DNA from: a virus | Length of the DNA stretch: 54,457 nt | Strand: one strand, 5' to 3' | UHGV virus genome: UHGV-0096558 | In this document: in pieces, positions 1-54,457 of the stretch | Layout: each line of letters starts with the position of its first letter | How positions within the stretch are numbered: the stretch's first letter is position 1 | Translations under genes and position numbers: made by a program | Notes under the pieces: model-generated | Told to the model about the DNA's origin: nothing | The model's input: only the letters and a program-made list of their open reading frames with translations | Database searches by the model: none

Positions 1-145
1 CAACATGTTGAACATATGCACCATTTAGATTTCCTTTATACCCACAATCACGCTCTGCGACACCGAAGTCAAATTCGCGGTTCATCTTGCGATTATATGC
101 TACTTGTTTATGTTCCCATTTTCTCATCCATTCATCGCGTTTCAT
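1..145 (-). CDS. hypothetical protein, N-terminal 48 codons; ORF runs off the left edge
   Basis: ATG at 145 (minus), open to position 1 (MKRDEWMRKWEHKQVAYNRKMNREFDFGVAERDCGYKGNLNGAYVQHV); begins 10 nt after lipoprotein gene stop; frame-compatible with the ORF fragment at 54282-54457. Confidence 0.4.
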   Translation of the reverse strand, partial: MKRDEWMRKWEHKQVAYNRKMNREFDFGVAERDCGYKGNLNGAYVQHV

Positions 146-154
146 GTTTCACCC

Positions 155-814
155 TTAATTCCAGTTGCAAGCGTTTTTTACTTTGTCGATGTGGTTATAA
201 AGACCATCAATGTTAAACACTGCTTTCTCAATGTCGCCAGCTTCCGGCACTACTTCAATGATAAATTGTTTTTCGTTAACCAGATTTTTAATCATTGGAA
301 TGGCTTTTTTGCCGTTCCATAATCCAAGAGCTTTATAGTTAGTTGACCGCCCCCATTCAGTGGCTACAGCTTTGTGATCACCGATCCGGTAGTTAATATA
401 AGTAGTGTCCCCGGCGTCAGTTACACGGTGTGACCATGCTACGAACATTTTTGTTTTATTACCCTGGCAAGCAATTGTTAATACCGGTTTATTCTTATCC
501 TGTGCCTTCAGTGCCGGGAAGGCATCAAGACTTCCGCTGAAATGATCTGCTTTCACAAAAAGGAACACGTTTTTTGTGTCCTGCATATCATCTTTTCTTT
601 CGACCACAAGCCACTGTTTACCAGCTTTTTCTTTTGCTAACTGTGCCTCATATGCGGCTTGTTTTGCTTGTTGTTCCGCAAGCCATTTAGCATTTTTCTC
701 AGCCAATGCTTGTTGTTCTTGAGTGGTCACTATAGGCGCTTTTTCATTATCCTCATTGCAACCAACCAGACCCAATACCGCCGCAATCATTGCCACTTTT
801 GCTAACCGTTTCAT
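155..814 (-). CDS. lipoprotein, 219 aa (signal peptide with lipobox LVGC, coiled-coil segment, C-terminal globular domain); cargo gene
   Basis: ORF track; N-terminus MKRLAKVAMIAAVLGLVGC; RBS GGGGTGGG upstream of ATG at 814. Confidence 0.65.
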   Translation of the reverse strand: MKRLAKVAMIAAVLGLVGCNEDNEKAPIVTTQEQQALAEKNAKWLAEQQAKQAAYEAQLAKEKAGKQWLVVERKDDMQDTKNVFLFVKADHFSGSLDAFPALKAQDKNKPVLTIACQGNKTKMFVAWSHRVTDAGDTTYINYRIGDHKAVATEWGRSTNYKALGLWNGKKAIPMIKNLVNEKQFIIEVVPEAGDIEKAVFNIDGLYNHIDKVKNACNWN

Positions 815-826
815 AACCCACCCCGC

Positions 827-916
827 TTAGTTTTTATTTTTAAGTGATTTTAACATTTCTTCAATGAAATCCGCATAGCGTTCATGTTCGTGGGGACGGT
901 AGTTTACGTTTTTCAT
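827..916 (-). CDS. small ORF, 29 aa (MKNVNYRPHEHERYADFIEEMLKSLKNKN)
   Basis: Manual translation; AGAGGA-like RBS 7-12 nt upstream; stop abuts the lipoprotein gene RBS. Confidence 0.3.
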   Translation of the reverse strand: MKNVNYRPHEHERYADFIEEMLKSLKNKN

Positions 917-995
917 TTTCTTGTCCTCTTTTGCTTCCTCCGGTTTATCCGGTCCTTTTAAATCCCTTTACTCTATCCCTTTCCTTTAGCCTCTT

Positions 996-1035
996 TATAC
1001 AAAATGTATTCGTTGAAGTGAAGCCATTTTGTATA
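996..1035. promoter_or_regulatory. inverted pair of 11-bp motif TATACAAAATG (996-1006) and CATTTTGTATA (1025-1035), 18-bp spacer; in divergent region between minus-strand cargo cassette and tape measure gene
   Basis: Read directly; same motif family recurs across the genome. Confidence 0.4.
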
Positions 1036-1074
1036 AAATAGAGACATAGATCACATCTTGTATGAGGTTAAATC

Positions 1075-3417
1075 ATGGCTACCAGTGTAGGTACAATTTA
1101 TTACGAAGTTGACGCGAAAACTGGTCAACTTCTCGTTGCACAACGACAGGCAGACCAGGCCTTTGACCGTATAGAGCGCGGCGCAAAACAGGCTGACCGC
1201 CAGGTAAACACCCTGAAAACATCCATCAAGGCACTGACCAGGGTTATCCATTTGCTAATTGCTGCCGAGGCTGTGCGCCAATTTATGGATATGGCGGAGC
1301 AAGCAAAAATGCTTCGCGTAAAAATCAAAATGCTTACGGGCGATGCGGAGTCCGCCGGACGGGTTTTCGACGGCCTGAAAGCAATATCCAGGGAAACGGG
1401 GCAAAGCCTGAAGGATACTGGCGAACTATGGCAAGGCCTGGCTATCTCACTGAAGAACACGTCCGCTACGGAAGGGCAATTGCTTAACCTGGTTGGTACG
1501 ATTCAGAAAATGGGGGCGTTGGGCGGTGCGTCAGCGGAGCAGATGTCAAACTCAATGCGTCAATTCCGTCAGTCTATCGACGGAGGCGTGCTTCGTGCTG
1601 AAGAATTCAATAGCCTGTTAGAGAACACCCCGACCATCGTACAGACAATGGCCCGCCAGATGGGGTTATCTATGGGCCAATTCCGCGCAGAAATGCTGGA
1701 AGGCAAGATCACGGCTGAAAGGATGGTTAACGCAATCCAGGCGGCTACGCAGGAAACAAACGAGAAGTTTGCGCAGTTGCCGCGCACATCCGGCATGGCC
1801 CTGAATGAGCTTAAAGTCGAGGTTATGGGGCTTGTTGAGCAGTTGGATGATCTTTTCGGTGTATCCGATACGGTTGTCGCTGGTATCGATCTTGTCACGA
1901 AAGGTGTTAAGGCTTTAGGTGAAGGCGCTGATTTCGCTAAAACCTGCTTTAACACACTGAAGACGGCTGGTAGCGAATTTATTGATATATTTGAAGATGT
2001 CGGAATCAAGGCTGGCGAGGTAGCGGAGAAGATCATCGCAATGGTCACGCCAATCAAAGCACTAATGGACGCCTATAAATGGATGAAGGAGGTTGTAGGG
2101 GAACAAACAGACGAATATAACAGCAACTACGAGAAGAAATACGGTAAGACCGTTGGTAAGGTCATGCAATTACAGGATGATCTGACCGCAGCAATCCAGG
2201 CTACAGAGGAAGCAAGGAAAAATGAACAGAATGCCGCCAATGACGGAGCGATTACCGGATTCGACAAGCCAGTAGACAAACCTAAAAAACAGAAAAAAGA
2301 GAAGAAATCAGAAGCTGATCGGCTTGGTGATAAAGGTATAAGCGTTTCTGACCAGTACAACAAAGACGCCGCCGCTATGCGCAAAGCGTTAGAGAACGGC
2401 AAGGCCATTGATGCTGCATTCGCCCAGGGTAAAATCACCCTCCTTGAGTACCGCGCCGCGCAAAAAGGGATAGGCAAGGAACTGAAGGAAGAATTAGCGC
2501 AAATTCCGGTAGAGGAATTGCGTGATAAATGGGCGCAAATAGTAAGCCCGATGGATCAGCTTAAAGGCGAGGTTGACCCTATTCAGCAGGTCCAGAATGA
2601 ATGGGCAGTCCGTAAGCAAATGCTTATCGACCTGGGCGTTACGGAAGCGCAACAGAAACAGGAACTGTTAGCCTATGAGCAGCAGATCCGCGATCTAAAG
2701 TGGGAACAATGGCAGGCGCAAAGCGACACAAACAGTCTGATAGGTTCTTGTGTCAACGGCCTAAAAGGTGGCATGAGTAATGCGCTTGTTGGTCTGTTAA
2801 ACGGTACTCAATCGCTTAGCGATGTATTCGCAAACTTGGGTAGCAATATTCTTGGTTCAGTAGGGAATAAACTTGCGGAAATTGCTGGCGACTGGATAGC
2901 CGATCAGATCATGATGGAGACACAAAGCAAGGCAACGCAGGCAAGTACAACGGCTGGCGCGGTAGCGGCACAAGGCCAGATTGCAGCGGCGGCGGCCCCG
3001 GCAGCGGCGGCAACAGCGGCGTCAACTGGCGGCGCATGGGCGGCGGCTGGTTCGGCGGCACTTACTGCGATCATGTCGCTGGCGGCGTCAATTTTTGGCG
3101 GCGGGCGATTTAATGGTGGTAGCGTCATTGGTGGCAATATGTACCGCGTAGGGGAACACAACAGGCCGGAGCTATTCCAGACGTCTAACGGAAACCAATA
3201 TATGATTCCGGGCGAGAACGGCAGAGTTATCCCTGGTCGTGATATTGGCGGCGGTGGCGGTATCAGTATGCCTGTCAGTATCACCATTCAGACCACAAAC
3301 GGATTTAGCGACGAGGACAGCCGCAGACTTGAGCAAACAATGGAACGTGTAGCAATGAAAATGATAACAAGGGAATCACAAAGACCGGGCGGAATATTGC
3401 AGCCGCGCCGCAAATAA
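1075..3417 (+). CDS. tail tape measure protein, 780 aa
   Basis: Long helical protein with Ala/Gly-rich C-terminal region and a lambda H-like C-terminal motif; lies immediately upstream of M-L-K-I-J homologues. Confidence 0.75.
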   Translation: MATSVGTIYYEVDAKTGQLLVAQRQADQAFDRIERGAKQADRQVNTLKTSIKALTRVIHLLIAAEAVRQFMDMAEQAKMLRVKIKMLTGDAESAGRVFDGLKAISRETGQSLKDTGELWQGLAISLKNTSATEGQLLNLVGTIQKMGALGGASAEQMSNSMRQFRQSIDGGVLRAEEFNSLLENTPTIVQTMARQMGLSMGQFRAEMLEGKITAERMVNAIQAATQETNEKFAQLPRTSGMALNELKVEVMGLVEQLDDLFGVSDTVVAGIDLVTKGVKALGEGADFAKTCFNTLKTAGSEFIDIFEDVGIKAGEVAEKIIAMVTPIKALMDAYKWMKEVVGEQTDEYNSNYEKKYGKTVGKVMQLQDDLTAAIQATEEARKNEQNAANDGAITGFDKPVDKPKKQKKEKKSEADRLGDKGISVSDQYNKDAAAMRKALENGKAIDAAFAQGKITLLEYRAAQKGIGKELKEELAQIPVEELRDKWAQIVSPMDQLKGEVDPIQQVQNEWAVRKQMLIDLGVTEAQQKQELLAYEQQIRDLKWEQWQAQSDTNSLIGSCVNGLKGGMSNALVGLLNGTQSLSDVFANLGSNILGSVGNKLAEIAGDWIADQIMMETQSKATQASTTAGAVAAQGQIAAAAAPAAAATAASTGGAWAAAGSAALTAIMSLAASIFGGGRFNGGSVIGGNMYRVGEHNRPELFQTSNGNQYMIPGENGRVIPGRDIGGGGGISMPVSITIQTTNGFSDEDSRRLEQTMERVAMKMITRESQRPGGILQPRRK

Positions 3418-3420
3418 ACA

Positions 3421-3452
3421 AAAACCCCGGTACAATGCCGGGGTTATCTTTT
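3421..3452. terminator. bidirectional rho-independent terminator (stem CCCCGG / CCGGGG with flanking A- and T-runs)
   Basis: Hairpin at 3425-3443 between convergent genes (tape measure +, 58-aa ORF -). Confidence 0.6.
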
Positions 3453-3627
3453 AGTTATTCTCAAAACTTGTATATCCTCTTTCAATTTTCCCGCCTCTTA
3501 CACTTCTTGCAAATACTGCATCAGCATGTTTGAAAAATGGTTCAGTATATGTGTCTCCTTTACTATCCATCCATTTCACGATCCAGGCTATACGTTTTAC
3601 ATTGCTTTTATTTGCCGGGTTTTTCAT
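3451..3627 (-). CDS. hypothetical protein, 58 aa (MKNPANKSNVKRIAWIVKWMDSKGD...)
   Basis: Manual translation (below ORF-track size cut-off); GGAGG 9-13 nt upstream of ATG at 3627; stop adjacent to terminator. Confidence 0.5.
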   Translation of the reverse strand: MKNPANKSNVKRIAWIVKWMDSKGDTYTEPFFKHADAVFARSVRGGKIERGYTSFENN

Positions 3628-3746
3628 TTTATTTTCCTCCGCAAATTACAATCTTCCGTTTCTGGCTATATAGCTGCGAGAAAACATCACCAACCAAATA
3701 TTCCAGATCTCCCGCCAGGTGAATTTATCGTCCTCCATATCCCGCC

Positions 3747-4001
3747 TCACTTATGCGCCCCTTTAACCCCGCAGTGGCGGTTATATTCCAGATGATCGAT
3801 GATTAACCAGACTTTGAGATCTTCGCTAAACAGCCGCCAGTCAGGGTTAATATCGAATTTAAAACCGTAACCATCGCGTAACTTTTTGGGGCGCGCCTCT
3901 TTCTTCAAAAATGCTTTAAGCAGTTCCTTACCCTTCTTGATAATCCGGTCCTGTGCGTTTTTCTGTACTTTCAGGTTTTTGTCGATCGCTACCAGTTTCA
4001 T
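3747..4001 (-). CDS. hypothetical protein, 84 aa; cargo gene between tape measure and M
   Basis: ORF track; RBS GGGGGTGAG upstream of ATG at 4001. Confidence 0.6.
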   Translation of the reverse strand: MKLVAIDKNLKVQKNAQDRIIKKGKELLKAFLKKEARPKKLRDGYGFKFDINPDWRLFSEDLKVWLIIDHLEYNRHCGVKGAHK

Positions 4002-4020
4002 AGCTCACCCCCGATTATCC

Positions 4021-4176
4021 TTAATTAAGAGCCTTCAGGAAGAAACCACGGTATTCATCTTCTTTTGCATTCATCATGAATTGACCGTATTTGAATGCAT
4101 CGTCGAAACCCTTAACGATTGCTATTTCCACTTGTTCGAATGCGTTGTTTAGCATTACCACTACATAGCGTTTCAT
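4021..4176 (-). CDS. hypothetical protein, 51 aa (MKRYVVVMLNNAFEQVEIAIVKGFDD...)
   Basis: Internal start of ORF 4021..4227 with strong RBS AAGGAGG; 20 nt upstream of next gene in the same cassette. Confidence 0.5.
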   Translation of the reverse strand: MKRYVVVMLNNAFEQVEIAIVKGFDDAFKYGQFMMNAKEDEYRGFFLKALN

Positions 4177-4242
4177 TTTTGGGCCTCCTTCGTTGGTACT
4201 GCTTTTCTTCTTGCTTTCTATATACATCTTGATGCGTGCTAT

Positions 4243-4330
4243 GTGAAGCCATTTTGTAAACTAGCTATAATCATTGTGATGAAGATCTCATTTTTTGCGT
4301 AGAATCGCGTAAAAGTATATACAAAATGTA
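4243..4330. promoter_or_regulatory. divergent control region carrying GTGAAGCCATTTTGTA (4243-4258, identical 16-mer at 1017-1032) and TATACAAAATGTA (4318-4330), then RBS and M start
   Basis: Read directly. Confidence 0.4.
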
Positions 4331-4346
4331 AATTATAGGGGGATTT

Positions 4347-4700
4347 ATGCCTGAAGTGTTCCGATGGACACCACAAAGAAGCTACAGCGTAAACAGTGAG
4401 CCTAACGTGTCTGTCATTAAGCTGGGGGATGGGTGTGAACAGCGCCAGACAAAAGGGATTAACCCTTTACTTGATAGCTACAGCCTGGTTTTTAAAGGCA
4501 CAAGCGCCGGATGCGGTGACGCCGGAAACGTGGCGCTCCAGGTTGACGCATTTTTAAGGGCGCGTTGCGCGGTCGAGGCGTTTTACTGGACTCCATCAAC
4601 TGACGGGGTGCAAAGGCTTTTTGTATGCAGAAAGTGGAGCATGACGAAAGACGGCCCGGTATGCACGCTAAACGCAACTTTTGAGCAAGTTGTCAATTAA
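4347..4700 (+). CDS. M: minor tail protein M-like
   Basis: 117 aa ending ...ATFEQVVN, as recalled for lambda gpM; position upstream of L. Confidence 0.75.
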   Translation: MPEVFRWTPQRSYSVNSEPNVSVIKLGDGCEQRQTKGINPLLDSYSLVFKGTSAGCGDAGNVALQVDAFLRARCAVEAFYWTPSTDGVQRLFVCRKWSMTKDGPVCTLNATFEQVVN

Positions 4701-4713
4701 TGGAGGTGTCAAT

Positions 4714-4899
4714 ATGTATGCTATTTGTGTAGTGGACCGCACGGGCGCTTTTACATTGTTTGACGACTATGAAATTAAAGATCTTACTGTAAAGGCTGAC
4801 AATGGCGAGATCTGGTATCTTCATGATGTTGGTGACGGGTATGTCGGATGCAGATCGAGAGAGGGTAGGGAAGTGTTATTTTTGCTTGATGGCTTATAA
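4714..4899 (+). CDS. hypothetical protein, 61 aa; inserted between M and L
   Basis: ATG at 4714 with RBS GGAGGTG; ORF track 4681..4899. Confidence 0.5.
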   Translation: MYAICVVDRTGAFTLFDDYEIKDLTVKADNGEIWYLHDVGDGYVGCRSREGREVLFLLDGL

Positions 4900-4903
4900 A
4901 CAC

Positions 4904-4927
4904 GACCCCGCGCGAAGCGGGGTTTAT
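4904..4927. terminator. rho-independent terminator-like hairpin (CCCCGC / GCGGGG) followed by TTTAT
   Basis: Between convergent genes 4714..4899 (+) and 5000..5248 (-). Confidence 0.45.
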
Positions 4928-4999
4928 AGTGTCGATAGCAGAATACATAACAATCCAATGATGATAATAATCACTTCCAAAACGTAATTTTCGCACATC

Positions 5000-5248
5000 T
5001 CATAACGCCCCCTTCAAATATGTCAATCCCTTATCAGTGACGAATGAATGATTTACCTGGTTTTCATCCGTCATGATGATGAATAACTTTTCCTGTAGGT
5101 ATTTTGCTTTCGGGTACAGCGTTAAGCAGACCTGGTACAGTATCCCGCGTTCAATCAGTAAATCAATGAATTCATGTTCATGATAACCGACAAGGCGGGC
5201 GGCCTGCTTCAACGTGTACACATAATTACTGTGATTGCGCCGCGCCAT
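5000..5248 (-). CDS. hypothetical protein, 82 aa (possible helix-turn-helix region)
   Basis: ORF track; RBS AAGGCGG upstream; last gene of a 3-gene minus-strand cassette. Confidence 0.55.
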   Translation of the reverse strand: MARRNHSNYVYTLKQAARLVGYHEHEFIDLLIERGILYQVCLTLYPKAKYLQEKLFIIMTDENQVNHSFVTDKGLTYLKGAL

Positions 5249-5257
5249 ATTGCCGCC

Positions 5258-5611
5258 TTATTTATTGAACGCGCCAAGGTTGTCGATACAGAAATCTTTC
5301 GCCGCTTTTTCGTATTCGCGTTTTGCTTCAGGATCATCTGCCGGGAAACCGTGCGCGTGTATTTCCGGGCAAGACTGATCCATAGAATCCGCAAGGTTTT
5401 CTTTAAAGCAAGCGCCGTTATCAATATCGTATTTCATACATTCCACCTTATCCGGTATTTGCACTGGAGTAATTTTGAATTCTCTGGCGCGTCCGAAGAA
5501 TCGAACAAGTTTTTCTCCTTCCTCGACTGCCATTTCGTAACTGTCATGCAAGCCGTAACCTTCCCAATCATCACTACCAGCCATCCAGACATCAAGACGA
5601 TACTTTTGCAT
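5258..5611 (-). CDS. hypothetical protein, 117 aa
   Basis: In-frame internal ATG of ORF 5258..5689 with RBS GAGGG upstream; acidic protein. Confidence 0.5.
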   Translation of the reverse strand: MQKYRLDVWMAGSDDWEGYGLHDSYEMAVEEGEKLVRFFGRAREFKITPVQIPDKVECMKYDIDNGACFKENLADSMDQSCPEIHAHGFPADDPEAKREYEKAAKDFCIDNLGAFNK

Positions 5612-5615
5612 TTTG

Positions 5616-5780
5616 CTAACCCTCATATTTGACAGGTTTGATCTGGTATCCCAAAACGCGGTCATCCTCCGAAAGTTCAAGCGCATCAATCAGCGCTTCC
5701 CCCTCGTCGTCATACAGAGCGATAACCTTTTCCCTCCCGTCAGTCATGAACACCGTCAACTTCCATAGCTTTTCAGTCAT
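5616..5780 (-). CDS. hypothetical protein, 54 aa (MTEKLWKLTVFMTDGREKVIALYDDEGE...)
   Basis: Internal start of ORF 5616..5900 with GGAGG 6 nt upstream; first gene of cassette. Confidence 0.4.
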   Translation of the reverse strand: MTEKLWKLTVFMTDGREKVIALYDDEGEALIDALELSEDDRVLGYQIKPVKYEG

Positions 5781-5909
5781 CATGCACCTCCGCGCCATTT
5801 TGTTAACTATGCTTCCGTTTGAGTAAAATATACATATTGTAAAAACCGCGATCAATCCATTTTGGTATGATTTAGCGTGACGCAGATCACAAAATGACAA
5901 GGTGAGAAA

Positions 5910-6614
5910 ATGCGCAATATTCCGAGAGAGATGATTATTGATTCCGTCGATGCCGGAGTCGGCGCGGTCATCGACTTATTTGAACTGGACCTGACCCCAC
6001 TTGGCGGCGAGGTTGTCCGCTTCCATTCCGGCGCTAATGGCTATTACGGGAATGTTATCTGGAAGGGTATCGCTTACAACAGCTACCCGATCGAAGTTAG
6101 CGGCTTCGAAATGAAAAACGAGGGGGTATACGCGCGGCCTCAAATGGCAGTAGCCAACATCGGCGGCCTTATTACCGGAATGAATAACGACTTTAACGAC
6201 CTTCGCGGAATGAAAGTTACCCGCCGCCAGGTGGAGGTTAAATACCTGGACGCTGTTAACTTCCCTAACGGCAATCCAGATGCAGATCCTTCTATTGAGG
6301 CGGTATCTGTTTACGTTGTCGAGGCAATGAGTGAAGAAACGGCGGAGCAAGTACAGTACGAACTATCAACGCCAGTAGACGCAGACAAGGCTGTTATACC
6401 TGGGCGCACCATCCTTGCTGACGTTTGCCAGTGGCAATATCGCGGAGACGGTTGCGGATATAGCGGCGGCCCGGTAGCGACTGATAAAGATGCGCCGACC
6501 AGTGATCCAACATTGGATAAATGCAGCCACCGCCTCAGCGGTTGTCGCTTGCGCTTCCCGCGCCCGAATCCGTTACCAATTTCATGTTTCCCCGGATCAA
6601 GCAAGGTGGGCTAA
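5910..6614 (+). CDS. L: minor tail protein L
   Basis: Recognisable similarity to lambda gpL (EIDLT..GGE, ...RRKV..R.LDAVNF.NGN..ADP..., ...W.YRGD.CGYSG..., DKCS..LSGC). Confidence 0.9.
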   Translation: MRNIPREMIIDSVDAGVGAVIDLFELDLTPLGGEVVRFHSGANGYYGNVIWKGIAYNSYPIEVSGFEMKNEGVYARPQMAVANIGGLITGMNNDFNDLRGMKVTRRQVEVKYLDAVNFPNGNPDADPSIEAVSVYVVEAMSEETAEQVQYELSTPVDADKAVIPGRTILADVCQWQYRGDGCGYSGGPVATDKDAPTSDPTLDKCSHRLSGCRLRFPRPNPLPISCFPGSSKVG

Positions 6615-6616
6615 TT

Positions 6617-7348
6617 ATGGCACTTGAAGACAAAATGGTTCGTTATGCCGCCGCTCACCCTCGCGAGGAAGTTTGCGGACTGGTGATAGATAACGATTAT
6701 TTTTACCCGTGCTTAAACATGTCTGAAACGCCCTACAACAGCTTTAAAATTTCGCCGGACGATTACATCAAGGCTGACGAATTGGGCGTCATAACCGCCG
6801 TTTTCCACTCTCACGTTGAAGATATTCCGGTATTGTCGGCGCTGGATCGACAACAACAGGTTATTTCCGGCCTTCCGTGGTTTTTATGTTCCGGTGGCAG
6901 GGTTAGAAAATTCCGCCCGGTAGCGCACCTGTTAGGCCGAAAATTTGAGCACGGAAAAACAGACTGCTACGCGCTTTTCCGGGACGCCTATCACCTTTGC
7001 GGCGTGGATCTGCCGGACTTCGAGCGCCTTGATGGGTGGTGGTTGCATGGTGAAAACCTGTATTTAAAAAACTTGCCGCTAAACGGGTTTTATCAGGTTG
7101 ACGCGCAAAGCATCCAGCCTGGTGACGTGATTATTCGCCAGCCGTTCAAGGGTGCTGATCCATGTCACGCGATGATTTACCTGGGTGATAACACTGTTTT
7201 GCATCATGACAATGCCGGACTGTTAAGTCGCCGCGAGCAGATGCGGCCCGCTTATGTTCGACAAACGCATTCAATATGGAGATCTGACAAATGCTCAAAT
7301 TTAGATTTACGGGCAATCTTCGAAGATATTACGGCAAAGTGTGTTTAA
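6617..7348 (+). CDS. K: tail assembly protein K (MPN/JAB plus NlpC/P60-like domains)
   Basis: ATG at 6617 (MALEDKMVRY...) just after L stop; HSH..D motif and NlpC/P60-like Cys/His region; lambda gpK-like. Confidence 0.85.
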   Translation: MALEDKMVRYAAAHPREEVCGLVIDNDYFYPCLNMSETPYNSFKISPDDYIKADELGVITAVFHSHVEDIPVLSALDRQQQVISGLPWFLCSGGRVRKFRPVAHLLGRKFEHGKTDCYALFRDAYHLCGVDLPDFERLDGWWLHGENLYLKNLPLNGFYQVDAQSIQPGDVIIRQPFKGADPCHAMIYLGDNTVLHHDNAGLLSRREQMRPAYVRQTHSIWRSDKCSNLDLRAIFEDITAKCV

Positions 7349-7821
7349 ACGTTGATACGCCAGCGCAAGGACTTCGCTTATTGACTGCGCAGAATCAGGA
7401 ATTCAAAAAAGCGTTTTTAAACACACCATCACGATTACGGATTGCGGGAAAGGATTATAACGAAAAAACAGCGCCCGCTGCGGTTAATAGCAAATACCCG
7501 GACGGGACCACTGTAATTATTGCGCCAGTAGTGGAAGGTGGGATCGCTGGTATCGGTGTAATTGGCTGGATCATGATTGGTATTTCAGTAGTTAGCGTTG
7601 CGTTTTCCCTCTTTATGTCTCGCAACATGAAGGTAAAAACATCAGCAGAAAGCGCACAGGATAACACCATAACGAATAACACCTACACCAGCGTTGAAAA
7701 CAAGGTAGGCCAGGGTAGACCAGTGCCAATCCTGTTAGGTGAAATGAAAATAGGTTCGAATGTAGGATCGCTTGGTATCGACACAAGCAACAACAAAGAC
7801 GCTCTGGACGTTGTAAGTTAA
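7291..7821 (+). CDS. I: tail assembly protein I
   Basis: Lambda gpI-like; Gly-rich hydrophobic segment then ...ILLGEMKIGS...; overlaps K 3' end. Confidence 0.8.
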   Translation: MLKFRFTGNLRRYYGKVCLNVDTPAQGLRLLTAQNQEFKKAFLNTPSRLRIAGKDYNEKTAPAAVNSKYPDGTTVIIAPVVEGGIAGIGVIGWIMIGISVVSVAFSLFMSRNMKVKTSAESAQDNTITNNTYTSVENKVGQGRPVPILLGEMKIGSNVGSLGIDTSNNKDALDVVS

Positions 7822-7835
7822 TAAAGGGGGTTACT

Positions 7836-10800
7836 ATGGGCGGCGGTGGTGGTAAAGCAAAAACACCAGTTTTATTAAACGATAACTTGTATCATAAGCA
7901 GTTTTATCGCGTCCTGGATATCCTGTCAGAAGGGCCGATTTATGGCCCTGTCAATCAGGCGGCACCGTTAAACTGCGTAATGCTTAATGATACGCCTATA
8001 ACTGACACCGTGGGTAACGCAAGTATCCCCGGCGTTAGTATTGCGTGGCGTCCTGGTAGTCTCGACCAGTCTCCAATCAATGGATTTAACTCCATTGAAT
8101 CGACTGTAATGGTCAATGCACAGGTTAAGCACGATACGCCGATTATACGCACAGTATCAGACAGAAATGTCAATCGTGTACGTCTTAATATTGGCGTTGA
8201 TTCTCTGGTATCGAGCGACAACCAGGGGAACCAGTACGAAACATCCGTACATTTAGCTATAGATATTAAACCTTCATCATCATCGTCATGGACTATAGTT
8301 AAAGATGTAATTATCGGACCGGGTAAAATTAGCGGGGAATACCTTGAATCACACATCATTGATGCGCCGAGTGAGTACCCTTTCGATATTCGCGTTCGCA
8401 GAATTACGGCAGATAGCACCAGCGATCTACTTCAAAACGACACACGCTGGAATAGCTACAGCGAGATCATAGATGACAACCTGTCATATCCTCACACGGC
8501 GGTAGCTGGCTGTGTTATTGATCACGATCAGTATACTGATACACCGACCCGCGCTTATCATCTTCGCGGGCTGATTGTTGACGTGCCGGACAACTATAAC
8601 CCTGAAGCGCGCACGTATTCCGGTTTATGGCTTGGTGGATTTAAAAAGGCGTACACCAATAACCCTGCTTGGCTTTTCCGGTATTTGATTAAAAATGAAC
8701 GCTTTGGCCTTGCACGACAGGCTGGTTATATTGACGTTGATGACGGCGCTTTATACGTGCTTTCTCAATACTGCGACCAGTTGGTTGATGATGGCTACGG
8801 CGGCCTTGAGCCTCGCATGACGCTTAACGCTTACATCACAGAGCAAATGAGCGCCCGCGACTTACTTGATAATATAGCTGGCATGTTCCGTGGTATTGCG
8901 TTATGGGACGGGCAACGTCTTACAGTGATGATTGATGCGCCACAAGATCCGATTGCAACTATCACGAACGCAAATGTCGTAGATGGTGCATTCACCCGTT
9001 CGAGCCTTGCCCGCGCGGAGTGCTATAACGCCGTGATTGTATCCTGGACCGATCCGGGTAACGGTTGGGAACAGTCAAAAGAATACGTTTCTGACGATGA
9101 ACTAATCGCCCGCGACGGCTACAACGAAACCACACTGGAGGCGTTCGGGTGCACGTCTCGCGGACAGGCTTACCGCGCTGGTAAATGGCTAATCGAAACA
9201 GCAAAACGCGAGCCGTCGAAATTTACGTTTAAAATGGCCCGTGACGCCATTCACTTTACACCAGGTGATATCATTGAGATCCTCGACAATAACCGCGCGG
9301 GCGCTCGCTTAGGCGGTCGTATCGTGGCGAACAATGGCAAAGTGATAACGGTCGACAAGGTTGATTCTGAATATATCGCGGCTGGTGACACCATCAGCTT
9401 ACTTGATAGCGATGGTAAATTTAAAAAACACCAGATCACCGGAGTTAACGGAAACAATATTACCCTTGCTGCGGCCCCGGCATGGATTCGCAATGGCACT
9501 GTTTTTGCTGTATCGACTGAAGCAGCAAAACCCGTTTTATGTAGGATCACCAGCGTAGCAGAAACAGAAAATAACAGCGTATACACTATCGAAGCCGCAC
9601 AGCACGACCCTAACAAACAGGCCGTAGTTGATGAAGGCGCAGTCTTCGAAATCAACAACGACACGCTGAATCATTTCCGTGTGCCTAACATTGAAAACCT
9701 CAAGGTAATGAATGTTGGTTCCGAAACCGTTCAGTGCTCCGCGTCGTGGATGACGCAGACCACAACTCACCGTCTGACCTTTGAATTACGTGTTTATAAC
9801 GAAGACAGCAAAGTTGTCGCCAGTTATGAGACGACAGAATTCCGGTATGATTTTAATGGCCTGAATTGCGGTCAATACTCTTTAGGCGTTCGCGCCCGCA
9901 ATGATACCGGTATGAAAGGCGCGGAATCTATCGTTGATCTCGTTATTGGTGCACCTTCAAAACCAATTGGTGTTAACTGGATACCAGGCGTATTTCAGGC
10001 TACTGTGTACCCAATCAGCAAAACAACTCTGACCAGCGATACAAGCTATGAATTCTATTTTGCTGGCGAAACACAAATCACTAATCCGGCATTAGTCACC
10101 ACTAATGCACAATATACCGGACGTGGTTATCAGTGGACGTTCGGCGGAATGAACACGGGCCATACTTATTACGTTTATGTGCGCACGCGTAACGCTTTTG
10201 GTGTATCAGATTTCGTAGAGGCGTCAGGTAAACCAACAGAGGATTTCGATGAAATCAGCGATTACGTAACCAAAGACGTGATGAATTCTGACCAATTTAA
10301 AGGAATGGTTAGCGACATTAAAGATCTTGGCGACCGCACCGACCTTATCGAAAGCGCCACTGACGACCTTAAAACAGCCACTGATAATCTTACCAATATC
10401 ACAAACGGCCTAAGAACTGATACTGACGACCTTATTGCAGAAACAGGGTCAATAAAAGCTGACACAGATACGCTTAAAAAAGACACGGAAGATCTTTATA
10501 AAAAAGTTCAGGAAAACGCCGATGATATCGGACAGCATGAGGTAAGAATTGACTCATTAGAGGTATCAAGTGAAAAAACCGACAGCGAACTGGCGCAGGC
10601 AAAAGCAAGCCTACAAAACGCATCGCTTGCCCTTATTAATAACTCGCTTGCACAGACTAACACCCGCGTAACTCTTACCGCTCAGTACAAGAAAGGTAAA
10701 ACAGAGACGAAAGCGGAAATTGACCGTATTGACAACGTTATCGCTGAAGAGAAAAAAGCGACTGCGGAATCACTGGAAACCATCACGGCAGAGATGAACA

Positions 10801-12275
10801 CGATGGATACCAACCTGAAAGGTCAGATTTCCAATGTTCAGCGTGCAGTAGCTGACGAGGCGAGCGCCCGCGCTGAAGCTATTAGTGGTGTAAACGCATC
10901 GATCACCAACCTTGATAAGAAAACCGACGCCAACGTAAACCGCCTTGATCAAGCTATCGCTGACGAAACCAGCGCCCGGACTCAGGCCGTCAGTGACGTG
11001 AACGCAAGCATCACCACGCTGGACAAGAAAACTGATGCCAGTGTGAAACGACTTGATCAAGCAATCGCAGATGAAACAAGCGCCCGGACTCAGGCCGTCA
11101 GTGACGTGAATGCAAGCATCAGCACGCTTGATAACAAGGTGACAAGCAATGTGACCCGTATCGACAAAGCTATTGCAGATGAGACAAAGGCACGCACAGA
11201 CGCAATAAGCAGCCTTAACTCATCGCTTACCAGTACGATTAATTCGAAAGTATCTGAAGTATCAACAGCACTTTCTACGCATGAAACATCAAGCGCGGAA
11301 AAATTCAGCCAGATCTCTGCATCTTTCGAAGCGGTAAACTCAAGTATCACAGAATGGTCGCAGACCATGACAACGGCGGACGAGGCATTATCAACCAAAA
11401 TTGATCAGTTAACAGTAACCGTTAACGGGAACACAACGGCGATCGAGACAACATCGAAAGCGTTAACCGACTTCAAAGGTAACGTTGATGCGTCATATTC
11501 AATTAAGATTGCCACCGACAACAACGGCAGAAAATACGCAACAGGTATGTCGCTTGGCCTTACTGGTAGCGGTACTGACGTTCAATCGCAGTGTATTTTC
11601 CTTGTTGACCGCTTCGTGTTAATGACTGCCGCCAACGGCACATACCAGACGCCTTTCTATGTCACTAACGGCGCAATGTATGTGCGCGAAGCGTTTATTA
11701 AAGACGCATCGATCACGACTGCAAAAATAGCACAGCAGATTCAATCAACCAACTTTGCTTCCGGTTCCGCTGGGTGGATGATTAACAAAAACGGCAGCGC
11801 GCAATTTAATAACGTAACTGTAAGGGGGACCGTTTACGCAACATCCGGCGAGTTTTCTGGGACCGTTAAAGCTAAAGCATTTGAAGGTGGCATTAGTTCC
11901 GGTACGCAGGGAACAAGAAGTTCCAGCGGGACGATCACAATTAACGTAACCCCAGCAACCCCGAATAGTATGCTATTGCTTTTCGTTTCTGTATACACGG
12001 CTGGCGTGCGCACAGCAAGCGGCGACCATACCGTCACTCTCCATGCGGGAGGTCGTAGTTTTAACGTTCCTCCGTCTTATCTTGCAGGTAGCGGTGTAGC
12101 GTCAACTTACAGGTTCGATTCAACTATAATTATCCCGGTTACAGGGACCAATAAGAGGGCGGTTTCGATATACTTAAGCCAAGTGGGCCACGTATCATTA
12201 ATAAATACAGATATAAGACTTCTCGGCGCTGTATTACTAAACACCTCATTCTCATCAGGTACTTTTGATTTTTGA
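7836..12275 (+). CDS. J: host specificity protein J (central tail fibre / tip attachment), 1479 aa, with inserted coiled-coil repeat region
   Basis: N-terminal region similar to lambda gpJ over roughly 750 aa (e.g. DILSEGPIYGPV, NPAWLFRYL, EPRMTLNAYIT, GCTSRGQAYRAGKWLIE). Confidence 0.9.
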   Translation: MGGGGGKAKTPVLLNDNLYHKQFYRVLDILSEGPIYGPVNQAAPLNCVMLNDTPITDTVGNASIPGVSIAWRPGSLDQSPINGFNSIESTVMVNAQVKHDTPIIRTVSDRNVNRVRLNIGVDSLVSSDNQGNQYETSVHLAIDIKPSSSSSWTIVKDVIIGPGKISGEYLESHIIDAPSEYPFDIRVRRITADSTSDLLQNDTRWNSYSEIIDDNLSYPHTAVAGCVIDHDQYTDTPTRAYHLRGLIVDVPDNYNPEARTYSGLWLGGFKKAYTNNPAWLFRYLIKNERFGLARQAGYIDVDDGALYVLSQYCDQLVDDGYGGLEPRMTLNAYITEQMSARDLLDNIAGMFRGIALWDGQRLTVMIDAPQDPIATITNANVVDGAFTRSSLARAECYNAVIVSWTDPGNGWEQSKEYVSDDELIARDGYNETTLEAFGCTSRGQAYRAGKWLIETAKREPSKFTFKMARDAIHFTPGDIIEILDNNRAGARLGGRIVANNGKVITVDKVDSEYIAAGDTISLLDSDGKFKKHQITGVNGNNITLAAAPAWIRNGTVFAVSTEAAKPVLCRITSVAETENNSVYTIEAAQHDPNKQAVVDEGAVFEINNDTLNHFRVPNIENLKVMNVGSETVQCSASWMTQTTTHRLTFELRVYNEDSKVVASYETTEFRYDFNGLNCGQYSLGVRARNDTGMKGAESIVDLVIGAPSKPIGVNWIPGVFQATVYPISKTTLTSDTSYEFYFAGETQITNPALVTTNAQYTGRGYQWTFGGMNTGHTYYVYVRTRNAFGVSDFVEASGKPTEDFDEISDYVTKDVMNSDQFKGMVSDIKDLGDRTDLIESATDDLKTATDNLTNITNGLRTDTDDLIAETGSIKADTDTLKKDTEDLYKKVQENADDIGQHEVRIDSLEVSSEKTDSELAQAKASLQNASLALINNSLAQTNTRVTLTAQYKKGKTETKAEIDRIDNVIAEEKKATAESLETITAEMNTMDTNLKGQISNVQRAVADEASARAEAISGVNASITNLDKKTDANVNRLDQAIADETSARTQAVSDVNASITTLDKKTDASVKRLDQAIADETSARTQAVSDVNASISTLDNKVTSNVTRIDKAIADETKARTDAISSLNSSLTSTINSKVSEVSTALSTHETSSAEKFSQISASFEAVNSSITEWSQTMTTADEALSTKIDQLTVTVNGNTTAIETTSKALTDFKGNVDASYSIKIATDNNGRKYATGMSLGLTGSGTDVQSQCIFLVDRFVLMTAANGTYQTPFYVTNGAMYVREAFIKDASITTAKIAQQIQSTNFASGSAGWMINKNGSAQFNNVTVRGTVYATSGEFSGTVKAKAFEGGISSGTQGTRSSSGTITINVTPATPNSMLLLFVSVYTAGVRTASGDHTVTLHAGGRSFNVPPSYLAGSGVASTYRFDSTIIIPVTGTNKRAVSIYLSQVGHVSLINTDIRLLGAVLLNTSFSSGTFDF
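10833..11242 (+). repeat. in-frame tandem repeats inside J: two near-identical 108-bp units (10941-11048, 11049-11156) flanked by degenerate copies; exact 32-mer at 10970-11001 and 11078-11109
   Basis: Read directly; encodes repeated motif RLDQAIADETSARTQAVSDVNASIT.LDKKTDA. Confidence 0.7.
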
Positions 12276-12280
12276 TACCA

Positions 12281-12305
12281 GCCCCGCTTCGTGCGGGGTT
12301 TTTTT
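12281..12305 (+). terminator. rho-independent terminator (GCCCCGC / GCGGGG then T7)
   Basis: Immediately after J stop. Confidence 0.7.
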
Positions 12306-12388
12306 ATACGCATTGTAAACTCAAGTTCGTTCTTGTAATGACAAAACGTTAAAATGGTAACGTTAATTAACGAAATGGAGTCATTGCG

Positions 12389-15300
12389 ATGATTTATACA
12401 ACAGGCACAATTGCAATTAGCGGCAATACCTTAACTGGTGTTGGCACTAATTTTACAGCGCCGCTTTCCCTTATCCGTGTAGGCTGTACACTGATCGCCG
12501 TGGGAAACCCGGTGCAAATTTTCTCAATCACAGAGATTAAAAGCGCTACAGAGCTTTCCGTTTACCCTGCCGCAAATCCCGCAATCCCTGCCGGGACAGA
12601 ATTTAGCATCCTGCTTACAGACTCAATTTCCGTCGATGGTCTTGCTCAGGACGTAGCTGAAACACTGCGTTACTACCAGGGCAAGGAAACAGAGATCGCC
12701 GCAGCCGTCGAGTGGTGGAAAGATTTCGGCGGTGATGGTCAGATGGATCAGCTTCTTGCCAACATTCGCGAAGAAACAGCGAAATCAACCGCCAACGCTC
12801 AAAAAACAGAAGCTGACAAGAACACAACCGAAGGTTACAAGAATGCTGCGGCATCATCTGCAACAGCGGCAAAATCATCTCAGGATGCAGCAAAAGCCAG
12901 CGAAACATCAGCCAGCAACAGCAAAACAGCGGCGGCAACCAGCGAAACCAATGCGGCGAAATCAGCAGCCGATGCGCTTAATTATAGAAATCAAGCTCAA
13001 TCCATTGTTGGCAGCAACATTGGCTTAGGTGCATCGCCGCGTGATTGCCCTGACATTTCCGGCAATCCATCCGGTTATATTGGCTTTATGCGCATTATGG
13101 CTGGTGCGAAAGGTTTTCCATCAATCGCATCAGGTGAAAGCAGCCTCACAGGCTTTATTAGCGGAGTTGACGGAAGTCCGACATATGCAGGTATTTTCCA
13201 GGGCTGGGCCTCAAGATCGCTTTATACTTACCGTTGGAGTGAAGGTACAGGCCCGCAATGGACTCGACACGCAAGAAAAGACGAAGTAGATCGCATTTCT
13301 CAAATGAGTGGCGATCAGACGCGCATTTACGCTGGCAACGGTAAAACTTATTTAGAGGTTGGCAATGATCGTGCATGGGGTGTTTATAATAGCGAGACTG
13401 GTCAATGGAAACCGTTAGATCTTGCTCAAGGCGGTACGGCAGGACGTAACGCAGGACAAGCACGCACAAACCTTGAGGTTATGTATGAGAAAAAATCAGA
13501 TCTAAGTTCCACAGATATTAATACGCTTACTGGCGAGTATTCCGGTTTTTATTACCAGGGGTTAAACTCCAACGCTACGTCAGAGCGTGGCTATCCTGTA
13601 TCAAGTGCGGGCGCATTGCTTGTCATCAGAAACAATGCAAACGGTAACGCAGGATGCACGCAGCTTTATTTCCCTTACAATGCCACGACTGGCACATTTT
13701 ATATGCGCCAGTACATTATTATTTCCTCTACGACTGGCTGGGAGTGGACCGCATGGAAGAAATTTCAGTCTCTTGATTTTACTGATAGCCCGCAATTTAC
13801 AAACCTTAATCTTGTAAGATCTTCAGATGTAGCAACTACCGCAGGCGGTATTTTACAAAGCATCCTTAATGATGCATCAGGCGCACAAAGAGCGCGAGCG
13901 CGTTTTTATTCAGAATTCCGTGGCGATGGTAAATCATGGGCCACAATTCACCTACAGAATGGAGATAAAAACCAATACGCAGGATTAAGCGAAGACGGCG
14001 ACTTTACTTTAAATAGCGGTGATTTTATAGGTAGGCGTTTAAGATTAACAGCTAATTTTAATTATCCCGTAGAAATATCAAGCGCTCATCCTACCATCAG
14101 ATTCAACGAAACGGATCGGCCATCAAATACACCTTACTATAGCCTTATCTTTGATGGTGGTAACTGGCGTATTCAGAAAGACGGATATGACGGGACGAAA
14201 ACAAGCTATTCAATGAGCTATAACTATGCAAGGGATGAAATAGAAGTACCTAACCTGAAAGTCAATGCAATTGCAGTACCTACAAACCTTGAACAAACTA
14301 AAACAAATATGCAAATCCCGTTTGCAGGTATTGCGCATTGGGTTGATTACAACGCTCCTACTGGTGCTGAAGCTGGTAAATATTACCCTGTAATTGTCAG
14401 CCATCCTTCATACTATAACGGCGATTTCCTTGTTGAAGTTGCAATGAGAACTAAGTCAATATCTGGCAGTGAAGAGCCTAACTGTAACGCAATTCACTTA
14501 TGGTTGCGTGATGGTGGCTGGTCAGATATGGGTGCGGCTGTATTTGGTCATTATTTCTGTTACGCAAACAATGAAAACGCGATACTTTGCGTGCGCGGTA
14601 CTGATAAAGGTCAGTATCCACATAACGCAATCTATGTTCGCGGTGACGCTTTCCCTATTCGTCTTGCCGTCACGGTTGGCTGTACTGTAACAATACCTAC
14701 AGCAGACTGGAAACCTTCAACAGCGGGCGATAGCCCGACTTATAAATGGGGTATCACTAATTCCTCTGATGGTATTGATTTAGATACTTACGGCATTAGC
14801 AATAACTTACTTGATTTCACATCGAGTGCAACAGGGTTTTATTGCACTGATACATACCGCAATAAATATGGTGATTCTTATCAGGTTATACAATCAAACG
14901 GAACTATACAGCCAGCTAACGGAGTTGCAACATATTTAAATCAAGACTGGAACGCACAACAATCAGACGGAGTAAACAAGTTTAAACCGATTGCTGGTCA
15001 AACGAATACGCCGGAAAATAATGTAGTTTATGGCGGCTTTCATGTTGGCTTTAGCGGTAACTACGCTACTCAATTCGCCGGACGTAATTCAAAATTCTAC
15101 GCCAGAAGTTTTGAGGCCGGAGTAGATAAAGGCTGGTGTCAACTTGCTACGCTTAACGCATCTTCGCAAAGGTGGACTGGATACCAACAATTCAAATCGA
15201 CGGAGTTTTTCGCTGATACTTACACAAGAAAAGTAAGTTTAGCCGTCGCAAATTCAGCGGTAAGAAATGGCGAGCTTTATTTGTGGGGTGCAGAAAGCCG

Positions 15301-15856
15301 TCCGACTGTATTTGAGTACAAGATAAAAGATCCAGACACAAACGCGTCACTTTCATGGGTTTTTTACGCGCAGCAAAACACGGATGATTCTTGTCAATTT
15401 CAGGTTAACGGTGCTGTAAACTGCGTAACAGTAAACCAGTCATCAGACCGAGACTTGAAAGACAATATTCAGGTTATAGGTGATGCTACTGAAGCTATCC
15501 GTAAAATGAACGGGTACACCTACACGCTTAAGGAAAATGGCCTGCCTTACGCTGGCGTTATCGCTCAGGAGGTCATGGAGGCACTACCGGAAGCGGTAGG
15601 ATCGTTTACTCATTACGGTGAAGCATTGCAAGGCCCGACCATTGACGGCAACGAGCTACGCGAAGAAACGCGCTATCTTAATGTTGACTATGCGGCGGTG
15701 ACTGGTTTACTTGTCCAGGTGGCACGCGAAACAGATAACCGCGTCACCGAACTGGAAGAGGAAAACGTCAGCTTACGTGCTAACATTGCCGTCATGGATG
15801 AGCGGATCACAAAACTTGAAGCGCTTGTCAGGAAGTTAACCGGAAGCGAAGAATAA
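12389..15856 (+). CDS. tail fibre protein, 1155 aa, with C-terminal S74-type intramolecular chaperone (autoproteolytic) domain
   Basis: Ala/Ser/Thr-rich repeat region near N-terminus resembling side tail fibre proteins; C-terminal segment ...SSDRDLKDNIQVIGDATEAIRKMNGYTYTLKENG... plus terminal coiled coil typical of endosialidase-type chaperone domains. Confidence 0.8.
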   Translation: MIYTTGTIAISGNTLTGVGTNFTAPLSLIRVGCTLIAVGNPVQIFSITEIKSATELSVYPAANPAIPAGTEFSILLTDSISVDGLAQDVAETLRYYQGKETEIAAAVEWWKDFGGDGQMDQLLANIREETAKSTANAQKTEADKNTTEGYKNAAASSATAAKSSQDAAKASETSASNSKTAAATSETNAAKSAADALNYRNQAQSIVGSNIGLGASPRDCPDISGNPSGYIGFMRIMAGAKGFPSIASGESSLTGFISGVDGSPTYAGIFQGWASRSLYTYRWSEGTGPQWTRHARKDEVDRISQMSGDQTRIYAGNGKTYLEVGNDRAWGVYNSETGQWKPLDLAQGGTAGRNAGQARTNLEVMYEKKSDLSSTDINTLTGEYSGFYYQGLNSNATSERGYPVSSAGALLVIRNNANGNAGCTQLYFPYNATTGTFYMRQYIIISSTTGWEWTAWKKFQSLDFTDSPQFTNLNLVRSSDVATTAGGILQSILNDASGAQRARARFYSEFRGDGKSWATIHLQNGDKNQYAGLSEDGDFTLNSGDFIGRRLRLTANFNYPVEISSAHPTIRFNETDRPSNTPYYSLIFDGGNWRIQKDGYDGTKTSYSMSYNYARDEIEVPNLKVNAIAVPTNLEQTKTNMQIPFAGIAHWVDYNAPTGAEAGKYYPVIVSHPSYYNGDFLVEVAMRTKSISGSEEPNCNAIHLWLRDGGWSDMGAAVFGHYFCYANNENAILCVRGTDKGQYPHNAIYVRGDAFPIRLAVTVGCTVTIPTADWKPSTAGDSPTYKWGITNSSDGIDLDTYGISNNLLDFTSSATGFYCTDTYRNKYGDSYQVIQSNGTIQPANGVATYLNQDWNAQQSDGVNKFKPIAGQTNTPENNVVYGGFHVGFSGNYATQFAGRNSKFYARSFEAGVDKGWCQLATLNASSQRWTGYQQFKSTEFFADTYTRKVSLAVANSAVRNGELYLWGAESRPTVFEYKIKDPDTNASLSWVFYAQQNTDDSCQFQVNGAVNCVTVNQSSDRDLKDNIQVIGDATEAIRKMNGYTYTLKENGLPYAGVIAQEVMEALPEAVGSFTHYGEALQGPTIDGNELREETRYLNVDYAAVTGLLVQVARETDNRVTELEEENVSLRANIAVMDERITKLEALVRKLTGSEE

Positions 15857-15885
15857 GAGGTGATGTGCGAAGAACATTGCCGCGC

Positions 15886-15916
15886 GAAACGAGGCTAACG
15901 CCTCGTTTCTTTTTGC
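15886..15916 (+). terminator. rho-independent terminator (AAACGAGGC / GCCTCGTTT then T-run)
   Basis: After tail fibre gene. Confidence 0.65.
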
Positions 15917-16182
15917 GTACCATTGTGTGTACCATATTATCTTAAGGTTAAATGAGATATGAATAAAATAATGATTTATATATCGTTTTTGCCACTTTGC
16001 ATAATGTCTCTTTCTAATGCTACATACCGCGCACAAGCGTAAACATACGCAAGCAAAATCACCCCTAACACCATGAATTTAGTAGATTTACTTGTTTTCG
16101 CTGTAAACAAGCGCGCTTTTGCGTTATATTGCGTAAACCATGATTTGTGTACCAGGTTGTGCACCAAATAAGGGGGGCGATT

Positions 16183-17403
16183 ATGGCGTTATCTGACACT
16201 AAGTTAAGAAGCATCCACGGTAAAAGTTATGATGGTCCGGTCGAGATCCCGGATGGCGGCGGTCTGTCAGTAAGGGTAAGCCCGAAAGGCGTAATTACGT
16301 TTCAGTATCGCTACAGGTATGACGGGAAGCCTAAAAGAATGAAGCTAGGCAACTATGGCATAATGACGCTAAAGGAGGCCAGGCTAGCGGTAATTGAGTG
16401 CAAGGCGATATTAGCAGACGGCAAAGATCCAGGACTTGCTAAGAAGCAGCGCATTGACGAGGCGAGGGCGAGAGCAACCGTTAGCGATATCGTGAACAAC
16501 TATCTGAATAAACAGACGACCAGGGAAATTAAGGGATACAAAGAGATCAAGCAAAACTTACAAAAGCACATAATCAAGAGGTATGGCGATTTTATTGTGG
16601 ATGACATTAACGCTAGGGCGTGGGAGGCAATATTCTCAGAGATAACGAAAGCGGGCCATCCGGTACAGGCTGGCGCGATGTTGCGCCGCATGAAATCCAT
16701 TGTCGCTATGGCGCAAAGGAAAGGGATAGTAAAAGACAACGAGATCCGCTTGTTGCGAGTGGAAGACGTTGGCAAACCGCCGCGCAAGATCGACAGATAT
16801 TTATCGGGCGAGGAAGTAGGGGAATTCTGGCGTTTTACGGCTGGCGATTTTATGTCTAAGGCCAATATGACATTCTTCAGACTACTGCTATTAACAGGAT
16901 GCAGGACGGTAGAATTGAGGCTAGCAAAGCGTGAACATTTTGATCTCAATAACAGGGTATGGAATATCCCTGCGGAACTATCAAAAAACAAAAAGCGGTT
17001 TACGCGCGGCCTGTCAACGTTAAGCGTAGAGCTATTAAGCATGATGTTTGATTGCCACGGCTTCAACATAGTTTTCCCTGCGGTATTGTCGCTGGATGGT
17101 AAACCAATGGATAAAGCTGTGTGCACAAGACTAGCGACAAGGCTTAGTAATGAAATTGGATTTAAGGCGGGTTTTACTGCGCATGATTTGCGCCGGACGT
17201 GCCGCACGCATTTAGCGGCATTAGGCGTGACCGCCCAGGTAGCCGAAAAAATGTTGGGCCATACCCTGGGCGGAGTATTAGGAGTTTATGACAGATATGA
17301 TTATGTAGAAGAACAGAAAGACGCTGCGGAATTATGGGCTAATTACGTTTTATCAGTATCAGAAAGCAAGCCTACTGACTTAAAGAACTGCATTACATCT
17401 TGA
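16183..17403 (+). CDS. int: tyrosine integrase, P4/CP4-57 type
   Basis: ATG at 16183 with RBS AAGGGGGG; N-terminal arm-binding region (GGGLSVRVSPKGVITFQYRYRYDGKPKRMKLG) and C-terminal HDLRRT...H..G...Y catalytic motifs. Confidence 0.9.
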   Translation: MALSDTKLRSIHGKSYDGPVEIPDGGGLSVRVSPKGVITFQYRYRYDGKPKRMKLGNYGIMTLKEARLAVIECKAILADGKDPGLAKKQRIDEARARATVSDIVNNYLNKQTTREIKGYKEIKQNLQKHIIKRYGDFIVDDINARAWEAIFSEITKAGHPVQAGAMLRRMKSIVAMAQRKGIVKDNEIRLLRVEDVGKPPRKIDRYLSGEEVGEFWRFTAGDFMSKANMTFFRLLLLTGCRTVELRLAKREHFDLNNRVWNIPAELSKNKKRFTRGLSTLSVELLSMMFDCHGFNIVFPAVLSLDGKPMDKAVCTRLATRLSNEIGFKAGFTAHDLRRTCRTHLAALGVTAQVAEKMLGHTLGGVLGVYDRYDYVEEQKDAAELWANYVLSVSESKPTDLKNCITS

Positions 17404-17576
17404 TAACGATATACAGGGCGCGACGTAGTTGATAATTCGTGAAGCGGTTCAGGAAATGGTGTACCTGCCGCTTCCCATTTCATTTTCCATACTCTGAAAG
17501 TTGTCCTACTTATTCCGCCGAGCATTTCCCTGATCCGTGCCGTGGTCAATAATAATGTGGCTGTTTTATTCATCAC
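17343..17576 (-). CDS. AlpA/Xis-like helix-turn-helix regulator or excisionase
   Basis: ...ARIREMLGGISRTTFRVW... motif; start overlaps stop of upstream gene (ATGA); 3' end overlaps int 3' end antisense by about 60 bp. Confidence 0.55.
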   Translation of the reverse strand: MMNKTATLLLTTARIREMLGGISRTTFRVWKMKWEAAGTPFPEPLHELSTTSRPVYRYQDVMQFFKSVGLLSDTDKT

Positions 17577-18220
17577 TTATCACCAGTATATTCAACGTGC
17601 CCGATACATCCATCAATAATTGCTTGCGCCATATTGCGATAATCGCACGAAAAATCATTGTCATGGTTAAAGTCAATCTCTTTTGCTGCGTCTTCACCCA
17701 TAACATTGATAGCAAGTGCAAACGCGATTTCAGCAAGTGCTTTTTCTTTCGGATCAATGTATAAATAATAATTATAAAAACCCCATTCAATAGCATTTTC
17801 TTTCTGTATACTGCCTTTTTCTGTGTATACCCCGTATTTATCACCGATAAATTTAAACATTAAAATCCCAATGTGATAGCCATCAGGATAATAACAATCA
17901 AGCCACACGCCGCACGGAGGCTTTTCTCCTGGCTTCCATTCCGTAACTTCCGACACATCGCAATCATGGCGCTCATCTTCGATTAATTCATCAATAATTT
18001 CGCTTTCTTTATTCATGCCGTCATCATCCATTTCAGAGTAACGCACAAAGCGCCACGTATTAGCCATCAGCGTATAAGATTCACCGCCTACCTTAGATCC
18101 GGCGTAATACTCCGTCCCGAAATCGTAATAACTTGAAAACGTGGTTACTTCAAAAGGCTGAATATCACCACGGAAGCGGTGGAACATTGCGCCTATTGCA
18201 AAAGGGGTTTTCTTCGTCAT
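17573..18220 (-). CDS. hypothetical protein, 215 aa, acidic
   Basis: ORF track; translationally coupled to flanking genes. Confidence 0.6.
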   Translation of the reverse strand: MTKKTPFAIGAMFHRFRGDIQPFEVTTFSSYYDFGTEYYAGSKVGGESYTLMANTWRFVRYSEMDDDGMNKESEIIDELIEDERHDCDVSEVTEWKPGEKPPCGVWLDCYYPDGYHIGILMFKFIGDKYGVYTEKGSIQKENAIEWGFYNYYLYIDPKEKALAEIAFALAINVMGEDAAKEIDFNHDNDFSCDYRNMAQAIIDGCIGHVEYTGDK

Positions 18221-18221
18221 A

Positions 18222-18398
18222 TTACGCCACCGTTACATTGTCAACCTTAATGTAATATTCAGGGTTGTTTTCTATTTCAAATTTAAACTTAGAAAAACAT
18301 TCTCGCCATTCATGGGCTTGATTATTGAAGTAGTACACCGTATGGCGATCTATTTTGTACAAAATCCCCGTTGATCTAGCCATGTAATAACTAACCAT
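18222..18398 (-). CDS. hypothetical protein, 58 aa (MVSYYMARSTGILYKIDRHTVYYFNNQ...)
   Basis: Manual translation; start overlaps NinB stop (TAATG); ends 1 nt before next gene start. Confidence 0.45.
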   Translation of the reverse strand: MVSYYMARSTGILYKIDRHTVYYFNNQAHEWRECFSKFKFEIENNPEYYIKVDNVTVA

Positions 18399-18829
18399 TA
18401 TTGCCCCCAGCGTTTTATGAATTCCTCGTTTAATTTCGTATCACCCGACCATTGAACATCATGTTCAGCACCGAACGAGTAAATCAATTCGATTAGTTCG
18501 CTGAATTCTGATTTACTCATCCGGCTGGTAGACGTTCCCAATACAACGAAGCCGGATTTATCCAGGTTAGGGACGACGCCATATTTCTTAAGCCCGGCAG
18601 TGAATACCGCTTTCCAGTCTTCCGGCGACAGCTTCTTACCGTACCAATTAACCTGATCGCTAATGTCGGTTAACAGCGCCCAAAGCAACGCGTTTTGGCT
18701 TAGCGAGCGGGTTTTCTCCTGGATGGTAATTATCAGCGGGCTTTTGCTATCAGGCTGGATCTCTCTTATCTGCCTGATAGCGTTTTCTTTCACGGCGTCG
18801 TTGACTATCTCAAATCTAATTTGCCGCAT
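18398..18829 (-). CDS. ninB: NinB / Orf-family recombination mediator
   Basis: Similarity to lambda NinB (…EIQPDSKSPLIITIQEKTRSLSQNALLWALL…VVPNLDKSGFVVLGTSTSRMSKSEFSELIELI…). Confidence 0.85.
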   Translation of the reverse strand: MRQIRFEIVNDAVKENAIRQIREIQPDSKSPLIITIQEKTRSLSQNALLWALLTDISDQVNWYGKKLSPEDWKAVFTAGLKKYGVVPNLDKSGFVVLGTSTSRMSKSEFSELIELIYSFGAEHDVQWSGDTKLNEEFIKRWGQ

Positions 18830-19043
18830 TATTTCTTTTCGCCTTATTTTTCGCTTTGTATTCCTGCCAACTTTCCCAGCGCGCCTTTATAATTGCTTTA
18901 AGACTTATCAATCTTGAAGAAGTCATAAAAGCGCCTTTTAAATATTTCATATCAACCGTAACAGGTTTATCAGGATCACTGCCGCGCTTGTATTCCGCGA
19001 TCGTGCTTAAATCCTCCACGGTCAATTCTAAATCCTTGTTCAT
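18816..19043 (-). CDS. hypothetical protein, 75 aa
   Basis: ORF track; in operon. Confidence 0.5.
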   Translation of the reverse strand: MNKDLELTVEDLSTIAEYKRGSDPDKPVTVDMKYLKGAFMTSSRLISLKAIIKARWESWQEYKAKNKAKRNNAAN

Positions 19044-19052
19044 AATTCCCCC

Positions 19053-19259
19053 TTACACAATCCGCATTGTGTTTCGTAATTCACCGCGCAACGCCCGTAA
19101 TGCATCGCGCATTGGCACAAAAACCCGGTTAAATTTTACGTGTTTATATTTCCGCATCAGTGGCGGTGTATACACCTTTGCGTCGTATACTTCCCACGGA
19201 TAATAAACGCGCGTATCGTCAACAAACGTTTCAACTGAATAAAAGATTACCCGTCTCAT
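19053..19259 (-). CDS. hypothetical protein, 68 aa
   Basis: ORF track; in operon. Confidence 0.5.
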   Translation of the reverse strand: MRRVIFYSVETFVDDTRVYYPWEVYDAKVYTPPLMRKYKHVKFNRVFVPMRDALRALRGELRNTMRIV

Positions 19260-19849
19260 AATTCCAACCCCGTTTCACCGTTAAGTTTTTCGATCTCAAA
19301 TACTGGTTTATCCGGTAACAGGCCGTTATTTTTCCGGTATTCATTCAGGCGGCTGTCAAAATCAAACGCGAGATCATTAGCGTGACCGAAGCGCCCAGGT
19401 TTAAACAGTGAGTAAAAATTAAGGCCGTGCTTATTGGTGTCTATGCAAAGCGTTTCATCCAGTACCATTAAACGCAGCGTGCGCGACAGGTAATTCCACG
19501 GAATACCAGTTTCCGCGCTAATGTCACGCATACGCTTTTTAACGCTGTAGTCGCTAAATAACGCCGCCACACGATCGCGCCGTTGCGCATACAAATATTT
19601 AATTCGATACCCCAACAAGCGGCGGCGCGGTCCAAAATATGTATATACACGCTCAACAATACCAGTGTCGATTAAGTGTTTAATTGTCTCAGGTAAGCAT
19701 CCAGCTTCGTCATATTCCGCTGATAATCCTGTTTTCTGGCGTAACTGGTGCATTGTGTCGATGCCATCAAGTTCAAGGATATTGATAATTTTTGCTTCAA
19801 GTTCAATGCTCATTGTTTTTCGCCTCGTTTTAAGCACAAAAACAGCCAC
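19256..19849 (-). CDS. hypothetical protein, 185-197 aa (alternative start at 19812, MSIELEAKIINIL...)
   Basis: ORF track; downstream of helicase gene in same operon. Confidence 0.55.
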   Translation of the reverse strand: MAVFVLKTRRKTMSIELEAKIINILELDGIDTMHQLRQKTGLSAEYDEAGCLPETIKHLIDTGIVERVYTYFGPRRRLLGYRIKYLYAQRRDRVAALFSDYSVKKRMRDISAETGIPWNYLSRTLRLMVLDETLCIDTNKHGLNFYSLFKPGRFGHANDLAFDFDSRLNEYRKNNGLLPDKPVFEIEKLNGETGLEL

Positions 19850-19892
19850 CAGAAAGCGGTCAACTTTCCGGTAAGCCGTCTGCTCAAGTTAA

Positions 19893-21308
19893 TTAAAAGG
19901 ATGCGTTATTCTGGTTGTTTCGTTGGTTAAATCGACTTGTGCGATGATTCATAGACTGAATACATGCAGACGCTGCGCGGGCCTGGTCGCAAGGGAGGAT
20001 ATTGCCGTTGTCGTCAAATCGCTGGTAAACAGTCCCCGTTTTCCCGTGACGGTTTTTCGAAACAATGATCTCCATATATTCGCGGGCAACAGACTGTTCA
20101 TCATAGTACCCGTCGCGGTAGACCATGATGATCCGGTCCGCGTCTTGTTCAAGATTACCGGAATCGCGCAGATCAGAATTGTTCGGGCGCTTGTTCGGTC
20201 GTTCCTCAACGCGGCGGGATAATTGCGCCAGCGCCGCCACTGGCACGCGCAACTCTTTCGCCATCATTTTCAATGACCACGACAATTGCCCTACGGCGAG
20301 ATCATGACGTTCGGCCTTAGCCAGCTTCATTAACCCGATGTAGTCAATCATTACCATCCCCAGGTTAGGATGGTCCTGTTTCATCCGTTCGACGGTGGCG
20401 CGTATTTCCTCGACCGTTAACTGCGATGCGTCAACAATCCACACGTCGAGATCGGCAAGGGCACTCATTCCTTGTGCGACGTGCGCCCAACCTTCGTCAT
20501 CCAGTTTTACCGGATTACGTAGGCAATCCGTTGATAAGTTCCCAGCGCCAGCGATAGCACGTTCAGTCATCTGATCGAGCGACATTTCAAGCGTGAACAG
20601 CAAAACGCCGACCCGCTGACCTTCGCCGCCAGGGTATGGACGTTCAGCCGCCGCGCGGGCAATTGCCAACGCCAACGCCGATTTACCAGACCCCGGACGT
20701 CCGGCGATAAGCACCAGATCAGTAGCGTTAATGCCGCCTAACATTTCGTCGAGTGGGTCAATCCCTGTTTTGATGTTGTCAGAGTTCACGCCACACTCCA
20801 TGCGTTTACTTAACACTTCCGTGTATTCCTGGACCGCATCGCGCAACAGCACCGGGATAATTTGATCTTTTGTTACCTTTAATTTTGAATACCGGGAATC
20901 AAAATCTTTCATCGTCTCCCTGACGACTTCAAGCGTCCCTGTTTCCAGCTTGTAACGAATGTCTTCCATTAGTTCCAGCATTTGCCGCCGCTGGTGTTCT
21001 TCCTGTAGTAGTTGCGCATATCCTTTCAGGTTGGCAGCAGAAGGACACGATCGCGCCGTTTGCATCAGCGGTACAAAATTTTCGTTGCCAATCTCATCAC
21101 CAACCAGCAAGGCGTCGATAAGATTTCTGTTTCTGGCTTGCGCCCGGATAATTTCAAAAGCCCGCTTATATAGCGGAATAGTGAACACTTCAGGATCAAG
21201 CGTAGCGAGAACATCTTGCGCGTTAGGAGTAAGCCCACCTAACAGCAGGCCACCGATAACCGCTGATTCTCTTTCTTGCCGCAATGAGTTTACTTGTTCG
21301 GTTATCAT
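19893..21308 (-). CDS. replicative DNA helicase, DnaB-like
   Basis: Walker A GRPGSGKS, DnaB-type motifs, 471 aa. Confidence 0.9.
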   Translation of the reverse strand: MITEQVNSLRQERESAVIGGLLLGGLTPNAQDVLATLDPEVFTIPLYKRAFEIIRAQARNRNLIDALLVGDEIGNENFVPLMQTARSCPSAANLKGYAQLLQEEHQRRQMLELMEDIRYKLETGTLEVVRETMKDFDSRYSKLKVTKDQIIPVLLRDAVQEYTEVLSKRMECGVNSDNIKTGIDPLDEMLGGINATDLVLIAGRPGSGKSALALAIARAAAERPYPGGEGQRVGVLLFTLEMSLDQMTERAIAGAGNLSTDCLRNPVKLDDEGWAHVAQGMSALADLDVWIVDASQLTVEEIRATVERMKQDHPNLGMVMIDYIGLMKLAKAERHDLAVGQLSWSLKMMAKELRVPVAALAQLSRRVEERPNKRPNNSDLRDSGNLEQDADRIIMVYRDGYYDEQSVAREYMEIIVSKNRHGKTGTVYQRFDDNGNILPCDQARAASACIQSMNHRTSRFNQRNNQNNASF

Positions 21309-21326
21309 TATGGCATCGCCTCCGGT

Positions 21327-22469
21327 TTACAAAATGGAATATTCAGGGTAATAAACAAAGCGCCCGATTTCCCCATGATCAGGACTGTAAATTATTACCG
21401 CAGCCAGCCGCCGCGACCGCCAGCCGCCATTCGTTGAATAAGCGTCTTTGCCAGCTAACGTGCCGTGATACTCAACAACGCCTAACGATGATTCAATCAG
21501 CCGTTGGTGGTGCCAGTGTCCGCAATGGGCGTAAACCGCCGCCGACTTGCCGAAATCCTCCCTCCAGTCAGAGACGCAGGCAGACAACAAATTTTCTGGT
21601 TTTTTGATAGTATGACCGTGATGATAGGCAAGGAATGTTTTGCCGTACTGTGTGTGGTGGACGATAGCAGGGGACACGTCAACCGTCACACGCGGTTCAT
21701 CTTCGTAAAAAGCCGCCAGCGCCGCACGTAGCCAAATCATCCCTGATTGGTCGTGGTTGCCGGATAATACCTGGATCTCGACGTCCTTATGATTTAGCAA
21801 CATCTTTCCGACCGCCCGCCGGACCGAACGGATCGCCACGTAAACAAGTTTTGCGTAGCGTGAATCACAATCTAAGACGTGGTTGCTTGATGGCGTCACT
21901 GGTAATAGCCCGTCAGTGTGAAGAATATCACCGCCTAACAACAAAACAGCCTTTTCAGACATTGGCGCAGCGCCTACCGCGTAGTCGAAGAAGTCATTTA
22001 GCACGCGTTCAGCGATCCCGGTGTCGTAGCTCTCACCGCATTCAGCTTTATGAGCAAGCGCCCCGATATGCAGATCGAATACCGGATAAAGGGCCAGGCT
22101 TTTTTGAAAATCAATTTCCGGCACTGGCACGGCCTCCGCGCGGGGTATTTCTTCCGTGAAGGCGTCACAAGCAGATTGCATTAGCATTTCCATTTCATCG
22201 CGGTCACGGGCTGTTTTAATCCAGCGCATAATCACATTGCCATCCTTATCGACGAGCAATGACTCAGCATTGACGCCAAAACCCGGTGCGCGGCGCGTGG
22301 ATATCAAACCGCGTTTCGCCAACCGTGCGCCCAGGCGTTCGACGTTGCGTTTTGCCATGCCATATTTTTCTGCGATCTGTTTATACGTCAGACCGTTATT
22401 ATGTTCAGCGATTAACTGTTCATCGCTGATCTTTCTTTGACACATAATGTTATATCCTCCGGTATACAT
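21327..22469 (-). CDS. fusion protein: N-terminal helix-turn-helix plus C-terminal calcineurin-like metallophosphoesterase; in the helicase-loader position
   Basis: HTH-like LTYKQIAEKYGMAKRNVERL; phosphoesterase-like motifs VFDLHIGA, GGDILH, GNHD, HCGHWHH; preceded by motif TATACAAAATGTATA and RBS GGAGG. Confidence 0.65.
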   Translation of the reverse strand: MYTGGYNIMCQRKISDEQLIAEHNNGLTYKQIAEKYGMAKRNVERLGARLAKRGLISTRRAPGFGVNAESLLVDKDGNVIMRWIKTARDRDEMEMLMQSACDAFTEEIPRAEAVPVPEIDFQKSLALYPVFDLHIGALAHKAECGESYDTGIAERVLNDFFDYAVGAAPMSEKAVLLLGGDILHTDGLLPVTPSSNHVLDCDSRYAKLVYVAIRSVRRAVGKMLLNHKDVEIQVLSGNHDQSGMIWLRAALAAFYEDEPRVTVDVSPAIVHHTQYGKTFLAYHHGHTIKKPENLLSACVSDWREDFGKSAAVYAHCGHWHHQRLIESSLGVVEYHGTLAGKDAYSTNGGWRSRRLAAVIIYSPDHGEIGRFVYYPEYSIL

Positions 22470-22500
22470 TTTGTATATTCATTGACAGCAAACAATCTCT

Positions 22501-23016
22501 TTATATGCTTCTTCTACCATGTCGAATACTTCCGGCCTGTAATAGAAAAAACTCATTACTACCATCAAATTTTACAGGGAAGTTAATTTTATAATTGCTA
22601 AAAGCCTTATGCATCGTGCTTTCTAATTCATGGATATTTTCAGTTGGCCCTTCTAACGTTTTCACGATATGCAAATCAGGAATTCTAACACCTGCTTTAT
22701 GTGCGCTTTTTAATATTTCATTTCTTCGCTCGTTCTCCTTAACGCTTACACCAATTTTCATTTGTGTAGGCACTTCCAGATCGTCAGTCATGATGTAAAG
22801 TTTACCGCGCTCATGACGAAGAAAGCCGTATTTTGCGCATTTTGGACAGCCGTCGCCGCGCTTAAGGTTGTGGGGTGTACACATCCTTTTATGGCCACAA
22901 ACTCTGCAGCGGCATAATACTTTTGTTTTGCTATTAATAATTTTCCCCAGCACTTCAACATCAGGATTAACTTTCGCAATAGCGGCAACATGTTCCTCAT
23001 GTGTTAACTTACACAT
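22501..23016 (-). CDS. T5orf172 / GIY-YIG-like domain protein with N-terminal zinc ribbon (CRCRVCGH...CPKC)
   Basis: Cys4 cluster and ...LYIMTDD...KIGVS...ENERRNEI... pattern. Confidence 0.45.
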   Translation of the reverse strand: MCKLTHEEHVAAIAKVNPDVEVLGKIINSKTKVLCRCRVCGHKRMCTPHNLKRGDGCPKCAKYGFLRHERGKLYIMTDDLEVPTQMKIGVSVKENERRNEILKSAHKAGVRIPDLHIVKTLEGPTENIHELESTMHKAFSNYKINFPVKFDGSNEFFLLQAGSIRHGRRSI

Positions 23017-23156
23017 CGATCCAACTCCTTAAAACACCTCAGACGCGCTACAACGCAAAATTCCACCGCGTAACCCATTTGCACAGGTTGCAGTGTCTTA
23101 TTGCGTCAGAGGCGCTATCAGGTGGCTAATTTTCGATTTACAGACTGGTAGGTAGG

Positions 23157-23258
23157 TTATGGATTGACTAGAAGGAACAAACCGCCGAACAAGGCGACGT
23201 TAACTGCGATAGCCGCAGCGATGGCAAAAGCCAGGGCGAACATGCGTTTACCGTCCAT
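23157..23258 (-). CDS. possible small hydrophobic peptide, 33 aa (MDGKRMFALAFAIAAAIAVNVALFGGLFLLVNP)
   Basis: Manual translation; GAGAGG 9 nt upstream; single predicted TM helix. Confidence 0.3.
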   Translation of the reverse strand: MDGKRMFALAFAIAAAIAVNVALFGGLFLLVNP

Positions 23259-23391
23259 TTTAAAATCCTCTCTGAATAGTTCTCTGACGAGCTAATCGCA
23301 AAAAGGTAAGCAAGTGTAGCACCCAATGCGATTTAGCTCGCTGGTGAGATTGTTTTGTGGGTAATTTTGGATTTTTGCGGATCGTTGTTGG

Positions 23392-24390
23392 TCAAAGAGC
23401 GCCCGCGCGAGTATCACGTAGCGTTTTTGGTTTAAGCAGGAAATCAAGTGTCGCAGTGAAGCCATTGCCGAAGTAAAAATCTGAAGCCGTGTTTTTGAAC
23501 GTTTCGAAGTAGGCGACAAAGCCGTTAATGCTTTTGTCTTTCAGGTAGTCAGTGAACGCATAGATCTTGCGTTCAAGATCCCGATCCAGTTCGGCAGGTG
23601 GTAACAGGCCGTCAAACGTGCTGTTAAATGCTTCCACCACGTCGGCAGCGTTTACAGTAGATGATAGCTTGCGCCATTGTTCAGCATCAGCCAAATACCC
23701 ATCGAATTTAGTTACCCGGCAAATGTTAACAGGCTTAGGCACTCCACCACGGCTACGCCATTGCGTCAAAGCCCATTCGATTACTAATGTGATCTCATCC
23801 TCCGTGTATGCCTTACGTGTTTTTGTTTCTGTCAGTAGTTCGATAAATGGCTTAGCATCACGACATTTGCATCCTGCTTTTTCGTTGTAGAAGGCTAAGC
23901 AACGGTAAGCAGCCGCGCTTATCTGAAAGTCACCGTCCTGATTGACATGTTTTTCTCCCAGGGGGATATAAGGGGGTATATCTTTATTTAGATTCTCTTT
24001 ACTGGTTATATATGACTGATTAGGGTTGCTCTCTGCCACTACCCCAGGTTGCTTTGTGCCACTACCCTGGTTGCTCTCTGCCACTACCCCCGGTTGCTTT
24101 GTGCCACTACCTGACAGTGAAGGTAAAACGATTACATAGAAATTGCTCGTTTGTTCTTTCCCGCCGATTAAATAGCGAGGCTGTTTTAGTAACAAGCCTT
24201 TTTTGCAAAGCGCCTCAATTGCTCGCATTGCTGTACTTTTATTTATTTCGCATTGCTTCGCTATGTGCTGGTAAGAAGGGTAACACTCGCCGTTATCGTT
24301 AGCGTTATCAGCCAACTTTAACAGTACAAGTTTGTGCATTGGATTACCGACCTCAGTATGAAACACTTCGACCATTAGCCGCATACTCAT
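23392..24390 (-). CDS. replication initiator, lambda O-like (winged-helix N-terminus), contains iterons
   Basis: N-terminal HKLVLLKLADNANDNGECYPSYQHIAKQCEINKSTAMRAIEALCKKGLL; strong RBS AGGAGG; internal 22-bp direct repeats. Confidence 0.7.
   Translation of the reverse strand: MSMRLMVEVFHTEVGNPMHKLVLLKLADNANDNGECYPSYQHIAKQCEINKSTAMRAIEALCKKGLLLKQPRYLIGGKEQTSNFYVIVLPSLSGSGTKQPGVVAESNQGSGTKQPGVVAESNPNQSYITSKENLNKDIPPYIPLGEKHVNQDGDFQISAAAYRCLAFYNEKAGCKCRDAKPFIELLTETKTRKAYTEDEITLVIEWALTQWRSRGGVPKPVNICRVTKFDGYLADAEQWRKLSSTVNAADVVEAFNSTFDGLLPPAELDRDLERKIYAFTDYLKDKSINGFVAYFETFKNTASDFYFGNGFTATLDFLLKPKTLRDTRAGAL
24024..24113. repeat. four tandem 22-bp iteron-like repeats (GGTTGCTCTCTGCCACTACCCC / GGTTGCTTTGTGCCACTACCCT alternating) inside the initiator gene; candidate origin of replication
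   Basis: Read directly; encodes duplicated peptide SGSGTKQPGVVAESN. Confidence 0.6.
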
Positions 24391-24699
24391 AAATATTGGC
24401 CTCCTATGGTTAAAAATGAACGCGCGGGCGGGTATCCCATTAGCATTAGGTAGCAGTGATTGACCGCTTAACAGATCCCGCCGTTGCGTGATATTTGTTT
24501 TTCGCTTCGCAGCGACACCTAGTTTTTAAAGAGCATAAGGTATGCGCCTTTTTGTGCTATTCCGTTATCTTTTTTCTTGCGTCTTTGCAACTATGGCCTT
24601 ACCTTGTCTGCAAGTTTACAGAATGGCGTTTTTAGGTCAAGACTTGAAAAATACATTTTGTGACTTGTATCAAACTTTTTGAGGTTATAGGGTAGCGAC

Positions 24700-25347
24700 A
24701 TGAAAACAAAATGGTATGACTTAGCAAAGCAGCTCATGCGAGCGCAAGGTATGAGCCAAGATTCACTCGCGGATCTCATGGGGATAACTAAAGGCGGCCT
24801 GTCACACTGGCTTAACGGTCGCCGCGAGCCAAATCTTGAAGATATTGCGCGGATTATGCGGGCGCTTGGTCGTCGGCAATTCACTGTTACACATGATGGA
24901 ATGGTCATTGATGATTCTGTTTCTAACACGTTACCGGGAGCGCCGCAGCGTGATTTAGGTAGTTACCCGGTTGTTGACTGGAAGGACACAGTAAACAATA
25001 TGGATGATACAAGGCTATCAACATTACCACACGTTACGACTAGCGTTATTTGTTCAGATGATAGTTACTGGCTGGTTGCCAAAGGTGAATCAATGAACGC
25101 GCCGCAGGGGTTGAGCATCCCGGCGGGGACGATGATACTTGTTGACCCGCACGCGCCAGCTATTGACGGCAAACTGGTTATAGCCCAGCTTGAGGAAGGG
25201 CAGATACCGACGTTTAAACAGTTGATTATTGATGGAGGTCAAAGGCTTTTACGTTCGCTCAATCCGCTGTATCCGCCAATCCCTATGAATCCAGAATCAA
25301 AAATTATAGGCGTGGTGGTTGATGCGAAGATCGTAAACCTGCCATAA
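24700..25347 (+). CDS. cI: CI-like repressor (HTH plus S24 LexA-type autopeptidase domain)
   Basis: N-terminal HTH (SQDSLADLMGITKGGLSHWLNG); C-terminal ...LVAKGESM... and ...VVVDAKIVNL; divergent from replication operon. Confidence 0.85.
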   Translation: MKTKWYDLAKQLMRAQGMSQDSLADLMGITKGGLSHWLNGRREPNLEDIARIMRALGRRQFTVTHDGMVIDDSVSNTLPGAPQRDLGSYPVVDWKDTVNNMDDTRLSTLPHVTTSVICSDDSYWLVAKGESMNAPQGLSIPAGTMILVDPHAPAIDGKLVIAQLEEGQIPTFKQLIIDGGQRLLRSLNPLYPPIPMNPESKIIGVVVDAKIVNLP

Positions 25348-25352
25348 ACATT

Positions 25353-25378
25353 AGCCGCCGGATGGCGGCTTTACTTTG
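25353..25378 (+). terminator. terminator-like hairpin (AGCCGCC / GGCGGCT) after repressor gene, weak T-run
   Basis: Read directly. Confidence 0.4.
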
Positions 25379-25457
25379 CCCGGGAAACACCAAAACGTAA
25401 ACATAAAACGCCATTTATTGTTTAAATATCAATAATATATAAAATATTTTAAAAAAG

Positions 25458-25499
25458 TATACAAAATGGATTGACTCGGTGTTTTACGGGGCGTATATT
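25458..25499 (+). promoter_or_regulatory. candidate early promoter: motif TATACAAAATGGA then TTGACT (25471-25476), 17-nt spacer, TATATT (25494-25499); AT-rich upstream
   Basis: Near-consensus sigma-70 hexamers with 17-bp spacing. Confidence 0.5.
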
Positions 25500-25754
25500 G
25501 CGAGTCAAAGGAAGGTCGCAGGTAACAAAAAGCAACTTCCTGGCACTTTAAAAATCAGGCTTAACACCTTGTCAACCGTGGAGTAACTCCCCGATGGGGG
25601 ACCGAAAGCGGCACTGATAACAAGGCGCATGGGGTGTTTAAAGCGTTACATCCCCCACGAAACCGCACGCAAGGCGACGAGTCAGCTTGCTTGGAGTGAG
25701 CAAGGTCACGCTGGGAACGGCGATGATTGCGGGATTAGTTGAAAGATGTTAAGC

Positions 25755-25792
25755 CGCTCATTAACAATCTGGTCAGCCGCTGGAAGTGCGGC
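25755..25792 (+). promoter_or_regulatory. candidate nut-like site: boxA-like CGCTCATTAA (25755-25764) and boxB-like hairpin GCCGC-TGGAAGT-GCGGC (25776-25792)
   Basis: Inference from lambda nut architecture; lies in about 340-nt leader upstream of an arginine-rich small protein. Confidence 0.25.
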
Positions 25793-25847
25793 AATTAACG
25801 AAGATGATTTTTATTAAGTTTCATCAAGGATATACGGAGATCAGATT

Positions 25848-26138
25848 ATGAGCGTTACAATTATGTATGGCAAATGTGACAGTAAACTGAATGCCAGGGA
25901 ACGCAGAAGGATAAAAAGAGAAAACGAAAGAAAATCATCACCTGCAATCAATAAAACAGACAATGTGGATAAAGCTATTCGATTTGCAAACGAGGAAAGA
26001 TGCAAACCAAATAGCATTAAAGAACGTCGCAAAGGATCAGTAAAATGGTATACGGAAAATGAAAGCGGCAGCTACTACCACGCAACGCAACCACGCCATT
26101 TAGGGGAAAAACCCCTGGATAAAGTCCGCTACCATTAA
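25848..26138 (+). CDS. basic protein with N-terminal arginine-rich motif (RERRRIKRENERK); possible N-like antiterminator
   Basis: ORF track; first gene after long leader; arginine-rich motif reminiscent of lambda N. Confidence 0.5.
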   Translation: MSVTIMYGKCDSKLNARERRRIKRENERKSSPAINKTDNVDKAIRFANEERCKPNSIKERRKGSVKWYTENESGSYYHATQPRHLGEKPLDKVRYH

Positions 26139-26168
26139 TACAAAATGTAAACATTCGGAGGTGACATT

Positions 26169-26288
26169 ATGGTTATTCGGGCGCTTCAATTCAAACTGGC
26201 AGTAGCGGAAATGCTTCACGATGCCGAAATGTGGAGCGCCGCGAATAAAGCCTTATACATAGTGTTAACAGCACGGGAGATTAAATAG
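26169..26288 (+). CDS. small ORF, 39 aa
   Basis: Preceded by ATACAAAATGTAAAC and RBS GGAGG; stop overlaps Erf GTG start. Confidence 0.4.
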   Translation: MVIRALQFKLAVAEMLHDAEMWSAANKALYIVLTAREIK

Positions 26289-26929
26289 TGAAAACAGAGT
26301 TACATAAAAAGCTATGGACGATTCAGCAAACGCTGAACGCGCCGAAAAATCAGCGTAATAATTTCGGTGGATATAATTACAGGTCGGCGGAGGATATTTT
26401 AGAGGCGGTTAAACCACTACTTCAAAATATCACGCTGACTGTTAGTGATGAAATTGTCCTGATCGGCAATCGCTATTATGTGAAAGCAACGGCGACGCTA
26501 AGCGACGGTGAAGACGTAATAGCGGTAACTGCTTATGCCAGGGAGGAAGAAAGCAAGAAGGGTATGGACGCCAGCCAGCTAACAGGAGCAACATCAAGTT
26601 ACGCGCGTAAATATGCTTTGAACGGTTTATTCTGTATAGATGATGCTCGCGATCCTGATACTGATGCTTACGCGAAGCAGACAGGCCAGCAGCCGCGACA
26701 ACAGAAAAACCCACCAAAACAACAACCGCAGCAGAAGAAAGCGCCGCCAAATCCTGATGAAGTATTAGCACGTTTCTGTGATGCAGCAGCGAAAGCGCAG
26801 GACGCTAACAAGCTGCGTGAAATATTTGGCAAATGCTGGAAATTACTACCGGAAGGATCGGAACATCGAATCAAGGCAAAAGATGTTTATGACATCCGGG
26901 TAGCAGAGCTTAACGGGGAGATGGGTTAA
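26288..26929 (+). CDS. erf: Erf-family single-strand annealing recombinase
   Basis: Similarity to P22 Erf (…LNAPKNQ.N.FG.Y.YRS.EDILE.VKPLL…DEIVLIG.RYYVKATAT…GMDA.Q.TGATSSYARKY.LNGLF.IDDA…). Confidence 0.85.
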   Translation: MKTELHKKLWTIQQTLNAPKNQRNNFGGYNYRSAEDILEAVKPLLQNITLTVSDEIVLIGNRYYVKATATLSDGEDVIAVTAYAREEESKKGMDASQLTGATSSYARKYALNGLFCIDDARDPDTDAYAKQTGQQPRQQKNPPKQQPQQKKAPPNPDEVLARFCDAAAKAQDANKLREIFGKCWKLLPEGSEHRIKAKDVYDIRVAELNGEMG

Positions 26930-27345
26930 TGAGTTTAAATTCAATCACGCTGGGCGGGAATATCGGTAATGATATGGAGGTTCGCTACACACAAAACGGG
27001 AAAGCGATTGGTAGTTTTCCGTTAGCTGTAACGAATGGCTACGGCGATAATAAGCGGACAATGTGGATCACTTGCATGGTATTCGGTGAGCGCGCGGAAA
27101 AATTAGCGCCGCATATCCGCAAGGGTGGAAAAATAGTGGTAAGCGGTCGCCTGGATGTTCGGCAATATGACCGGAACGACGGCACGAAGGGGACGACGGT
27201 AGAAGTGGCAGTTAACGAATTTGAATTCATGAACGTTAACCAACAAGGCCAGCAGCAAGGCCAGCAGCAGAAAGCGCCACCGCCTCAAAATAATAACGGG
27301 AATAATCCGCCGCCGATGGACTTCGACGATGATATTCCGTTCTGA
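26929..27345 (+). CDS. ssb: single-stranded DNA-binding protein
   Basis: OB-fold pattern, Gln/Pro-rich linker, acidic C-terminal tail DFDDDIPF. Confidence 0.9.
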   Translation: MSLNSITLGGNIGNDMEVRYTQNGKAIGSFPLAVTNGYGDNKRTMWITCMVFGERAEKLAPHIRKGGKIVVSGRLDVRQYDRNDGTKGTTVEVAVNEFEFMNVNQQGQQQGQQQKAPPPQNNNGNNPPPMDFDDDIPF

Positions 27346-27360
27346 TTCAATAGGTTAGCG

Positions 27361-27639
27361 ATGGGTGATTATTTAAAAGCACCGCCGCCGCCGCGAACAA
27401 AAGAGCAAGTTTTAAGAGAAGCCCGTGATCAAATCGATCGCGGGCTTTTTTTATGCGGCACGGCAGCGGATCGAATGGCGAAAAGATTTAGTGACCTGTA
27501 CGCAAAGCAAATATGGTTCGACAACTGGCAGGCAAGTTTTTACCCACTACAGAAAGCTGATGATATGCATTGGCCTGAATATGTCGATCCACGTATGCGC
27601 AAATATCGCGGGCGTATGGGCCAGGTTATTAACGATTAA
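27361..27639 (+). CDS. hypothetical protein, 92 aa
   Basis: ORF track. Confidence 0.55.
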   Translation: MGDYLKAPPPPRTKEQVLREARDQIDRGLFLCGTAADRMAKRFSDLYAKQIWFDNWQASFYPLQKADDMHWPEYVDPRMRKYRGRMGQVIND

Positions 27640-27653
27640 TGAGGTATTAAATC

Positions 27654-27878
27654 ATGATCGAAGATAAAGAAGTTGACGGAGAAATTCCTGATGGCGCTGA
27701 TGAGCTTATCACTTTCGGCGGCGGGCTGTACGAATTCGAGACGTCTGCGGGCTGGGTTGATAAATGGCCTTTCCCTACTCGACAGGAATTAAGCGAACGT
27801 AAATCATTTGGCGAAGATGCCGAACGCCTGGCGAATAATAAATGGTTGGATAAATTTATTGCGGAGGCTGATAAATGA
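27654..27878 (+). CDS. hypothetical protein, 74 aa
   Basis: ORF track. Confidence 0.55.
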   Translation: MIEDKEVDGEIPDGADELITFGGGLYEFETSAGWVDKWPFPTRQELSERKSFGEDAERLANNKWLDKFIAEADK

Positions 27879-27996
27879 GCATGGTAAAATTGCGGCATTA
27901 GCCGCCGCCTTCGTTATTGGGGTGATTTATATCACAGCTTCTTTTTATGTCGCCGTTTTTATTGCTGAATTAATTGTTGCATTGTTGGGGTGAGTT

Positions 27997-28116
27997 ATGA
28001 AGGTTTGCAAGAATATTGTGATGGTCGCTTTTTGCGTTATTTGTTTCCTGTTTACGATTGTGTTTTGCGGCGCACTTGCGGCGGTGATTAGCTTTATTTG
28101 TAAAGGGGCGATGTGA
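27997..28116 (+). CDS. small membrane peptide, 39 aa (MKVCKNIVMVAFCVICFLFTIVFCGALAAVISFICKGAM)
   Basis: Manual translation; RBS GGGGTGAG; stop overlaps next start. Confidence 0.4.
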   Translation: MKVCKNIVMVAFCVICFLFTIVFCGALAAVISFICKGAM

Positions 28117-28388
28117 TGGTTACTTGGAATGTAAAAGAGGGCGATCTTGTTGTTTTGCCAGAATATCGTAGCGACCCTGGTCTGGTTGTGCTGAACAAGA
28201 CATATAACGATCTTGAACGCCCGATCCTGGTTAAATATCTGGACGGAACAATTATAGAGCCGCGTTTCTTCGACAAGATTGAACTGAAGGCCCGCAATGT
28301 TCGCGTTAAGCCGTTCCGGGCTTATGTTGAAAACCACTGGCGGAAATTGTTCGCCGGACTGAATGGGATGTTTGGCGTATGGCTATAA
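28116..28388 (+). CDS. hypothetical protein, about 90 aa
   Basis: ORF track (28113..28388), ATG at 28116. Confidence 0.55.
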   Translation: MVTWNVKEGDLVVLPEYRSDPGLVVLNKTYNDLERPILVKYLDGTIIEPRFFDKIELKARNVRVKPFRAYVENHWRKLFAGLNGMFGVWL

Positions 28389-28570
28389 AAGAAGTAAAGG
28401 TTAAACACCTGAAAGGCGGGGAGCGCTTAAAGGCGTGGTGGGGCCGTGAATTTACAGCTACTGCTTTCAGATTCAGGCAAGGCGGAGAGGTCATTATATA
28501 CGACGAAAACATGGATGAAGTTGGTAAATGGCATCTTGAGCAATACGTCGAGGTGTTAAATGAAAATTAA
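28379..28570 (+). CDS. hypothetical protein, 63 aa
   Basis: ORF track. Confidence 0.5.
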   Translation: MAIKEVKVKHLKGGERLKAWWGREFTATAFRFRQGGEVIIYDENMDEVGKWHLEQYVEVLNEN

Positions 28571-28892
28571 ATTCCATAAAGCATATGATAGCGAAACAAA
28601 CAAGCTATCACTATTTATCGAATTCGAACGCCGGATCGTGGTTGTGCCCTGGGCACGGCGCTTTAATGACGCCGCCGGACGTAGACAATTCGCGGTCGAT
28701 ATGCTGTTACGCGGTTGCGGCCTTATGCGTCCGCTATCTGATTTAAAAAGAATGATGCCGGGATCGTTCGGTCAGATTGATGAAATAGAAATAAGCCCGG
28801 AAGAACTGAAACGGGAGCGTGATTTATTCCTTTCAAGCGAAGGAAACCCGTTTAATTCAGAAACAGAAATGAAATGGCATCACCCACTATAA
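28560..28892 (+). CDS. hypothetical protein, 110 aa
   Basis: ORF track. Confidence 0.55.
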   Translation: MKIKFHKAYDSETNKLSLFIEFERRIVVVPWARRFNDAAGRRQFAVDMLLRGCGLMRPLSDLKRMMPGSFGQIDEIEISPEELKRERDLFLSSEGNPFNSETEMKWHHPL

Positions 28893-28905
28893 AAGGATAA
28901 ATATC

Positions 28906-29526
28906 ATGAACGACATCAAAACAGCTTACTCTCTCGGTAATGAAGGTATGTTGATCACTCGCTATACAGATGATGCAAACTTTCACGAAGTGGAAATTAA
29001 AGATTATCACGAAGTATTGAAAGATATGGAAGCTGGCGCGTATGACGCTGATTTGAATCTGGCGCTACAGGTTGTTGATATTGTGATGGGTGCGTCAATC
29101 CGCGATTACGTGTCTTTAAGTATGGAAGAAAAAACATCGGTAGCGCGTTATGTATTCTCTCTTACTTTTGTGAAGCGCATGGAGGAAGAATTCGGACGCG
29201 TACCAGTGCCGGAAGAGGTTGATCCGCTCGCGTTCGGAAGTGCTGTTATTTTCCCGTTGAACAAGGATCAGCTTGGTAGTGTTTCATTGCATTCTATGCG
29301 CGGCCTGATGAAAAACATCTTTGAAGTTAAGATGTTGCAGAAATGTATTGAGGAAGGCCACAAAGAGGAAGAAGTAAAAGCGTTCATGCCATTGTTTTAC
29401 GGTGAAATGGTTGGCAATGATATGCGCGCAAATGATTTCGGTGTACAGGCGGCTATCGCTGTGCTTAATGATGCACGGAAAAACGCACAGCCGATGCCTG
29501 AACAGGGAAAACGTGTACTGCATTAA
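28906..29526 (+). CDS. hypothetical protein, 206 aa
   Basis: ORF track. Confidence 0.6.
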   Translation: MNDIKTAYSLGNEGMLITRYTDDANFHEVEIKDYHEVLKDMEAGAYDADLNLALQVVDIVMGASIRDYVSLSMEEKTSVARYVFSLTFVKRMEEEFGRVPVPEEVDPLAFGSAVIFPLNKDQLGSVSLHSMRGLMKNIFEVKMLQKCIEEGHKEEEVKAFMPLFYGEMVGNDMRANDFGVQAAIAVLNDARKNAQPMPEQGKRVLH

Positions 29527-29625
29527 CCGAGTGATTCCGATCACATAAATATACATTTTGTATCGTGATCGCATATCCGTTTTGTAAGTCGAAATCAAAA
29601 GGTTTACGGTGCGGAGGAAGCAAAA

Positions 29626-29844
29626 ATGGAACGCGAATTCATGCTTTATTGCGTTGAAGGTGGCGTAGGTCATGATGCCTACGTTGCCGGGAAAAGCTAT
29701 CCAACCGATGAAGTGCTTTCTAATATGCACTTCAGGGAAAATGAAAGCCAGGTGTCTGTGTGGAAGAAATGCGTAGATGGTATTGAGGTCGTTAGCCTTG
29801 AAAGATATTTAGGTAAATTCGACTACGGAGTTATTGAGGCTTAA
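29626..29844 (+). CDS. hypothetical protein, 72 aa
   Basis: ORF track; RBS GGAGGAAG; preceded by palindrome GTGATTCCGATCAC and TATACATTTTGTAT. Confidence 0.55.
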   Translation: MEREFMLYCVEGGVGHDAYVAGKSYPTDEVLSNMHFRENESQVSVWKKCVDGIEVVSLERYLGKFDYGVIEA

Positions 29845-29846
29845 CT

Positions 29847-29939
29847 ATGGACGACACATTGCTATTTATGTGTATTTGTTGGGGGTTTATTGCTTTCTGT
29901 TTATTTGTTAGATGGTTTATTGAATACCATATGAGGTGA
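29847..29939 (+). CDS. possible small hydrophobic peptide, 30 aa
   Basis: Manual translation; RBS-like GAGG 8 nt upstream. Confidence 0.3.
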   Translation: MDDTLLFMCICWGFIAFCLFVRWFIEYHMR

Positions 29940-29942
29940 TAT

Positions 29943-30134
29943 ATGAAAAAGGTTGGCGAATACATGATACCGGATAACGCTAAATTAGCCGGAATCGGTC
30001 AATTTGGCTGTTATTACTATAACTGTGTCGGTGATATTTATCAGGTTAGTCTTGTTGGTGGTGTACAGCATTTTCGTCTGATGCACTTTGAATTAAGCGC
30101 ACTTAAAAAGGCGGTGTTAATGTATGAAGTTTAA
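29943..30134 (+). CDS. hypothetical protein, 63 aa
   Basis: ORF track; RBS GAGGTGA. Confidence 0.5.
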   Translation: MKKVGEYMIPDNAKLAGIGQFGCYYYNCVGDIYQVSLVGGVQHFRLMHFELSALKKAVLMYEV

Positions 30135-30327
30135 ACACTATAGGGAATGGAAAATTCCAGAAGCAGCAACAAAGGCAGCGCCAGGAAATTTTTCTGGCGT
30201 TTATTTTTATATGGATGGCAAATGGTATTTCGGCAGCAGGCCGGATCACTATTATCAGGAAATGTGCAAGCCTCACGTATGGGATATTAAAGAGCGCGTG
30301 AAAGGCGGGGTAATTGAGGACGTTTAA
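30124..30327 (+). CDS. hypothetical protein, 67 aa
   Basis: ORF track. Confidence 0.5.
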   Translation: MKFKHYREWKIPEAATKAAPGNFSGVYFYMDGKWYFGSRPDHYYQEMCKPHVWDIKERVKGGVIEDV

Positions 30328-30328
30328 A

Positions 30329-30565
30329 ATGCTTAAGAGCTTTTTTAACTGGTTGGGGGCGTGGCTTTTGGCTACGCTTTTTGTTTTCCTGGCGGCCCTG
30401 ACTGTTATCGGTGTTATTATGCTGGGGGCTATGTTTATTACGTGGTCGCTTCCTGAATTTAACGACATTGGGAATATTCTTTTTGCAGCCCGCGCTTTAT
30501 TGGCTGTGAGCGCATTCATTGGTTTTTGCTGGACTGCTGCGCCGGATTGGGATGATACATGGTGA
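30329..30565 (+). CDS. membrane protein, 78 aa, two predicted TM helices
   Basis: ATG at 30329 with RBS GAGGA; ORF track 30314..30565. Confidence 0.5.
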   Translation: MLKSFFNWLGAWLLATLFVFLAALTVIGVIMLGAMFITWSLPEFNDIGNILFAARALLAVSAFIGFCWTAAPDWDDTW

Positions 30566-30569
30566 TCCT

Positions 30570-30803
30570 ATGGCTTTATTCAATATGTCTGAGCCGCAAT
30601 TTAACGCCGTAAAGACTGCCGCCCGCGCCGCGCTTTCGGCCTGCAAAGCGGAGGTAGAAAAGAACGGCTACAGCGATAAAGCCACGCGTCTGATACTCGA
30701 CAAGCATTATCGCAAGGTCGCCCCGCTAATCAGTATTGAGCGTTTTGTGTGGTTGGTGGGGTATCTGAATAACCGCTGGGGAACAGATCAGGATTATTTC
30801 TAA
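30570..30803 (+). CDS. hypothetical protein, 77 aa
   Basis: ATG at 30570 with RBS GGTGA; ORF track 30519..30803. Confidence 0.5.
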   Translation: MALFNMSEPQFNAVKTAARAALSACKAEVEKNGYSDKATRLILDKHYRKVAPLISIERFVWLVGYLNNRWGTDQDYF

Positions 30804-30812
30804 GGGGGCGTA

Positions 30813-31352
30813 ATGAAAAATGATTACGGCGGCAGCCATACGCCGAAAGAAATAAAAGACTTATGGCAAACGCCAAAACCCGTTTTTAGAGGAATGGATC
30901 GGGAATTCGAATTCGTCGCGGACGTGGCGGCAAACAAGGCAAACGCATTAATCCCGCGATATATAACAGAAGAAATGGACACGTTGCATTATCCGTGGGG
31001 AGCGGTGGCAATGCCTGGTGAGTATGTCTGGCTTAATCCACCATATTCTAATCCGGGGCCATTCGTTGATAAGGCGGCGATTGAACACAGCCGAAACCAT
31101 ATCGGATGCGTAATGTTATTGCCCGCTGACATTTCTGTTAGCTGGTTTATGAATGGCGTGGAGACGGCAAATGAATGCCGATTAATCACGCGCGGGCGGC
31201 TGGCGTTTATCAATGCTGCGACAGGGAAACCAGCAAGCGGAAATAATAAGGGTAGCTTGTTTTTGATCTGGCATCCACGGTGCAGACATGAATGTATTTT
31301 CACGCAGATAACACGTAAAGAGCTATACGCAAGAGGTGCAGAAAATGAATAA
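30813..31352 (+). CDS. DNA N6-adenine methyltransferase, phage Dam-like orphan methyltransferase
   Basis: NPPY motif (WLNPPYSN) and surrounding pattern; RBS AAGGGGG. Confidence 0.75.
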   Translation: MKNDYGGSHTPKEIKDLWQTPKPVFRGMDREFEFVADVAANKANALIPRYITEEMDTLHYPWGAVAMPGEYVWLNPPYSNPGPFVDKAAIEHSRNHIGCVMLLPADISVSWFMNGVETANECRLITRGRLAFINAATGKPASGNNKGSLFLIWHPRCRHECIFTQITRKELYARGAENE

Positions 31353-31857
31353 AGCGGCTGAATTGCTGAGACTTGCGGCTGAAACTATCGAGGCTAGAGG
31401 GGAGCAAAACGGATACGATCGAAAAGAAGAGAAATCAGCGCCAAAAATAGCGGCTATTTTCAACGCTAAGATGAATGCAAATTTGACCCCGCTTGATGTA
31501 TGGGATCTAATGATTTGCCTCAAGGAAGCGCGTTTAGGGGCTATTCTCGCTAATGGAACTGATCCGCTCGACACTCTTATAGACCTTATTGCTTATAACG
31601 CGCTTAAGGCCGAACAAATATTAACGGAGCGGGAGGATGAGCAAAAGAAAAAACAGGGCGTTTTTGATCTCCCTATCGGTGGATTGAAGAAAACTTTTGC
31701 TGACCTTGCCGGACCAGAACCATCTATTGTACCGGGGACAATCCCACCCGTGATGTTTAACGGTGGTGAGATTACTAATCGGCTTGATGTGAAGTTTGAC
31801 AACGAATCGCTATTACGCGCGGCGGGGTATCATAAAAATGGAAAGGGTGACAATTGA
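31345..31857 (+). CDS. hypothetical protein, 170 aa
   Basis: ATG at 31345 with RBS AAGAGGTG. Confidence 0.55.
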   Translation: MNKAAELLRLAAETIEARGEQNGYDRKEEKSAPKIAAIFNAKMNANLTPLDVWDLMICLKEARLGAILANGTDPLDTLIDLIAYNALKAEQILTEREDEQKKKQGVFDLPIGGLKKTFADLAGPEPSIVPGTIPPVMFNGGEITNRLDVKFDNESLLRAAGYHKNGKGDN

Positions 31858-32341
31858 CAGGTTATTAGCCTGCGTTTATGTCGCCGTTTTTGTGATCATC
31901 AATCTTATTGTTAATCATTGCGGCCCGTGGGTAATTCCGATCACCACGGTAGCCGCCGTGTGTGTCAATATGATGATCCGTGACCTCCTGTTATATGACG
32001 GCGGCCTGAAATGGTCGGCTACAACATGCGCCGCCGCTGGCGCAATCACGGTGCTGATAAATTACGACGCAGGAATGGTGGCGATCGCGTCATTCGTTGC
32101 GGTTGTTTCCGGTGCGCTTATTTCTGGCGGCGTTTACCGGGTTTTACCTGGTGATTTCGATTCGAAACGCTGGCCTGCAAATATAGCGTCCGCCATTGGT
32201 GATGCGTTAATTTTTCCTACGCTATCGTTTATGGCGTTTATGCCGGAAATATCAGCTATGCAATTCATCTCAAAAATGGCAGCGGTAACGGTGATCACCA
32301 TCATTATGCGCCGCTATTTCACGTTTGAGGGTAGAAAATGA
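31838..32341 (+). CDS. integral membrane protein, about 167 aa, 4-5 predicted TM helices
   Basis: ORF track 31796..32341; strongly hydrophobic. Confidence 0.5.
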   Translation: MERVTIDRLLACVYVAVFVIINLIVNHCGPWVIPITTVAAVCVNMMIRDLLLYDGGLKWSATTCAAAGAITVLINYDAGMVAIASFVAVVSGALISGGVYRVLPGDFDSKRWPANIASAIGDALIFPTLSFMAFMPEISAMQFISKMAAVTVITIIMRRYFTFEGRK

Positions 32342-33120
32342 GCAGGGCTAAACATTGGTTAAATAATTGGCTTAGAAGTTGGGTGGTGTGGTCGCTGTAC
32401 GACGGCAGCGGGTACGCCGTTAAAGATTGGGCGGAAGCAGGATATAAGTGCTATTGCTTCAACTATGACGGCGCAAATCACGGCGATTATGAAGGCGTTA
32501 AAATCATTCATCCAAATATTGAATACGTTAACGTATGGATTGACAACCATTTCCTGGTAATGTTCTCCCCTGAATTGTCTGTTTATCCAGAGCCTGACAT
32601 TATCTTGGGCTTTCCTCCATGCGACCATCTCGCCGTGTCCGGCGCTCGTTGGTTCGCTGATAAACGTAAAAAAGATCCTGACTTCCAGGTAAAGGCGGCG
32701 TATAACGCAAAAATTGTAGAAAAACTGGCGAATATGTATAACGTGCCGTGGATGGTGGAAAATCCAGTGGGCGCACTGTCAACGTTATGGCGTAAACCGG
32801 ATTTTATCTTCAATCCTTGCGCTTACGGTGGCTACCTGCCGGAAGATGACAAGCATCCTGCTTTCCCTGATGTTTACCCACCGCGCGACGCGTACACGAA
32901 GAAAACTTGCATATGGTGCGGCAACGGATTCAGGCAGCCGCTTTTTAGACCTGTAGATCTTAACTCTGGTGATAACCCTGGGTGGGCGAAAACCGGAGGC
33001 AGGACGAAACGAACAAAGATGATCCGCTCACTAACACCGCGTGGCTTTGCCCGTGCTGTATTCTTGGCTAACGACCGGGCCATCACGCGGACTACGCTTA
33101 ACCGCGTTTTACCGGACTAA
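32338..33120 (+). CDS. DNA cytosine-5 methyltransferase-like protein, 260 aa
   Basis: C5-MTase-like motifs: GFPPCDHLAVSG (PC motif) and MVENPVGAL (ENV motif); N-terminal Gly-rich motif. Confidence 0.65.
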   Translation: MSRAKHWLNNWLRSWVVWSLYDGSGYAVKDWAEAGYKCYCFNYDGANHGDYEGVKIIHPNIEYVNVWIDNHFLVMFSPELSVYPEPDIILGFPPCDHLAVSGARWFADKRKKDPDFQVKAAYNAKIVEKLANMYNVPWMVENPVGALSTLWRKPDFIFNPCAYGGYLPEDDKHPAFPDVYPPRDAYTKKTCIWCGNGFRQPLFRPVDLNSGDNPGWAKTGGRTKRTKMIRSLTPRGFARAVFLANDRAITRTTLNRVLPD

Positions 33121-33279
33121 AGTTCACAAAATGGCGTCATTGCGTGATATGGATCACATAATGGCGCTTTTCGCTTTGTTCTGGTGTATCCATATTGTAT
33201 ACTTCAAGCAAACAAAATGCTCTTTAAAAATCCGGCAGCGCTGAAATGCGTAGAAATCACCTGAAAAGGAGAGAGCATT

Positions 33280-33456
33280 ATGTCTTTTGATGATTACCAA
33301 TGGCATGACGACTATGAAAGAGAAAGCGTCATGCGTGCAATGTGCAATGTATGCAGCACGAAGAAAGGAGGCTGTAACGAGTGCAACGAATGCTTAGAAC
33401 ATTGGCTAAGGGCCGGACACGCCGAAAGGCTGAACGAAACAGAGAATCAAAAATAA
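33280..33456 (+). CDS. NinF-like small Cys-rich protein, 58 aa
   Basis: Manual translation MSFDDYQWHDDYERESVMRAMCNVCSTKKGGCNECNECLEHWL...; RBS AAGGAGAG. Confidence 0.45.
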   Translation: MSFDDYQWHDDYERESVMRAMCNVCSTKKGGCNECNECLEHWLRAGHAERLNETENQK

Positions 33457-33470
33457 TCGGGGTGGTTTTT

Positions 33471-34076
33471 ATGCAGAACCCTAAAAAACCCATAAGACGC
33501 CGTTGCAAATGCTGCGGCGTTTTTTTTGAGCCTAAATATCACAATCAAACGTGGTGCAGCGATGAATGTCTGGAAGAACTGAAGTTTGATCAGCTATGTC
33601 GCGACCGTGAGAAGGCTATGAAGGCTATGGAGCGGAAGAAACGCCGTGATAGCCAGCGTGAAGAACGCAACCGGAAGCGTAAACAGTTAAATCCGCGTAG
33701 TTATTGGATCAAACAAGTTCAAAATGTATTTAACGCCTATATTCGCGAACGTGACGCGCGCTTGCCGTGTATATCTTGCGGGACTTACTACGGTGAGCAA
33801 TGCGGGTGGGATGCAGGTCATTACAGGACGGTAGCCGCCGCCGGACACCTTCGATTTAACGAGGATAATTGCCATAAACAATGCAGACACTGCAACCAGA
33901 CATTAGACGGCAACATTGGAGGATATCGCCCGGCACTGATTCGAAAAATTGGCCTCGCCAGGGTGGTAGCACTGGAGAACAACAATGATACGCATAAATG
34001 GACGATCGCAGAATGTAAGGAGCTAATAAACATCTATCAGGCGAAATTGGACGCCTTAAGGAGAAAGGCAGCATGA
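33471..34076 (+). CDS. ninG: NinG / Rap recombination protein
   Basis: Similarity to lambda NinG (…RRCK..C...F.P....Q.WCS.EC…PRSYWIKQ.Q..FNAYIRERDA.LPCISCGT…DAGHYRT.AAA..LRFNE.N.HKQC..CNQ…). Confidence 0.85.
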   Translation: MQNPKKPIRRRCKCCGVFFEPKYHNQTWCSDECLEELKFDQLCRDREKAMKAMERKKRRDSQREERNRKRKQLNPRSYWIKQVQNVFNAYIRERDARLPCISCGTYYGEQCGWDAGHYRTVAAAGHLRFNEDNCHKQCRHCNQTLDGNIGGYRPALIRKIGLARVVALENNNDTHKWTIAECKELINIYQAKLDALRRKAA

Positions 34077-34474
34077 ATGAATATACTTTTAGCCTGCCTT
34101 ACCCGCCATCGAATAATCGCTATTACCGACATTCGCGCGGTTTTCACTATATAAGCAAAGTGGGGAAGGAATACAGGGAGCAAGTAAGAGACATCATCGA
34201 ATTATTAAATTTAGACATTAACCTATCTTGCCGACTGGCAATCGCCATTTATGCCGCGCCGCCGGATAACCGGATCAGAGATCTGGATAATATCCCCAAA
34301 TGCCTTTTTGATAGCCTTACTTACGCCGGATTCTGGACTGATGACGGACAAATCGACTCAATAAAAATTGTACGCTGCCGGAAGGTAAAAGGCGGGCGAT
34401 TGTTTATCAAGGTGCGCGAACGCGGCGACCTGCTACCGGATATTGACGAATACGCGACCAATATGTGGGGGTGA
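34073..34474 (+). CDS. rusA: RusA-like Holliday junction resolvase
   Basis: 133 aa; N-terminal ...LPYPPSNNRYY... and acidic catalytic region; follows NinG. Confidence 0.8.
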   Translation: MNEYTFSLPYPPSNNRYYRHSRGFHYISKVGKEYREQVRDIIELLNLDINLSCRLAIAIYAAPPDNRIRDLDNIPKCLFDSLTYAGFWTDDGQIDSIKIVRCRKVKGGRLFIKVRERGDLLPDIDEYATNMWG

Positions 34475-34476
34475 CA

Positions 34477-34713
34477 ATGGAGCAAATAAACATTGTTGTT
34501 AAATGCATTCAATCAAGCGTCGATTTTTTCACAGAAGGGAAAAAGTATTCAGGTTTTATAAAGCATGGGTGTTTTGCTTTTATCTTGCAAGATGATCTTG
34601 TATCGGATTTCGACGACGCCGACGCTTGGCGATTAGTACAGTATTTCCCATCAAAAAATGAGTATTTCTTACAGGGCCATTTTAAAACTCGGTTTAAGGT
34701 GGTAGAAAAATGA
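34477..34713 (+). CDS. hypothetical protein, 78 aa
   Basis: ATG at 34477, RBS GGGGGTGA. Confidence 0.5.
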   Translation: MEQINIVVKCIQSSVDFFTEGKKYSGFIKHGCFAFILQDDLVSDFDDADAWRLVQYFPSKNEYFLQGHFKTRFKVVEK

Positions 34714-34844
34714 AAAACGAAATTAAAGACCTGAAGATAGATATCCAGCGAGACAAGTGCGATCTGGAAACGATCCGAAGAATACAGGCTTTTCACATGC
34801 GCGAATTGCTCGCATTAAAAGAGCTTGAGAGAAAGCTGGTCTAG
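34710..34844 (+). CDS. small ORF, 44 aa, predicted coiled coil
   Basis: Manual translation; ATGA overlap with upstream stop. Confidence 0.35.
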   Translation: MKNEIKDLKIDIQRDKCDLETIRRIQAFHMRELLALKELERKLV

Positions 34845-34891
34845 TCTATTTCTGATCGTGAAAGCCTTGTATCTCGTTACGGGGGAAAACG

Positions 34892-35620
34892 ATGAATCTT
34901 GAATCCATTCTAAAATTCCATTTTCCGAAATCACCGCGATTATCTGACGAAAGCCGGGGCACGTCCCCGGACGCGCTTAATACTACGGATGCACTAACCG
35001 CCGCTGGCATGGCGCAATCGCGAGTAGAGCTTGGATATAGCGCTTTTTTAGGGAAGATGGAACTATCGCAAGCCGAAAAACACAGGGCCGTAGTTTTGCT
35101 TACAGAGCGTTTAAGAGCTATGGCGAAAGATTACGAATACGTGATGGAATTAAATGAAGAACAACGCAATGATCTTATTATTCTTGTTGCCGTTTTCGCG
35201 TTTCGGGATTATTGCCAGAGTGCGGCGACAGAAAAAGTTTGCCCTAAGTGCGGCGGTCACGGGCATTTACCAAATCCATATTGCGAATACACATCAACAA
35301 TTTGCGCACGGTGCGGCGGCAAAGGTTACGTTAAAAACCATTGCCAACGTTGCAAGGGGCGTGGAGAAGTACCGGATAAAACAGCCAGCGAAGCGGCGGA
35401 AATGCCAGTATTCAAAACGTGCCAGCATTGCGGCGGGCGCGGGGACTCGCGTTTCCCGGTAGATCTCGTCCGGCAGGCGGTTAATCAGCTTGTTTTTCCG
35501 GTAAGCCGATCAACATGGTGGAAGAAATACCGGGTTTTCTATGAAGACGCCATAGCTGAGCTATTCAAAGAAGAGGCCCGCGCGGAAAGTGAGATCAAAC
35601 TAGTGACACGGGGTGAATAA
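34892..35620 (+). CDS. zinc-finger protein with four CxxCxGxG repeats; possible late-gene antiterminator (Q-like)
   Basis: CPKCGGHGH, CARCGGKGY, CQRCKGRGE, CQHCGGRGD; position downstream of nin/RusA genes. Confidence 0.4.
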   Translation: MNLESILKFHFPKSPRLSDESRGTSPDALNTTDALTAAGMAQSRVELGYSAFLGKMELSQAEKHRAVVLLTERLRAMAKDYEYVMELNEEQRNDLIILVAVFAFRDYCQSAATEKVCPKCGGHGHLPNPYCEYTSTICARCGGKGYVKNHCQRCKGRGEVPDKTASEAAEMPVFKTCQHCGGRGDSRFPVDLVRQAVNQLVFPVSRSTWWKKYRVFYEDAIAELFKEEARAESEIKLVTRGE

Positions 35621-35820
35621 TGGATAAGCTGGAAATAAACGATCGGTTCGCTGTTATCTTATTTGAAGATAAAACAGGCGGCGCATGGTGTAAGAAAGTT
35701 ACTGGTGCTGAAGCACGATTAATACTAGGCATGGCAAGCGCATTAAACGAAGGTGAATTGCCCGCCATCCCTGTTAAGCCAGTGCATATCTATAAAAGGG
35801 GCGACGATGAAAATAATTAA
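35620..35820 (+). CDS. hypothetical protein, 66 aa
   Basis: ORF track. Confidence 0.5.
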   Translation: MDKLEINDRFAVILFEDKTGGAWCKKVTGAEARLILGMASALNEGELPAIPVKPVHIYKRGDDENN

Positions 35821-36154
35821 CATCGGGTGGTTATATTGCGAAAACTGCGACGACGACGGCATGGTCGTTAAGACTGAAAAAGGTTGCGGCTTCATACTGT
35901 ATCAAGACGATAAGTTTGTTTGCCCGCGATGCGGTGGTCGTGGTGAGATAGAAATCGTTGATGATATTGCTACCGCACCTAAGCCATCGCGCATTGTCCT
36001 TGATGAAAAAATAAAAATTCATCCTGATTTATTACAGCAAATTATCGATCACGTATCGGCAGCCGCAATCTATGGCGATAACAATTATCAGCGTGAAATG
36101 AACGTCGAACGTGTAATTGAGCAGTATTTCGAAGGTGACGACAATGAAGCCTAA
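35807..36154 (+). CDS. zinc-ribbon protein, 115 aa (CENC...CPRCGG)
   Basis: ATG at 35807 within ORF 35753..36154. Confidence 0.5.
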   Translation: MKIINIGWLYCENCDDDGMVVKTEKGCGFILYQDDKFVCPRCGGRGEIEIVDDIATAPKPSRIVLDEKIKIHPDLLQQIIDHVSAAAIYGDNNYQREMNVERVIEQYFEGDDNEA

Positions 36155-36413
36155 ATTAAAAGAACATGAATTTAGGGAGCTTGTAAACGGAATAACTGAT
36201 AAGGCTAGGGCGTACTCAAATACACAACAATTAAGGGCGGTGATAATTACGGAATTAAGGAAATATATAGACCTAAGAGATCCTGTCGATGTTATGACGA
36301 TGGACGAGGCCATCAAGCGCCGGACTGCTGAATGGTCAGTTAGTAACACCGGATTAACCGGATACATTGAAGGCTATAACGACTGTTTACAGGATCATAG
36401 CGATGGCAAGTAA
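36144..36413 (+). CDS. hypothetical protein, 89 aa
   Basis: ATG at 36144 within ORF 36117..36413. Confidence 0.5.
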   Translation: MKPKLKEHEFRELVNGITDKARAYSNTQQLRAVIITELRKYIDLRDPVDVMTMDEAIKRRTAEWSVSNTGLTGYIEGYNDCLQDHSDGK

Positions 36414-36708
36414 AGACCTGCATTTGAATCTGAAAGGGGAATATTTCCACGCTATCCGGGCGGGAAAGAAGGTGGAGGAATACCGGCTTTATAATGACTA
36501 TTGGCGCAAGCGCTTGGAAGGTCGGGAATATGAACGTTTGTTCATTAAATGGGGTTATCCAGCAGGACACGAAGAACACCGGATTATAGATCTACCTTAT
36601 TTTGGCTATGAAGTGAAAACAATCATACATCCGTTGTTCGGACCTGATCCTGTTAAGGTATTCGCAATTAAATGTGATGTGAATTGGATGCTAAGAGGTG
36701 AAAAATGA
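36403..36708 (+). CDS. ASCH-like (PUA-fold) domain protein, 101 aa
   Basis: ...EYFHAIRAGKKVEEYR... resembles the ASCH G-K-T-x-E-x-R signature. Confidence 0.4.
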   Translation: MASKDLHLNLKGEYFHAIRAGKKVEEYRLYNDYWRKRLEGREYERLFIKWGYPAGHEEHRIIDLPYFGYEVKTIIHPLFGPDPVKVFAIKCDVNWMLRGEK

Positions 36709-36917
36709 AAAGTAACCGTAAACGCCTGGTAAGGGCATATGACAAAGCCTTAAAGGCTTTTGACGATCTGAGACACAATAAACGCCAGCGCCGTAAATGG
36801 GCGCGAATGCTTGTTAGTGAATGGCATAACGAAGATTTCTTTTTGGAAGCGCGGCACATGACGCAAGAAGACGCGGATCAATTAGCTTACGATAACGTTT
36901 ACTATATGATGTGGTGA
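36705..36917 (+). CDS. hypothetical protein, 70 aa
   Basis: ORF track. Confidence 0.5.
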   Translation: MKSNRKRLVRAYDKALKAFDDLRHNKRQRRKWARMLVSEWHNEDFFLEARHMTQEDADQLAYDNVYYMMW

Positions 36918-36921
36918 TAAT

Positions 36922-37287
36922 ATGCAGATAATCATTGATTACCTTTGCCACGCTGCAAATACAATTTTCGGTATGTATCAACAACCGTTTCTCAAAGAAT
37001 GGGATGATATGCTAAACGACATCCTCGACAAAGGATTAATAATGGAGGTTGACGAGCTTACAATCAGATTTAATTATGAGGGTGAAGAATATCTAATTTG
37101 GGTGGGTAATAGATGGTATTCATACGGTCATATTTATTCAATTGGTGGTAAGTTCATTAAAAGAAAACAGGAATTCAGACCGCGCTTCCGCACAATGCGC
37201 CGCCTGCATGATCTGCATATGAAGTTATTCGAAGATCAGGAAGCACGGGAGTTATTCAAAATTTACGGGGATAAATCATGGAGCTAA
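36922..37287 (+). CDS. hypothetical protein, 121 aa
   Basis: ORF track. Confidence 0.55.
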   Translation: MQIIIDYLCHAANTIFGMYQQPFLKEWDDMLNDILDKGLIMEVDELTIRFNYEGEEYLIWVGNRWYSYGHIYSIGGKFIKRKQEFRPRFRTMRRLHDLHMKLFEDQEARELFKIYGDKSWS

Positions 37288-37508
37288 AAATCTGGCAGGC
37301 TATCGACGTAGTTGATAATGAATTGTCTATGTTTGCCACTGACGGAAAGCGCGTGGTGATCGCTACATGGACGCGCTTGCATGACGATATCACTTTTCGC
37401 CGCAAAGTTGCCGAGGGTCTTTTCTCTGATGGCGGCTACACGATGAATATCGCACAGCTTGCCAGAATGAAGGATGAAAAGCTGGTAGACAGCTATACAA
37501 CAGCATAA
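37278..37508 (+). CDS. hypothetical protein, 76 aa
   Basis: ORF track. Confidence 0.5.
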   Translation: MELKIWQAIDVVDNELSMFATDGKRVVIATWTRLHDDITFRRKVAEGLFSDGGYTMNIAQLARMKDEKLVDSYTTA

Positions 37509-37518
37509 CGGGGTAAAT

Positions 37519-37752
37519 ATGCGTATCTATGAACACAAGTGGGATAAAACCCGCTTTTTTGTTCGTGCTGGCGTGGCGTACCAGTATCACGAATGCGGAT
37601 ATATTGAGGCGCTTGCTTACGACCTGGATTTCGAACAAGAAAGAGAATGGTTTGATTTCAAGATCTACCGGAAACGCAAGCCAACGCGCGACGAGCGCCA
37701 CGCTATCCGGGACTTTTTAATCAGCATTGACCGCTGGGAGGCAGAGGAATGA
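37519..37752 (+). CDS. hypothetical protein, 77 aa
   Basis: ORF track. Confidence 0.5.
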   Translation: MRIYEHKWDKTRFFVRAGVAYQYHECGYIEALAYDLDFEQEREWFDFKIYRKRKPTRDERHAIRDFLISIDRWEAEE

Positions 37753-37976
37753 AAGTTAAATTCTTGCACGATCACGGATACCCTTCATTGAAACATGTTG
37801 TTGGTAAGGTCGTTAATGTCGTCCATAGCGATGAGATTACTTGCATGATTAATGGTGCTGATCTCATTGCCGCTGGTGCTGATGACCATTATATCAATCC
37901 GGCGTGGTCGTATACGTTCAGTCTTGGTGACTTCGTGGGTGACAAGGGGCGCGGTCTGCAAATAGTCGAGGGTTAA
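37749..37976 (+). CDS. hypothetical protein, 75 aa
   Basis: ORF track. Confidence 0.5.
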   Translation: MKVKFLHDHGYPSLKHVVGKVVNVVHSDEITCMINGADLIAAGADDHYINPAWSYTFSLGDFVGDKGRGLQIVEG

Positions 37977-37980
37977 TATC

Positions 37981-38196
37981 ATGGACGTTTACGAAGATTT
38001 ATACCTTCAGACAAATACCCGCACTTTTTATTTTCTGAAAAACGGCGTCGTATATCGCAGCGATGACGGGGTAATAATGAAAGAGTGGTTATTTAAGCGT
38101 AAAGACCTACTCGACGATCTGGTTTTTGCCGGGATATTCCGTAAACGTCCGGCTAACCTGGAAGAAGAAATGTTGATCGACGAGGTATTAAAATGA
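37981..38196 (+). CDS. hypothetical protein, 71 aa
   Basis: ORF track. Confidence 0.5.
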   Translation: MDVYEDLYLQTNTRTFYFLKNGVVYRSDDGVIMKEWLFKRKDLLDDLVFAGIFRKRPANLEEEMLIDEVLK

Positions 38197-38438
38197 AAGT
38201 GAATTATTTCAGGGCAAAAGACAAGGCAACAGGAAAGCGGGTGGCTATCCTGGTTAATGAAGCAAATTATATGTTTGTTCTCCAGCCGTGGTGCATAGCT
38301 GACTATAACGATGATTATCGCCGTCACGCTGCGCGGCGGGCGGTCGGGATGAAAGGCTGGCAACCGCGAGACATGCTTAATTATTGCGACTGGAACCTGA
38401 TAGCAAAATACACGGTCGATTATAAAGGGGTTTTCTGA
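38193..38438 (+). CDS. hypothetical protein, 81 aa
   Basis: ORF track. Confidence 0.5.
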   Translation: MKVNYFRAKDKATGKRVAILVNEANYMFVLQPWCIADYNDDYRRHAARRAVGMKGWQPRDMLNYCDWNLIAKYTVDYKGVF

Positions 38439-38440
38439 TT

Positions 38441-38656
38441 ATGTTTGCAAGATGCGTTTATTCTGACACTACGTGCTTTACTACTGGCGAACTATATAGC
38501 GTTGATCTTCTTAATGGGTGCGAGCGCGGCGCTGGCGGTATTCATTATGTAAAAGATAATGATGGCGATGCGTGGCAATTTTACGGCGATTACGTAAAAG
38601 GGGTTGTTAAGGGTAGTTTTGATAATCGTGTGATGGCGCGTTTTGTTAAGTGGTGA
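38441..38656 (+). CDS. small protein, paralogue family member (C..S...F..G..Y ... D..G..W.FY pattern)
   Basis: ORF track; shares motif with 38666..38905 and 38902..39126. Confidence 0.5.
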   Translation: MFARCVYSDTTCFTTGELYSVDLLNGCERGAGGIHYVKDNDGDAWQFYGDYVKGVVKGSFDNRVMARFVKW

Positions 38657-38665
38657 GGTAGTGTT

Positions 38666-38905
38666 ATGAGACAGAATCAGAGATACCAGTGCACATACTC
38701 ACGATGCAGCGCGTTTTTTAAGAATGGCAAGATCTACGAAGTCGGCGCGGCATTGGTTGACGCAAAGGATCAGGAATATATTCACGCCATTACTGACGAC
38801 CAGGGCCAGTTATGGCGATTTTATAAGATGGGCTGTGGCACTGCGCTTGTTTATGCGCGTGCTGGTGGTGGTGCTTTTGCTGCGTTTTCGTATGTAGGGG
38901 TATGA
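38666..38905 (+). CDS. small protein, paralogue family member
   Basis: ORF track; CTYSRCSAFFKNGKIYEV...DDQGQLWRFY. Confidence 0.5.
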   Translation: MRQNQRYQCTYSRCSAFFKNGKIYEVGAALVDAKDQEYIHAITDDQGQLWRFYKMGCGTALVYARAGGGAFAAFSYVGV

Positions 38906-39126
38906 AAATGATTTTAACGTGTAACGAGTCGGAATTAGGCTGTTTTGAGGAAGGCGCACAGTATACGGCTGAAAAACCGATGGGATTGTCGCCTAAGTTG
39001 CCGTTTATCGTCGTGACTGACACTTACGGTCACTTATGGTATGCAGAGCCGCGCCGGGGGACTGGTCGCTACGTTGTCCGTAGTTCTGACGGGGCTATGA
39101 AAGTTACTTTTACGGAAGAAACATAA
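38902..39126 (+). CDS. small protein, paralogue family member
   Basis: ORF track; CNESELGCFEEGAQYTA...DTYGHLWYAE. Confidence 0.5.
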   Translation: MKMILTCNESELGCFEEGAQYTAEKPMGLSPKLPFIVVTDTYGHLWYAEPRRGTGRYVVRSSDGAMKVTFTEET

Positions 39127-39184
39127 ATGTGATCTTCATCACAAGGTATACAAAATGGCATTGTTTCGGCAGTGCCATTTTGTT
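39127..39184. promoter_or_regulatory. compound element: palindrome GTGATCTTCATCAC, then TATACAAAATGGCA / TGCCATTTTGT inverted repeat (11-bp arms, 11-bp spacer)
   Basis: Read directly; upstream of gene 39225. Confidence 0.4.
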
Positions 39185-39224
39185 ATAAAGAAGCTGAAGA
39201 GAGAACAATGCGGAGGGCAGAAAA

Positions 39225-39497
39225 ATGAAACGCTGGATTAACGAAGAAACAGAAGCCCGCTTCAATGCAATTTGGGATCTGATTGAAAAAGAGGACGGCG
39301 TTTCTAGTCCCTACCTGAACAATCTTGAGTTCCACTATGTAGAAGCGATGAACGCAGAGCATGACCACGAAGGCGGTGCTGATGAATTCGCCAAAAAATA
39401 CGGCTTCGATGATGCAAACCATATGATTAACAACGTGGTGATGCAGGCAGAGGAAGACTACGAATGCAAATCACTTGAATTCGCACGCATGGCATAA
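39225..39497 (+). CDS. hypothetical protein, 90 aa
   Basis: ORF track; RBS GGAGGG. Confidence 0.55.
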   Translation: MKRWINEETEARFNAIWDLIEKEDGVSSPYLNNLEFHYVEAMNAEHDHEGGADEFAKKYGFDDANHMINNVVMQAEEDYECKSLEFARMA

Positions 39498-39507
39498 GGG
39501 GGAAAAC

Positions 39508-39648
39508 ATGAACGCTAACGCTAAATATCCGGCTTGGGTTTTCGAACTGTACGCAAGATACTTTGAATTACTGGCACCAGATGAAGAAGCATTAAGCATT
39601 GACGAGTACGCGGAGTGCTTAGGATTTAAAGGAGACGAAGAAGCATAA
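39508..39648 (+). CDS. small ORF, 46 aa, acidic
   Basis: Manual translation; RBS AGGGGGA. Confidence 0.4.
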   Translation: MNANAKYPAWVFELYARYFELLAPDEEALSIDEYAECLGFKGDEEA

Positions 39649-39691
39649 AACACGGGGCCGGATGGCCCCATCAAATCAGAAGGGTGTAATT

Positions 39692-39991
39692 ATGAAAAGC
39701 GCTAAATTTATTGCGTGCTGTTTTGTTGAAGTCCCTAACGATGATGTTTTCTGCAATTATGAATTTAAAGACAGCGCCGGAATCGTTCATGTTGTGGTTG
39801 GCAAGCGTGGCGACTGGTTATATATCACTGATGGAGACAGGATCTTCACTAAAAACCAGTTATTCAGAATAAAGTCAGAAAATAATGAAATACCTGTAGG
39901 TAATATGGGGATCATGAATTACCACGCCTGCTTATGGTTAAAATCTGATGCGGTAAATAAAGCGCGTAGCTTACCTGGTGCTGAATTTTAA
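39692..39991 (+). CDS. hypothetical protein, 99 aa (possible distant member of the small paralogue family)
   Basis: ATG at 39692 within ORF 39662..39991; RBS AAGGGTG. Confidence 0.5.
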   Translation: MKSAKFIACCFVEVPNDDVFCNYEFKDSAGIVHVVVGKRGDWLYITDGDRIFTKNQLFRIKSENNEIPVGNMGIMNYHACLWLKSDAVNKARSLPGAEF

Positions 39992-40014
39992 TTTCTTACG
40001 AAGGAGAATAAACA

Positions 40015-40338
40015 ATGACTAAATTTATCAGCGTTAAGGTTTTCCGTGGCACTATTCCAGAAGGTGAAAAATACGGCAAATTCGGTGGAATGCCTGGTGC
40101 ATGTTTCCGTGTAGCAACGGAAGACGACGAGCATGTTAAATGCTTCCACGTATCGGAGCCGCCTTTTAATCCAGAACATCTTGAAAACCCTGATAAGGTT
40201 AAAATGTTCGTTTTTGCTTCACTGATGCTTAATCCTTACCCTGATCTTGATGTCGAGTTGGTTGGCGCGGAAAAGATCGCGGAATACAAAATAACAGAAT
40301 CGGAAGACGGAGACTCAAAAATTGAGCGCATCAAATAA
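40015..40338 (+). CDS. hypothetical protein, 107 aa
   Basis: ORF track; RBS AAGGAGAA. Confidence 0.55.
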   Translation: MTKFISVKVFRGTIPEGEKYGKFGGMPGACFRVATEDDEHVKCFHVSEPPFNPEHLENPDKVKMFVFASLMLNPYPDLDVELVGAEKIAEYKITESEDGDSKIERIK

Positions 40339-40570
40339 ACCTTACAAAATCCGGTGTAAAGGTGAATACCCTGGCTTTACGACTGGTTGCGAATACCTGG
40401 GCCACATTGGGTACGGTCCTTTTGGTGAGTTAGGGATGAATACGATGGACGACGACGGCGATAATCGGACGCTCGATCTTGATACGGATGACTTCGAATA
40501 TATCCCGCAAGTTACTTACCGTGCCGTTGATGATTTCCTGGCTGAACAAGAAGACGACGAGGATGATTAA
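40322..40570 (+). CDS. hypothetical acidic protein, 82 aa
   Basis: ORF track. Confidence 0.5.
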   Translation: MSASNKPYKIRCKGEYPGFTTGCEYLGHIGYGPFGELGMNTMDDDGDNRTLDLDTDDFEYIPQVTYRAVDDFLAEQEDDEDD

Positions 40571-40702
40571 ATGGAAGAGTGGTATAAAAATTTATTAATC
40601 ATGTTTCTTGCTGAAAATTGGGCGCTATTTGAGCGTTTTTGCGATGAGCATGGTGAAGACCCTAACGATATTTATCACGATCTTGGGGGTGAGGATGATT
40701 AA
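40571..40702 (+). CDS. small ORF, 43 aa
   Basis: Manual translation; start directly after upstream stop. Confidence 0.35.
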   Translation: MEEWYKNLLIMFLAENWALFERFCDEHGEDPNDIYHDLGGEDD

Positions 40703-40895
40703 CTGCCTTGTGGCCGTAATTATTTTGCTATATATCGCTGGCGCTATCCTGATGTCTTGTTTTATCAGAAGTAACGATCTCGATCGTGGTGGCCTTGAGA
40801 TTACTTTCTGGCCTGTAGCGGTATTTATCGCTTTCGTTGAAGCTACGCGCATACAGATCAAAAGAGCTATTAAGGAGCGTAAAAATGGGAAATAG
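40696..40895 (+). CDS. small membrane protein, 66 aa, two predicted TM helices
   Basis: ATG at 40696 within ORF 40608..40895; RBS GGGGGTGAGG. Confidence 0.45.
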
Positions 40896-41109
40896 CGACC
40901 ATGAATATGACGGTGTTTATCAGTCATTGGCGTCACGCGCTTATTATCGCCTTGAAGGTGAACACGTAATGATGCGATTACTCCAGTGTGATCCGTGGCA
41001 TAAAACAATTTTACCTGTGACAGCGAAAGAAGTTATCACGATGTTTAATCACGGGCACTGGCGCAAGGTTGGTGATATTAAATTCAGGATGTTTAAGGAT
41101 GGTGATTAA
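40885..41109 (+). CDS. hypothetical protein, 74 aa
   Basis: ATG at 40885 with RBS AAGGAGCG. Confidence 0.5.
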   Translation: MGNSDHEYDGVYQSLASRAYYRLEGEHVMMRLLQCDPWHKTILPVTAKEVITMFNHGHWRKVGDIKFRMFKDGD

Positions 41110-41292
41110 ATGATTGAAGATGGCATATACGCCGTAACACTAATCGACAAGATGTTTTATCGCGTAGAGGGTGGTGATATTCGCGTTTGCGTTAGCGATG
41201 GTGAGTGGGTAGCGCCAATCATCAAGACGACGCGAGAAACAATTAAAATCTGGCTTGATAATGGTGATTTGGTGAAAGTTAGTGATTTGTAG
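41110..41292 (+). CDS. hypothetical protein, 60 aa
   Basis: ORF track. Confidence 0.5.
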   Translation: MIEDGIYAVTLIDKMFYRVEGGDIRVCVSDGEWVAPIIKTTRETIKIWLDNGDLVKVSDL

Positions 41293-41355
41293 CCATAATC
41301 GCGCATAAAAAACAAATAGATTAAAATATTTCCTAACAATGCGAAATTGTAATTA

Positions 41356-41378
41356 CCCGGCCCAGCGCCGGGTTTTTG
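41356..41378 (+). terminator. rho-independent terminator (CCCGGC / GCCGGG then T5) immediately upstream of lysis cassette
   Basis: Read directly; position analogous to a tR-prime-type late terminator. Confidence 0.6.
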
Positions 41379-41397
41379 CTTTGTTGGAGGAAAATCT

Positions 41398-41598
41398 ATG
41401 TTCGACAAAATACGGGAGGCGTGCGCGTATGTGACCGGGGCCGTAACTGCTTTTTTCGGCGCGATAACCATCAATGACATTGCCGTCTTTGTGGGTATCT
41501 TATCAACCGTAGGCACATTTGCCGTTAACTATTACTTCAAATCACAGGAGAACAAACGAGCGCAAGAGGAACACGACGCGCGAATGGGGAATAAGTAA
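41398..41598 (+). CDS. holin, small two-TM, pinholin-like
   Basis: 66 aa, two hydrophobic helices, charged C-terminus; immediately upstream of SAR endolysin. Confidence 0.7.
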
Positions 41599-41599
41599 C

Positions 41600-42091
41600 A
41601 TGATTAGCCAATCGCTGAAGAATAAAATTATTGCTGCGGCGGCTGGTGGGGCGATCGCTATTGCGGCTGTGATGGTTAAACCATTAGAAGGCGTGGAGTA
41701 CGATCCGTATCGTGATGTTATCGGTGTATGGACTGTTTGCTATGGTCATACCGGGAAAGACATCATGCTGGGTAAGACTTACACGCAATCAGAATGCGAT
41801 GCATTGTTAAATAAAGACCTGCACAAAACCGCAAAAGCGATCGATCCTTATATTAAAGTCGAAATATCAGATTTTACCCGCGCGGCGCTTTATTCATTCG
41901 CCTATAACGTAGGCGCTACCAACTTCAAAACATCAACATTATTAAAACTACTCAATGACGGCAAGAAATCAGAAGCGTGCGCACAGCTTAAACGCTGGAT
42001 TTATGCTGGTGGTAAACAGTGGCAAGGTTTAATCAACCGCCGTGATGTTGAATATGCCGTTTGCGAATGGGGGGAAACGTGGACAAGGTGA
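41600..42091 (+). CDS. SAR endolysin (lysozyme with N-terminal signal-anchor-release helix)
   Basis: N-terminal Gly/Ala-rich TM ([17 protein letters not shown]), then E..(8)..D..(5)..T catalytic pattern ([22 protein letters not shown]). Confidence 0.8.
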
Positions 42092-42549
42092 AGGCGTTAA
42101 TCATCGCCGCTATCGTTTGTGTCGTTGTTGGGCTTGTTGCCGCGCTTAGTCACTGTCAGTCAGTGATAAACACAATGCAAAGCGAGCTAACTACTACGCA
42201 GGGCGCACTAAAAACAGCAAGTAACACTATTCAGCAGATGAAGGAGCGAAACGCCGAACTGTCAAAACTTGATAAGAGGTATCACGATGAAATTAAAGCT
42301 ATCAGATCTGACATTGCTGATCTGCGTGCTGGTATTGATAGCGGTGCTATCCGGTTGCACGTCAACGCAATACCAGTGCGAGTGTCAGACGCCACCGGAA
42401 CCGCCAGCAGCATTGATGGAGCCGCCTGTAGACTCACTCCCGACGCTGAATCGGCTTATCTATCCCTCAGAGAACAACTAAAAGAGAAAGACGCGAAGAT
42501 CACCGGATTGCAGGACTACATCAAGACGCAGTGCATACGCAAAGAATAA
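42082..42549 (+). CDS. i-spanin (Rz-like)
   Basis: N-terminal TM then coiled coil; GTG at 42082 with RBS GGGGGG (alternative ATG at 42067); overlaps endolysin stop. Confidence 0.65.
42287..42481 (+). CDS. o-spanin (Rz1-like outer-membrane lipoprotein) embedded in the i-spanin gene in another frame
   Basis: Signal peptide with lipobox LSGC, Pro-rich mature region; entirely inside the Rz-like gene. Confidence 0.65.
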   Translation: MKLKLSDLTLLICVLVLIAVLSGCTSTQYQCECQTPPEPPAALMEPPVDSLPTLNRLIYPSENN

Positions 42550-42886
42550 CAGCGCGTGGACGTGTCGCCGTTTCCGCCAGCCAGCCATAACCGGGCCAAT
42601 CCTTCCCGCGAGCGACGGCGGAAAAGTCAAAAACACGTAATACCGGATCAACAGTCCCATTAACAGGTCGGCGCTACCTGGGTAGAAGAAAGCGCCATTC
42701 ACTCACCTGCCACGCGTAGGACGAGCGCCCGGATCTGTTTATCAGAGATGTTAAGCAGGTCCAGTTTTATAAAATTCTGCAAACGGTACTCACTAAGCGC
42801 CGTTTTCAGTGTTTTATATCTGTTTTCACTCCCTGCGGTGTCGAGTTTTGCGGGGGTTATATTTTTCAGAATAGGAGATTATTCTG

Positions 42887-43429
42887 ATGGCTAAGGCTAA
42901 AGGCATTAAGTTGCCTCAATTCAAGATCCCACTCTTTGAGCATACAACCGTTTTCTTTTGCCCGACCCGCGAGATGTTTTATGAATTTTGCGAAAAGGCA
43001 GGAATTCCAATTGAACCTGATTTCGAACTGGCGGGAGGATTGACGCTTACTTGCACTGGTGAGAAAGGCGGTAACTTCTACGTGATCGCAGTATTCGACA
43101 ATGAGTTAGGAACACTGGTCCATGAATGCGCTCACACCACATTCCATGTTTTAAGTGATGTAGGCGTCGTGGCGACCACTGATCCAACTCATCCGGCGAA
43201 TGAGACTTACGCTTACATGGTAGGCCGCATCTTTGATGCATTTTTCCCTATACTGGCTGAATCAAACGAAGCACAGGTTGCAGCAATGCAGGCGGCTGAA
43301 GTCGTCGAGCAGGCATTAGAACAGGCAGAACAGCCGAAGGAAGAAGAAAAACCCGCGAAGAAAGGCAAACGTAAGCCGAAATCAAAAGAAGCGTATGTAC
43401 CGCGCGTAATGAGCTTTAAACGAGGCTGA
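42887..43429 (+). CDS. hypothetical protein with HExxH motif (HECAH); possible zinc-metallopeptidase-like protein with basic Lys-rich C-terminus
   Basis: ORF track; RBS AGGAGA; HECAHTTFH at residues about 78-86. Confidence 0.55.
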   Translation: MAKAKGIKLPQFKIPLFEHTTVFFCPTREMFYEFCEKAGIPIEPDFELAGGLTLTCTGEKGGNFYVIAVFDNELGTLVHECAHTTFHVLSDVGVVATTDPTHPANETYAYMVGRIFDAFFPILAESNEAQVAAMQAAEVVEQALEQAEQPKEEEKPAKKGKRKPKSKEAYVPRVMSFKRG

Positions 43430-43431
43430 TT

Positions 43432-43527
43432 ATGGATGAGCGCATCATCGCAGGATTAATCGGTATTTCTGTATTTCTGGTGGGTTTTATTATCGCCGTA
43501 CTGATAACCGTAAAAAGCAAGTATTAG
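43432..43527 (+). CDS. mini-ORF 1 of tandem array: 31-aa single-TM peptide (MDERIIAGLIGISVFLVGFIIAVLITVKSKY)
   Basis: Manual translation; RBS GAGG 6 nt upstream. Confidence 0.45.
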   Translation: MDERIIAGLIGISVFLVGFIIAVLITVKSKY

Positions 43528-43540
43528 ATGGGGTGGCAAG

Positions 43541-43615
43541 ATGGTTGACCCGCTAATTATCCTTTCTGCCTGCGTCGCTGTATGGCTGGCGATCATGATA
43601 TTCATTGAAAGCTGA
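43541..43615 (+). CDS. mini-ORF 2: 24-aa hydrophobic peptide (MVDPLIILSACVAVWLAIMIFIES)
   Basis: Manual translation; G-rich RBS. Confidence 0.4.
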   Translation: MVDPLIILSACVAVWLAIMIFIES

Positions 43616-43626
43616 AGGTATTCACC

Positions 43627-43701
43627 ATGAATATTTACGATCTCATCTGGTGGTCGTTGGTCGCCGTCATTATCTATTTCTGGTGGAAGAATGTTGTATA
43701 G
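43627..43701 (+). CDS. mini-ORF 3: 24-aa hydrophobic peptide (MNIYDLIWWSLVAVIIYFWWKNVV)
   Basis: Manual translation; RBS GAAGG 8 nt upstream. Confidence 0.4.
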   Translation: MNIYDLIWWSLVAVIIYFWWKNVV

Positions 43702-43709
43702 GTGAAAGC

Positions 43710-43790
43710 ATGAACGCATACGAAATGCTATTGCTGGTGGCTGTAGTTGTAGTCATTGCCGTAGATGTTTATCGGGAGTTTAAAAAATGA
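43710..43790 (+). CDS. mini-ORF 4: 26-aa hydrophobic peptide (MNAYEMLLLVAVVVVIAVDVYREFKK)
   Basis: Manual translation; RBS AGGTGA. Confidence 0.4.
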   Translation: MNAYEMLLLVAVVVVIAVDVYREFKK

Positions 43791-43855
43791 AATGGCTTGA
43801 TTTCCTTTTCCTGATCGTTGCGATTGTTCTTACCATGACCGCGCTGACTCAATAG
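43787..43855 (+). CDS. mini-ORF 5: 22-aa hydrophobic peptide (MKWLDFLFLIVAIVLTMTALTQ)
   Basis: Manual translation; ATGA start/stop overlap with mini-ORF 4. Confidence 0.4.
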   Translation: MKWLDFLFLIVAIVLTMTALTQ

Positions 43856-43863
43856 GTGAGCAA

Positions 43864-43938
43864 ATGGATGTTATCGAAGCCGTATTATTCGTATGTATCG
43901 CCGCGTTAATTATTGTTGGAGTGATTATCAATGTCTGA
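43864..43938 (+). CDS. mini-ORF 6: 24-aa hydrophobic peptide (MDVIEAVLFVCIAALIIVGVIINV)
   Basis: Manual translation; RBS AGGTGAG. Confidence 0.4.
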   Translation: MDVIEAVLFVCIAALIIVGVIINV

Positions 43939-43999
43939 TGGTGATTTCTTATTCATGGCTTTATGTACGCTGTTAATCGTTATTGTTTTCTTCGCATAA
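43931..43999 (+). CDS. mini-ORF 7: 22-aa hydrophobic peptide (MSDGDFLFMALCTLLIVIVFFA)
   Basis: Manual translation; overlaps mini-ORF 6 stop. Confidence 0.4.
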   Translation: MSDGDFLFMALCTLLIVIVFFA

Positions 44000-44008
44000 G
44001 GGTAAACA

Positions 44009-44092
44009 ATGAAAGAGCTATTCGACTGGTTGGAAGTATTAACATACTGCGCAAGTTTTGTTGCTTGCGTATATATCATCAATAAATATTGA
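44009..44092 (+). CDS. mini-ORF 8: 27-aa hydrophobic peptide (MKELFDWLEVLTYCASFVACVYIINKY)
   Basis: Manual translation; RBS AAGGG; ends 10 nt before terminase small subunit gene. Confidence 0.4.
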   Translation: MKELFDWLEVLTYCASFVACVYIINKY

Positions 44093-44102
44093 GAGGTGAA
44101 TT

Positions 44103-44588
44103 ATGGCCCGCACTAAAAAGGCAAATGCTGACGATAAAAAGCCAGCCGCTAAAAAGGTGGGCCGTCCGCATGGTTATACCGAAGAAAAGGCATTAGAAAT
44201 CTGTGAGCTGGTGGCGGACGGTCAGAGCGTTAATAAAATATCGAAGATGCCTGGTATGCCTACCCGTTCAACAATCCTGAAGTGGTTTAGGGATGTGCCT
44301 GAATTTTCGGACATGTATATGCGCGCGAAAGAAATCGGCTTCGAGGTATTAGCTGATGAGATCCTCGACATAGCTGATGATGCTAAGAACGTTGATAAAG
44401 ACCAACTACGCCGCCACCAACTAATGATTGAAACGCGTAAGTGGTTACTGGCAAAACTGCAACCGCGCAAATATGGCGAACGCGTTACACAGGAGATCGT
44501 CGGCAACAAGGAAGAAGCGCCCGTCCAGGTTGAAGTCACGAAAGAAGAGATCGCCCGCATCGTCCAGGAAGTAGAAGACGAGGTGTGA
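44103..44588 (+). CDS. terminase small subunit
   Basis: 161 aa; HTH-like N-terminus (GRPHGYTEEKALEICELVADGQSVNKISKMPGMPTRSTILKW); directly upstream of large terminase. Confidence 0.8.
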   Translation: MARTKKANADDKKPAAKKVGRPHGYTEEKALEICELVADGQSVNKISKMPGMPTRSTILKWFRDVPEFSDMYMRAKEIGFEVLADEILDIADDAKNVDKDQLRRHQLMIETRKWLLAKLQPRKYGERVTQEIVGNKEEAPVQVEVTKEEIARIVQEVEDEV

Positions 44589-44590
44589 TT

Positions 44591-46069
44591 ATGTTGTCCA
44601 TCAAAGAAAGGGTTATTCAGTCAAAATGTGAAAACGATGGCTTGTTCTTCAACCGTTACTTCTACAAGCAGGCAAACGGAACGAAGATGTTAATCTCAGG
44701 CCATCACATAGCCATACGTGATGCACTGCAACGTGTTATTAATGGTGAGATTACCCGCCTCATCATTAACATCCCTCCAGGGTACGGTAAAACCATGATC
44801 GCAACTATCAACATGATGGCGCGGTCCCTCGCAATAAATCCCCGCACACGCTTCCTTCACGTTTCCTATTCCGACAACCTTGCGTTACTCAATTCCTCGA
44901 CAGTCAGAAGCATGGTTTGTTCGCAGGAATACCAAAAGCTATGGCCCATGAAGATCCGCAACGATGCCAACAGTAAATCGATGTGGTGGACGGAACAGGG
45001 CGGCGGGATATATGCCGCATCGTCACACGGTCAGATTACGGGTTTTCGTGCTGGGTACATGGAGCCAGGCTTTAACGGCGCGATGATTATCGACGACCCA
45101 TTAAAGCCCGCTGACGCTTACTCTGATGTGATGCGGGAGAAGGTAAAGACCAACTATAACGACACGCTGGCTTCACGTCTGGCAGTGCAAACCACGCCCG
45201 TGATCGTCATTATGCAACGCATCCACTACGATGATTTGTCCGGCTACCTGTTACGCGGTGGCAGTGGTGAGAAATGGTATCACCTTAACCTGCCAGTGAA
45301 GATCGACAATAGCATCGACTATTGGGATCTGTACCCTGAAAACGAATTCGCTATTCCTATTGCTCACAACCTGCCAGACGGCTGGCTATGGCCTAAAAAG
45401 CACAATGATAGCCATGAGGCCGGACTGAAAGCTCACCGTAGGTCATTCGAGGCACAGTACATGCAGCGCCCGCGTAAATTCGACGAGGAAGGCGCGTTAT
45501 GGACTGAAGCCATGATAACCGCCGCGCACCGGATGCAGATAACGCAGGACAAGATCCGCACGGTGATAGCCATCGACCCGGCGACAACATCATCTGATGA
45601 GTCAGACGAAACAGGGATTGTAGCCTGTTCAGCCTATGGTGGCGGCAAGTACGCACAGTATTCTGTAGATGGTGACTATTCAGGCCGCATGTCTCCTAAC
45701 GACTGGGCGCAAGCATCAATGAACGCTTACAACATCCATGAAGCTGATGCGATCGTTATCGAAACAAACCAGGGCGGTGAAATGGCTAAGGCCACGCTAC
45801 GTAATGCCGGATTCAAGGGGCGCATTGTTGAGGTGCACGCAAGTAAAGGTAAATTCGCCCGCGCCGAGCCAATATCAGCACTGTATGCACAAGGAAGGGT
45901 GGCGCACACTGGCAACCTGTACACGCTGGAAAACCAGATGATGGAATATGTGCCAGCCACCGCCAAAAAATCACCTGACCGTATGGACGCTATGGTATGG
46001 GGTATCACTGAACTAAGCCAGCCACAGGCGATGGGCCTTATGTTGCCTAAGCGCCTGCGCGGATTTTAA
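44591..46069 (+). CDS. terminase large subunit
   Basis: ATPase Walker A-like IPPGYGKT, DE-containing Walker B (MIIDDP), C-terminal nuclease region; ATG at 44591 (alternative GTG 44585). Confidence 0.8.
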   Translation: MLSIKERVIQSKCENDGLFFNRYFYKQANGTKMLISGHHIAIRDALQRVINGEITRLIINIPPGYGKTMIATINMMARSLAINPRTRFLHVSYSDNLALLNSSTVRSMVCSQEYQKLWPMKIRNDANSKSMWWTEQGGGIYAASSHGQITGFRAGYMEPGFNGAMIIDDPLKPADAYSDVMREKVKTNYNDTLASRLAVQTTPVIVIMQRIHYDDLSGYLLRGGSGEKWYHLNLPVKIDNSIDYWDLYPENEFAIPIAHNLPDGWLWPKKHNDSHEAGLKAHRRSFEAQYMQRPRKFDEEGALWTEAMITAAHRMQITQDKIRTVIAIDPATTSSDESDETGIVACSAYGGGKYAQYSVDGDYSGRMSPNDWAQASMNAYNIHEADAIVIETNQGGEMAKATLRNAGFKGRIVEVHASKGKFARAEPISALYAQGRVAHTGNLYTLENQMMEYVPATAKKSPDRMDAMVWGITELSQPQAMGLMLPKRLRGF

Positions 46070-46147
46070 AAACCATCCCACAATCCCCCACAAGTTTTTC
46101 TATTTTTCGCGTAGCAACGCGTAAACATGTATTCAGGAGTAAACATT

Positions 46148-47521
46148 ATGCCATCCAATTTAGAATTGGCGGTTAATGCTGCCTTGTCACAACGCCAGGC
46201 GGCCTTTGCCCGTTATGCCGCCGCTCACCCATTCACTATGGGTATTGATGCTAAGCGTAGCGCCGCGTGGAGTGAGTACGGATTCAAGGAAGAGATTACC
46301 TATACCGATTTATATAAGCTGTATCGTCGCGGTGGTATTGCTCACGGGGCCATTGAAAAAATTATTACCACATGCTGGCGTGACACTCCGGCGCTGATAG
46401 AAGGTACTGAAGACGAGAAAGCGGAAACGGAAACACCCTGGGAAAGAGAAATCAAGAAACAATTCGATAACCGATTCTGGCGTGTTGTTGCTGAATGCGA
46501 TCGCCGTCGCCTGGTTGGTCGTTATGCCGGACTATTGATTCACGTCAAAGATAACCAGCCGTGGGATCGTCCAGTAACCAAAGGCGTAGGCATTGCCAAA
46601 TTCACCCCTGTATGGGCTGGCGCACTGACACCGAAGGATTTCGATGAAAACCCGGATAGCGATAACTACGGCCTGCCGACATGGTGGGAATACAAAGAAC
46701 GCATCAACAGTAAGACCATCGCAAGGAAAATACATCCAGACCGGATATTTATCTTTGGTGACTATTCTGATGATGCTATCGCTTTCCTTGAGCCATCCTA
46801 TAACGCATTCGTCTCACTGGAGAAAGTGGAAGGCGGTAGCGGTGAGTCATTCCTGAAGAACGCCGCACGCCAGCTTGCCATCTCATTCGACAAAGACATT
46901 GACTTCCGCTCACTGGCTGCAACGTATGACTGCGACGTTGCAGAGTTACGCGAAAAATTCAATGAAGCCGCAGCGGAAATGAATAAAGGTAATGATGTGA
47001 TGATGGCGTTACAGGGGGCAACAGTAAGCCCGCTGGTAACTGCTGTATCTGACCCGTCCGCAACCTATGACGTAAACCTGCAAACCGCCGCCGCTGGTAT
47101 CGACATTCCGACGCGTATCCTGGTAGGGAATCAGCAGGGCGAACGCGCATCAACTGAAGATCTCCGGTATTTCAATAACCGATGCATGACCCGCCGTCAG
47201 GAAATCGGAGGTGAGCTTGAAGAGCTATTCCGCAAACTGGCAGATCTGCGCCTTATCAGTATGCCAGTCGATATCTCTGTTTTATGGGATGACCTTAACG
47301 CCATGACAAAAGCCGAGCTATTGGAAGCGGCACACAAAATGGCGCAAATCAATCAGGCATGTCTCGCTACTGGTGAGGAAATATTTAGCGGCGATGAGAT
47401 CCGCGAAGCTGCCGGATACGATGGCCCAGCCAGTGAAGTAGAACCGGAAGACGAGGAAAACGATGATGAAGGTGAAGAAAATAATCAGGAGAATACCGCC
47501 CTCCGCGATAATTCCATCTAA
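46148..47521 (+). CDS. portal protein
   Basis: Position after TerL; about 460 aa with acidic C-terminal tail; ATG at 46148 with RBS AGGAG. Confidence 0.7.
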   Translation: MPSNLELAVNAALSQRQAAFARYAAAHPFTMGIDAKRSAAWSEYGFKEEITYTDLYKLYRRGGIAHGAIEKIITTCWRDTPALIEGTEDEKAETETPWEREIKKQFDNRFWRVVAECDRRRLVGRYAGLLIHVKDNQPWDRPVTKGVGIAKFTPVWAGALTPKDFDENPDSDNYGLPTWWEYKERINSKTIARKIHPDRIFIFGDYSDDAIAFLEPSYNAFVSLEKVEGGSGESFLKNAARQLAISFDKDIDFRSLAATYDCDVAELREKFNEAAAEMNKGNDVMMALQGATVSPLVTAVSDPSATYDVNLQTAAAGIDIPTRILVGNQQGERASTEDLRYFNNRCMTRRQEIGGELEELFRKLADLRLISMPVDISVLWDDLNAMTKAELLEAAHKMAQINQACLATGEEIFSGDEIREAAGYDGPASEVEPEDEENDDEGEENNQENTALRDNSI

Positions 47522-48407
47522 CACCGAAGACCCGACCATGACAGGGAAGTTGCGATCGGGAGCTATTAAGCGTTTCAAATCCTGCCTGAAGAAAATAGCC
47601 GATCCATATATCGCCATACTGGGCAAAATACAATATAGCCTGGCTGTTAATAAGAAATACACATTCCAGATTTACATGGATGAATTGCACGACATGCTGG
47701 AGGACGCCAGCGACATGATTGATGAGATATTCGAGCTAACCGACCCGGAAAGTTTTTGGTTCTGGCAGGAATACGTGAAGGTCGCGTATCAGCGAGGCAC
47801 GGCACAGGAATACGCCAACCTTGCTAATCAGTCGGTCACGTACTCAAGCGCTTACCCTGATGTATCCGCCGTGCTATCAAGCACAACCTACCGCACGCGC
47901 CTTGCCCTGGTCCGTACCCGTGTATTTGAAGAAATGCGCGGGCTAACAGCACAGATCAAGAAGGATATGGCCCGACGATTAACCGAAGGGATGGCCCGTG
48001 GCTTAAACCCACTGGAAATAGCGCGCACATTGCAGCAGGAAACGCAATTGCCGCTATACAGGTGCAAACGTATTGCCCGAACTGAAATATGCACAGCGTT
48101 ACGCACAGCGCGTATGGATGAGGCAGAAGCGGCGACAGAAGAGCTTAATCTGCGCACTATGCAAATGCACATTTCGGCATTGTCACCGACTACCAGGCTA
48201 TCGCACGCGCAGCGGCACGGGAAAACATACACCATAGATGAGCAGCGCGAATGGTGGAGCAGATCCCCAAATTCAATTAACTGCAAATGTAGCACGATTA
48301 CCGTATTGGTTGACGAAGACGGTAACATATTAAACAAACGAATATTAGATCGGGCGCAAGAAAACTATAAGGTTGCGCACGCTAAATATGGCGAAGATTG
48401 GGAGTAA
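47463..48407 (+). CDS. head morphogenesis protein (Mu F / SPP1 gp7-like)
   Basis: Position after portal; start uncertain (ATG 47463 with RBS GAGGA overlapping portal end, or ATG 47538). Confidence 0.65.
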   Translation: MMKVKKIIRRIPPSAIIPSNTEDPTMTGKLRSGAIKRFKSCLKKIADPYIAILGKIQYSLAVNKKYTFQIYMDELHDMLEDASDMIDEIFELTDPESFWFWQEYVKVAYQRGTAQEYANLANQSVTYSSAYPDVSAVLSSTTYRTRLALVRTRVFEEMRGLTAQIKKDMARRLTEGMARGLNPLEIARTLQQETQLPLYRCKRIARTEICTALRTARMDEAEAATEELNLRTMQMHISALSPTTRLSHAQRHGKTYTIDEQREWWSRSPNSINCKCSTITVLVDEDGNILNKRILDRAQENYKVAHAKYGEDWE

Positions 48408-48411
48408 AACC

Positions 48412-49683
48412 GTGAGTAAAGAACTGATTCAGGTTAATACCAAATTAACCGCTAATACAATCCGCCGGGAAACGTATAACGGGCGTGAACATATTGTCGT
48501 CCCGTCCTACACGTTACCATTCAATATCGTTATGAATCGGGAATATTACCCGGAAGCTGAAATTATCGCTAATTACCAGTCGCTGGAGGGAACACTCGCC
48601 CCGTTAGGTCATCCTACCGTGGACGGTAAATTTGTTTCCGCATTTAGCCCGGAAGGATTAAACACGGGTTTTTGTGGAGCGTGGAATAGAAACGTTGAAT
48701 TACGCGGCAACCGTGTTTATGTGGAAAAATGGGTGGATGTGGAAACCGCCAGCCATTCAGAGCAAGGCCGCGAATTATTAAGCAGACTGGAAGCACTGGA
48801 GAAAGGAGAAAGCAAAGATCCGATCTGGTCATCCGTCGCTGTATATCGTCAACGTATGCCAGCTACTGAAGAGATGAAAGCCCAGGGGGCCGACCATGTG
48901 GTGAAAATCATGTCTATCGACCATGACGCTATTTTGCTGCATGAGCCGCCAGCCGCTTCACCAGAGCAAGGCGTTGGCCTGATGGTTAATACTGACCAGG
49001 CGAAACCGTTAATGGCGGTGGCAATGAAAGAAAACAGCTACCGCACACTTGAGAAACAATTAACCGACGCCGCGCGGGAATTATTCCCTGATGCCGATTA
49101 TGTGTATGTGGTGGACTTCACTGATAAAGAAGTGACGATCGCCACTAATACTGAAAGTGCTCAAGTTTGCACATATGAAAAACAGGCTGATAAAATTATT
49201 CTCAATAATGGCGAGCTTGCAACCAACGAGGAAAGTAAATCCTGGTTTACGCAGTTCGCTGAACACCTTTCTAATCTTTTCTCCCTGAATGAAAAAATTA
49301 AGGCCAATAAATCGGAGGACGATCCCATGCCTTTGACCAAAGAAGAACGCGCCGAACTGGTAAAAGAAATTAACGAAGGCTTAGCCGCTAATATCGCTAA
49401 TGCAGTAGCAGAGGCATTAAAACCAGTACAGGCAAGCGTTGAAGAATTACAGACCAATCAGAAAGCGATTAAAGAAGAGATCGCAGCAAACGCAGATAAA
49501 GAAGCAGCAGAAAAACGCGCCGCAGTAGCAAAAGTACACGGCGAAATTGTTGCTAACGCATTAAGTGGGGAAGCGTTAGAAGCAATGTTTAAATCCCTGG
49601 GCAAAGCCGCGCCAATGGCAGCAAACTCCGCCGCTGGTGGAAATAAACCTGCTACCCCTGACATTAACAACTATTTCGCATAA
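48412..49683 (+). CDS. putative scaffolding / prohead-processing protein
   Basis: GTG at 48412 with RBS GGGAG (alternative ATG 48388); C-terminal Ala/Glu/Lys-rich coiled coil typical of scaffold proteins; position between MuF-like and capsid genes. Confidence 0.5.
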   Translation: MSKELIQVNTKLTANTIRRETYNGREHIVVPSYTLPFNIVMNREYYPEAEIIANYQSLEGTLAPLGHPTVDGKFVSAFSPEGLNTGFCGAWNRNVELRGNRVYVEKWVDVETASHSEQGRELLSRLEALEKGESKDPIWSSVAVYRQRMPATEEMKAQGADHVVKIMSIDHDAILLHEPPAASPEQGVGLMVNTDQAKPLMAVAMKENSYRTLEKQLTDAARELFPDADYVYVVDFTDKEVTIATNTESAQVCTYEKQADKIILNNGELATNEESKSWFTQFAEHLSNLFSLNEKIKANKSEDDPMPLTKEERAELVKEINEGLAANIANAVAEALKPVQASVEELQTNQKAIKEEIAANADKEAAEKRAAVAKVHGEIVANALSGEALEAMFKSLGKAAPMAANSAAGGNKPATPDINNYFA

Positions 49684-49693
49684 GAGGTGAATT

Positions 49694-50104
49694 ATGGCCC
49701 GTTTTCGTCGTGTGAATATTGACGGTAAATCTATTACCGAAACCGCAGTATCTGCCGCAGAGCTTAAACCAGGCACCCCTGTTAAAATGACGGCTGGTAA
49801 ATTCGTTGCCGCCACCGATACCGAAGGCCGTATTTATGTTGTTAATCCGGCATACCATGAAGGCTTGGGTATTGAAGATGCAATTCCGGCTGGTCATTCC
49901 GTGGTCGCTGACTACGCAGAAGAAGCCCGCGAATTCGCAATCCTGCTTCCTGAAGGTACTTACACCAAAGACGCAGGAATCACCATTGGTGCTGATGGCT
50001 TTAAGGTCGCGGCAACTGGTGAATCTGCCGATCCGGTTTTCGCTTTCTGCCAGGAAACTGTAACCCTTGAAGCGGCTGATTTTGTACGTGTCCGCGTTGC
50101 ATAA
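49694..50104 (+). CDS. putative head structural / decoration protein, 136 aa
   Basis: Position between scaffold-like and major capsid genes. Confidence 0.4.
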   Translation: MARFRRVNIDGKSITETAVSAAELKPGTPVKMTAGKFVAATDTEGRIYVVNPAYHEGLGIEDAIPAGHSVVADYAEEAREFAILLPEGTYTKDAGITIGADGFKVAATGESADPVFAFCQETVTLEAADFVRVRVA

Positions 50105-50123
50105 TAATAAGAGGTGAAAAACT

Positions 50124-51176
50124 ATGTTGTTTAATAAACACAACCTTGCTACCAACAGCCGCATTCGTGCCCAGTGGGATCACCTTTGGGCGCAGCGCAA
50201 CATGTTCAATGATCGTGACGGCGCTCTTATTGCCGCAAATATGGCAAACATGACCGCTGACATCCTGGCATGTAATGCCGTTGGCGGCTTCGATCAGGAA
50301 TTTTGGAAAGCTGTCGATAACCAGATTATCGAAATGAGCACCGAAGAGACTGGTATTGAAATTGTAAACGATCTAATGGCTGTACAAACCGTATTACCGA
50401 TCGGTAAAACAGAGAAAATGTACAGCGTATCCGGTGATATTAACGATGAAGTCGTCGTTAGTATTGATGGTCAAGCCCCGCATGGCTTTGATCACACTGA
50501 ATATGGCAGCGATGGCGACCCGATCCCGATGTTCGCAGCGGGTTACGGTGTTAACTGGCGTCATTCCGAAGGTCTGAAAACTGTAGGCATCGACCTTGCA
50601 CTGGATAGCCAGCGTCTGAAACTGCAAAAATTCAACAAAGCCCGCGTTGATTACTACCTTAACGGTAACGCAAAAATCAACGTCAACGGTAAACCTGGTC
50701 AGGGTATTAAAAATCACCGCAATACCCAGCAACTGACCATGACCACCGAAGACCTCACCACTGACTCATTCGATGACATCATCAAATTCTTCACCACTGG
50801 TGCATTCGGTGTTATGGCCCGTAACAACCGCGTTGATCAGTATGACATCATGTGGGTGTCCCCTGAAATTATGGCTAACCTGGCAGCGCCGCACATTGCA
50901 AACGGTACTGTAGTCGGTACTGTGCTGAATATCGTTAAACCGTTCATTCCGGTTAAAGAAATCCGCCAGACCTACGCTCTGACAGGTAACGAGTTCATCG
51001 CTTACCAACGCCGCCGCAACGTCATTACCCCGCTGGTTGGTATGACGACTGGTGTCGTTCCTCTGCCGCGCTTTATGCCGACTGATAACTACAACTTCAA
51101 AATCATGTCTGCCGAAGGCTTACAAATCACCTGCGACATGCTGGGCCGTTCCGGTGTCGTTTACGGTCACAAATAA
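50124..51176 (+). CDS. major capsid protein (probable HK97-fold)
   Basis: 350 aa; position; strong terminator directly after gene. Confidence 0.6.
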   Translation: MLFNKHNLATNSRIRAQWDHLWAQRNMFNDRDGALIAANMANMTADILACNAVGGFDQEFWKAVDNQIIEMSTEETGIEIVNDLMAVQTVLPIGKTEKMYSVSGDINDEVVVSIDGQAPHGFDHTEYGSDGDPIPMFAAGYGVNWRHSEGLKTVGIDLALDSQRLKLQKFNKARVDYYLNGNAKINVNGKPGQGIKNHRNTQQLTMTTEDLTTDSFDDIIKFFTTGAFGVMARNNRVDQYDIMWVSPEIMANLAAPHIANGTVVGTVLNIVKPFIPVKEIRQTYALTGNEFIAYQRRRNVITPLVGMTTGVVPLPRFMPTDNYNFKIMSAEGLQITCDMLGRSGVVYGHK

Positions 51177-51195
51177 TTTTGTATTTCCTGTAACT

Positions 51196-51223
51196 CCCCG
51201 GCGCGATGCCGGGGATTTTTTTT
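51196..51223 (+). terminator. rho-independent terminator (TCCCCGGC / GCCGGGGA then T8)
   Basis: Read directly after capsid gene. Confidence 0.7.
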
Positions 51224-51240
51224 GTATGTGGAGAAAACAA

Positions 51241-51628
51241 AATGGTTACTACACAACAGGCGCGGGAATACCTTGAAAGCCAGGGTGTGGAAATACCCGA
51301 TGTAATTTTATCCTTGCTGGTGGAGCAGGCAAATAGCGTTAATGAATGCCTTGATGCCAACTATCCGGCCTCCACTGCAACATTAATCCAGCTTTATCTC
51401 ATTGGCCTGTTAGGACTCAGCCAGGCTGATAAATACGTTTCCTCGCAGACTGGTCCGAACGGTGCAAGCCAGTCCTACCGCTATGTCGATTTCAGTAAAA
51501 GATGGAAAGCGGCCTATTCGTTGCTTTACTCCCTTGATAAGCATCATTGCACAGCCGAACTGATTCCGGCTGATCCTGATAACACCGCGCACGCCGGACT
51601 ATGGATAGGTAAGAGTGGGAGGATGTAA
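51241..51628 (+). CDS. putative head-tail connector / DNA packaging protein, 129 aa
   Basis: ATG at 51241 with RBS GGAGAA; position. Confidence 0.4.
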
Positions 51629-51630
51629 CC

Positions 51631-51816
51631 ATGTGGAACGACCTAACATTACCAGATCCGGTATTACCGAAACTGTTCACCCGCGTATGGGTGAAGACAG
51701 ACACCGGGCGACAGGTAGCCGCCTATCTCAATGATGCTGGCGAATGGGTAATTCTTTGCCCGCGCGTGGCGAAAACTCATCCGAAAATTGTTAAGTGGAG
51801 TTACGGCTATGAGTAA
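51631..51816 (+). CDS. hypothetical protein, 61 aa
   Basis: ORF track. Confidence 0.45.
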   Translation: MWNDLTLPDPVLPKLFTRVWVKTDTGRQVAAYLNDAGEWVILCPRVAKTHPKIVKWSYGYE

Positions 51817-52177
51817 GATCGCGCGATTCAGCTACAAGGCATTAGCCACCATTTACCCCGTAACGCGTGACGACTGGACAAACTCCGATGTATACGGTGC
51901 ACCATACCTGATTGATTGTTCATGGGAGCGCACCGACGGCACGGCAACAGACACAAACGGCAATGAGGTTAGCAATACAATAACCGTATTTACCGAACTG
52001 CTTCACAATATGCAGCCAGTACAGCGCCCTGATAGGGGGTGGATGATTGCCACTGGTGACACCACTGATATTTCCGACCCGCTGGCGGCAGGTGCGAACG
52101 TTATAACCGGAATCGTTGAATGGGATATGAGCATGTTTAACGACACGCCGGATTATAAGATCGTGACAGGGGGTTAA
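51809..52177 (+). CDS. putative head-tail adaptor / head closure protein
   Basis: ATG at 51809 within ORF 51788..52177; position. Confidence 0.45.
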   Translation: MSKIARFSYKALATIYPVTRDDWTNSDVYGAPYLIDCSWERTDGTATDTNGNEVSNTITVFTELLHNMQPVQRPDRGWMIATGDTTDISDPLAAGANVITGIVEWDMSMFNDTPDYKIVTGG

Positions 52178-52179
52178 TC

Positions 52180-52644
52180 ATGCCTATCAAGGGTGTTAAA
52201 CGTGTCAGGGAGCGATTAAAGCAGGAGCTAAAGGAAATCACAGATAAGAAAACTCATGAGGTGTTATGGCGTGTAGGAATGCTGGCTGGTGGCTTTGCTG
52301 CGAATATGACGCCAGTCGATACGGGTTTTTTAATTAACAGTCAATTCCAGTATATAGGTAACACGGCGGAGGGTATGCAGTTACGGCTGGGATATACGGC
52401 CCGTTACGCTGAATGGGTGCACAATATGCCGGGCACATTAAAAGGCCAGCCGCGCGAACATTTCGGGAAAACAAATAACCTTTCAGATTTCGGGCCGAAA
52501 CAGGTAATTGAGTTCGGCGGCGGTACTGGAAAGGGTAAATATTGGGACCCAAACGCGGAGCCGGAATTTTTGCGCAAGGCATTCGAAGATCCAAACAACG
52601 CCGACGATATTTATAAAGAGATTGTAGAAGGTTACAAAACATGA
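52180..52644 (+). CDS. HK97 gp10-like tail component protein
   Basis: 154 aa; position in head-tail joining block. Confidence 0.45.
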   Translation: MPIKGVKRVRERLKQELKEITDKKTHEVLWRVGMLAGGFAANMTPVDTGFLINSQFQYIGNTAEGMQLRLGYTARYAEWVHNMPGTLKGQPREHFGKTNNLSDFGPKQVIEFGGGTGKGKYWDPNAEPEFLRKAFEDPNNADDIYKEIVEGYKT

Positions 52645-53027
52645 AACGCAGCGAAGTATACGACGAAATAAGGGATTGGATTAAATTCCACGGGTACGAT
52701 GAAGGCTATATTTTGCAGGCCCGTTTCTGGAATGAGCGATCCAATTCAAATAACGACAGATACATTGTCATCCAGCAAAACGGCGGCGCGGCTGGAGAAG
52801 AAGCAATAACCCGTGATTATTTCCGCATCCTGGTTATTTCCGCGCGTAATGATGCAAATATCAGTGAAGTGGAAGACCTTGCCGACGCCATCCGTCAAAG
52901 TATGTTAACCGAATACAGAACTGATAAAATTACATACATGAAGCCAGTAGGCGCTATTCCTGCAATGCAGACCAGAGAAGGGCGCTTTATTTTTACCGTA
53001 GCTTTTCAAACTATCATATCCAGATAA
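52641..53027 (+). CDS. putative tail completion / terminator protein
   Basis: Position immediately upstream of tail tube gene. Confidence 0.4.
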   Translation: MKRSEVYDEIRDWIKFHGYDEGYILQARFWNERSNSNNDRYIVIQQNGGAAGEEAITRDYFRILVISARNDANISEVEDLADAIRQSMLTEYRTDKITYMKPVGAIPAMQTREGRFIFTVAFQTIISR

Positions 53028-53039
53028 GAGGTAATAAAC

Positions 53040-53525
53040 ATGTCTCAGACTTGCGAAAAAGGCGCATTTTCAGGCCGCGACGTTGCTGTATTCTTCGCTA
53101 TCGCTTGTCCAAATGCGAAGCCGGACACTGATGATTATAAAGCGTTAGGCATGATGCGTGGTAAAACCCTTTCCGTCGAATGGGAAACCGCAGACGCCAC
53201 CGCTGATAAATCCGCCGACTACACTAAAGAATCCCTGGTCACTTACAAAAATATTTCATTCTCAGGTGACGGCGTATCGCGTACTGAAGAAATCCACAAC
53301 CAGAAGACACTAAAACGCCACGTTATTAACCCAGGCCAAACGACCGGATCTCAGCCGTATGTGTGGCTGAAAATTGTTTCTCCTGTAGACGTAACTGAAG
53401 GGCCGTTCCTTTGCACTTCCTTTAAAGAAGAAAACCCGCACGATGACGCGTCTACCTGGTCTATTGAGTGCTCAAGCGCCGGACAGGTGACTTGCGGCGA
53501 CATCCCGACAGATCCGGTGGTGTAA
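53040..53525 (+). CDS. major tail (tube) protein
   Basis: 161 aa; position between tail completion and chaperone genes. Confidence 0.5.
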   Translation: MSQTCEKGAFSGRDVAVFFAIACPNAKPDTDDYKALGMMRGKTLSVEWETADATADKSADYTKESLVTYKNISFSGDGVSRTEEIHNQKTLKRHVINPGQTTGSQPYVWLKIVSPVDVTEGPFLCTSFKEENPHDDASTWSIECSSAGQVTCGDIPTDPVV

Positions 53526-53578
53526 TAAACAATTTCAACAATCGGGGCCATCTGGCCCCTTTCTTTTAGGGTGAAACT

Positions 53579-54256
53579 ATGATTCATGTTCGTACCGGAC
53601 AATTTGCAGCGGTGGTGAACGGTAAACGCTATGAATTTAACCCGTGCTTCGCTGCGATGGCTAAGATAGGTAATGACAGGGAACTGGTTGAATACTTCGC
53701 GCTTATCCATGGAAGCAAATACCCTTCACGCTTACCTGTAGATCCAGACCTCCGCAAACGCGTTATGGCGCGGTGTTATGGTGAGATAGTGCAAACGTCA
53801 ATACACATCCTTAAATGTTGCTCAGACGACGAAACAGGCCCGTTATTGGGCGAATGCTGGTTTACTCCTTCAGGTAAGTTAAAGTTAAAGCCCGGATTAA
53901 TGCCGATCGAGGATGTCATCACGCTTGCGCAGCACTGCATGTACCACGGTCTTATTGGTGATGGCCCGGAAGAGGAATCCGGGGAGATCCAGGAGGGGGA
54001 ATATAAGCCAACGTTTGACATACTGGAATTCGTTTATTCTGCCGTTGCTCACCTGGGATTGTCAGAATCTGAAGCATGGGCCATGACTATGACCGGATAT
54101 AGGGCCGCTGTACGCGCTAAAACGCCGCCAGACGAAAGAAATGAGAGAAGCAAACCAAACGTTCACATAAATAAACGTGCTTATGACGAGCAAATGGAGG
54201 CCGCTAAAAGGGTGTTAGAAATGATGAAAAATCGTGAGCAAGAAAAAGCCCGGTAG
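53579..54256 (+). CDS. putative tail assembly chaperone
   Basis: Position between tail tube and (across the window junction) tape measure; acidic; no frameshift partner ORF recognised. Confidence 0.4.
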   Translation: MIHVRTGQFAAVVNGKRYEFNPCFAAMAKIGNDRELVEYFALIHGSKYPSRLPVDPDLRKRVMARCYGEIVQTSIHILKCCSDDETGPLLGECWFTPSGKLKLKPGLMPIEDVITLAQHCMYHGLIGDGPEEESGEIQEGEYKPTFDILEFVYSAVAHLGLSESEAWAMTMTGYRAAVRAKTPPDERNERSKPNVHINKRAYDEQMEAAKRVLEMMKNREQEKAR

Positions 54257-54271
54257 ATCCGGGCGTTTTTG
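54247..54271. terminator. bidirectional terminator-like hairpin (GCCCGG / CCGGGC) with T-run downstream and A-run upstream
   Basis: Between convergent chaperone gene and minus-strand ORF fragment. Confidence 0.5.
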
Positions 54272-54281
54272 TTAAGTTCGC

Positions 54282-54457
54282 TTATGCTATTTTTTCGTAA
54301 AGCACATTCATCTGTGTGCGAATCACTGTTAATATATTGATTGCTGCGTTCTTATTAATGCGTTTATTCGCTACTATTTTTGTTTTCCCATCAATAACAA
54401 CCAGATCTGCGTGCAATACATGGTTGAAGTTGACAATGTAATAATACTGTTTATCGC
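54282..54457 (-). CDS. hypothetical protein, C-terminal 57 codons; ORF enters from beyond the right edge
   Basis: Open minus-strand frame ending at TAA (54282-54284): ...DKQYYYIVNFNHVLHADLVVIDGKTKIVANKRINKNAAINILTVIRTQMNVLYEKIA; frame-compatible with the 5' fragment at 1-145. Confidence 0.4.
   Translation of the reverse strand, partial: DKQYYYIVNFNHVLHADLVVIDGKTKIVANKRINKNAAINILTVIRTQMNVLYEKIA

Follow-up and report, generated by a model that had tools for sequence, protein, structure and literature searches.

The gene J of virus genome UHGV-0096558 carries a tandem array of 108-bp units, which raises the question of whether this array is a recent duplication, a product of mis-assembly or an established part of the tail fibre. 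The window, the whole stretch of 54,457 nucleotides analysed here, represents the complete genome of a siphophage of E. coli that belongs to the mEpimmI (mEp021-like) group. Across the genome it is 82–91% identical in nucleotide sequence to MagusPhagus and mEp phages, and no relative above about 88% identity was found in the complete E. coli genomes searched. J (7836–12275) is an intact open reading frame for a central tail fibre or tip attachment protein of 1479 aa, an assignment that also rests on Pfam and phmmer matches; the features of J described below are on the + strand. The ORFs at 5910–6614, 6521–7348 and 7291–7821 match L, K and I of the relatives in size and order, giving the tail module order L-K-I-J, and Phage_tail_L and NLPC_P60 likewise lie 5′ of J in an NCBI relative.

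The protein is a homologue of lambda gpJ, as the original prediction held. It has the N-terminal hub, FNIII-A, Phage-tail_3 and two Ig/FNIII domains of this type of tip protein, and the Pfam matches to FNIII-A_GpJ (aa 88–214), Phage-tail_3 (335–492), Ig_J (609–707) and Ig_J_second (709–811) are all over the curated cut-offs. In the phmmer comparison with lambda gpJ (8iyk; E = 1e-184), aa 1–850 were aligned to lambda 1–857. The similarity to lambda had been thought to end at about 750 aa; it actually extends to about aa 817–850 and restarts at aa 1196, with aa 1196–1400 aligned to lambda 838–1054. With homologous sequence on both sides, the intervening helical segment is an expansion of the short alpha-helical shaft of lambda and not a foreign insert. 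Beyond the segment lies the beta-prism “central straight fibre” domain (PF09327 Phage_Tail_Tip, aa 1202–1339, 11439–11852; above cut-off, E = 6e-41), a second characteristic of lambda gpJ-type proteins. The lambda gpJ fibre entries 8xcj, 8xci and 8xck were the sole significant Foldseek matches of the AlphaFold2 (AF2) model of J, a result that bears on the beta part alone. The putative C-terminal receptor-binding domain (aa 1340–1479, 11853–12272), modelled with low confidence by AF2, is of a type absent from the characterised mEp phages. The C-terminus is unlike that of all seven phage relatives compared, a tblastn search of the phage collection with the C-terminal 145 aa gave zero matches, and the domain is shared (99.6% identity) solely with the IMG/VR contig 3300001919_000001.

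Between the lambda-like N-terminal part and the beta-prism, J has a proline-free helical region of about 360–390 residues, and not a single proline occurs in the 380 residues of aa 820–1199. The segment is rich in Thr, Ala and Asp, as had been noted earlier, and also in Ser, and lambda has none of this length. On the basis of AF2, periodicity and the absence of proline, an extended alpha-helical shaft was assigned to aa about 804–1160 (10245–11315); it corresponds to the short shaft (AHS) in lambda gpJ. Its hydrophobic periodicity is 3.60 within the array and 3.54 ahead of it, while the main periodicity peak is not near 3.5–3.6 in either of the control regions (aa 100–480 and aa 1210–1479). 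AF2 predicted helices at aa 804–910, 915–936 and 941–1160, the last of which is unbroken with pLDDT values of 83–90 across the array, in a monomer model with an overall pTM of 0.27. A periodicity near 3.5–3.67, the lack of helix breakers and the predicted helix are together characteristic of an alpha-helical coiled coil, and the trimeric coiled coil of reovirus sigma-1 showed a weak sequence match to aa 823–923. By analogy with the trimeric shaft of lambda gpJ (PMC11101478), we infer that three parallel chains form one bundle. The predicted helix is interrupted close to aa 911–914 and 937–940, and pLDDT is low around aa 900–950. The physical length of the shaft is uncertain because these breaks could be hinges or fold-backs in the monomer model.

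Two other blocks of the shaft precede the array. A heptad-type block (DLKTATDNLTNIT..., 10338–10493) differs in length among the relatives in multiples of 7 aa; the distance between the FDEI and DLYKKV landmarks in eight phages is 69, 83, 90 or 104 aa, each of which equals 6 mod 7. The KASLQNAS...TAQYKKG...RIDNVIAEEKKATAE block (10602–10832) is located immediately 5′ of the array and includes a much more degenerate unit (10725–10832). The KASLQNAS...TAQYKKG block occurs twice in the longer alleles of mEp021, mEp010, mEp044 and mEp554.

The array itself (10833–11264) consists of four 108-bp (36-aa) units in frame with J, designated as unit 1 (NVQRAVADEASARAEAISGVNASITNLDKKTDANVN, 10833–10940), unit 2 (RLDQAIADETSARTQAVSDVNASITTLDKKTDASVK, 10941–11048), unit 3 (RLDQAIADETSARTQAVSDVNASISTLDNKVTSNVT, 11049–11156) and unit 4 (RIDKAIADETKARTDAISSLNSSLTSTINSKVSEVS, 11157–11264). 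Unit 4 is a terminal degenerate unit that comes last in all relatives and is identical to that of MagusPhagus at 103/108 positions. TRF reported a period of 108 with 2.1 copies, 85% matches and a score of 335 at 10902–11128. The top in-frame 108-nt self-match was 93/108, compared with 51.4 ± 1.5 and at most 57 when the codons of this region were shuffled 300 times, and the period-108 signal is thus well above chance. A near-perfect 108-bp duplication had been proposed at 10833–11242. A period-108 repeat is indeed present there, and the proposed span almost equals units 1–4, but the copies are far from perfect. Units 2 and 3 (10941 and 11049), the most alike pair, agree in register at 86/108 nt (80%) and 29/36 aa (81%), and the remaining pairs show 50–66% identity (66% for units 1 and 2). 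The longest exact repeat is 32 nt (10971–11002 = 11079–11110), the sole stretch in the array long enough for efficient homologous exchange. This run was found in one IMG/VR contig only and in none of the genomes of the species-representative collection. Among 143 distinct units, and for positions outside the anchor of the search pattern, which constrains positions 1–9, R13 never varies, conservation is about 99% at A12 and A16, and hydrophobic residues occupy positions 17, 20, 24, 27, 31 and 35. No curated Pfam repeat family covers the repeat region (Apolipoprotein, Baculo_PEP_C and SF-assemblin matched below threshold only), and a PHROG scan of it gave weak matches and no model for the 36-aa unit.

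Variation in unit number is already known in the mEpimmI phage group, and the feature is in this sense ordinary. The J proteins of the group were reported to differ in size, with “repeats of different length” preceding a conserved stretch and a terminus that varies (Front Microbiol 2025, PMC11893012); the 36-residue unit, its register and the recombination junctions were not defined in that paper. The shaft is 398–803 aa long across the relatives, and J alleles range from zero to at least 11 units. Removal of one clean in-frame stretch of 1002 nt from the mEp021 J gives the mEp515 J with 0 mismatches, and the junction is at RIDKAIADE. An allelic series in IMG/VR has 6, 7 and 8 units with 0–3 other mismatches, and two units of the 8-unit allele are identical (108/108). 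Identical C-terminal types were found with differing shaft lengths. Such junctions bear out the earlier view of this segment as prone to recombination, and some of the copy-number differences among database records, including mEp515/mEp021 and the IMG/VR series, could be assembly collapses. Slipped-strand phase variation was rejected as well, given the length of the units and their identity of only 50–80%.

Two rival explanations concern the origin of the array. According to the original prediction of a recent duplication, a single 108-bp unit has only just been copied, which would have produced two nearly identical copies and a locus that is now unstable. In its favour, no other pair of units is as alike as units 2 and 3, which share the 32-nt run, and there is a precedent in the phage group, the locus L029 with two units identical at 108/108. 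However, the similarity of units 2 and 3 is confined to the first 72 nt (66/72), where 24 codons have 6 synonymous and no non-synonymous differences, and differences occur in 10 of the last 12 codons; over the whole unit, 9 codon differences are synonymous and 7 non-synonymous. Unit 2 resembles its collinear counterpart in mEp515, mEp021 and mEp044 (89/108), its closest match overall, more than it does unit 3 (86/108). Unit 3 combines a unit-2-type head (11049–11120) with a penultimate-unit-type tail (11121–11156); the tail is identical at 34/36 nt to the penultimate unit of MagusPhagus (unit 1058), and the mosaic breakpoint relative to that phage is near 11136. In addition, the same four-unit layout is found, collinear, in phage mEp515. 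On such sequence comparisons a recent duplication is largely refuted, and we regard it as very unlikely. Mis-assembly of the window, which could have made the repeat or altered its copy number, is even less credible, to the point of being highly improbable. Assemblers do fail at the array, and the earlier concern about assembly trouble was well founded for the phage group, whose draft assemblies often break within it. “Partial” J fragments in NCBI end or begin within the array (one such gene was confirmed to reach the contig end), and the 54.6-kb IMG/VR contig of the closest relative starts and stops within units 2/3, in the 32-nt repeat tract, with a 29-nt overlap. The junction in IMG/VR contig 3300001919_000001 has three units and may be either genuine or the product of collapsing an array of four. 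An artefactual duplicate, however, would be identical, whereas the copies here show 22 differences in 108 positions, which makes an assembly artefact in the window unlikely; exact matches of at most 32 nt can be resolved by ordinary reads. The J ORF is intact and in frame, and the order of its units is the same as in independently sequenced relatives. A collapse of further identical units in the window is possible. Since the homogenised 72-nt tract has accumulated 6 synonymous changes and the layout is collinear with mEp515, the array reflects old inter-unit recombination, and neither a recent duplication nor an assembly artefact.

A third explanation concerns function rather than origin. The units could be binding modules, either glycan-contacting adhesin-like repeats or docking sites for side tail fibres, and their copy number would then tune avidity or host range. 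Exposed unit positions are polar and fairly conserved (D3, D8, E9 and N21, although the search pattern restricted positions 1–9), J-like proteins of distant phages retain similar repeats, and the pattern of non-synonymous and synonymous changes indicates purifying selection. Against this, the most strongly conserved positions are those predicted to form the core, as packing would lead one to expect, and viable alleles carry from 0 to at least 11 units. The units match no known binding domain, their only Pfam matches being sub-threshold ones to helical or coiled-coil families. Receptor dependence is also independent of unit number: mEp021 and mEp515 use OmpA, and mEp010, mEp013, mEp044 and mEp554 use LamB, whatever the length of J (PMC11893012). 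In particular, OmpA is common to a J with 4 units (mEp515) and one with 11 units (mEp021). Published receptor use in the group tracks the C-terminal domain, which probably determines the choice of receptor in place of the repeats or their number, and the suggested link between repeat expansion and host range is weak. We therefore consider a role of the units as binding modules unlikely.

The explanation that we favour, and hold to be probable, is that the four-unit array is part of a lengthened trimeric J shaft, remodelled by inter-unit recombination and acting as a spacer for the C-terminal receptor-binding domain. Each unit has ten hydrophobic core positions in its 36 residues, which gives the periodicity of 3.6, equivalent to two heptads and two hendecads. 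With this periodicity, gain or loss of a whole unit would change the length of the parallel, presumably trimeric, coiled coil by about 5 nm and leave the packing register undisturbed. Expansion, contraction and homogenisation of the array probably proceed via homologous (unequal) recombination between units, both inside one genome and between co-infecting relatives. Unit 3 is an old chimera of this kind, and the likeness of the neighbouring units 2 and 3 results from its chimeric nature. The shaft may then serve as a spacer that sets the projection of the beta-prism and receptor-binding domain from the tail tip. A broader and more speculative idea, which we put forward only tentatively, is a register-neutral “accordion” by which mEpimmI and other J-type siphophages could adjust how far the receptor-binding tip extends, about 5 nm at a time, via homologous recombination. 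This reach might match the thickness of the host O-antigen or capsule or the reach of the side fibres. If so, shaft length would be a heritable adsorption trait that evolves fast and does not depend on receptor specificity. The alleles with 0 to at least 11 units, including the series of 6, 7 and 8 units and the mEp515/mEp021 pair, provide a natural series for testing fibre length against adsorption.

The repeat in the window is an expected trait of its phage group and not a discovery in itself. It shares with other mEpimmI J proteins the J architecture, the 36-aa unit and an array that follows the conserved N-terminal part and precedes the conserved stretch, and differs in its own unit composition, with the chimeric unit 3, and in its C-terminal domain. 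The AHS of lambda gpJ (PDB 8xck, 8xcj) occupies the equivalent position between homologous flanks, past the second FNIII/Ig domain and ahead of the beta-prism (PF09327) and receptor-binding domain, and forms a three-helix bundle beneath FNIII-2 (PMC11101478). The lambda AHS has ~50 residues (roughly aa 810–860, estimated from the alignment) and no repeats, whereas the shaft in the window comprises about 360–390 residues and includes four 36-aa units as well as a heptad block. It represents a lambda-type central tail fibre that has been lengthened many-fold through modular helical repeats. T1 gp33 and the J-like tips of Drexlerviridae and Klebsiella siphophages are also lambda-like, with a longer helical distal part and “IADET.AR...” repeats, but they are only about 30–40% identical, and the T1 repeat appears to be ~33 aa by eye. 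T1 gp33 was predicted by AF3 to form an alpha/beta fibre of about 370 Å (PMC11945409). A sequence search of the PDB with the shaft gave no resolved homologue; the only related entry was T1 gp33 (9l9p), in which the distal part is unbuilt and the part homologous to the shaft is absent from the experimental structure. Reovirus sigma-1, T4 fibritin and the stalks of trimeric autotransporter adhesins are trimeric, fibrous coiled-coil rods of variable length, with a distal binding domain kept at a distance from the particle or cell, and show no homology to J beyond their coiled-coil character; the trimeric state of J is inferred. Adhesin stalks also vary in repeat number.

Short-read assemblies of phages of this group, which are common gut prophages, break or may collapse at this array, and J lengths and “partial” annotations need to be treated with care. 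The antisense ORFs at 10770–11060 and 11090–11398 were ruled out as genes because the stop-free antisense stretches shift in position and length among the relatives, in line with codon composition. Promoter detection within J gave 3 sites, compared with 3.0 expected from shuffles, and thus no excess. Terminator-like sites in the J scan were somewhat in excess (7, compared with 3.1 ± 1.6 expected), and only one of them looks meaningful, a hairpin with a T-run at 12280–12300 (+), directly 3′ of the J stop codon.

The J ORF (7836–12275, + strand; 4440 nt, 1479 aa) encloses a repeat that Tandem Repeats Finder (TRF) reported with a period of 108 at 10902–11128 (2.1 copies, 85% matches, score 335). 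Four 36-residue units start at 10833, 10941, 11049, and 11157 on the + strand in the frame of the ORF, and a much more degenerate unit starting at 10725 (+ strand) lies ahead of them. Self-similarity at an offset of 108 climbs from ~10650, is maximal near 10950–11000, and is lost by ~11130. The best in-frame 108-nt self-match was 93/108 compared with 51.4 ± 1.5 (maximum 57) in 300 codon shuffles, and a chance effect of composition does not account for the repeat. The original prediction of a near-perfect 108-bp duplication was a real observation of an in-frame repeat, but overstated: units 2 and 3 are identical at 86/108 nt (81% at the amino acid level), the longest exact run in the array is 32 nt, and the remaining unit pairs share 50–66% identity. 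The array is best explained by units that would serve as modular, register-neutral length elements of the helical shaft of the central fibre, with homologous recombination adding and removing them.

The domains flanking the array place it in the lambda gpJ architecture. Pfam assigned FNIII-A_GpJ, Phage-tail_3, Ig_J, and Ig_J_second within aa 88–811 and Phage_Tail_Tip (PF09327) at aa 1202–1339, each above the cut-off. In a search of solved structures, aa 1–850 aligned to lambda gpJ 1–857 (E = 1e-184) and aa 1196–1400 to gpJ 838–1054. The likeness to lambda therefore reaches about aa 817–850 rather than the aa ~750 proposed earlier, and ~345–390 residues stand in place of lambda's ~50. In lambda gpJ, the second FNIII domain sits on a short three-helix bundle, the "alpha-helical shaft", which leads into the beta-prism "central straight fibre" and, beyond it, the receptor-binding domain (PMC11101478). 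Since lambda already has a short shaft at the same place, the Thr/Asp/Ala-rich helical segment, whose composition and helicity were correctly described, is an expansion of an existing shaft and not an insert.

Residues 820–1199 lack proline, and T (13%), A (12%), S (11%), and D (10%) are abundant among them. The main hydrophobic period is 3.54 residues in the part upstream of the array, compared with 3.60 in the array itself, and the main peaks fall elsewhere in both control regions. An AlphaFold2 model of aa 801–1479, based on a 34-sequence alignment, has helices at aa 804–910 and 915–936 and one unbroken helix at aa 941–1160 (pLDDT 83–90 over the array), after which beta strands follow; it supports the helical repeat of the original prediction. 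Significant Foldseek matches to the model were lambda gpJ fibre structures only. By analogy with lambda, we infer that the shaft is probably trimeric and parallel. Conservation was computed on 143 distinct units from relatives, collected by a regular expression that constrained positions 1–9, where conservation is accordingly no independent evidence. Outside these positions, R13 is found in every unit, with A12 and A16 ~99% conserved. Hydrophobic residues occupy positions 2, 6, 17, 20, 24, 27, 31, and 35, giving ten core positions per 36 residues when positions 10 and 13 are counted. A heptad-type block (ATDDLKTATDNLTNIT...; 10338–10493) forms a second, independent repeat system upstream of the array. 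Its length in eight phages is 69, 83, 90, or 104 aa, with steps in multiples of 7 only, as predicted for a register-constrained coiled coil. With an assumed coiled-coil rise of ~0.15 nm per residue, one unit would add ~5 nm and the four units ~21 nm, and the entire helical region could span ~50 nm as a single straight bundle. The shaft would act as a spacer, and its length may have adaptive value.

The window is the complete genome of an E. coli siphophage in the mEpimmI (mEp021-like) group, in which the repeat array is an already known trait: "repeats of different length" and size differences among J proteins have been remarked (PMC11893012). The closest phage record is MagusPhagus (88–91% nucleotide identity). 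J is 1393–1828 aa long in seven phage relatives, and the differences trace to the number of 36-aa units and a duplicated larger block. The J genes of mEp515 (locus L001, 2336–6517) and mEp021 (locus L002, 2336–7519) are nucleotide-identical save for one in-frame indel of 1002 nt (334 aa), which sits between two units with its junction at RIDKAIADE, the start of a unit. A degenerate-pattern scan of IMG/VR gave 37 loci with 398–803 aa from the shaft start to the beta-prism, and C-terminal domain types recur among them with differing shaft lengths. Alleles with 6 (L023/L018), 7 (L013/L028/L042), and 8 (L029) units have J genes of 4860, 4968, and 5076 nt and otherwise differ at 0–3 positions. At the other extreme, E. 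coli prophage J proteins of 1179–1182 aa retain the flanking helical segments with zero units. The indel at a unit start and this allelic series bear out the predicted proneness to recombination. An extra ORF between I and J (1777–2343 in L001/L002), labelled putative HNH endonuclease in mEp021, is missing in the window (7821–7836), MagusPhagus, and other mEp phages. The J region of L044 (IMGVR_UViG_3300010283_000003) is only ~79% identical to the window.

The likeness of units 2 and 3 had been attributed to recent duplication. The four-unit layout is collinear with mEp515, whose counterpart of unit 2 resembles that unit more (89/108) than unit 3 does (86/108); the equivalent pair inside mEp515 is identical at only 63/108. 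Over its first 72 nt, unit 3 is identical to unit 2 at 66/72, and all six differences are synonymous. The unit is evidently under purifying selection. The final 36 nt of unit 3 are identical at 34/36 to the next-to-last MagusPhagus unit; unit 3 is a chimera of a unit-2-like head and a MagusPhagus-like tail. In line with this, identity to MagusPhagus jumps from 59–66% over 10836–11135 to 92–96% over 11136–11735. Recent duplication was rejected on these grounds; the simplest reading is inter-unit recombination, unequal or between phages, that would have made unit 3, with synonymous changes gathered since. A recent duplication of the proposed type is present in another genome, L029, where two units form a perfect tandem duplicate (108/108). 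Creation of the repeat by misassembly is unlikely, as the unit copies differ at 22 positions, the reading frame is uninterrupted across the array, and the unit order agrees with independent genomes. The suspected proneness to assembly errors does apply to relatives: many database J proteins tagged "partial" begin or end within the array, and one such gene was confirmed to run up to its contig end. The closest relative of the window, IMGVR_UViG_3300001919_000001 (54,639 nt; 99.6% identity across the 3′ end of J, C-terminal domain included), has both ends (L043, end; L008, start) in units 2/3 with a 29-nt overlap. If circularised, the contig would encode three units, one a hybrid of units 2 and 3; this may be a genuine variant or reflect collapse of the repeat in assembly.

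An effect of the repeats on host range is weakly supported. Infection assays assigned OmpA to both mEp021 (J of 1727 aa) and mEp515 (1393 aa), which differ by the 1002-nt shaft indel, and LamB to mEp010, mEp013, mEp044, and mEp554 (1504–1828 aa) (PMC11893012). As the same receptor is used across J lengths, receptor use tracks the terminus and not the repeats. The putative receptor-binding domain of the window J (11853–12272, + strand; ending ...LNTSFSSGTFDF) is distinct from both terminus types (OmpA and LamB) of the characterised mEp phages, and tblastn with it gave zero matches in the phage collection. PF28217.1 is listed as a precomputed domain for the C-terminal J fragments P0003–P0005 from the database.

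No curated family was found for the 36-aa unit. Comparable repeats are carried by J-like proteins from T1-like and Klebsiella siphophages and a few others. T1 gp33 is one of these proteins; its experimentally unresolved distal part is a predicted alpha/beta fibre of ~370 Å. A full HMMER scan of 1.84 billion representatives gave 93 clusters at E ≤ 0.001, some of them J-like proteins of 1900–2400 aa with repeats immediately before PF09327. The downstream fibre gene (12389–15856; 1155 aa) encodes a Peptidase_S74 domain (an intramolecular chaperone) at the C-terminus and contains a 21-nt repeat at 12897–12948 detected by TRF. Within the gene, ~1.35 kb (13783–15151) shares ~79% nucleotide identity with the long tail fibre genes of Salmonella phages whose genomes are ~107–115 kb, which suggests modular exchange between phage families.

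Follow-up and report, generated by a model that had tools for sequence, protein, structure and literature searches.

The plus-strand gene at 12389..15856 of the window, the whole stretch of 54,457 nucleotides analyzed here, very probably codes for a homotrimeric fibre, the side (lateral) tail fibre of a temperate mEpimmI coliphage. The fibre would consist of an N-terminal anchor, a shaft, five knobs and a C-terminal, self-releasing S74-type intramolecular chaperone (IMC), and would be independent of Tfa. We infer its trimerisation, its self-cleavage, its docking site on the tail and its receptor class. The open reading frame starts with ATG and encodes a precursor of 1155 aa (125.8 kDa), in agreement with the original prediction. 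A ribosome-binding site, GGAG, is read from the sequence at 12377..12380 (+), and immediately 5' of the ATG the sequence is conserved in MagusPhagus and mEp554. Tail-fibre families of PHROG match the protein; the E-value against PHROG 6578, "tail fiber protein", is 1.9e-245. The window belongs to a temperate coliphage, a member of the mEpimmI (mEp021-like) group, and has the gene order of the excised form. Public data already contain an identical protein (P0001), and proteins 90-95% identical to the fibre are encoded by E. coli prophages. Homologues at least 90% identical carry the name "pyocin knob domain-containing S74 family peptidase". As no NCBIfam model matched the fibre, these names come from another NCBI resource. 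The fibre type is ordinary; the built-in chaperone arrangement is well known and is annotated in near-identical E. coli prophages. Because the reading is correct but ordinary, its interest is low.

The gene is located directly 3' of the gene for the central tail fibre J (7836..12275, +), which has the Pfam domains Phage_Tail_Tip, FNIII-A_GpJ, Ig_J and Phage-tail_3. J is the terminal-receptor binder of mEpimmI phages, and the use of LamB/OmpA in this group is assigned to J (PMC11893012). An intrinsic terminator-like hairpin with an 8-bp stem, 6 GC pairs and a T-run follows J at 12280..12300 (+). The fibre gene is 3' of this hairpin, and the J-fibre spacer is 113 nt. In relatives, the spacer contains a minus-strand lipoprotein gene, whereas the spacer of the window has no such gene. 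A sigma-70 promoter was looked for on the plus strand of the spacer, and none was found. Late transcription of the gene is probably read-through from further 5' under the control of a Q-like antiterminator, and such an antiterminator is annotated in MagusPhagus.

Downstream of the fibre gene, another intrinsic terminator-like hairpin is present at 15886..15909 (+), with a 10-bp stem, 6 GC pairs and a TTTTT tail. A terminator is annotated at the same position in mEp554. The matches to E. coli lysogens on the fibre side stop at 15922-15941, varying with the lysogen, and the match on the integrase side begins at ~16007. The ends of the lysogen matches delimit 15941..16007 as the interval that must hold the attP crossover. 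The tyrosine integrase gene follows at 16183..17403 (+); its ORF opens with GTG at 16147, but the likely start is the ATG at 16183. The integrase contains Arm-DNA-bind_3 and Phage_integrase domains (Pfam), and its DNA is 96-98.5% identical to the integrases of LSU61-type prophages, which are type III with the mppA site (PMC11893012). The expected order of fibre gene, terminator and integrase was observed, with attP between the hairpin and the integrase.

The C-terminal 137 residues (aa 1019-1155, 15443..15853, +; 15.2 kDa) constitute the S74 domain. Pfam Peptidase_S74 (PF13884) matches aa 1019-1070 with an E-value of 3.1e-14 and 53.4 bits, above the cut-off of 22 bits, and 85 aa remain C-terminal of the match. 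At the level of sequence, this match is far beyond chance. The motif SSDRDLKDNIQVIG is found at aa 1018-1031. It includes the putative catalytic motif S1019-D-R-D-L-K1024 (15443..15460, +), which was recognized by the register of the dyad and by conservation; S, D and K are each conserved in 50 of 51 diverse relatives. The spacing of Ser1019 and Lys1024 (S+5) is the same as that of S1264 and K1269, the dyad of T5 pb1, which is cleaved at T1263|S1264 (PMC4690869). By analogy, the scissile bond is predicted to be S1018|S1019. In T5, an Arg from the preceding domain of the neighbouring chain, R1250, senses correct folding. In the fibre, R971 is placed in the domain preceding the IMC and is conserved in 45 of 47 relatives.

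The predicted structure is consistent with the profile match. In the AlphaFold model of aa 840-1155 (pLDDT 81), a predicted monomer, the IMC begins with two short helices and two short strands; a long beta-hairpin and, at the end, a helix of 51 residues follow. In the numbering of the model, helices are at 182-187, 194-198 and 220-226, strands at 204-207 and 214-217, the hairpin at 231-260, and the long helix at 262-312. The long helix corresponds to aa 1101-1151 (15689..15841, +), predicted to form a trimeric coiled coil, where I, L, M or V occupies 67% of the a/d positions against a background of 33%. The top six Foldseek matches of the model are all chains of 3GW6, "Intramolecular Chaperone", with a probability of 0.99-1.00, E-values of 3e-4 to 1e-3 and an identity of 10-13%. 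Against solved structures, the TM-scores are low (0.19-0.27), because the models are monomers of a presumed intertwined trimer. In phmmer, S16 gp37 (6F45) and MYRF (7DC3) match the IMC; sequence and profile searches together link it to the IMC-bearing proteins S16 gp37, DT57C LtfA, GA-1 neck appendage protein and MYRF. Full-length phmmer against PDB sequences did not recover T5 pb1 or endoNF, which were reached by profile search and fold search only. Both the S74-type chaperone and the terminal coiled coil that had been read from the sequence at the outset are thus supported by profile, dyad, heptad pattern and predicted fold.

It is very unlikely that the S74 domain is retained, whether on the virion, where it would be the fibre's distal end, or only as a trimerisation tag. 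The uncleaved form of the T5 fibre is stable (PMC4690869), which is in line with retention. However, a chaperone left on the T5 fibre masks receptor binding (PMC4690869), and the near-complete conservation of the Ser nucleophile, the Lys general base and the adjacent Asp argues for selection on catalysis. The mEp021 homologue carries the annotation of a virion structural protein. Band sizes or peptides by which its C-terminus could be checked were looked for in the main text and the available supplements, and none were found.

The built-in chaperone appears to stand in place of a separate Tfa, as originally proposed. The best tblastn match of lambda Tfa in the whole window has an E-value of 2, and no Caudo_TAP domain was detected by Pfam in 10 neighbouring and tail-region ORFs. 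The annotation of the 91%-identical phage MagusPhagus contains no tail fibre assembly gene in positions 1-50000, which cover 107 of 122 features; the last 4.4 kb are outside this range. In lambda, stf is followed by tfa. In the lambdoid phages mEp460 and PhiR70_1, an S74 IMC is joined to an Stf N-terminus of lambda type (PF08400), and there is no tfa 3' of their S74-type stf. Their DNA is 82-87% identical to the IMC-coding part of the window. This comparison supports the substitution of the built-in chaperone for Tfa. As the chaperone is built in, a Tfa-type gene would not be needed.

A chaperone or partner could also be encoded elsewhere in the genome by a gene not recognized as such, or the fibre could include a second protein, like the branched LtfA/LtfB fibres of DT57C. 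Many ORFs of the window have no assigned function, the fibre is partly homologous to T5-like lateral tail fibres (LTFs), some of which are branched (PMC10713586), and a hypervariable patch in the first central domain could serve as a docking site. Still, no second fibre-like or Tfa-like gene adjoins the fibre gene, which is flanked by J on one side and by the terminator, attP and integrase on the other. The single-gene layout is also seen in three relatives, with fibres of 449-1160 aa. A separate partner is thus very improbable, and the single self-sufficient fibre is the preferred reading.

The N-terminal domain (aa 1-100, 12389..12688, +) is the putative virion anchor. With phmmer, aa 3-187 align with residues 4-173 of the Klebsiella Webervirus depolymerases Depo32 (7VYV/7VZ3) and RAD2 (7LZJ), with an E-value of 1e-29; profile search of the N-terminus against Webervirus depolymerases gave 9e-56. 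The N-terminal stretch of Depo32, up to residue 185, is composed of a conserved anchor domain and a helical bundle (Depo32 paper). Many cluster representatives align to aa 1-99 alone, and conservation among close homologues is highest in aa 1-100. The structure papers of T1 and DT57C contain no docking place for such an anchor. The next segment (aa 101-204, 12689..13000, +) is rich in Ala, Ser and Thr, shows a heptad periodicity with Ala at every seventh residue and Ser at +3, and is predicted to be a trimeric helical shaft. Ala, Ser and Thr account for 33 of the 50 residues in aa 151-200. The segment aligns with the helical-bundle region of Depo32, and the shaft matches aa 176-248 of lambda Stf weakly (E-value 0.008).

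The centre (aa 205-1018) is divided into five domains. D1 (aa 205-464, 13001..13780, +) has in its C-terminal half, ~aa 373-463, an R-pyocin-type knob, where similarity to the R1/R2 pyocin fibre knobs is found both in sequence and in fold. D2 (aa 465-627, 13781..14269, +) is beta-rich and is bounded by breaks in the AlphaFold model at aa 464-469 and 624-627. It lies within a block 82% identical to the LTF of Salmonella phage PS3-1, in which a related copy recurs. D3 (aa 628-838, 14270..14902, +) is a central beta domain with a pLDDT of ~75-96 and a break at aa 832-843. It is the best-conserved central domain, with a mean identity of 0.95 among close homologues, and module boundaries at 633-838 recur in the search of representatives. 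D4 (aa 839-933, 14903..15187, +) is a beta-sandwich knob in AlphaFold models 1 and 2, and the C-terminal knobs of T4 gp34 match aa 837-1017 in profile search. D5 (aa 934-1018, 15188..15442, +) is a distal tip or stalk and forms the C-terminus of the predicted mature fibre; from aa 939/944 on, it matches the profiles of DT57C LtfA (8HQZ_d; E-value 5e-22) and T4 gp34. The fold matches of the centre are the R2 pyocin fibre, phi812 RBPs, phage K gp144, the Pa193 fibre, the Mu fibre, the T5 pb1 tip and T4 gp34. As modelled, the centre is a string of five beta-rich fibre knobs, one of them similar to the R-pyocin knob, with no beta-helix, and is not an enzyme.

The original prediction had left the centre unassigned, as either a receptor-binding or a glycan-degrading module. 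It can now be assigned as a string of knob domains, and structure prediction gave no sign of a glycan-degrading fold. A tailspike-like depolymerase, in which a glycan-degrading centre would be mounted on the Klebsiella-depolymerase-type anchor, is rejected as highly improbable, because the homology to depolymerases ends at the anchor and helical bundle, the models show five separate small beta domains rather than the run of regular short strands of a parallel beta-helix, all high-probability fold matches are fibre or knob proteins whereas enzymes match with a probability of 0.1-0.3, no catalytic domain was found in the fibre by Pfam or NCBIfam, and NCBI names the close homologues as knob-domain fibres.

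Judged from its matches, the fibre is a mosaic of a Webervirus-type anchor, an Ala/Ser heptad coiled coil, a PS3-1-like block and an IMC shared with lambdoid Stf variants that have no tfa either. The block of 460 aa (aa 462-921) is 82% identical to the LTF of the T5-like Salmonella phage PS3-1 (Tequintavirus). Together with the match to DT57C LtfA, this indicates that the fibre body and IMC are homologous to those of T5-type LTFs. The attachment N-terminus is, however, unrelated; the PS3-1 alignment begins at aa 171-179, in the low-complexity Ala/Ser shaft. T5-type LTFs insert into an LtfC collar with their N-terminus, whereas the N-terminus of the window fibre resembles the Webervirus anchor, and no LtfC-type collar gene was seen adjoining the fibre gene. 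The tip preceding the IMC is much shorter than the bullet domain of T5 and not similar to it, and the IMC of PS3-1 is only 24% identical to that of the window. T5-like phages are virulent with 110 kb, whereas the phage of the window is temperate with 54 kb.

The IMC of K1F endosialidase (endoNF, 3GW6) belongs to the same Pfam family and is the best solved match to the model of aa 840-1155, but it serves a catalytic tailspike, while the window chaperone would serve a non-enzymatic fibre. The lambda Stf and Tfa system has the same role and genomic place, 3' of J and near the attachment site. The window fibre differs from it in lacking the PF08400 N-terminus in the Pfam scan and the Tfa gene, and mEp460 and PhiR70_1, which combine a PF08400 anchor with an S74 IMC and have no tfa, stand between the two types. 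The depolymerases of KP36-like Webervirus phages, Depo32 and RAD2 DpK2 (7VYV, 7LZJ), have a homologous anchor and helical bundle, but carry a beta-helix enzyme with a CBM as their body and have no S74, in contrast to the knobs and IMC of the window. The fibres of the mEpimmI phages MagusPhagus, mEp554 and mEp021 agree with that of the window in locus, anchor and S74 end, and an S74 fibre is present in all three relatives checked. Over 90% of the fibre gene, the DNA identity of MagusPhagus to the window is 90.9%. The number of middle modules varies among these relatives and accounts for the range in fibre length.

The following assembly is proposed. Aa 1-100 would anchor the fibre to the tail tip, aa 101-204 would form the Ala/Ser heptad helical shaft, and aa 205-1018 would extend from it as a chain of five beta-rich knobs, the last of them at the distal tip. 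If assembly resembles that of K1F endoNF and T5 pb1, three copies of the IMC would trimerise first via the C-terminal coiled coil. Their beta-hairpins would then clamp the nascent distal domain, and folding of the trimer would be templated from the C-terminal end. After correct folding, Ser1019 activated by Lys1024 would cut S1018|S1019, and the departure of the 15-kDa chaperone would leave a mature fibre of 110.6 kDa with its tip exposed. This fibre would most likely bind a surface glycan, O-antigen or another LPS sugar, in a reversible primary step without degrading it. It would not be needed on rough K-12 hosts, on which J by itself would find the porin. In T5-like phages and small siphoviruses, the lateral fibres recognize O-antigen, and infection of K-12 does not require them (PMC8594841, PMC10713586, PMC4690869). 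The glycan-receptor role is suggested by this O-antigen binding of T5-like lateral fibres and by the 82% identity of aa 462-921 to a Tequintavirus LTF.

The receptor-binding domain of T5 pb1 sits just before the IMC (PMC4690869), and by analogy D5 is most likely the receptor-contacting end. As the domain preceding the IMC is short (~85 aa), unlike the bullet domain of T5, the receptor site could instead be elsewhere, such as in D1. The variability hot spot of the protein is aa 301-350 in D1, whereas the rest of the protein is 85-100% conserved; the peak is thus in this patch, not at the tip. Because variability is highest there and the body is partly common to T5-like phages, some of which are branched, the patch might represent a second lateral receptor-binding site or a protein-docking site, which would make it a bivalent or branched fibre of a temperate siphophage, but this is improbable.

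The finding carries little weight beyond correct annotation. The mEpimmI group gains a properly described side tail fibre; the sole paper on the group labels the fibre gene "hypothetical" or "tail structural protein" and leaves it out of its discussion (PMC11893012). The locus provides a clean comparative case: on fibres that are otherwise alike, an S74 chaperone within the protein and a Tfa encoded by its own gene can replace each other. The module map of anchor, shaft, five knobs and removable chaperone, whose recombination seams are common to T5-like, lambdoid and Webervirus phages, could guide the engineering of host range.

The side tail fibre gene is the ORF 12389..15856 (+), exactly where the original prediction placed it, with an ATG start, 1155 codons and GGAG 9-12 nt 5' of the start codon. 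In PHROGs the product matched the tail-fibre family phrog_6578 (E 1.9e-245), and individual parts of it matched some 20 other tail-fibre families. The gene for the J-type central tail fibre (7836..12275) is located upstream. The predicted terminator and integrase were observed downstream: a terminator-like hairpin with a T-run at 15886-15909, 30 nt past the fibre stop codon, and then a tyrosine integrase gene. The spacer between J and the fibre gene (12276..12388) is only 113 nt and lacks an Lpp lipoprotein gene. The same spacer is ~350 nt longer in MagusPhagus and mEp554, where it contains a small ORF and a minus-strand lipoprotein gene. This lipoprotein corresponds to Lpp, the protein for superinfection exclusion, which 83% of the genomes of mEpimmI (mEp021-like temperate) coliphages encode (PMC11893012).

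The profile search for the predicted S74 domain was positive. Peptidase_S74 (PF13884, "chaperone of endosialidase") matched aa 1019-1070 in Pfam (E 3.1e-14; 53.4 bits against a cut-off of 22 bits), and the motif SSDRDLKDNIQVIG, quoted in the original prediction, occupies aa 1018-1031. In T5 pb1, Lys1269 activates the catalytic Ser1264, the chain is cut at T1263|S1264, and a chaperone of 133 residues is released; competition for the receptor is seen only with the processed fibre (PMC4690869). The counterparts here are S1019 and K1024, with the identical S+5 spacing. Among 51 diverse relatives (31-94% identity over aa 840-1155), S1019, D1020 and K1024 are each conserved in 50, and G1056, Q1060, E1068 and E1114 in all 51. 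This conservation supports catalysis by the S74 domain, and we infer self-cleavage of the fibre. The 125.8 kDa precursor (residues 1-1155) would give a mature fibre of 110.6 kDa (residues 1-1018) and a released intramolecular chaperone (IMC) of 137 aa and 15.2 kDa (residues 1019-1155).

The AlphaFold model of aa 840-1155 (pLDDT 81) continues past S1019 with a pair of short helices and a pair of short strands, then a helix, a long beta-hairpin and a 51-residue helix, an arrangement known from the T5 and K1F chaperones (PMC4690869). The terminal helix has a heptad pattern, in agreement with the predicted coiled coil. Foldseek against PDB ranked 3GW6, the "Intramolecular Chaperone" of K1F endoNF, highest, with its six chains at probability 0.99-1.00. 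Other sequence-search matches were S16 gp37, MYRF, DT57C LtfA and the GA-1 neck appendage protein, all with an S74 domain.

The built-in chaperone had been proposed to replace the separate Tfa of lambda-type side fibres. The lambda Tfa query found no match in the window (best E 2), Caudo_TAP was absent from ten neighbouring or tail-region ORFs, and no tail fibre assembly protein is listed in the 50 kb of MagusPhagus annotation examined. All three mEpimmI relatives checked (MagusPhagus, mEp554 and mEp021) have an S74 end, on fibres of 449, 841 and 1160 aa. In the lambdoid phages mEp460 (L007 1336-4944) and PhiR70_1 (L008 2464-4956), the lambda-type PF08400 N-terminus of Stf is fused to an S74 IMC and no tfa lies 3' of stf, whereas in lambda stf is followed by tfa. 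This comparison supports the replacement. The two share 82-87% DNA identity with the IMC-coding part of the window; thus, one chaperone cassette circulates between lambdoid and mEpimmI phages.

The N-terminal ~180 aa share homology (E 1e-29; profile E 9e-56) with the anchor and helical bundle of Depo32 and RAD2, which are Webervirus depolymerases. Residues 101-204 are A/S/T-rich, with Ala every seven residues. The centre, previously left unassigned, was resolved in the AlphaFold model of aa 205-1018 (pLDDT 81.7) into five beta-rich domains, D1 to D5, with breaks at aa 464-469, 624-627, 832-843 and 930-934. The same seams are module boundaries in the all-against-library HMMER search, in which most of 2361 cluster representatives (E ≤ 0.001) had just one or two modules in common. 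A profile search placed an R-pyocin knob at about aa 373-463, a T4 gp34-like part at aa 837-1017 and a DT57C LtfA-like part at aa 939-1124. Fold matches were the R2 pyocin fibre (9.4), phi812 receptor-binding proteins (8.1), phage K gp144 (7.7), the Pa193 fibre (7.6), the Mu fibre and the T5 pb1 tip (both 5.8), and T4 gp34 (5.7); enzymes among the matches had low probability. The suggested glycan-degrading centre is unsupported, because the model of aa 205-1018 contains no parallel beta-helix and Pfam and NCBIfam scans of the fibre found no catalytic domain. The protein is better read as a glycan-binding fibre that is not an enzyme.

The long tail fibre of PS3-1 (L006 2868-6515) shows 82% protein identity over a 460-aa block (aa 462-921), with ~79% DNA identity, and 65% identity over aa 179-364. 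PS3-1 is a virulent Tequintavirus of Salmonella, whereas the window represents a temperate coliphage; the tips and IMCs differ, the latter being only 24% identical. The similarity of the shared block suggests that temperate and virulent phages with different hosts have exchanged fibre modules fairly recently. Homologues of the centre are also present, with weaker similarity, in rV5-like, T1-like and 9g-like phages. Across 109 close homologues of full length, conservation is highest in the anchor, D3 (aa 628-838) and the IMC. By far the most variable stretch is aa 301-350 (13289..13438, proximal D1), where identity to the query is 35-51% against 85-100% across most other regions; the distal tip varies less.

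Escherichia phage MagusPhagus matches the fibre gene with 90.9% DNA identity over 90% of its length, and mEp554, mEp013, mEp044, mEp010, mEp515 and mEp021 match partially. These relatives are mEpimmI coliphages, which are non-lambdoid, Nus-dependent, temperate and ~54 kb (PMC11893012), about the size of the window (54,457 nt). Similarity to E. coli lysogens ends at ~15941 on the fibre side and begins at ~16007 on the integrase side, so the attP crossover must be within 15941..16007 and the window, judged from this break, is in excised or circular order. The integrase DNA is 96-98.5% identical to that of LSU61-type prophages, whose integrase is type III with the mppA site (PMC11893012).

J (1479 aa) contains a long insert (aa 834-1193) that resembles a coiled coil and includes 108-nt tandem repeats (10902..11187; 2.1-2.2 copies, 79-85% matching); repeats of variable length are mentioned in the same part of J (PMC11893012). 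In Pfam, a 219-aa ORF at 155..814 (-) hits VasI (E 5e-16), a protein of type VI secretion systems. The ORF lies upstream of a 780-aa ORF (1075..3417), the tape-measure position by synteny with MagusPhagus, which has a different small gene in its place. The VasI-matching ORF looks like a moron.

An identical protein is in public collections with PF13884 precomputed, and homologues in E. coli prophages that share at least 90% identity bear the names "pyocin knob domain-containing S74 family peptidase" or "tail fiber domain-containing protein". A near-full copy of the gene is in one complete E. coli genome, and pieces are in 755 of 5426. The S74-fibre finding is correct and well interpreted, and ordinary. 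The mEpimmI paper covers J, lipoproteins, the repressor and integrases; it does not discuss the fibre, which its records label "hypothetical protein" or "tail structural protein" (PMC11893012).

O-antigen glycans are the primary receptors to which lateral fibres of T5-like phages and small siphoviruses bind reversibly; these fibres are not needed on rough K-12 and conserve only the far N-terminus, for attachment (PMC8594841; PMC10713586). In mEpimmI phages, use of the porin receptor (LamB or OmpA) is attributed to J (PMC11893012). Since lateral fibres bind O-antigen and J takes the porin, the fibre would, by analogy, have the primary, glycan-binding role.

Follow-up and report, generated by a model that had tools for sequence, protein, structure and literature searches.

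We report that the int region of the window, i.e. the whole stretch of 54,457 nucleotides analysed here, probably constitutes the site-specific recombination module of an mEpimmI phage, composed of the integrase (Int), a TCTCTTTC crossover core, arm-type repeats and a small helix-turn-helix (HTH) protein that is a candidate excision factor. The module as a whole is an ordinary kind of lysogeny system, with a few details that had not been described before. What is new relative to the published mEpimmI description is the candidate excision factor, the candidate arm-type sites and an attP core mapped at base level. Moreover, the HTH protein belongs to an unnamed family of small proteins, the genes of which are often missed or mis-called by annotation pipelines because they overlap int.

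The phage and its integrase

From its sequence we identify the window as a complete temperate E. coli phage (coliphage) of the mEpimmI (mEp021-like) group. The features of its attachment region and the integrase gene are as follows.

15886-15909, plus strand: tail-fibre gene terminator of the intrinsic type, in which TTTTT follows a stem of 10 bp; it delimits the attP region on the left
15914-15934, plus strand: P-arm direct repeat pair, TGCGTACCA and TGTGTACCA, with 12-nt spacing, as candidate arm-type sites of the integrase
15959-16042, plus strand: 27-codon phage open reading frame (ORF) spanning the core (from the MFDS1019527 lysogen junctions and K-12 attB)
16007-16014, plus strand: attP core (crossover), TCTCTTTC, 8 bp (mapped with three lysogens and the empty site of K-12)
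16118-16166, plus strand: P'-arm repeats, TGTGTACCA at 16146, TGTGCACCA at 16158 and a degenerate pair at 16120-16140; likely int promoter/leader
16183-17403, plus strand: int, P4-type tyrosine integrase, mEpimmI type III, target mppA

The ATG at 16183 is a likelier int start than the GTG at 16147. The predicted protein matches the Pfam families Arm-DNA-bind_3 (PF13356; residues 3-89, 1.8e-19) and Phage_integrase (PF00589; residues 207-369, 1.6e-17), both above the gathering score, and we classify it as a P4-type heterobivalent tyrosine integrase, which would bind both arm and core sites. Its identity to the integrase of the MFDS1019527 prophage is 98.8% at the protein level, and the DNA of the int 5' region is 96-98% identical to that of three prophages inserted in mppA, among them LSU61 (96%), the integrase of which has been classed as type III with insertion at the start of mppA (PMC11893012). 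Near-identity to the LSU61 type together with the mppA start as target assigns the integrase module to mEpimmI type III, and the window phage also shares its genome architecture with the LSU61 prophage. The text of PMC11893012 contains zero occurrences of "excisionase" and "attP" and mentions neither arm-type sites nor an int/HTH overlap.

The attP core and the mppA target

The tail-fibre terminator is kept in mEp013, mEp021 and MagusPhagus. In three lysogens, the junctions of which are located in mppA, prophage identity to the window begins at 16004/16007 on the int side and stops at 16014 on the tail side, and this break point is common to all three. The empty site in K-12 mppA (attB) reads AGCAGCATT-TCTCTTTC-GTATGCTGCA, where the core sits within the signal-peptide codons of E. 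coli mppA; Int recombines the phage TCTCTTTC core with this identical sequence. The MFDS1019527 lysogen junction sequences yield a full-length hybrid mppA, in which the 27-codon phage ORF is predicted to give the integrated gene a new start codon and signal-peptide N-terminus.

A sequence-only reading of this DNA had suggested that a repeated TGTGTACC element upstream of int may mark integrase arm sites or attP. The lysogen junctions and the K-12 site map the core between two clusters of these repeats. Flanking the core as two tandem pairs, they behave as arm-type sites would; the proposal that they are attP itself is rejected, as the crossover core is another sequence that lies between the two clusters. 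The repeats themselves are real, with the first coordinates given for them (15911-15926) slightly off.

Arm-type repeats and the int promoter

The motif TGYGYACCA occurs exactly four times in the 54 kb, always on the plus strand and nowhere but in attP (15914, 15926, 16146 and 16158), as two pairs with a spacing of 12 nt within each. Tandem repeats of the TGTGTACCA type flank the core at a distance of approximately 80-90 bp on its left side and 130-150 bp on its right, and those of the P' arm end 17 nt 5' of the int ATG. The repeat count by itself is unremarkable (at least four matches in 13 of 100 shuffles); we consider the repeats significant because they cluster to the left and right of the att core and are conserved in other phages. 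Specifically, the P-arm pair also follows the terminator in phages with other integrase types, and the motif is kept at both arms in the three types examined (I, II and III). Among 19 distinct related Enterobacterales prophage regions, 17 carry a tandem TGTGTACCAAAT-YGTGTACCAA element 22-59 nt upstream of int, directly 3' of a -10-like hexamer, and the two most divergent integrases have a variant repeat instead; a hexamer of this kind adjoins the repeats in the 19 upstream regions. The window hexamer before the repeats is CATGAT, which is weaker, and not TAGAAT; a promoter consensus scan of the window P' arm found no promoter.

In the KplE1/HK620-type IntS/TorI system int is expressed from a promoter within the att arm that overlaps arm-type sites, and int and the excision-factor gene have no common promoter (Panis et al. 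2010, PMC2951348). The window shows the same layout, in that int points away from the core, the arm repeats (16146-16166) precede the ATG at 16183, the predicted int promoter falls in the att arm and the candidate excision-factor gene is transcribed separately. The repeats therefore fit a KplE1-like arrangement, with arm-type sites for the integrase overlapping the promoter of int. The conserved domain at the N-terminus of Int would bind them, and with the int promoter placed within the P' arm Int probably represses its own gene; such autoregulation is shown for KplE1 intS and predicted for the window int. The two differ in target, which is the tRNA gene argW for KplE1 and a protein-coding gene for the window phage.

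The leftward early operon

Downstream of int and on the opposite strand lies the end of an operon that begins at the repressor region and that in the mEpimmI group has a nutL site and N-like antitermination (PMC11893012).

18398-18829, minus strand: NinB/Orf recombination mediator (Pfam NinB, 1.4e-46), upstream in the same operon
18222-18398, minus strand: 58-aa gene, coupled translationally to NinB and the 215-aa gene
17573-18220, minus strand: 215-aa gene, acidic protein
17343-17573, minus strand: 76-aa HTH gene (76 aa counted from the ATG), last gene of the leftward early operon
17343-17403, both strands: two-strand coding segment of 61 nt, in which int and the HTH gene each have their final 19 codons and the stop codon

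The suggestion that the 58-, 215- and 76-aa genes are translationally coupled agrees with their junctions, at which the stop codon of one gene overlaps the start codon of the next or is separated from it by 1 nt: TAATG between NinB and the 58-aa gene (1-nt overlap), TAA-T-ATG between the 58- and 215-aa genes (1-nt gap) and TGATG between the 215-aa and HTH genes (1-nt overlap). Purifying selection acts on each of the three small ORFs, and we therefore regard them as genes and not as chance ORFs.

For the 76-aa ORF, the alternative that it is an untranslated chance ORF antisense to the int 3' region could draw on its annotation record, since PGAP made no call in the MFDS1019527 prophage and the counterparts in mEp554 and Salmonella phage Oslo are mis-called. 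This is highly improbable given that synonymous differences outnumber nonsynonymous ones in three independent pairs (10:1, 14:5 and 18:2), that the family spans about 160 clusters at 90% identity across the Enterobacterales, that the int overlap covers only 61 of the 231 nt of the gene and that its start codon overlaps the stop codon of the upstream gene.

A candidate excision factor

The 76-aa protein is basic (pI 9.86), and its counterpart in mEp021 is annotated merely as "putative helix-turn-helix domain-containing protein". Its predicted fold has the strand-helix-helix-wing-helix topology of the winged-helix (MerR-like) excisionases and resembles solved excisionase structures, the best structural match being an AlpA-family excisionase, with further matches to RdfS, Pukovnik Xis, HK022 Xis, P2 Cox and TorI. 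On the basis of this model the protein is a candidate winged-helix HTH excision factor (RDF/excisionase). Compared with the AlpA/Vis excisionase of GIsul2 (PDB 8c3t), to which its sequence identity is 16%, the modelled protein has a longer loop between the recognition helix and the wing strand (about residues 36-53, with an invariant GTPFP motif).

Sequence searches are less specific. The window protein matches neither Pfam AlpA (PF05930) nor HTH_17 (PF12728), even at E up to 10; among 21 family members two touch PF05930 (best E 0.097) and three HTH_17 (best E 0.035), and the family members fit the generic HTH_23/28/29 models better than AlpA/HTH_17. An hhalign comparison of the family profile with E. 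coli K-12 AlpA aligned the recognition helix alone, with 3-6% probability, and a profile search of PDB sequences with the family gave nothing useful. Searches of Pfam, PHROGs, NCBIfam and PADLOC returned just PHROG 4745 ("DNA binding protein"), generic HTH models and a sub-threshold match to the Gifsy-1 Xis model (NF033499 Xis_Gifsy_1, threshold 60 bits), which scores 13.3 bits with the window protein and matches seven of eight family members weakly (best E 0.008), the alignments being limited to model positions 1-42. The earlier description of the gene as "AlpA-like" thus holds for the predicted fold and not for the Pfam AlpA and HTH_17 families. A tblastn search of a phage collection with the window protein gave no matches outside the mEp phages, Salmonella phage Oslo and Proteus phage Pm34.

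The genomic setting is that of a recombination directionality factor: the gene product is small and basic, and the gene adjoins and overlaps int and is inherited with it. Identity among the HTH proteins tracks integrase type (93-99% within and 38-57% between types; adjoining NinB, 94-99%), and mosaic breakpoints are present at the 5' end of the HTH gene.

The protein could instead be mainly a transcription factor that activates int, as AlpA does on intA of CP4-57, or represses it, without being an architectural excision factor. That general HTH models are the best matches of the family is in keeping with this, as is the existence of homologues that do not adjoin int, i.e. 11 loci and the CPZ-55-like copies (a 78-aa homologue at the eutA end of a CPZ-55-like element, present in more than 1000 contigs), and also a 71-aa Klebsiella subfamily. 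A regulatory target is available in the conserved promoter-like element and repeats before int, and TorI sets a precedent, directing excision as well as repressing intS (PMC2951348). We nevertheless find a mainly regulatory role unlikely: the HTH gene is swapped together with int as a module and the two overlap in 47 of 48 loci, as expected of a cognate recombination partner, there is no second excisionase candidate near int, and the top structural matches of the model are excisionases. The two roles may also coexist in one protein (cf. P4 Vis and TorI).

A comparable excision factor that was tested experimentally is Xis of the Stx phage Phi24B. According to Fogg et al. (2011, PMC3064807), int of this phage has a promoter of its own and the opposite orientation to that in lambda, and an approximately 8 kDa xis product is encoded at the int 3' end and read from a repressor-controlled early operon. 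BLAST and Pfam missed this Xis, and its link to AlpA came only via profile-profile comparison. The window phage shares the inverted int and convergent xis layout, with the excision role of its HTH protein predicted from sequence and model; the two proteins show no detectable similarity in the tblastn search against the phage collection, and the sections consulted in that paper report no overlap of int and xis. As a candidate excision factor the HTH protein would be made only after induction and would turn Int towards excision, as Xis does in Phi24B.

Overlap of int and the HTH gene

The sequence-only reading had noted that the AlpA-like gene converges with int and overlaps its end by 60 bp, and had taken this to hint at a possible antisense coupling of excision control. 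The overlap is real and comprises 61 nt when both stop codons are included. Taking overlap lengths from the real ORF ends, we found an overlap of 25-61 nt in 47 of 48 related loci from several genera, and in the sole locus without it (L073) int is disrupted; comparison of these loci identifies the convergent overlap as a conserved feature of the family and not an accident of the window genome. In all mEpimmI types the stop codon of int is antisense to the codons for Tyr57-Gln58, which are invariant in the HTH gene. The Int C-terminal tail is conserved only in the residues KNxITS, which mirror the invariant YRYQDV motif of the HTH protein on the opposite strand.

This conservation can equally be explained by two coding frames that lock one another. 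Whether the overlap is a compact junction without regulatory function, kept by the two-frame constraint and by the joint inheritance of int and its partner, is in our judgement an evenly balanced question. Its length varies among clades (25 to 61 nt), the Int portion is a C-terminal tail conserved only where it mirrors YRYQDV, and no terminator, Rfam element or conserved structure was found in association with it, the sole hairpin (17231-17273) being without a U-run. On the other side stand the occurrence in 47 of the 48 loci, across genera and with a disrupted int as the exception, and the consequence of convergence itself, as int is transcribed antisense whenever the leftward operon, which in this group is subject to nutL antitermination, is read to its end. 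Separately, a minus-strand "terminator" predicted by ARNold at the int 5' end of mEp554 was unconvincing by eye. In a literature search we found no description of an int/xis overlap of this convergent, antisense kind.

Given the conserved overlap, leftward transcription would have to enter int antisense, and we speculate that antiterminated leftward transcription may reduce Int synthesis in lytic growth. In lambda, antiterminated early transcription runs past the recombination genes and can alter int expression post-transcriptionally (sib retroregulation), and xis and int are co-oriented and co-transcribed. The window genes are convergent, unlike those of lambda, and any effect would come via antisense RNA or polymerase collision. 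It is possible, if rather doubtful, that the overlap is a regulatory device common to this Enterobacterales prophage family, in which antiterminated read-through following induction shuts off new Int, by polymerase collision or dsRNA processing, while the excision factor accumulates. If so, the overlap would commit the phage to excision without re-integration and be a convergent-gene counterpart of sib retroregulation. Together with the promoter-plus-repeat element, antisense transcription of int would broaden the models of how integrases are controlled that come from KplE1 and Phi24B.

The 215- and 58-residue proteins

The 215-aa gene had been thought to occupy a classic lysogenic-conversion position. 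Its context speaks against this: a scan of its flanks found no promoter and no convincing terminator of its own, it lies within the operon that begins at the repressor region and is translationally coupled to both of its neighbours, and it is present in every mEpimmI genome examined, so that neither the own promoter and terminator nor the variable presence of a moron cassette is seen. The protein has a pI of 4.48 (40 D+E against 20 K+R), and a model of moderate confidence shows two small beta-rich domains with a strongly acidic linker between them (net charge -11 over residues 61-90).

A role as an anti-defence or host-takeover factor, e.g. a DNA mimic acting through the acidic linker, seems improbable. 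The acidity of the protein, with a net charge of -11 over 30 residues, would suit such a role, as would its mosaic N-terminal domain, the restriction of the family to the mEpimmI group and an amino-acid turnover faster than that of neighbouring genes (dN/dS 0.23-0.32 against 0.02-0.04 for NinB). Against it, comparison with known families and folds gave nothing beyond generic small beta domains, the model is only moderately confident, and the gene belongs to the constant part of the early operon and is no variable cassette.

The 58- and 215-aa genes are probably ordinary accessory genes of the early operon, outside the int module. Family searches with the 58-aa protein gave no match; the protein is kept in mEp010, mEp013, mEp554, MFDS1019527 and MagusPhagus, and the dN/dS of its gene is 0.06-0.12.

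Phage identity and gene structure

Around the integrase lies a recombination module of the ordinary KplE1/Phi24B type, belonging to a phage group that was described only recently. The sequence-only reading described it accurately and most of its interpretation is reasonable; the excision-factor candidate, arm sites and att core have not previously been described for the mEpimmI group. Database matches to the region are Escherichia phages MagusPhagus, mEp013, mEp021, mEp515 and mEp010, and these relatives have the gene order tail fibre, int, small minus-strand gene, ~215-aa gene, ~58-aa gene and NinB. Given these matches and this gene order, we take the 54.5-kb window to be a complete mEpimmI-group genome. 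The group was described in 2025 (PMC11893012), with four integrase types and mapped insertion sites in ydaM, abgT and mppA; excisionase and attP anatomy are not mentioned there. The genes considered are:

16183-17403 (+), int, P4-type tyrosine integrase (type III, target mppA)
17343-17573 (-), 76-aa helix-turn-helix (HTH) gene
17573-18220 (-), 215-aa gene
18222-18398 (-), 58-aa gene
18398-18829 (-), NinB
22501-23016 (-), HNH endonuclease gene, inside the replication operon with the O-like initiator on one side and the exonuclease on the other

The leftward operon begins beside the CI-like repressor and encodes an O-like initiator, the HNH endonuclease, an exonuclease, DnaB, a MarR/Ren-like protein, NinB and three small genes; with replication genes on this operon the arrangement is unlike that of lambda. 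The CI-like repressor (24700-25347 (+)) and the N-like antiterminator (25848-26138 (+)) are both on the plus strand.

The ORFs were recovered as originally listed. The most likely int start is the ATG at 16183, with a Shine-Dalgarno-like AAGGGGGG upstream and the Pfam arm-binding domain beginning at residue 3. The minus-strand junctions (TAATG, TAA-T-ATG and TGATG) are compatible with the proposed translational coupling, the 215-aa protein is acidic as claimed (pI 4.48), and the convergent overlap, previously put at the final 60 bp of int, comprises 61 nt common to both genes (stops at 17401-17403 for int and 17343-17345 for the 76-aa gene). For the latter, synonymous to nonsynonymous differences were 10:1, 14:5 and 18:2 in three independent phage pairs (dN/dS 0.03, 0.08 and 0.02), and dN/dS was 0.06-0.12 for the 58-aa gene, 0.23-0.32 for the 215-aa gene and 0.02-0.04 for NinB. 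Judged from sequence, the three small ORFs are real genes.

The 76-aa gene is intact yet unannotated in the PGAP-annotated MFDS1019527 prophage (L003 4335-4565 (-)), has a 42-aa call in the wrong frame in its place in mEp554 (L011 1340-1570 (-)) and has a truncated call in Salmonella phage Oslo (L103 about 2470-2710 (+)); probably the overlap with int defeats gene callers.

The 76-aa HTH protein as a candidate excision factor

Identity of the HTH protein tracks integrase type, being 98.7% within type III, 93% between mEp021 and mEp554, 96-97% among MagusPhagus, mEp013 and mEp010, and 38-57% between types; NinB, 800 bp from the HTH gene, is 94-99% identical throughout. DNA similarity to type II phages begins at 17548-17610, i.e. 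at the 5' end of the HTH gene, and similarity to the type III prophage extends unbroken from the core over both int and the HTH gene. Type-tracking identity together with these breakpoints indicates that int and the HTH gene are swapped as a single cassette, which is how an integrase would behave with the directionality factor that belongs to it. Among functional precedents the nearest is Phi24B Int/Xis (PMC3064807): int is inverted relative to lambda, and a small Xis at the int 3' end, experimentally validated and recognisable as AlpA-like by HHpred only, is read from a repressor-controlled operon. Because of the cassette exchange and this precedent we consider it probable that the HTH gene encodes an excision factor; the main alternative is a purely regulatory protein.

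The 76-aa protein had no match in Pfam and fell into PHROG 4745 ('DNA binding protein', 1e-8). Among 21 family members scanned against Pfam, HTH_23 was matched in 16 (best E 6e-7), HTH_8, HTH_29 and HTH_28 were also matched, HTH_17 was found in only 3 and Phage_AlpA in only 2 (E ~0.1). The Gifsy-1 Xis model gave weak matches in 7/8 family members (best E 0.008, far below cut-off), and when the family profile was compared with E. coli K-12 AlpA, alignment was confined to the beginning of the recognition helix. In view of these weak Pfam matches and the short AlpA alignment, Pfam AlpA membership was rejected.

A profile search for the family returned ~160 clusters at 90% identity, all from Enterobacterales and named only 'helix-turn-helix domain-containing' or 'hypothetical'. 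A 78-aa homologue (50% identity; L104-L107, about 6001-6237), found in >1000 contigs, sits in a CPZ-55-like element at the end nearest eutA; the element also codes for an Sf6-type small terminase, and the homologue has no adjacent integrase. Members of a 71-aa subfamily in Klebsiella, and several copies that are disrupted, are also without adjacent int.

The att core and mppA

The int side of the window is matched from 16007 onward in three E. coli lysogens, MFDS1019527, GF66.2 and LSU61, the last being the sole type III example of PMC11893012, inserted at the mppA start. In MFDS1019527 the int side adjoins mpaA and the tail side mppA, and phage identity in the two-junction alignment runs from 16004/16007 on one side and to 16014 on the other. 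The K-12 empty site is AGCAGCATT-TCTCTTTC-GTATGCTGCA (mppA codons 15-23). From this alignment and the empty site we assign the crossover core to TCTCTTTC, 16007-16014. The core is spanned by:

15959-16042 (+), 27-codon phage ORF, MNKIMIYISFLPLCIMSLSNATYRAQA followed by a stop

The insertion interrupts mppA within the codons for its signal peptide, and since the phage segment puts MNKIMIYISFLPLCIMSLS in place of MKHSVSVTCCALLVSSISLS, a full-length hybrid mppA is kept in the lysogen, where PGAP annotates it as intact. At attL of MFDS1019527 (L003 2950-3200; window 16007-16183) mppA's own promoter and its first 19 codons are aimed into int, so that host transcription could read through into int in the prophage state.

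Candidate arm-type repeats and the putative int promoter

The genome has four copies of TGYGYACCA, all on the plus strand (15914, 15926, 16146 and 16158). They are arranged in two pairs, each with its copies 12 nt apart; one pair lies ~80-90 bp to the left of the core and the other 130-150 bp to its right. In addition there is:

16118-16143, degenerate third repeat pair

Repeats upstream of int had been proposed to mark arm sites or attP; their pattern is that of arm-type sites, and the mapped core lies between the pairs. In mEp021 (type I), mEp013 (type II) and MagusPhagus, TGTGTACCAAAT-NGTGACCAAA again stands in tandem, both after the terminator of the tail-fibre gene and ahead of the int start codon. 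The integrases of these phages share just 47-49% identity with the window Int, and what still aligns at the DNA level is the arm-binding N-terminal region. Other Enterobacterales prophages supplied 19 distinct regions upstream of int; in 17 of them TGTGTACCAAAT-YGTGTACCAA occurs at a distance of 22-59 nt from the int ATG (in three the second unit is YGCGTACCAA), in each case with a -10-like hexamer (TAGAAT, TAAAAT, TAATAT or TAAGAT) immediately 5'; the two with a variant repeat belong to the most divergent integrases (~40% identity). Such a pattern would be expected for arm-type sites read by a conserved Int N-terminal domain.

These candidate sites appear to sit atop the int promoter and leader, the same arrangement as at KplE1 intS, where this location was shown experimentally and IntS and TorI repress intS (PMC2951348). 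As the window hexamer before the repeats is poorer (CATGAT) and a consensus scan found no promoter at this P'-arm position, we can only infer that int may be autoregulated. Left of the core, the P-arm repeats are overlapped by what may be a weak promoter, TTGCGT-16 nt-TATTAT (15913-15940). Repeats containing GTAAAC (16039-16050, 16103-16114 and 16133-16138) occupy the stretch from the core to the P' arm-type sites and might be bound by the HTH protein or by a DNA-bending protein of the host.

The int/HTH overlap

The overlap is 61 nt in mEp021 and 43 nt in mEp013, mEp010 and MagusPhagus. We surveyed 48 loci holding both genes in IMG/VR and GTDB genomes (Citrobacter, Atlantibacter, Escherichia, Sodalis and others); in 47 the gene for the HTH homologue is convergent with that of a P4-type integrase (39-48% identity to the window Int), with an overlap of 25-61 nt, and the sole exception has a disrupted int. 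Across mEpimmI types the int stop codon is antisense to the codons of the invariant HTH Tyr57-Gln58, and in the Int tail conservation is limited to KNxITS, which mirrors the HTH motif YRYQDV on the other strand. The near-constant overlap and the fixed stop codon indicate that it is old and conserved. Two mutually constraining frames would persist anyway, with no regulatory function, and conservation is thus no proof of regulation; the significance of the overlap is unproven. With a nutL site for the N-like antiterminator on the leftward operon of mEpimmI phages (PMC11893012) and no terminator 3' of the HTH gene in a scan of the window, induced leftward transcription should run antisense through int.

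A 9-bp inverted repeat, CCGCCCAGG ... CCTGGGCGG with a 25-nt spacer (17231-17273), lies in the int C-terminal catalytic-domain coding, ~70 nt past the HTH stop; the hairpin forms on either strand (z = -2.0) and has no U-run.

The 215-aa and 58-aa genes

Neither protein had a match at a meaningful E-value in Pfam, PHROG, NCBIfam or PADLOC. The 215-aa gene had been placed in a lysogenic-conversion position, which does not fit: every mEpimmI genome examined has the gene, its start and stop are coupled to the adjoining genes, and the window scan gave it neither a promoter nor a terminator of its own. Its absence from an unrelated prophage (L007) with the same int/HTH module argues that it is outside that module. 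The faster evolution of the gene and the acidity of its product make a part in host interaction or anti-defence conceivable, but no more than that.

The family comprises 422 clusters at 90% identity, with E. coli as every source name among 120 listed; in a set of 1.84 billion clusters at 50%, just 10 represent it. The gene has a mosaic structure: at least two variants of the N-terminal domain (residues 1-60) occur, and the acidic linker DDDGMNKESEIIDELIEDERHDCD (residues 61-90) hardly varies within the family. The MFDS1019527 prophage is otherwise nearly identical, but at 18031, in the N-terminal-domain coding, its identity to the window breaks off.

Follow-up and report, generated by a model that had tools for sequence, protein, structure and literature searches.

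In the genome of a temperate coliphage of the mEp021 group (mEpimmI), analysed here as a window of 54,457 nucleotides (UHGV-0096558), two open reading frames of 380 and 171 codons are found between the genes of an O-like replication initiator and a DnaB-type helicase. This arrangement raises the question of what the larger product, which combines a helix-turn-helix (HTH) with a calcineurin-like phosphoesterase domain, is doing in a replication operon, and whether the smaller one, a zinc-ribbon and T5orf172 protein, works with it. Both ORFs and their flanking genes were confirmed in the window (Table 1), and the position and domain composition initially proposed on the basis of sequence only agree with the coordinates, with the Pfam and PHROG matches, and with domain searches and the relatives of each protein. 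Scans for tRNA genes and Rfam families across the window were both empty.

Table 1. Position of the genes, domains and motifs discussed in the text (residue numbers refer to the encoded protein)
Feature	Coordinates	Strand	Evidence or remark
Tyrosine integrase	16147..17403		ORF list; mEp013 annotation
DnaB-type replicative helicase	19893..21308	-	DnaB_C E 1.6e-75
HTH–metallophosphoesterase ORF, 380 aa	21327..22469	-	phrog_704 full-length; likely start 22445
N-terminal tri-helical HTH, aa 16-52, LuxR/GerE/sigma-70 region-4-like	22314..22424	-	Model helices and profile matches
Linker module, aa 61-117	22119..22289	-	Alignment and model
Metallophosphoesterase (calcineurin-like/Mre11-like) catalytic domain, aa 118-380	21330..22118	-	
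Motif I VFDLHIGA, aa 130-137	22059..22082	-	D132, H134 invariant
Motif II GGDILH, aa 179-184	21918..21935	-	D181 invariant, H184 at least 90% conserved; Mre11-type GDxxH
Family-specific motif VTPSSNHVLDCDSRY	21855..21899	-	T192, R204 invariant; L199, D200, D202 at least 90% conserved
Motif III GNHD, aa 237-240	21750..21761	-	N238, H239 invariant
Motif IV HHGH, aa 283-286	21612..21623	-	H284, G285 invariant
Motif V HCGHWHH, aa 315-321	21507..21527	-	G317, H320 invariant; H318 at least 90% conserved
559-bp cassette (RBS and 171-aa gene)	22484..23042	.	Clean indel versus MagusPhagus, with ~14 bp between equivalent flanks there
Zinc-ribbon and T5orf172 (GIY-YIG-clan) ORF, 171 aa	22501..23016	-	T5orf172, MUG113, phrog_681
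T6 run with one additional T relative to mEp013 and mEp021	22546..22551	-	
CxxC...CxxC treble-clef zinc ribbon, aa 35-60	22837..22914	-	
O-like replication initiator	23392..24390	-	Pfam HTH_36 E 1.2e-14; PHROG replication-initiation families
Iteron-like array inside the O-like initiator gene	24001-24111		

The 171-aa protein matches T5orf172 (PF10544; 25.9 bits against a cut-off of 20, residues 73-166), MUG113 (23.9 bits against a cut-off of 22.3) and the phrog_681 'endonuclease' family (E 1.8e-30), together with a sub-threshold match to the DUF4379/CapR treble-clef zinc ribbon. Candidate residues for the catalytic Tyr/Arg/Glu/Asn set of GIY-YIG nucleases were noted by eye (LYIM, KIGVS, ERR, E132, and N154-E155), and PADLOC returned only a weak match to PDC-S57 (E 8e-5). 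Sequence identity reaches 75% with both mEp013_12 and the C-terminal module of mEp021_12, a T5orf172/phrog_681 protein with six tandem ribbon modules in place of one. Compared with these homologues, the additional T of the T6 run frameshifts the last ~21 codons, giving a C-terminal tail LLQAGSIRHGRRSI in place of YYRPEVFDMVEEAYKEIVCCQ. The cassette carrying this gene is absent from MagusPhagus, the gene is missing from mEp010 too, and in other E. coli prophages the corresponding slot is either empty, as in several of them, or filled with Ant, Rha, KilAC or BRO genes. Such presence or absence at an exact site in genomes that are collinear elsewhere is a trait of free-standing homing endonuclease genes. 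In mEp021, mEp010, and mEp515, a further slot, of HNH type, separates the phosphoesterase gene from that of DnaB. On sequence comparison, the 171-aa gene is thus best regarded as an independent mobile accessory gene, slightly decayed by frameshift, in a hypervariable intergenic slot. Its product is predicted to be homing-endonuclease-like or of the Bro/KilA class, the former being weakened by the non-nuclease cargo (Ant/Rha/KilAC/BRO) that the same slot can carry. The sequence-only reading had suggested that the two genes form a paired replication accessory or a nuclease/phosphatase module, a view that does not survive the finding that the smaller one is a mobile insert unrelated to the larger. 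Each gene can be assigned to a catalogued phage family, and the two appear paired only by chance, through the presence of a slot for mobile genes.

The 380-aa ORF probably starts at M9, yielding a protein of 372 aa: the ATG at 22445 is preceded, at a distance of 8 nt, by a GGAGG, and near relatives are 372 aa long. The protein is a full-length member of phrog_704 (E 1.6e-137; residues 12-376 against profile positions 2-387 of 390), whose name, 'DNA repair exonuclease', rests on annotation only; phrog_704 proteins are also annotated as 'putative phosphoesterase'. Searches of Pfam, NCBIfam and PDB with the single sequence produced no phosphoesterase match (none to Pfam Metallophos at E<=0.01), so that alignments and a structure model were needed to place it; among 54 relatives, Metallophos was matched by 12. 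Likewise, the HTH is weak in this sequence alone (HTH_IclR E 0.003, with Rrf2 also weak; sub-threshold matches only, 17.6 bits against a Pfam cut-off of 22), and is better seen in relatives (Sigma70_r4_2 1.5e-9; GerE 2.4e-8), with the family profile matching GerE 1fse (E 0.012) and the model placing helices at residues 16-24, 29-36, and 40-52. The HTH occurs throughout the family, and a search for alternative N-terminal domains in longer members (424-479 aa) yielded only further HTH variants or nothing. It is followed by a linker composed of a long beta-hairpin (residues 64-88, family motif KGxSTLY...QWVK) and a helix (residues 90-105).

All the motifs that had been quoted for the catalytic domain, VFDLHIGA, GGDILH, GNHD, and HCGHWHH, are present in the protein. 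In the alignment of the 54 relatives, which are 29-57% identical, D132, H134, D181, N238, H239, H284, and H320 are invariant, with conservation of 90% or more at H184, D240, and H318. None of the seven metal ligands of metallophosphoesterases is lost, and each is invariant or close to it in the family; the GNHD histidine, corresponding to the catalytic His of GNH[DE], is invariant. As judged from this alignment, the catalytic site is intact. The family-specific motif VTPSSNHVLDCDSRY is a candidate substrate-binding loop.

The AlphaFold2 model (pLDDT 91.3) has the beta-sandwich phosphoesterase fold, and in structure and profile searches the protein comes closest to the DP1/Mre11/SbcD nuclease branch, with phosphatases of the PPP type ranking far lower. 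When the profile of the catalytic domain was compared with PDB, Thermotoga maritima Mre11/SbcD provided the sole matches below E 0.1 (E 0.011-0.03), the best of which (E 0.011) is borderline and spans motifs I-II only, with GGDILH aligned to GDLLH; weaker matches (E 0.4-1.3) were to the P. putida nuclease MPE, P. furiosus Mre11, and one unrelated protein. The order of motifs I-V is shared with Mre11/SbcD of T. maritima, P. furiosus, E. coli and S. aureus, and DxHxG, GDxxH, GNHD and GHxH align. In contrast to these enzymes, the phage protein has no recognisable capping domain or C-terminal Rad50/SbcC-binding helices and carries an N-terminal HTH instead. No Rad50/SbcC-type ATPase was found among its neighbours, which are the T5orf172 and DnaB genes, and the annotation of the closely related MagusPhagus includes no SMC-like, Rad50 or SbcC gene over the first 50 kb of its 54.4-kb genome. 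Similarity with DP1, the small subunit of archaeal PolD and a 3'-5' proofreading exonuclease, amounts to 13% identity; the phage protein lacks the OB-fold domain and the DP2 partner, and its operon encodes no polymerase.

Far from being unusual in its architecture, this protein represents one of the commonest phage gene families. TBLASTN analyses detected it in 2,044 of 50,697 phage records (~4%), and 4,325 representative clusters were collected at E<=1e-3, nearly all of 370-420 aa and of common architecture. The family is thus known and very common, yet functionally uncharacterised: searches of the literature for an experimental study of any member retrieved annotation-level mentions only. 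The phrog_704 proteins of Drexlerviridae (T1-like), Dhillonvirus, Jerseyvirus, Jedunavirus, and Vibrio phages, among others, share with it the full-length HTH/beta-hairpin/phosphoesterase layout and the invariant residues, with identities of 57-66% for those of Hanrivervirus and Webervirus. In these genomes, the gene belongs to, or closes, clusters for early/middle DNA metabolism that include helicase, VRR-NUC, Dam, primase or thymidylate synthase genes, and its neighbours in several lineages are lysis or terminase genes instead of replication genes. In T1-like phages, the lysis cassette directly follows the family gene, whereas here it is flanked by the initiator and DnaB genes; a pangenome study described an exonuclease-holin-endolysin-spanin module in 508 of 522 Drexlerviridae (PMC13164509). 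Adjacency to DnaB was seen only in the mEp021 group and in none of the 11 other lineages sampled and, as the neighbours vary between lineages, the DnaB-side position is specific to this group. A 171-aa-type gene was found beside the family gene in 0 of these 11 lineages and, more generally, no conserved partner gene was detected among them, which leads us to reject both the notion of a gene pair and that of a linkage to the helicase.

These data bear directly on two functions that the locus itself brings to mind. The protein may have replaced the helicase loader, linking the phage DnaB to the O-like initiator at the origin, its phosphoesterase fold being used mainly as a scaffold, as its location between the two genes, 18 bp upstream of DnaB, in seven of the seven mEp021-group phages in the database would suggest. 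The sequence-only reading had likewise noted that a loader usually occupies this place. However, this position is not conserved in the 11 other lineages, where neither DnaB nor the initiator adjoins the gene, and homing-endonuclease genes are tolerated between it and DnaB in mEp021, mEp010, and mEp515. Comparisons with Pfam, PHROGs, and NCBIfam revealed no match to lambda P, DnaC/DnaI AAA+ or DnaD/DnaB-Gram+-type loaders, no homologue is known as a helicase loader, and the active site is strictly conserved, unlike that of scaffold B-subunits. P22-type modules (genes 18 and 12) combine an initiator with their own DnaB-type helicase and need no loader. Since adjacency to the helicase is not kept outside the mEp021 group, it offers no evidence for a loader-like role, which we regard as very improbable. 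At least as doubtful, and indeed most improbable, is a Ser/Thr/Tyr protein phosphatase resembling the lambda nin-region enzyme with an added HTH. This enzyme had been put forward as the nearest relative, and the protein does belong to the broad calcineurin-like superfamily, with GNHD and GHxH motifs, but the superfamily is all they have in common: the PPP signatures GDxHG, GDxVDRG, and GNHE are replaced by DLHIG, GDILH, and GNHD, the structural rank of the lambda enzyme is much lower than that of DP1/Mre11/SbcD, and no PPP chain appeared in either PDB profile search.

Two other explanations take the catalytic domain at face value. The HTH, being of the LuxR/GerE/sigma-70 region-4 transcription-factor type, would suit a bifunctional regulator-enzyme comparable to BirA, NadR or NrtR, acting on phage or host promoters through its HTH and binding or hydrolysing a small nucleotide through its phosphoesterase domain, so that expression or lysis timing would be coupled to a signal. 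Candidate nucleotides for such a protein include cNMP, Ap4A, an alarmone or an immune signalling nucleotide. Lambda Q sits just upstream of the lysis cassette, a place comparable to that of the family gene in Drexlerviridae. A regulatory role is consistent with the location of the gene directly upstream of this cassette in 508 of the 522 Drexlerviridae (PMC13164509), with the late genes adjoining it in Dhillonvirus, Vibrio phages, and Jedunavirus, and with the reported hydrolysis of cAMP by D29 gp66 (PMC12287305). Against it, the gene is not found beside late promoters in Jerseyvirus, Gorganvirus or N4-like phages, and the top structural and near-significant sequence matches are DNA nucleases, with a motif II of Mre11 type. 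Because phages of this group already have a Q-like antiterminator near their late genes (MagusPhagus annotation), and the phosphoesterase gene is here in the replication operon, distant from lysis genes, a late-gene regulator is kept as a minor and rather improbable rival. An early host-directed nuclease, which would damage the bacterial chromosome, shut down host expression, including that of defences, and/or supply nucleotides, is also unlikely, although it has a precedent in A10ZJ24 gp48, a toxic protein that degrades linear, plasmid, and genomic DNA in vitro and is needed against host defences (PMC12287305). The phage protein has the same superfamily fold with an intact active site, it is self-contained with variable neighbours, and its gene is core in the virulent Drexlerviridae. 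Yet, it is only remotely related to gp48/gp47, an HTH of a sequence-reading type is unexpected in a bulk DNase, and PADLOC provided neither a match nor an anti-defence signal. Moreover, in a temperate phage, the early replication operon would presumably also be on during the establishment of lysogeny, when damage to the chromosome would be costly.

We therefore favour, with about an even chance of its being correct, a stand-alone DNA-directed nuclease/phosphodiesterase of phage DNA metabolism that is neither a helicase loader nor a protein phosphatase. The LuxR/sigma-4-type HTH and the beta-hairpin linker would tether a two-metal Mre11/SbcD/DP1-like domain to DNA. The gene, co-expressed with those of the initiator and the phage DnaB helicase in the early leftward operon, would act in early/middle DNA metabolism as a self-contained unit. 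By analogy with the mycobacteriophage cluster A phosphoesterase, the substrate of the protein would be DNA, and the protein would most likely cut or trim this DNA in phage replication and recombination, with ends, hairpins, flaps, and blocked termini as candidate substrates. The varied substrates of phage phosphoesterases are a point against a nuclease, monoesters, diesters, and cAMP all being reported as substrates of D29 gp66 (PMC12287305). So are the borderline similarity to Mre11, the lack of a Rad50/SbcC partner and of a recognisable capping or Rad50-binding domain, and the lysis or terminase genes that adjoin the gene in several lineages. A bolder proposal, which we consider rather unlikely, is that the family constitutes a core factor of phage replication that has so far escaped recognition. 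This nuclease, guided by DNA sequence or structure, would act at the origin or fork alongside the helicase of the phage and the polymerase of the host; it would be conserved across phages ranging from the virulent T1-like ones to the temperate mEpimmI coliphages, and would have converged in function with Bxb1 gp47. Its tasks might include nicking or processing to start replication or switch its mode, as well as 3'-end editing and trimming.

The family deserves attention on account of its presence in ~4% of phage genomes, its strictly conserved active site, and its association with the module of 508 of 522 Drexlerviridae, and knowledge of its function would show whether a dedicated DNA-processing step is common to small siphoviruses relying on the polymerase of their host. 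The closest functional parallel is offered by the mycobacteriophage cluster A phosphoesterase (Bxb1 gp47, L5 gp54, A10ZJ24 gp48), which, like the coliphage protein, is a phage-encoded, stand-alone, calcineurin-like enzyme encoded among replication genes, in Bxb1 between DNA Pol I and the primase/DnaB-like helicase. [quoted passage not shown] 2012). In contrast to the coliphage protein, the cluster A enzyme is ~255 aa long and has no N-terminal HTH, and Bxb1 gp47 is also a recombination directionality factor, a cofactor of a serine integrase, whereas the window encodes a tyrosine integrase. As a direct homologue, Bxb1 gp47 was ruled out by hhalign (7.8% probability, with no detectable family-level homology); it is retained as an analogue, and the comparison is valid at the superfamily level only. 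Bxb1 gp47/A10ZJ24 gp48 is the sole comparable phage phosphoesterase to have been studied, and it proved necessary both to replicate phage DNA and to overcome the defences of the host; given this importance, settling the function of its coliphage counterpart would annotate thousands of genes.

Both ORFs described by the sequence-only reading are present, and its domain calls for them are right: a helix-turn-helix (HTH) metallophosphoesterase of 380 aa adjoins a 171-aa zinc-ribbon/T5orf172 protein in a leftward operon that runs from the O-like initiator through the 171-aa ORF, the HTH–phosphoesterase, the DnaB-type helicase and a MarR/Ren-like ORF to NinB, with the tyrosine integrase gene beyond. 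The window is related to the temperate 'mEpimmI' coliphages, which are Nus-dependent. In the replication region it shares 86-88% identity with mEp013, mEp554, mEp044 and mEp010 and 95% with MagusPhagus, and over its own first 25 kb the window is collinear with the latter; the paper on this phage group discusses neither gene. The tail and tail-fibre genes abut the integrase gene directly. The window matches the mEp records at their right end and the integrase side matches them at their left, which suggests a phage genome that is circularly permuted or unintegrated rather than a host-flanked prophage. Scans of the entire window for tRNAs and Rfam families returned zero matches.

Features of the replication region and its surroundings
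Feature	Position	Strand	Remarks
Tail and tail-fibre genes	1-16146		
Tyrosine integrase gene	16147-17403		opposite strand to the leftward operon
77-aa ORF	17343-17576	-	overlaps 3' end of integrase gene
197-aa ORF	19256-19849	-	immediately downstream of DnaB
DnaB-type helicase	19893-21308		leftward operon, after HTH–phosphoesterase
HTH–phosphoesterase	21327-22469	-	leftward operon, after 171-aa ORF
171-aa ORF	22501-23016	-	leftward operon, after O-like initiator
Cassette	22484-23042		RBS and 171-aa gene
T-run with extra T	22546-22551		within 171-aa gene
33-aa ORF	23157-23258	-	strongly hydrophobic (MDGKRMFALAFAIAAAIAVNVALFGGLFLLVNP); between initiator and T5orf172 cassette
Hairpin/T-run	23198-23181		within 3' end of 33-aa ORF
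O-like initiator	23392-24390		leftward operon; HTH_36 and replication-initiation PHROGs
Iteron-like array	24001-24111		within O-like gene
cI–initiator gap	24391-24699		
Promoter-like site	24640-24613	-	TTGACC-16-TAAACT; immediately before initiator gene
cI-type repressor	24700-25347		divergent from leftward operon

The N-terminus of the HTH–phosphoesterase is predicted to form three helices (aa 16-52), then a long beta-hairpin and one more helix. Its relatives match Sigma70_r4_2, GerE, HTH_1 and similar models, GerE being matched by the family profile at E 0.012. No other part of the protein varies as much as the HTH, and longer relatives display further HTH variants only. Translation probably starts at M9 (ATG at 22445), which has a GGAGG 8 nt upstream; most close relatives are 372 aa long. 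Across an alignment of 54 sequences 29-57% identical to the window's protein, D132 and H134 (motif I), D181 (II), N238 and H239 (III), H284 (IV) and H320 (V) are invariant, and conservation is 90% or higher at H184, D240 and H318. Together these residues cover the superfamily's seven metal ligands and the catalytic histidine, so that the ligand loss that would have refuted the sequence-only reading is not seen. The same alignment revealed a family-specific motif, VTPxSGHxLDxDxR, after motif II. Pfam Metallophos matches 12 of the 54 relatives and does not match the window's protein itself.

Database searches revealed an end-to-end match to phrog_704, annotated 'DNA repair exonuclease' (E 1.6e-137), and a family of 4,325 representative clusters (50% identity) at E<=1e-3, or 905 at E<=1e-30, nearly all of 370-420 aa. 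With tblastn, 2,044 of 50,697 phage records were found to carry the family. Most of them are virulent siphoviruses that infect Escherichia, Klebsiella, Salmonella and Vibrio; carriers include Drexlerviridae, Dhillonvirus, Jerseyvirus, Jedunavirus, Gorganvirus, Casjensviridae, N4-like, Flavobacterium and Campylobacter phages. Few architectures are therefore commoner in phage genomes than this one, which had earlier been regarded as unusual. The T1-like versions share 57-66% protein identity with that of the window (e.g. 6004-7134 in the Drexlerviridae record L006), despite the lack of any other similarity detectable by megablast between T1-like virulent phages and window 1-25000, which points to a putative horizontal exchange of this gene alone between temperate mEpimmI-type and virulent T1-like phages.

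The 171-aa ORF clears the Pfam cut-offs for T5orf172 and MUG113, with a sub-threshold DUF4379/CapR zinc ribbon and a match to phrog_681 'endonuclease'. Comparison with MagusPhagus, which has about 14 bp between the same flanks, delimits it as a clean 559-bp cassette. This initiator-side slot is empty in mEp010; its occupant is a 178-aa homologue in mEp013, in mEp515 a 247-aa protein and, in mEp021, a 495-aa version (mEp021_12, L003 6108-7595) with six tandem zinc-ribbon modules. A prophage matching the region occurs in 35 of 5,426 complete E. coli genomes; among the 30 of these 35 that were listed (including H104-H120), the slot is empty or carries zinc-ribbon/T5orf172, Ant, Rha, KilAC or BRO-family genes, a domain set that shuffles among the 'regulatory' accessory proteins of phages. 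The slot is thus a cargo hotspot and the 171-aa gene an independent mobile insert, and the two genes, once read as a pair, do not form a functional one. On the helicase side, HNH/homing-endonuclease genes are found in mEp021 (L003 4451-4954), mEp010 (L012 1716-2306) and mEp515 (L013 2951-3505), and an empty 18-bp gap in the window, mEp013 and MagusPhagus; the HTH–phosphoesterase gene thus has an independent mobile-gene slot on either side. Compared with mEp013 and mEp021, the window's 171-aa gene has an extra T that swaps the final 21 residues for 14 unrelated ones, which could be decay or a sequencing error. The zinc-ribbon repeats of mEp021_12 have a period of ~190 bp and 75-79% DNA identity to the single copy of the window; mEp013 also has one copy, and the mEp515 form is intermediate. 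Inside a single phage group, the copy number of a DNA-binding module has expanded strikingly.

Several small features lie nearby. The iteron-like array comprises ~4 copies of GGTTGC(T/C)(C/T)T(C/G)TGCCACTACC spaced ~22-23 bp, encodes a repeated GSGTKQPGVVAESN peptide and resembles the in-gene origin of lambda O. The cI–initiator gap lacks a ~260-bp segment of mEp013 (L001 7497-7760) and mEp021 that encodes, just ahead of the initiator gene, an 81-aa MarR-like HTH protein; in MagusPhagus its place is taken by a different 85-aa gene, and no ORF of at least 50 aa was seen wholly inside the gap in the window. An ORF is annotated at the position of the 33-aa ORF in mEp013, mEp010 and mEp515. By eye only, the 77-aa ORF resembles an AlpA/Xis-type excisionase (…TTARIREMLGGISRTTFRVWK…PFPEP…RPVYRYQDVMQFF). 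The 197-aa ORF, conserved in every mEp021-group phage examined, has weak PHROG matches to a MarR-family regulator (E 7e-8) and a Ren-like exclusion protein (E 2e-4), and none in Pfam or NCBIfam.

As to the type of enzyme, the lambda phosphatase had been proposed as the nearest relative. Protein phosphatase PP5 scores about 9 in the fold-neighbour list, against 16.1 for the PolD small subunit DP1, 15.0 for T. maritima Mre11, 14.8 for S. aureus SbcD, 14.3 for MJ0936, 13.6 for LpxH and 13.4 for P. furiosus Mre11. With a catalytic-domain-only profile, T. maritima Mre11/SbcD gave the sole PDB matches with E<0.1 (0.011-0.03); weaker ones (E 0.4-1.3) were P. putida nuclease MPE, P. furiosus Mre11 and the unrelated protoporphyrinogen oxidase. 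The protein falls in the superfamily's nuclease-like branch and outside that of the lambda phosphatase, and a lambda-type protein phosphatase is exceedingly improbable. Motif II has the GDxxH form of Mre11/SbcD, but the capping and Rad50-binding region is absent and a bona fide Mre11/SbcD was rejected; no SbcC/Rad50 gene is annotated near the gene or in MagusPhagus (first 50 kb of the 54.4-kb record). An HTH regulator coupled to a small-nucleotide phosphodiesterase would fit the small-molecule phosphodiesterases among the close fold neighbours and the Q-like position ahead of the lysis genes in T1-like phages; however, a Q-like gene exists elsewhere in the window's phage group, and this alternative is quite unlikely.

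Gene context bears on a helicase loader or scaffold. In T1-like phages, the gene follows helicase, VRR-NUC and Dam genes immediately ahead of holin-endolysin-spanin; it lies between lysis genes and TerS/TerL in Dhillonvirus, amid nucleotide-metabolism and head genes in Gorganvirus, ahead of endolysin in Vibrio phages, and after the lysis genes in one Casjensviridae phage. It closes the primase operon ahead of terminase in Jedunavirus and a Dam-containing early operon in one Aeromonas phage, follows dCTP deaminase and thymidylate synthase in one N4-like phage, forms a small antisense unit amid tail genes in Jerseyvirus, and is the first gene of one Flavobacterium record. The common thread is an early/middle DNA-metabolism gene, often the last ahead of the late genes, with no fixed partner. 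Placement between initiator and DnaB, read earlier as a loader slot, is confined to the mEp021 group among the lineages sampled, no helicase-loader profile in Pfam, PHROGs or NCBIfam matches the protein, and phages that encode a DnaB-type helicase themselves, such as P22 (genes 18 and 12), are not known to have a loader there. The loader idea therefore has little support and is highly improbable. A nuclease directed at the host chromosome is unlikely.

Both genes are of known, catalogued kinds; what interest remains attaches to the HTH–phosphoesterase family as a whole, abundant and conserved and with no experimental or functional studies found in the literature, and not to this locus. Of the analogues that have been studied, the phosphoesterase of cluster A mycobacteriophages comes closest to this family, and from it we infer, with an even chance of being right, a stand-alone nuclease whose HTH would tether it to DNA, which it would process while the phage replicates and recombines. 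The analysis thus shows the protein's fold, active site, HTH and gene context, and infers its substrate and biological role. Bxb1 gp47, related at the superfamily level only (hhalign probability 7.8%), is encoded between the genes for DNA Pol I and the primase/DnaB-like helicase, and A10ZJ24 gp48, a phosphodiesterase expressed early, breaks down DNA both in vitro and in vivo and is required for overcoming host defences (PMC12287305).

Follow-up and report, generated by a model that had tools for sequence, protein, structure and literature searches.

A probable replication origin of lambda/P22-type architecture inside the initiator gene of a mEp021-group coliphage

The virus genome UHGV-0096558 (54,457 nt; the whole stretch analysed, hereafter the window) is a member of the mEp021 (mEpimmI) group of temperate coliphages. 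Its replication initiator gene contains an array of four direct repeats (iterons), followed by an AT-rich tract. The array and the tract very probably form the replication origin of the phage, with a lambda/P22-type architecture inside the initiator's own coding sequence. A candidate origin had been proposed at this place in a sequence-only reading of the window, and the predictions of that proposal that could be computed all held: the repeats are a DNA-level feature, they lie between protein domains, the AT-rich tract has the expected polarity, and the iterons covary with the putative recognition helix of the initiator.

The array spanned positions 24024-24111 (plus-strand coordinates) and comprised four direct repeats with 20-bp cores, all within the initiator ORF (23392-24390, minus strand; Table 1). 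Two core variants, GGTAGTGGCACAAAGCAACC and GGTAGTGGCAGAGAGCAACC, alternated strictly, with 20/20 matches within a variant and 18/20 between variants. Core starts were 23, 22 and 23 bp apart, with a mean of 22.7 bp. TRF reported the array both with a period of 23 (3.9 copies, score 127) and with a period of 45 (2.0 copies, 97% matches, score 169). At an offset of 23, the array matched itself at 44 of 66 positions, compared with 33.9 ± 1.1 (maximum 37) in 100 dinucleotide-preserving shuffles. A search with the degenerate motif, allowing up to three mismatches, retrieved four sites in the 54-kb window, where 0.02 were expected; all four were in the array and none elsewhere in the window. The sequence-only reading had described four 22-bp repeats at 24024-24113, in alternating variants and inside the coding sequence of the initiator. 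The repeats are real, their alternation is strict, and they do lie within the ORF of an initiator-type protein. The size of ~22 bp was right for the spacing (23/22/23), but the end had been set 2 bp too far.

Table 1 Features of the candidate origin and of the surrounding replication module (positions in the window).
Feature	Position	Strand	Details
Iteron 1 (first in gene sense)	24092..24111	(-)	GGTAGTGGCACAAAGCAACC; frame 0 = GSGTKQP
Iteron 2	24069..24088	(-)	GGTAGTGGCAGAGAGCAACC; frame 2 = GVVAESN
Iteron 3	24047..24066	(-)	GGTAGTGGCACAAAGCAACC; frame 0
Iteron 4	24024..24043	(-)	GGTAGTGGCAGAGAGCAACC; frame 2
Conserved AT-rich tract, 31 bp	23993..24023	(-)	CTAATCAGTCATATATAACCAGTAAAGAGAA in gene sense; abuts iteron 4
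Full AT-rich low-stability zone	23976..24023	(.)	Downstream of the array in gene sense
C-rich direct repeat	23960..23980	(-)	TATACCCCCT/TATATCCCCCT in gene sense; bounds the AT-rich zone; resembles P22 TACCCCCTTACCCCCT
Replication initiator gene, 332 aa	23392..24390	(-)	PHROG/Pfam matches
HTH_36 (PF13730) winged-helix DNA-binding domain, aa 16-67	24190..24345	(-)	54.3 bits vs cutoff 25
Initiator C-terminal domain, aa 240-332	23395..23673	(-)	33% identity to P22 gp18 C-terminus over 97 aa, E 3e-14
DnaB-family replicative helicase	19893..21308	(-)	57% identical to P22 gp12 over 444 aa; downstream of the initiator
phrog_704 'DNA repair exonuclease', 380 aa	21327-22469	(-)	E 1.6e-137; weak N-terminal HTH
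T5orf172/MUG113-type endonuclease, zinc-ribbon N-terminus	22501-23016	(-)	Between the initiator and phrog_704 genes
LexA/cI-type repressor	24700-25347	divergent	Upstream of the initiator
Promoter-like site TTGACC-16-TAAACT	24613..24640	(-)	Points into the initiator gene; candidate early promoter; scan count not above chance

Because the spacing of 22-23 bp is no multiple of three, the units differ in reading frame. Successive units were read in frames 0, 2, 0 and 2, encoding two different peptides, GSGTKQP and GVVAESN. The periodicity of 22-23 bp therefore cannot stem from selection at the protein level, and the repeats are a feature of the DNA, not a protein repeat.

The geometry of the array was compared among 16 related initiators, from the window, five mEp phages, four IMG/VR contigs and six Escherichia coli prophages. 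In all 16, the array started at gene nt 280 and had the 23/22/23 spacing; in the Ecol_244 prophage, three units only were recognisable. The units followed a common plan of GGTA, the dyad GTGnC-N5-GnnAC and a final C, with the dyad making up the inner 15 bp. It was perfect (7+7 bp) in some units of the relatives and imperfect in the window, where four of the five outer pairs were complementary and G7 stood opposite A17. Most differences between units fell either in the 5-bp spacer at the centre or at positions 8 and 16, which are symmetric. Their ends, GGTAGTG...CC, were invariant despite the divergent peptides encoded there (GSGTKQP, GSVRETP, GSVTVTP).

Copy number differed among the 16 relatives, from two units in RM9245 through four in most to six in L011 and N1286, and it changed solely in in-frame steps of 45 bp, that is, of two units. 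A step of fewer units would shift the reading frame, so the pattern directly marks a dual constraint, coding and binding. The two demands would be reconciled by placing the sites in a length-tolerant linker rich in Gly, Ser, Pro and Gln. The boundaries of linker and domains were drawn from Pfam, BLAST, composition and length variation, because a single-sequence AlphaFold2 model of the initiator (mean pLDDT 34, pTM 0.21) was unusable for this purpose.

The initiator strongly matched PHROG families labelled 'replication initiation O-like', with E values down to 4e-31, and 'replication initiation protein'. The array encodes aa 94-123 and so falls between the N-terminal HTH_36 domain (aa 16-67) and the gp18-like C-terminus (aa 240-332), which we propose to be a helicase-recruiting domain. 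A search for PF04492 (Phage_rep_O) gave no match in the initiator at E ≤ 0.01, compared with 123 bits for lambda O and 130 bits for P22 gp18, and BLASTP against lambda O returned nothing meaningful. Judged by these searches, the initiator is not a member of the lambda O (PF04492) family. The earlier label 'O-like' stands as a statement of function, and as the PHROG name, but not as one of homology, the DNA-binding domain being HTH_36 (PF13730).

An AT-rich unwinding element had been expected near the repeats, and an AT-rich zone of low stability was found directly downstream of the array in gene sense. The 40-mer at 23976-24015 had a GC content of 22.5%, within the lowest 0.5% of 40-mers, and the one at 23977-24016 ranked fourth in the window for low stability (top 0.1%). 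The gene-sense strand of the zone was A-rich, a feature shared with lambda and P22. Its first 31 bp, CTAATCAGTCATATATAACCAGTAAAGAGAA, were identical in all 16 relatives except for one C/T position and fell in the 30-nt bin with the highest conservation in the gene alignment (mean pairwise identity 0.95, versus ~0.86 gene-wide). We propose this tract as the start of the DNA-unwinding element.

Beyond the AT-rich tract, the alignment reached a mosaic junction, with identity falling to 0.56 at gene nt 421-450. Two alternative segments occurred after the array, and they assorted independently of the iteron classes described below. The window-type segment, TATACCCCCTTATATCCCCCT, resembles TACCCCCTTACCCCCT, found at the same place in P22 gene 18, and the mEp021-type segment is a palindrome, AATACACTTCGTGTATT. 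The C-rich direct repeat that bounds the AT-rich zone in the window was not conserved across the group, other relatives having the palindrome in its place.

The symmetric positions 8 and 16 of the iterons changed jointly, across all or most units of a phage. G:C iterons were found in four genomes (the window, mEp021, E21845 and N1286), together with the initiator residues N50, S52, E59, A60 and K63. Seven genomes (mEp554, L011, L008, PAR, KKa019, RM9245 and Ecol_244) had T:A iterons together with S or G50, S52, D59, A60 and E63. A mixed class, with one T:A unit, A:T units and occasional asymmetric T/T units, was found in the five remaining genomes (mEp044, mEp010, mEp013, L010 and L009, the last being IMGVR_UViG_3300010283_000003, with an initiator of the mEp044 iteron class), together with S50, R52, D59, S60 and E63. 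Class-tracking residues were thus N50, E59 and K63 for G:C, D59 and E63 for T:A, and R52 and S60 for A:T. The association between iteron class and N-domain residues held in 16/16 sequences; since these are phylogenetically related, few independent events lie behind this number, namely at least three classes on two or more backgrounds. Residues 16, 41 and 46 did not track the iteron class among the 16 sequences: L008, PAR and their subgroup have N16, Q41 and Q46 as in the window, yet their iterons are T:A.

In a PDB sequence search, residues 50-63 aligned with the recognition helix of PdhR, which has a winged helix of the GntR type. The match was marginal (E 0.45) and was used solely to suggest where the recognition helix is located. 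A putative recognition helix at ~aa 50-63 would carry the class-tracking residues, and the covariation is the pattern expected if dimers of the N-terminal domain read the half-sites. Going one step further, the initiators and iterons of the mEp021 group could be a natural series of orthogonal origin/initiator pairs, in which specificity comes from a single symmetric base pair of the half-site (GTG[G/T/A]C) and from two to four helix residues (among 50, 52, 59, 60 and 63) of otherwise near-identical proteins. We regard this as a tentative reading that falls a little short of being probable. If true, it would provide an unusually compact, readable 'code' for origin recognition by HTH_36 proteins, which could be used for building compatible replicons. 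It could also explain a diversifying replication specificity, and perhaps replication-level exclusion, in a group with one immunity type.

From these features, the following course of initiation can be envisaged. Dimers of the N-terminal domain would bind each iteron via the half-sites GTGGC and GCAAC, and the four occupied sites would assemble into an O-some-like nucleoprotein complex. This complex would stress and melt the adjacent AT-rich tract. The gp18-like C-terminal domain would then bring the phage's own gp12-like helicase to the melted DNA, in the manner of P22 gp18 and gp12, after which host primase and polymerase would take over. As in lambda, the origin is probably traversed by transcription, which would come from the early control region (24391-24699, ~250-500 bp upstream). 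A promoter/terminator scan of 23300-24750 yielded two promoter-like sites versus 2.3 expected and was therefore uninformative.

The array and tract share their layout with known in-gene origins of lambdoid phages: the repeats lie in the initiator gene, between the parts encoding its domains, the units contain a dyad, and the AT-rich tract follows downstream in gene sense. The origin of P22 has four ~20-bp repeats in gene 18 (bioRxiv 10.1101/2020.10.05.325894). P22 and the phage studied here have homologous C-terminal ~90 aa of the initiator and helicases that are 57% identical, and in both the repeats occupy the middle of the gene, behind the part for the DNA-binding domain, with an A-rich tract next and a TACCCCCT-type repeat beyond it. 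They differ in the N-terminal domain, which is HTH_36 (PF13730) here and Phage_rep_O (PF04492) in P22 gp18, and in the iterons, whose sequences are unrelated. In addition, two extra genes, for the T5orf172-type endonuclease and the phrog_704 protein, lie between initiator and helicase here, whereas P22 has no phrog_704 counterpart between genes 18 and 12. By sequence comparison, the closest relative of the module is P22 18/12, not lambda O/P. It is best described as a module of the P22 18/12 type whose origin-binding domain, together with its iterons, appears to have been exchanged for an HTH_36 domain with iterons of its own.

The lambda origin comprises four 18-bp iterons (ITN1-4) and a 38-bp AT-rich sequence in gene O (PMC3349717). 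According to the annotation of the lambda record, the iterons are spaced 20/24/23 bp apart at nt 349-433 of the 900 nt of O, and a tract with 22% GC follows. The sequence-only reading had seen the layout as a mirror of the lambda origin inside O, and this comparison was upheld. Both origins have four sites with internal dyad symmetry, at a mean spacing of ~22.3 bp in lambda and 22.7 bp here. In both, the sites are located between the N- and C-terminal domains of the initiator, and the AT-rich tract lies downstream in gene sense, with an A-rich sense strand and similar GC contents (22% in lambda, 22.5% here). The molecules themselves are different: the initiator lacks similarity to O and a PF04492 domain, and the iterons are unrelated. 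Furthermore, lambda hijacks the DnaB of its host by means of the loader P, whereas the phage studied here brings a DnaB-type helicase gene of its own.

In the study of phage L, distantly related origin-binding proteins were described as each binding different iterons in their own coding region (bioRxiv 10.1101/2020.10.05.325894). Gene 18 of phage L, with six 11-bp repeats, resembles the array in having initiator-specific iterons within its own coding region. MagusPhagus and mEp515 of the mEp021 group also have 11-bp repeats, four in number, together with a different N-domain. The mEp021-group classes differ from the phage L and other lambdoid types in that as little as one symmetric base pair and two to four helix residues separate them. 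Likenesses also exist to plasmid iteron origins of the Rep_3/RepA kind (pSC101, F, P1, RK2), which have ~20-bp direct repeats with a ~22-bp period, a winged-helix initiator and an adjoining AT-rich unwinding element. However, plasmid iterons lie outside the rep gene, usually beside DnaA boxes, whereas the iterons here are coding. No Rep_3 domain was matched in the initiator, and no DnaA box (TTWTNCACA) was found within 22.5-25.5 kb. By domain and motif content, the array is not a plasmid Rep_3-type origin.

Alternative explanations were weighed against an origin. Sites bound by the initiator could serve autoregulation or the silencing of replication, by a roadblock or titration within the initiator's own gene, with the true origin elsewhere in the genome. 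Lambda iterons on a plasmid can indeed silence replication independently of the AT-rich tract (PMC3349717), and the covariation indicates binding specificity, not origin firing. We nevertheless consider this explanation improbable. The window holds no second copy of the motif, and its sole other tandem repeat with a non-coding appearance (29865-29922) sits in an ORF for a hydrophobic peptide. Moreover, a conserved AT-rich tract of low stability directly adjoins the array and has the polarity known from lambda and P22, and phage genetics places the origins of lambda, P22 and L in the replication-gene region (bioRxiv 10.1101/2020.10.05.325894).

The other two alternatives deny the repeats a role as binding sites. 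The array might merely be a flexible protein linker duplicated in tandem (GSGTKQPGVVAESN x 2) and functionless as DNA, since the 45-bp period preserves the frame and yields a clean peptide repeat of 15 aa, in a Gly/Ser/Pro-rich segment whose length varies among relatives. Yet such a duplication predicts the 45-bp period only. It leaves unexplained why each 45 bp contains two near-identical 20-bp cores in different frames, why these have an internal dyad with concerted changes at positions 8 and 16 in step with recognition-helix residues, and why the GGTAGTG...CC ends are invariant over the peptides GSGTKQP, GSVRETP and GSVTVTP; we judge it very improbable. Still less credence is given to the view that modular recombination, at the junction of exchangeable initiator domains, left the repeats behind or uses them as its substrate. 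A mosaic breakpoint does lie just downstream (identity 0.56, gene nt 421-450), the N-domain swap of MagusPhagus and mEp515 ends near the array, and the two post-array segments assort independently of iteron class. The breakpoint, however, comes after the AT-rich tract and not within the array, the position, spacing and ends of which are strictly conserved, and recombination by-products would show no dyad covariation with the recognition helix.

Two further indications of an origin were considered and rejected. Cumulative GC skew had a local minimum at ~22.5-24.5 kb, but this coincides with the switch between divergent transcription directions and is therefore not diagnostic. The 29-bp x 2 repeat at 29865-29922 was discarded as an alternative origin because it lies within a small ORF for a hydrophobic peptide; the surrounding region (29848-29940) contains this short ORF, the product of which is the ~30-aa peptide MDDTLLFMCICWGFIAFCLFVRWFIEYHMR. 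Another tandem repeat in the window, at 10902-11187, has a 108-bp unit in ~2.1-2.2 copies with 79-85% matches, and it may be part of a structural gene.

Several observations were made on the neighbouring genes. The phrog_704 protein, which may be an accessory replication factor, was encoded directly upstream of the helicase in the relatives examined. What occupied the slot of the endonuclease gene differed in every relative: mEp021 has a zinc-ribbon gene of 1488 nt there, other relatives have genes of 744 or 537 nt, and HNH or homing endonucleases are encoded close by. The slot resembles a hot-spot for mobile endonucleases inside the replication module. Upstream of the initiator, a ~246-nt gene for a stand-alone HTH_36 protein of 81-84 aa (mEp021_14, 'MarR-like') is missing from the window (24391-24699). 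In the mEp phages, MagusPhagus and the prophages E21845, N1286 and RM9245, this gene separates the early control region from the initiator. In the window, the ribosome-binding site AACCATAGGAGG is followed directly by the initiator ATG, an arrangement shared by the E. coli prophages PAR, KKa019 and Ecol_244. The small upstream HTH_36 ORFs were considered as split-off N-domains of the initiator, but at 28-35% identity to that domain they are separate genes. Their product may be an analogue of Cro, or else a regulator that works at the origin.

Assignment of the array as the origin would locate replication initiation in a recently defined, gut-prevalent coliphage group. The paper defining the mEpimmI group (PMC11893012) is silent on iterons, and wherever it uses 'origin' or 'ori', something other than a replication origin is meant. 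The design itself is already well known from lambda, P22 and L, and the understanding of how such origins work is unchanged. What the comparative series offers is experimental handles: three iteron classes differing at one symmetric base pair, the matching helix substitutions, and variants with two, four and six copies. These would be useful for studying initiator specificity, origin strength and the dual constraint of coding and binding.

Related arrangements were found with other initiators. In MagusPhagus (L003) and mEp515 (L004), a Lin1244_N domain (PF14297) replaces HTH_36 in front of the same C-terminal domain, and four 11-bp AGGGTCATGA repeats with an A-rich run are present at the equivalent position. 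The exchange of the N-domain is accompanied by different repeats, which agrees with the covariation among the 16 relatives. The phage group probably has, at this locus, an origin of a second type. The design of an origin inside the initiator gene would thereby extend from Phage_rep_O to HTH_36 and Lin1244_N initiators. In detail, the minus strand of the locus (in MagusPhagus at 4620-4680, and in mEp515) has the AGGGTCATGA repeats, then GAATTAGAA repeats, the A-rich run and the palindrome ATACACTTCGTGTAT.

Among 58 distinct full-length HTH_36 initiators from viral contigs, 45 had an array with a period of 18-26 bp at nt 240-460, and unit sequences and copy numbers differed between these arrays. 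A large family of HTH_36 initiators at the IMG/VR loci L021-L071 (e.g., L041, L052 and L057) had palindromic iterons, GGTGGGGCAGGAGCTGCCC(GG/TAGGG). The iterons are translated into GGAGAAR/GGAGAALG peptide repeats, and their copy number varied from one to ~6 among genes that are otherwise near-identical.
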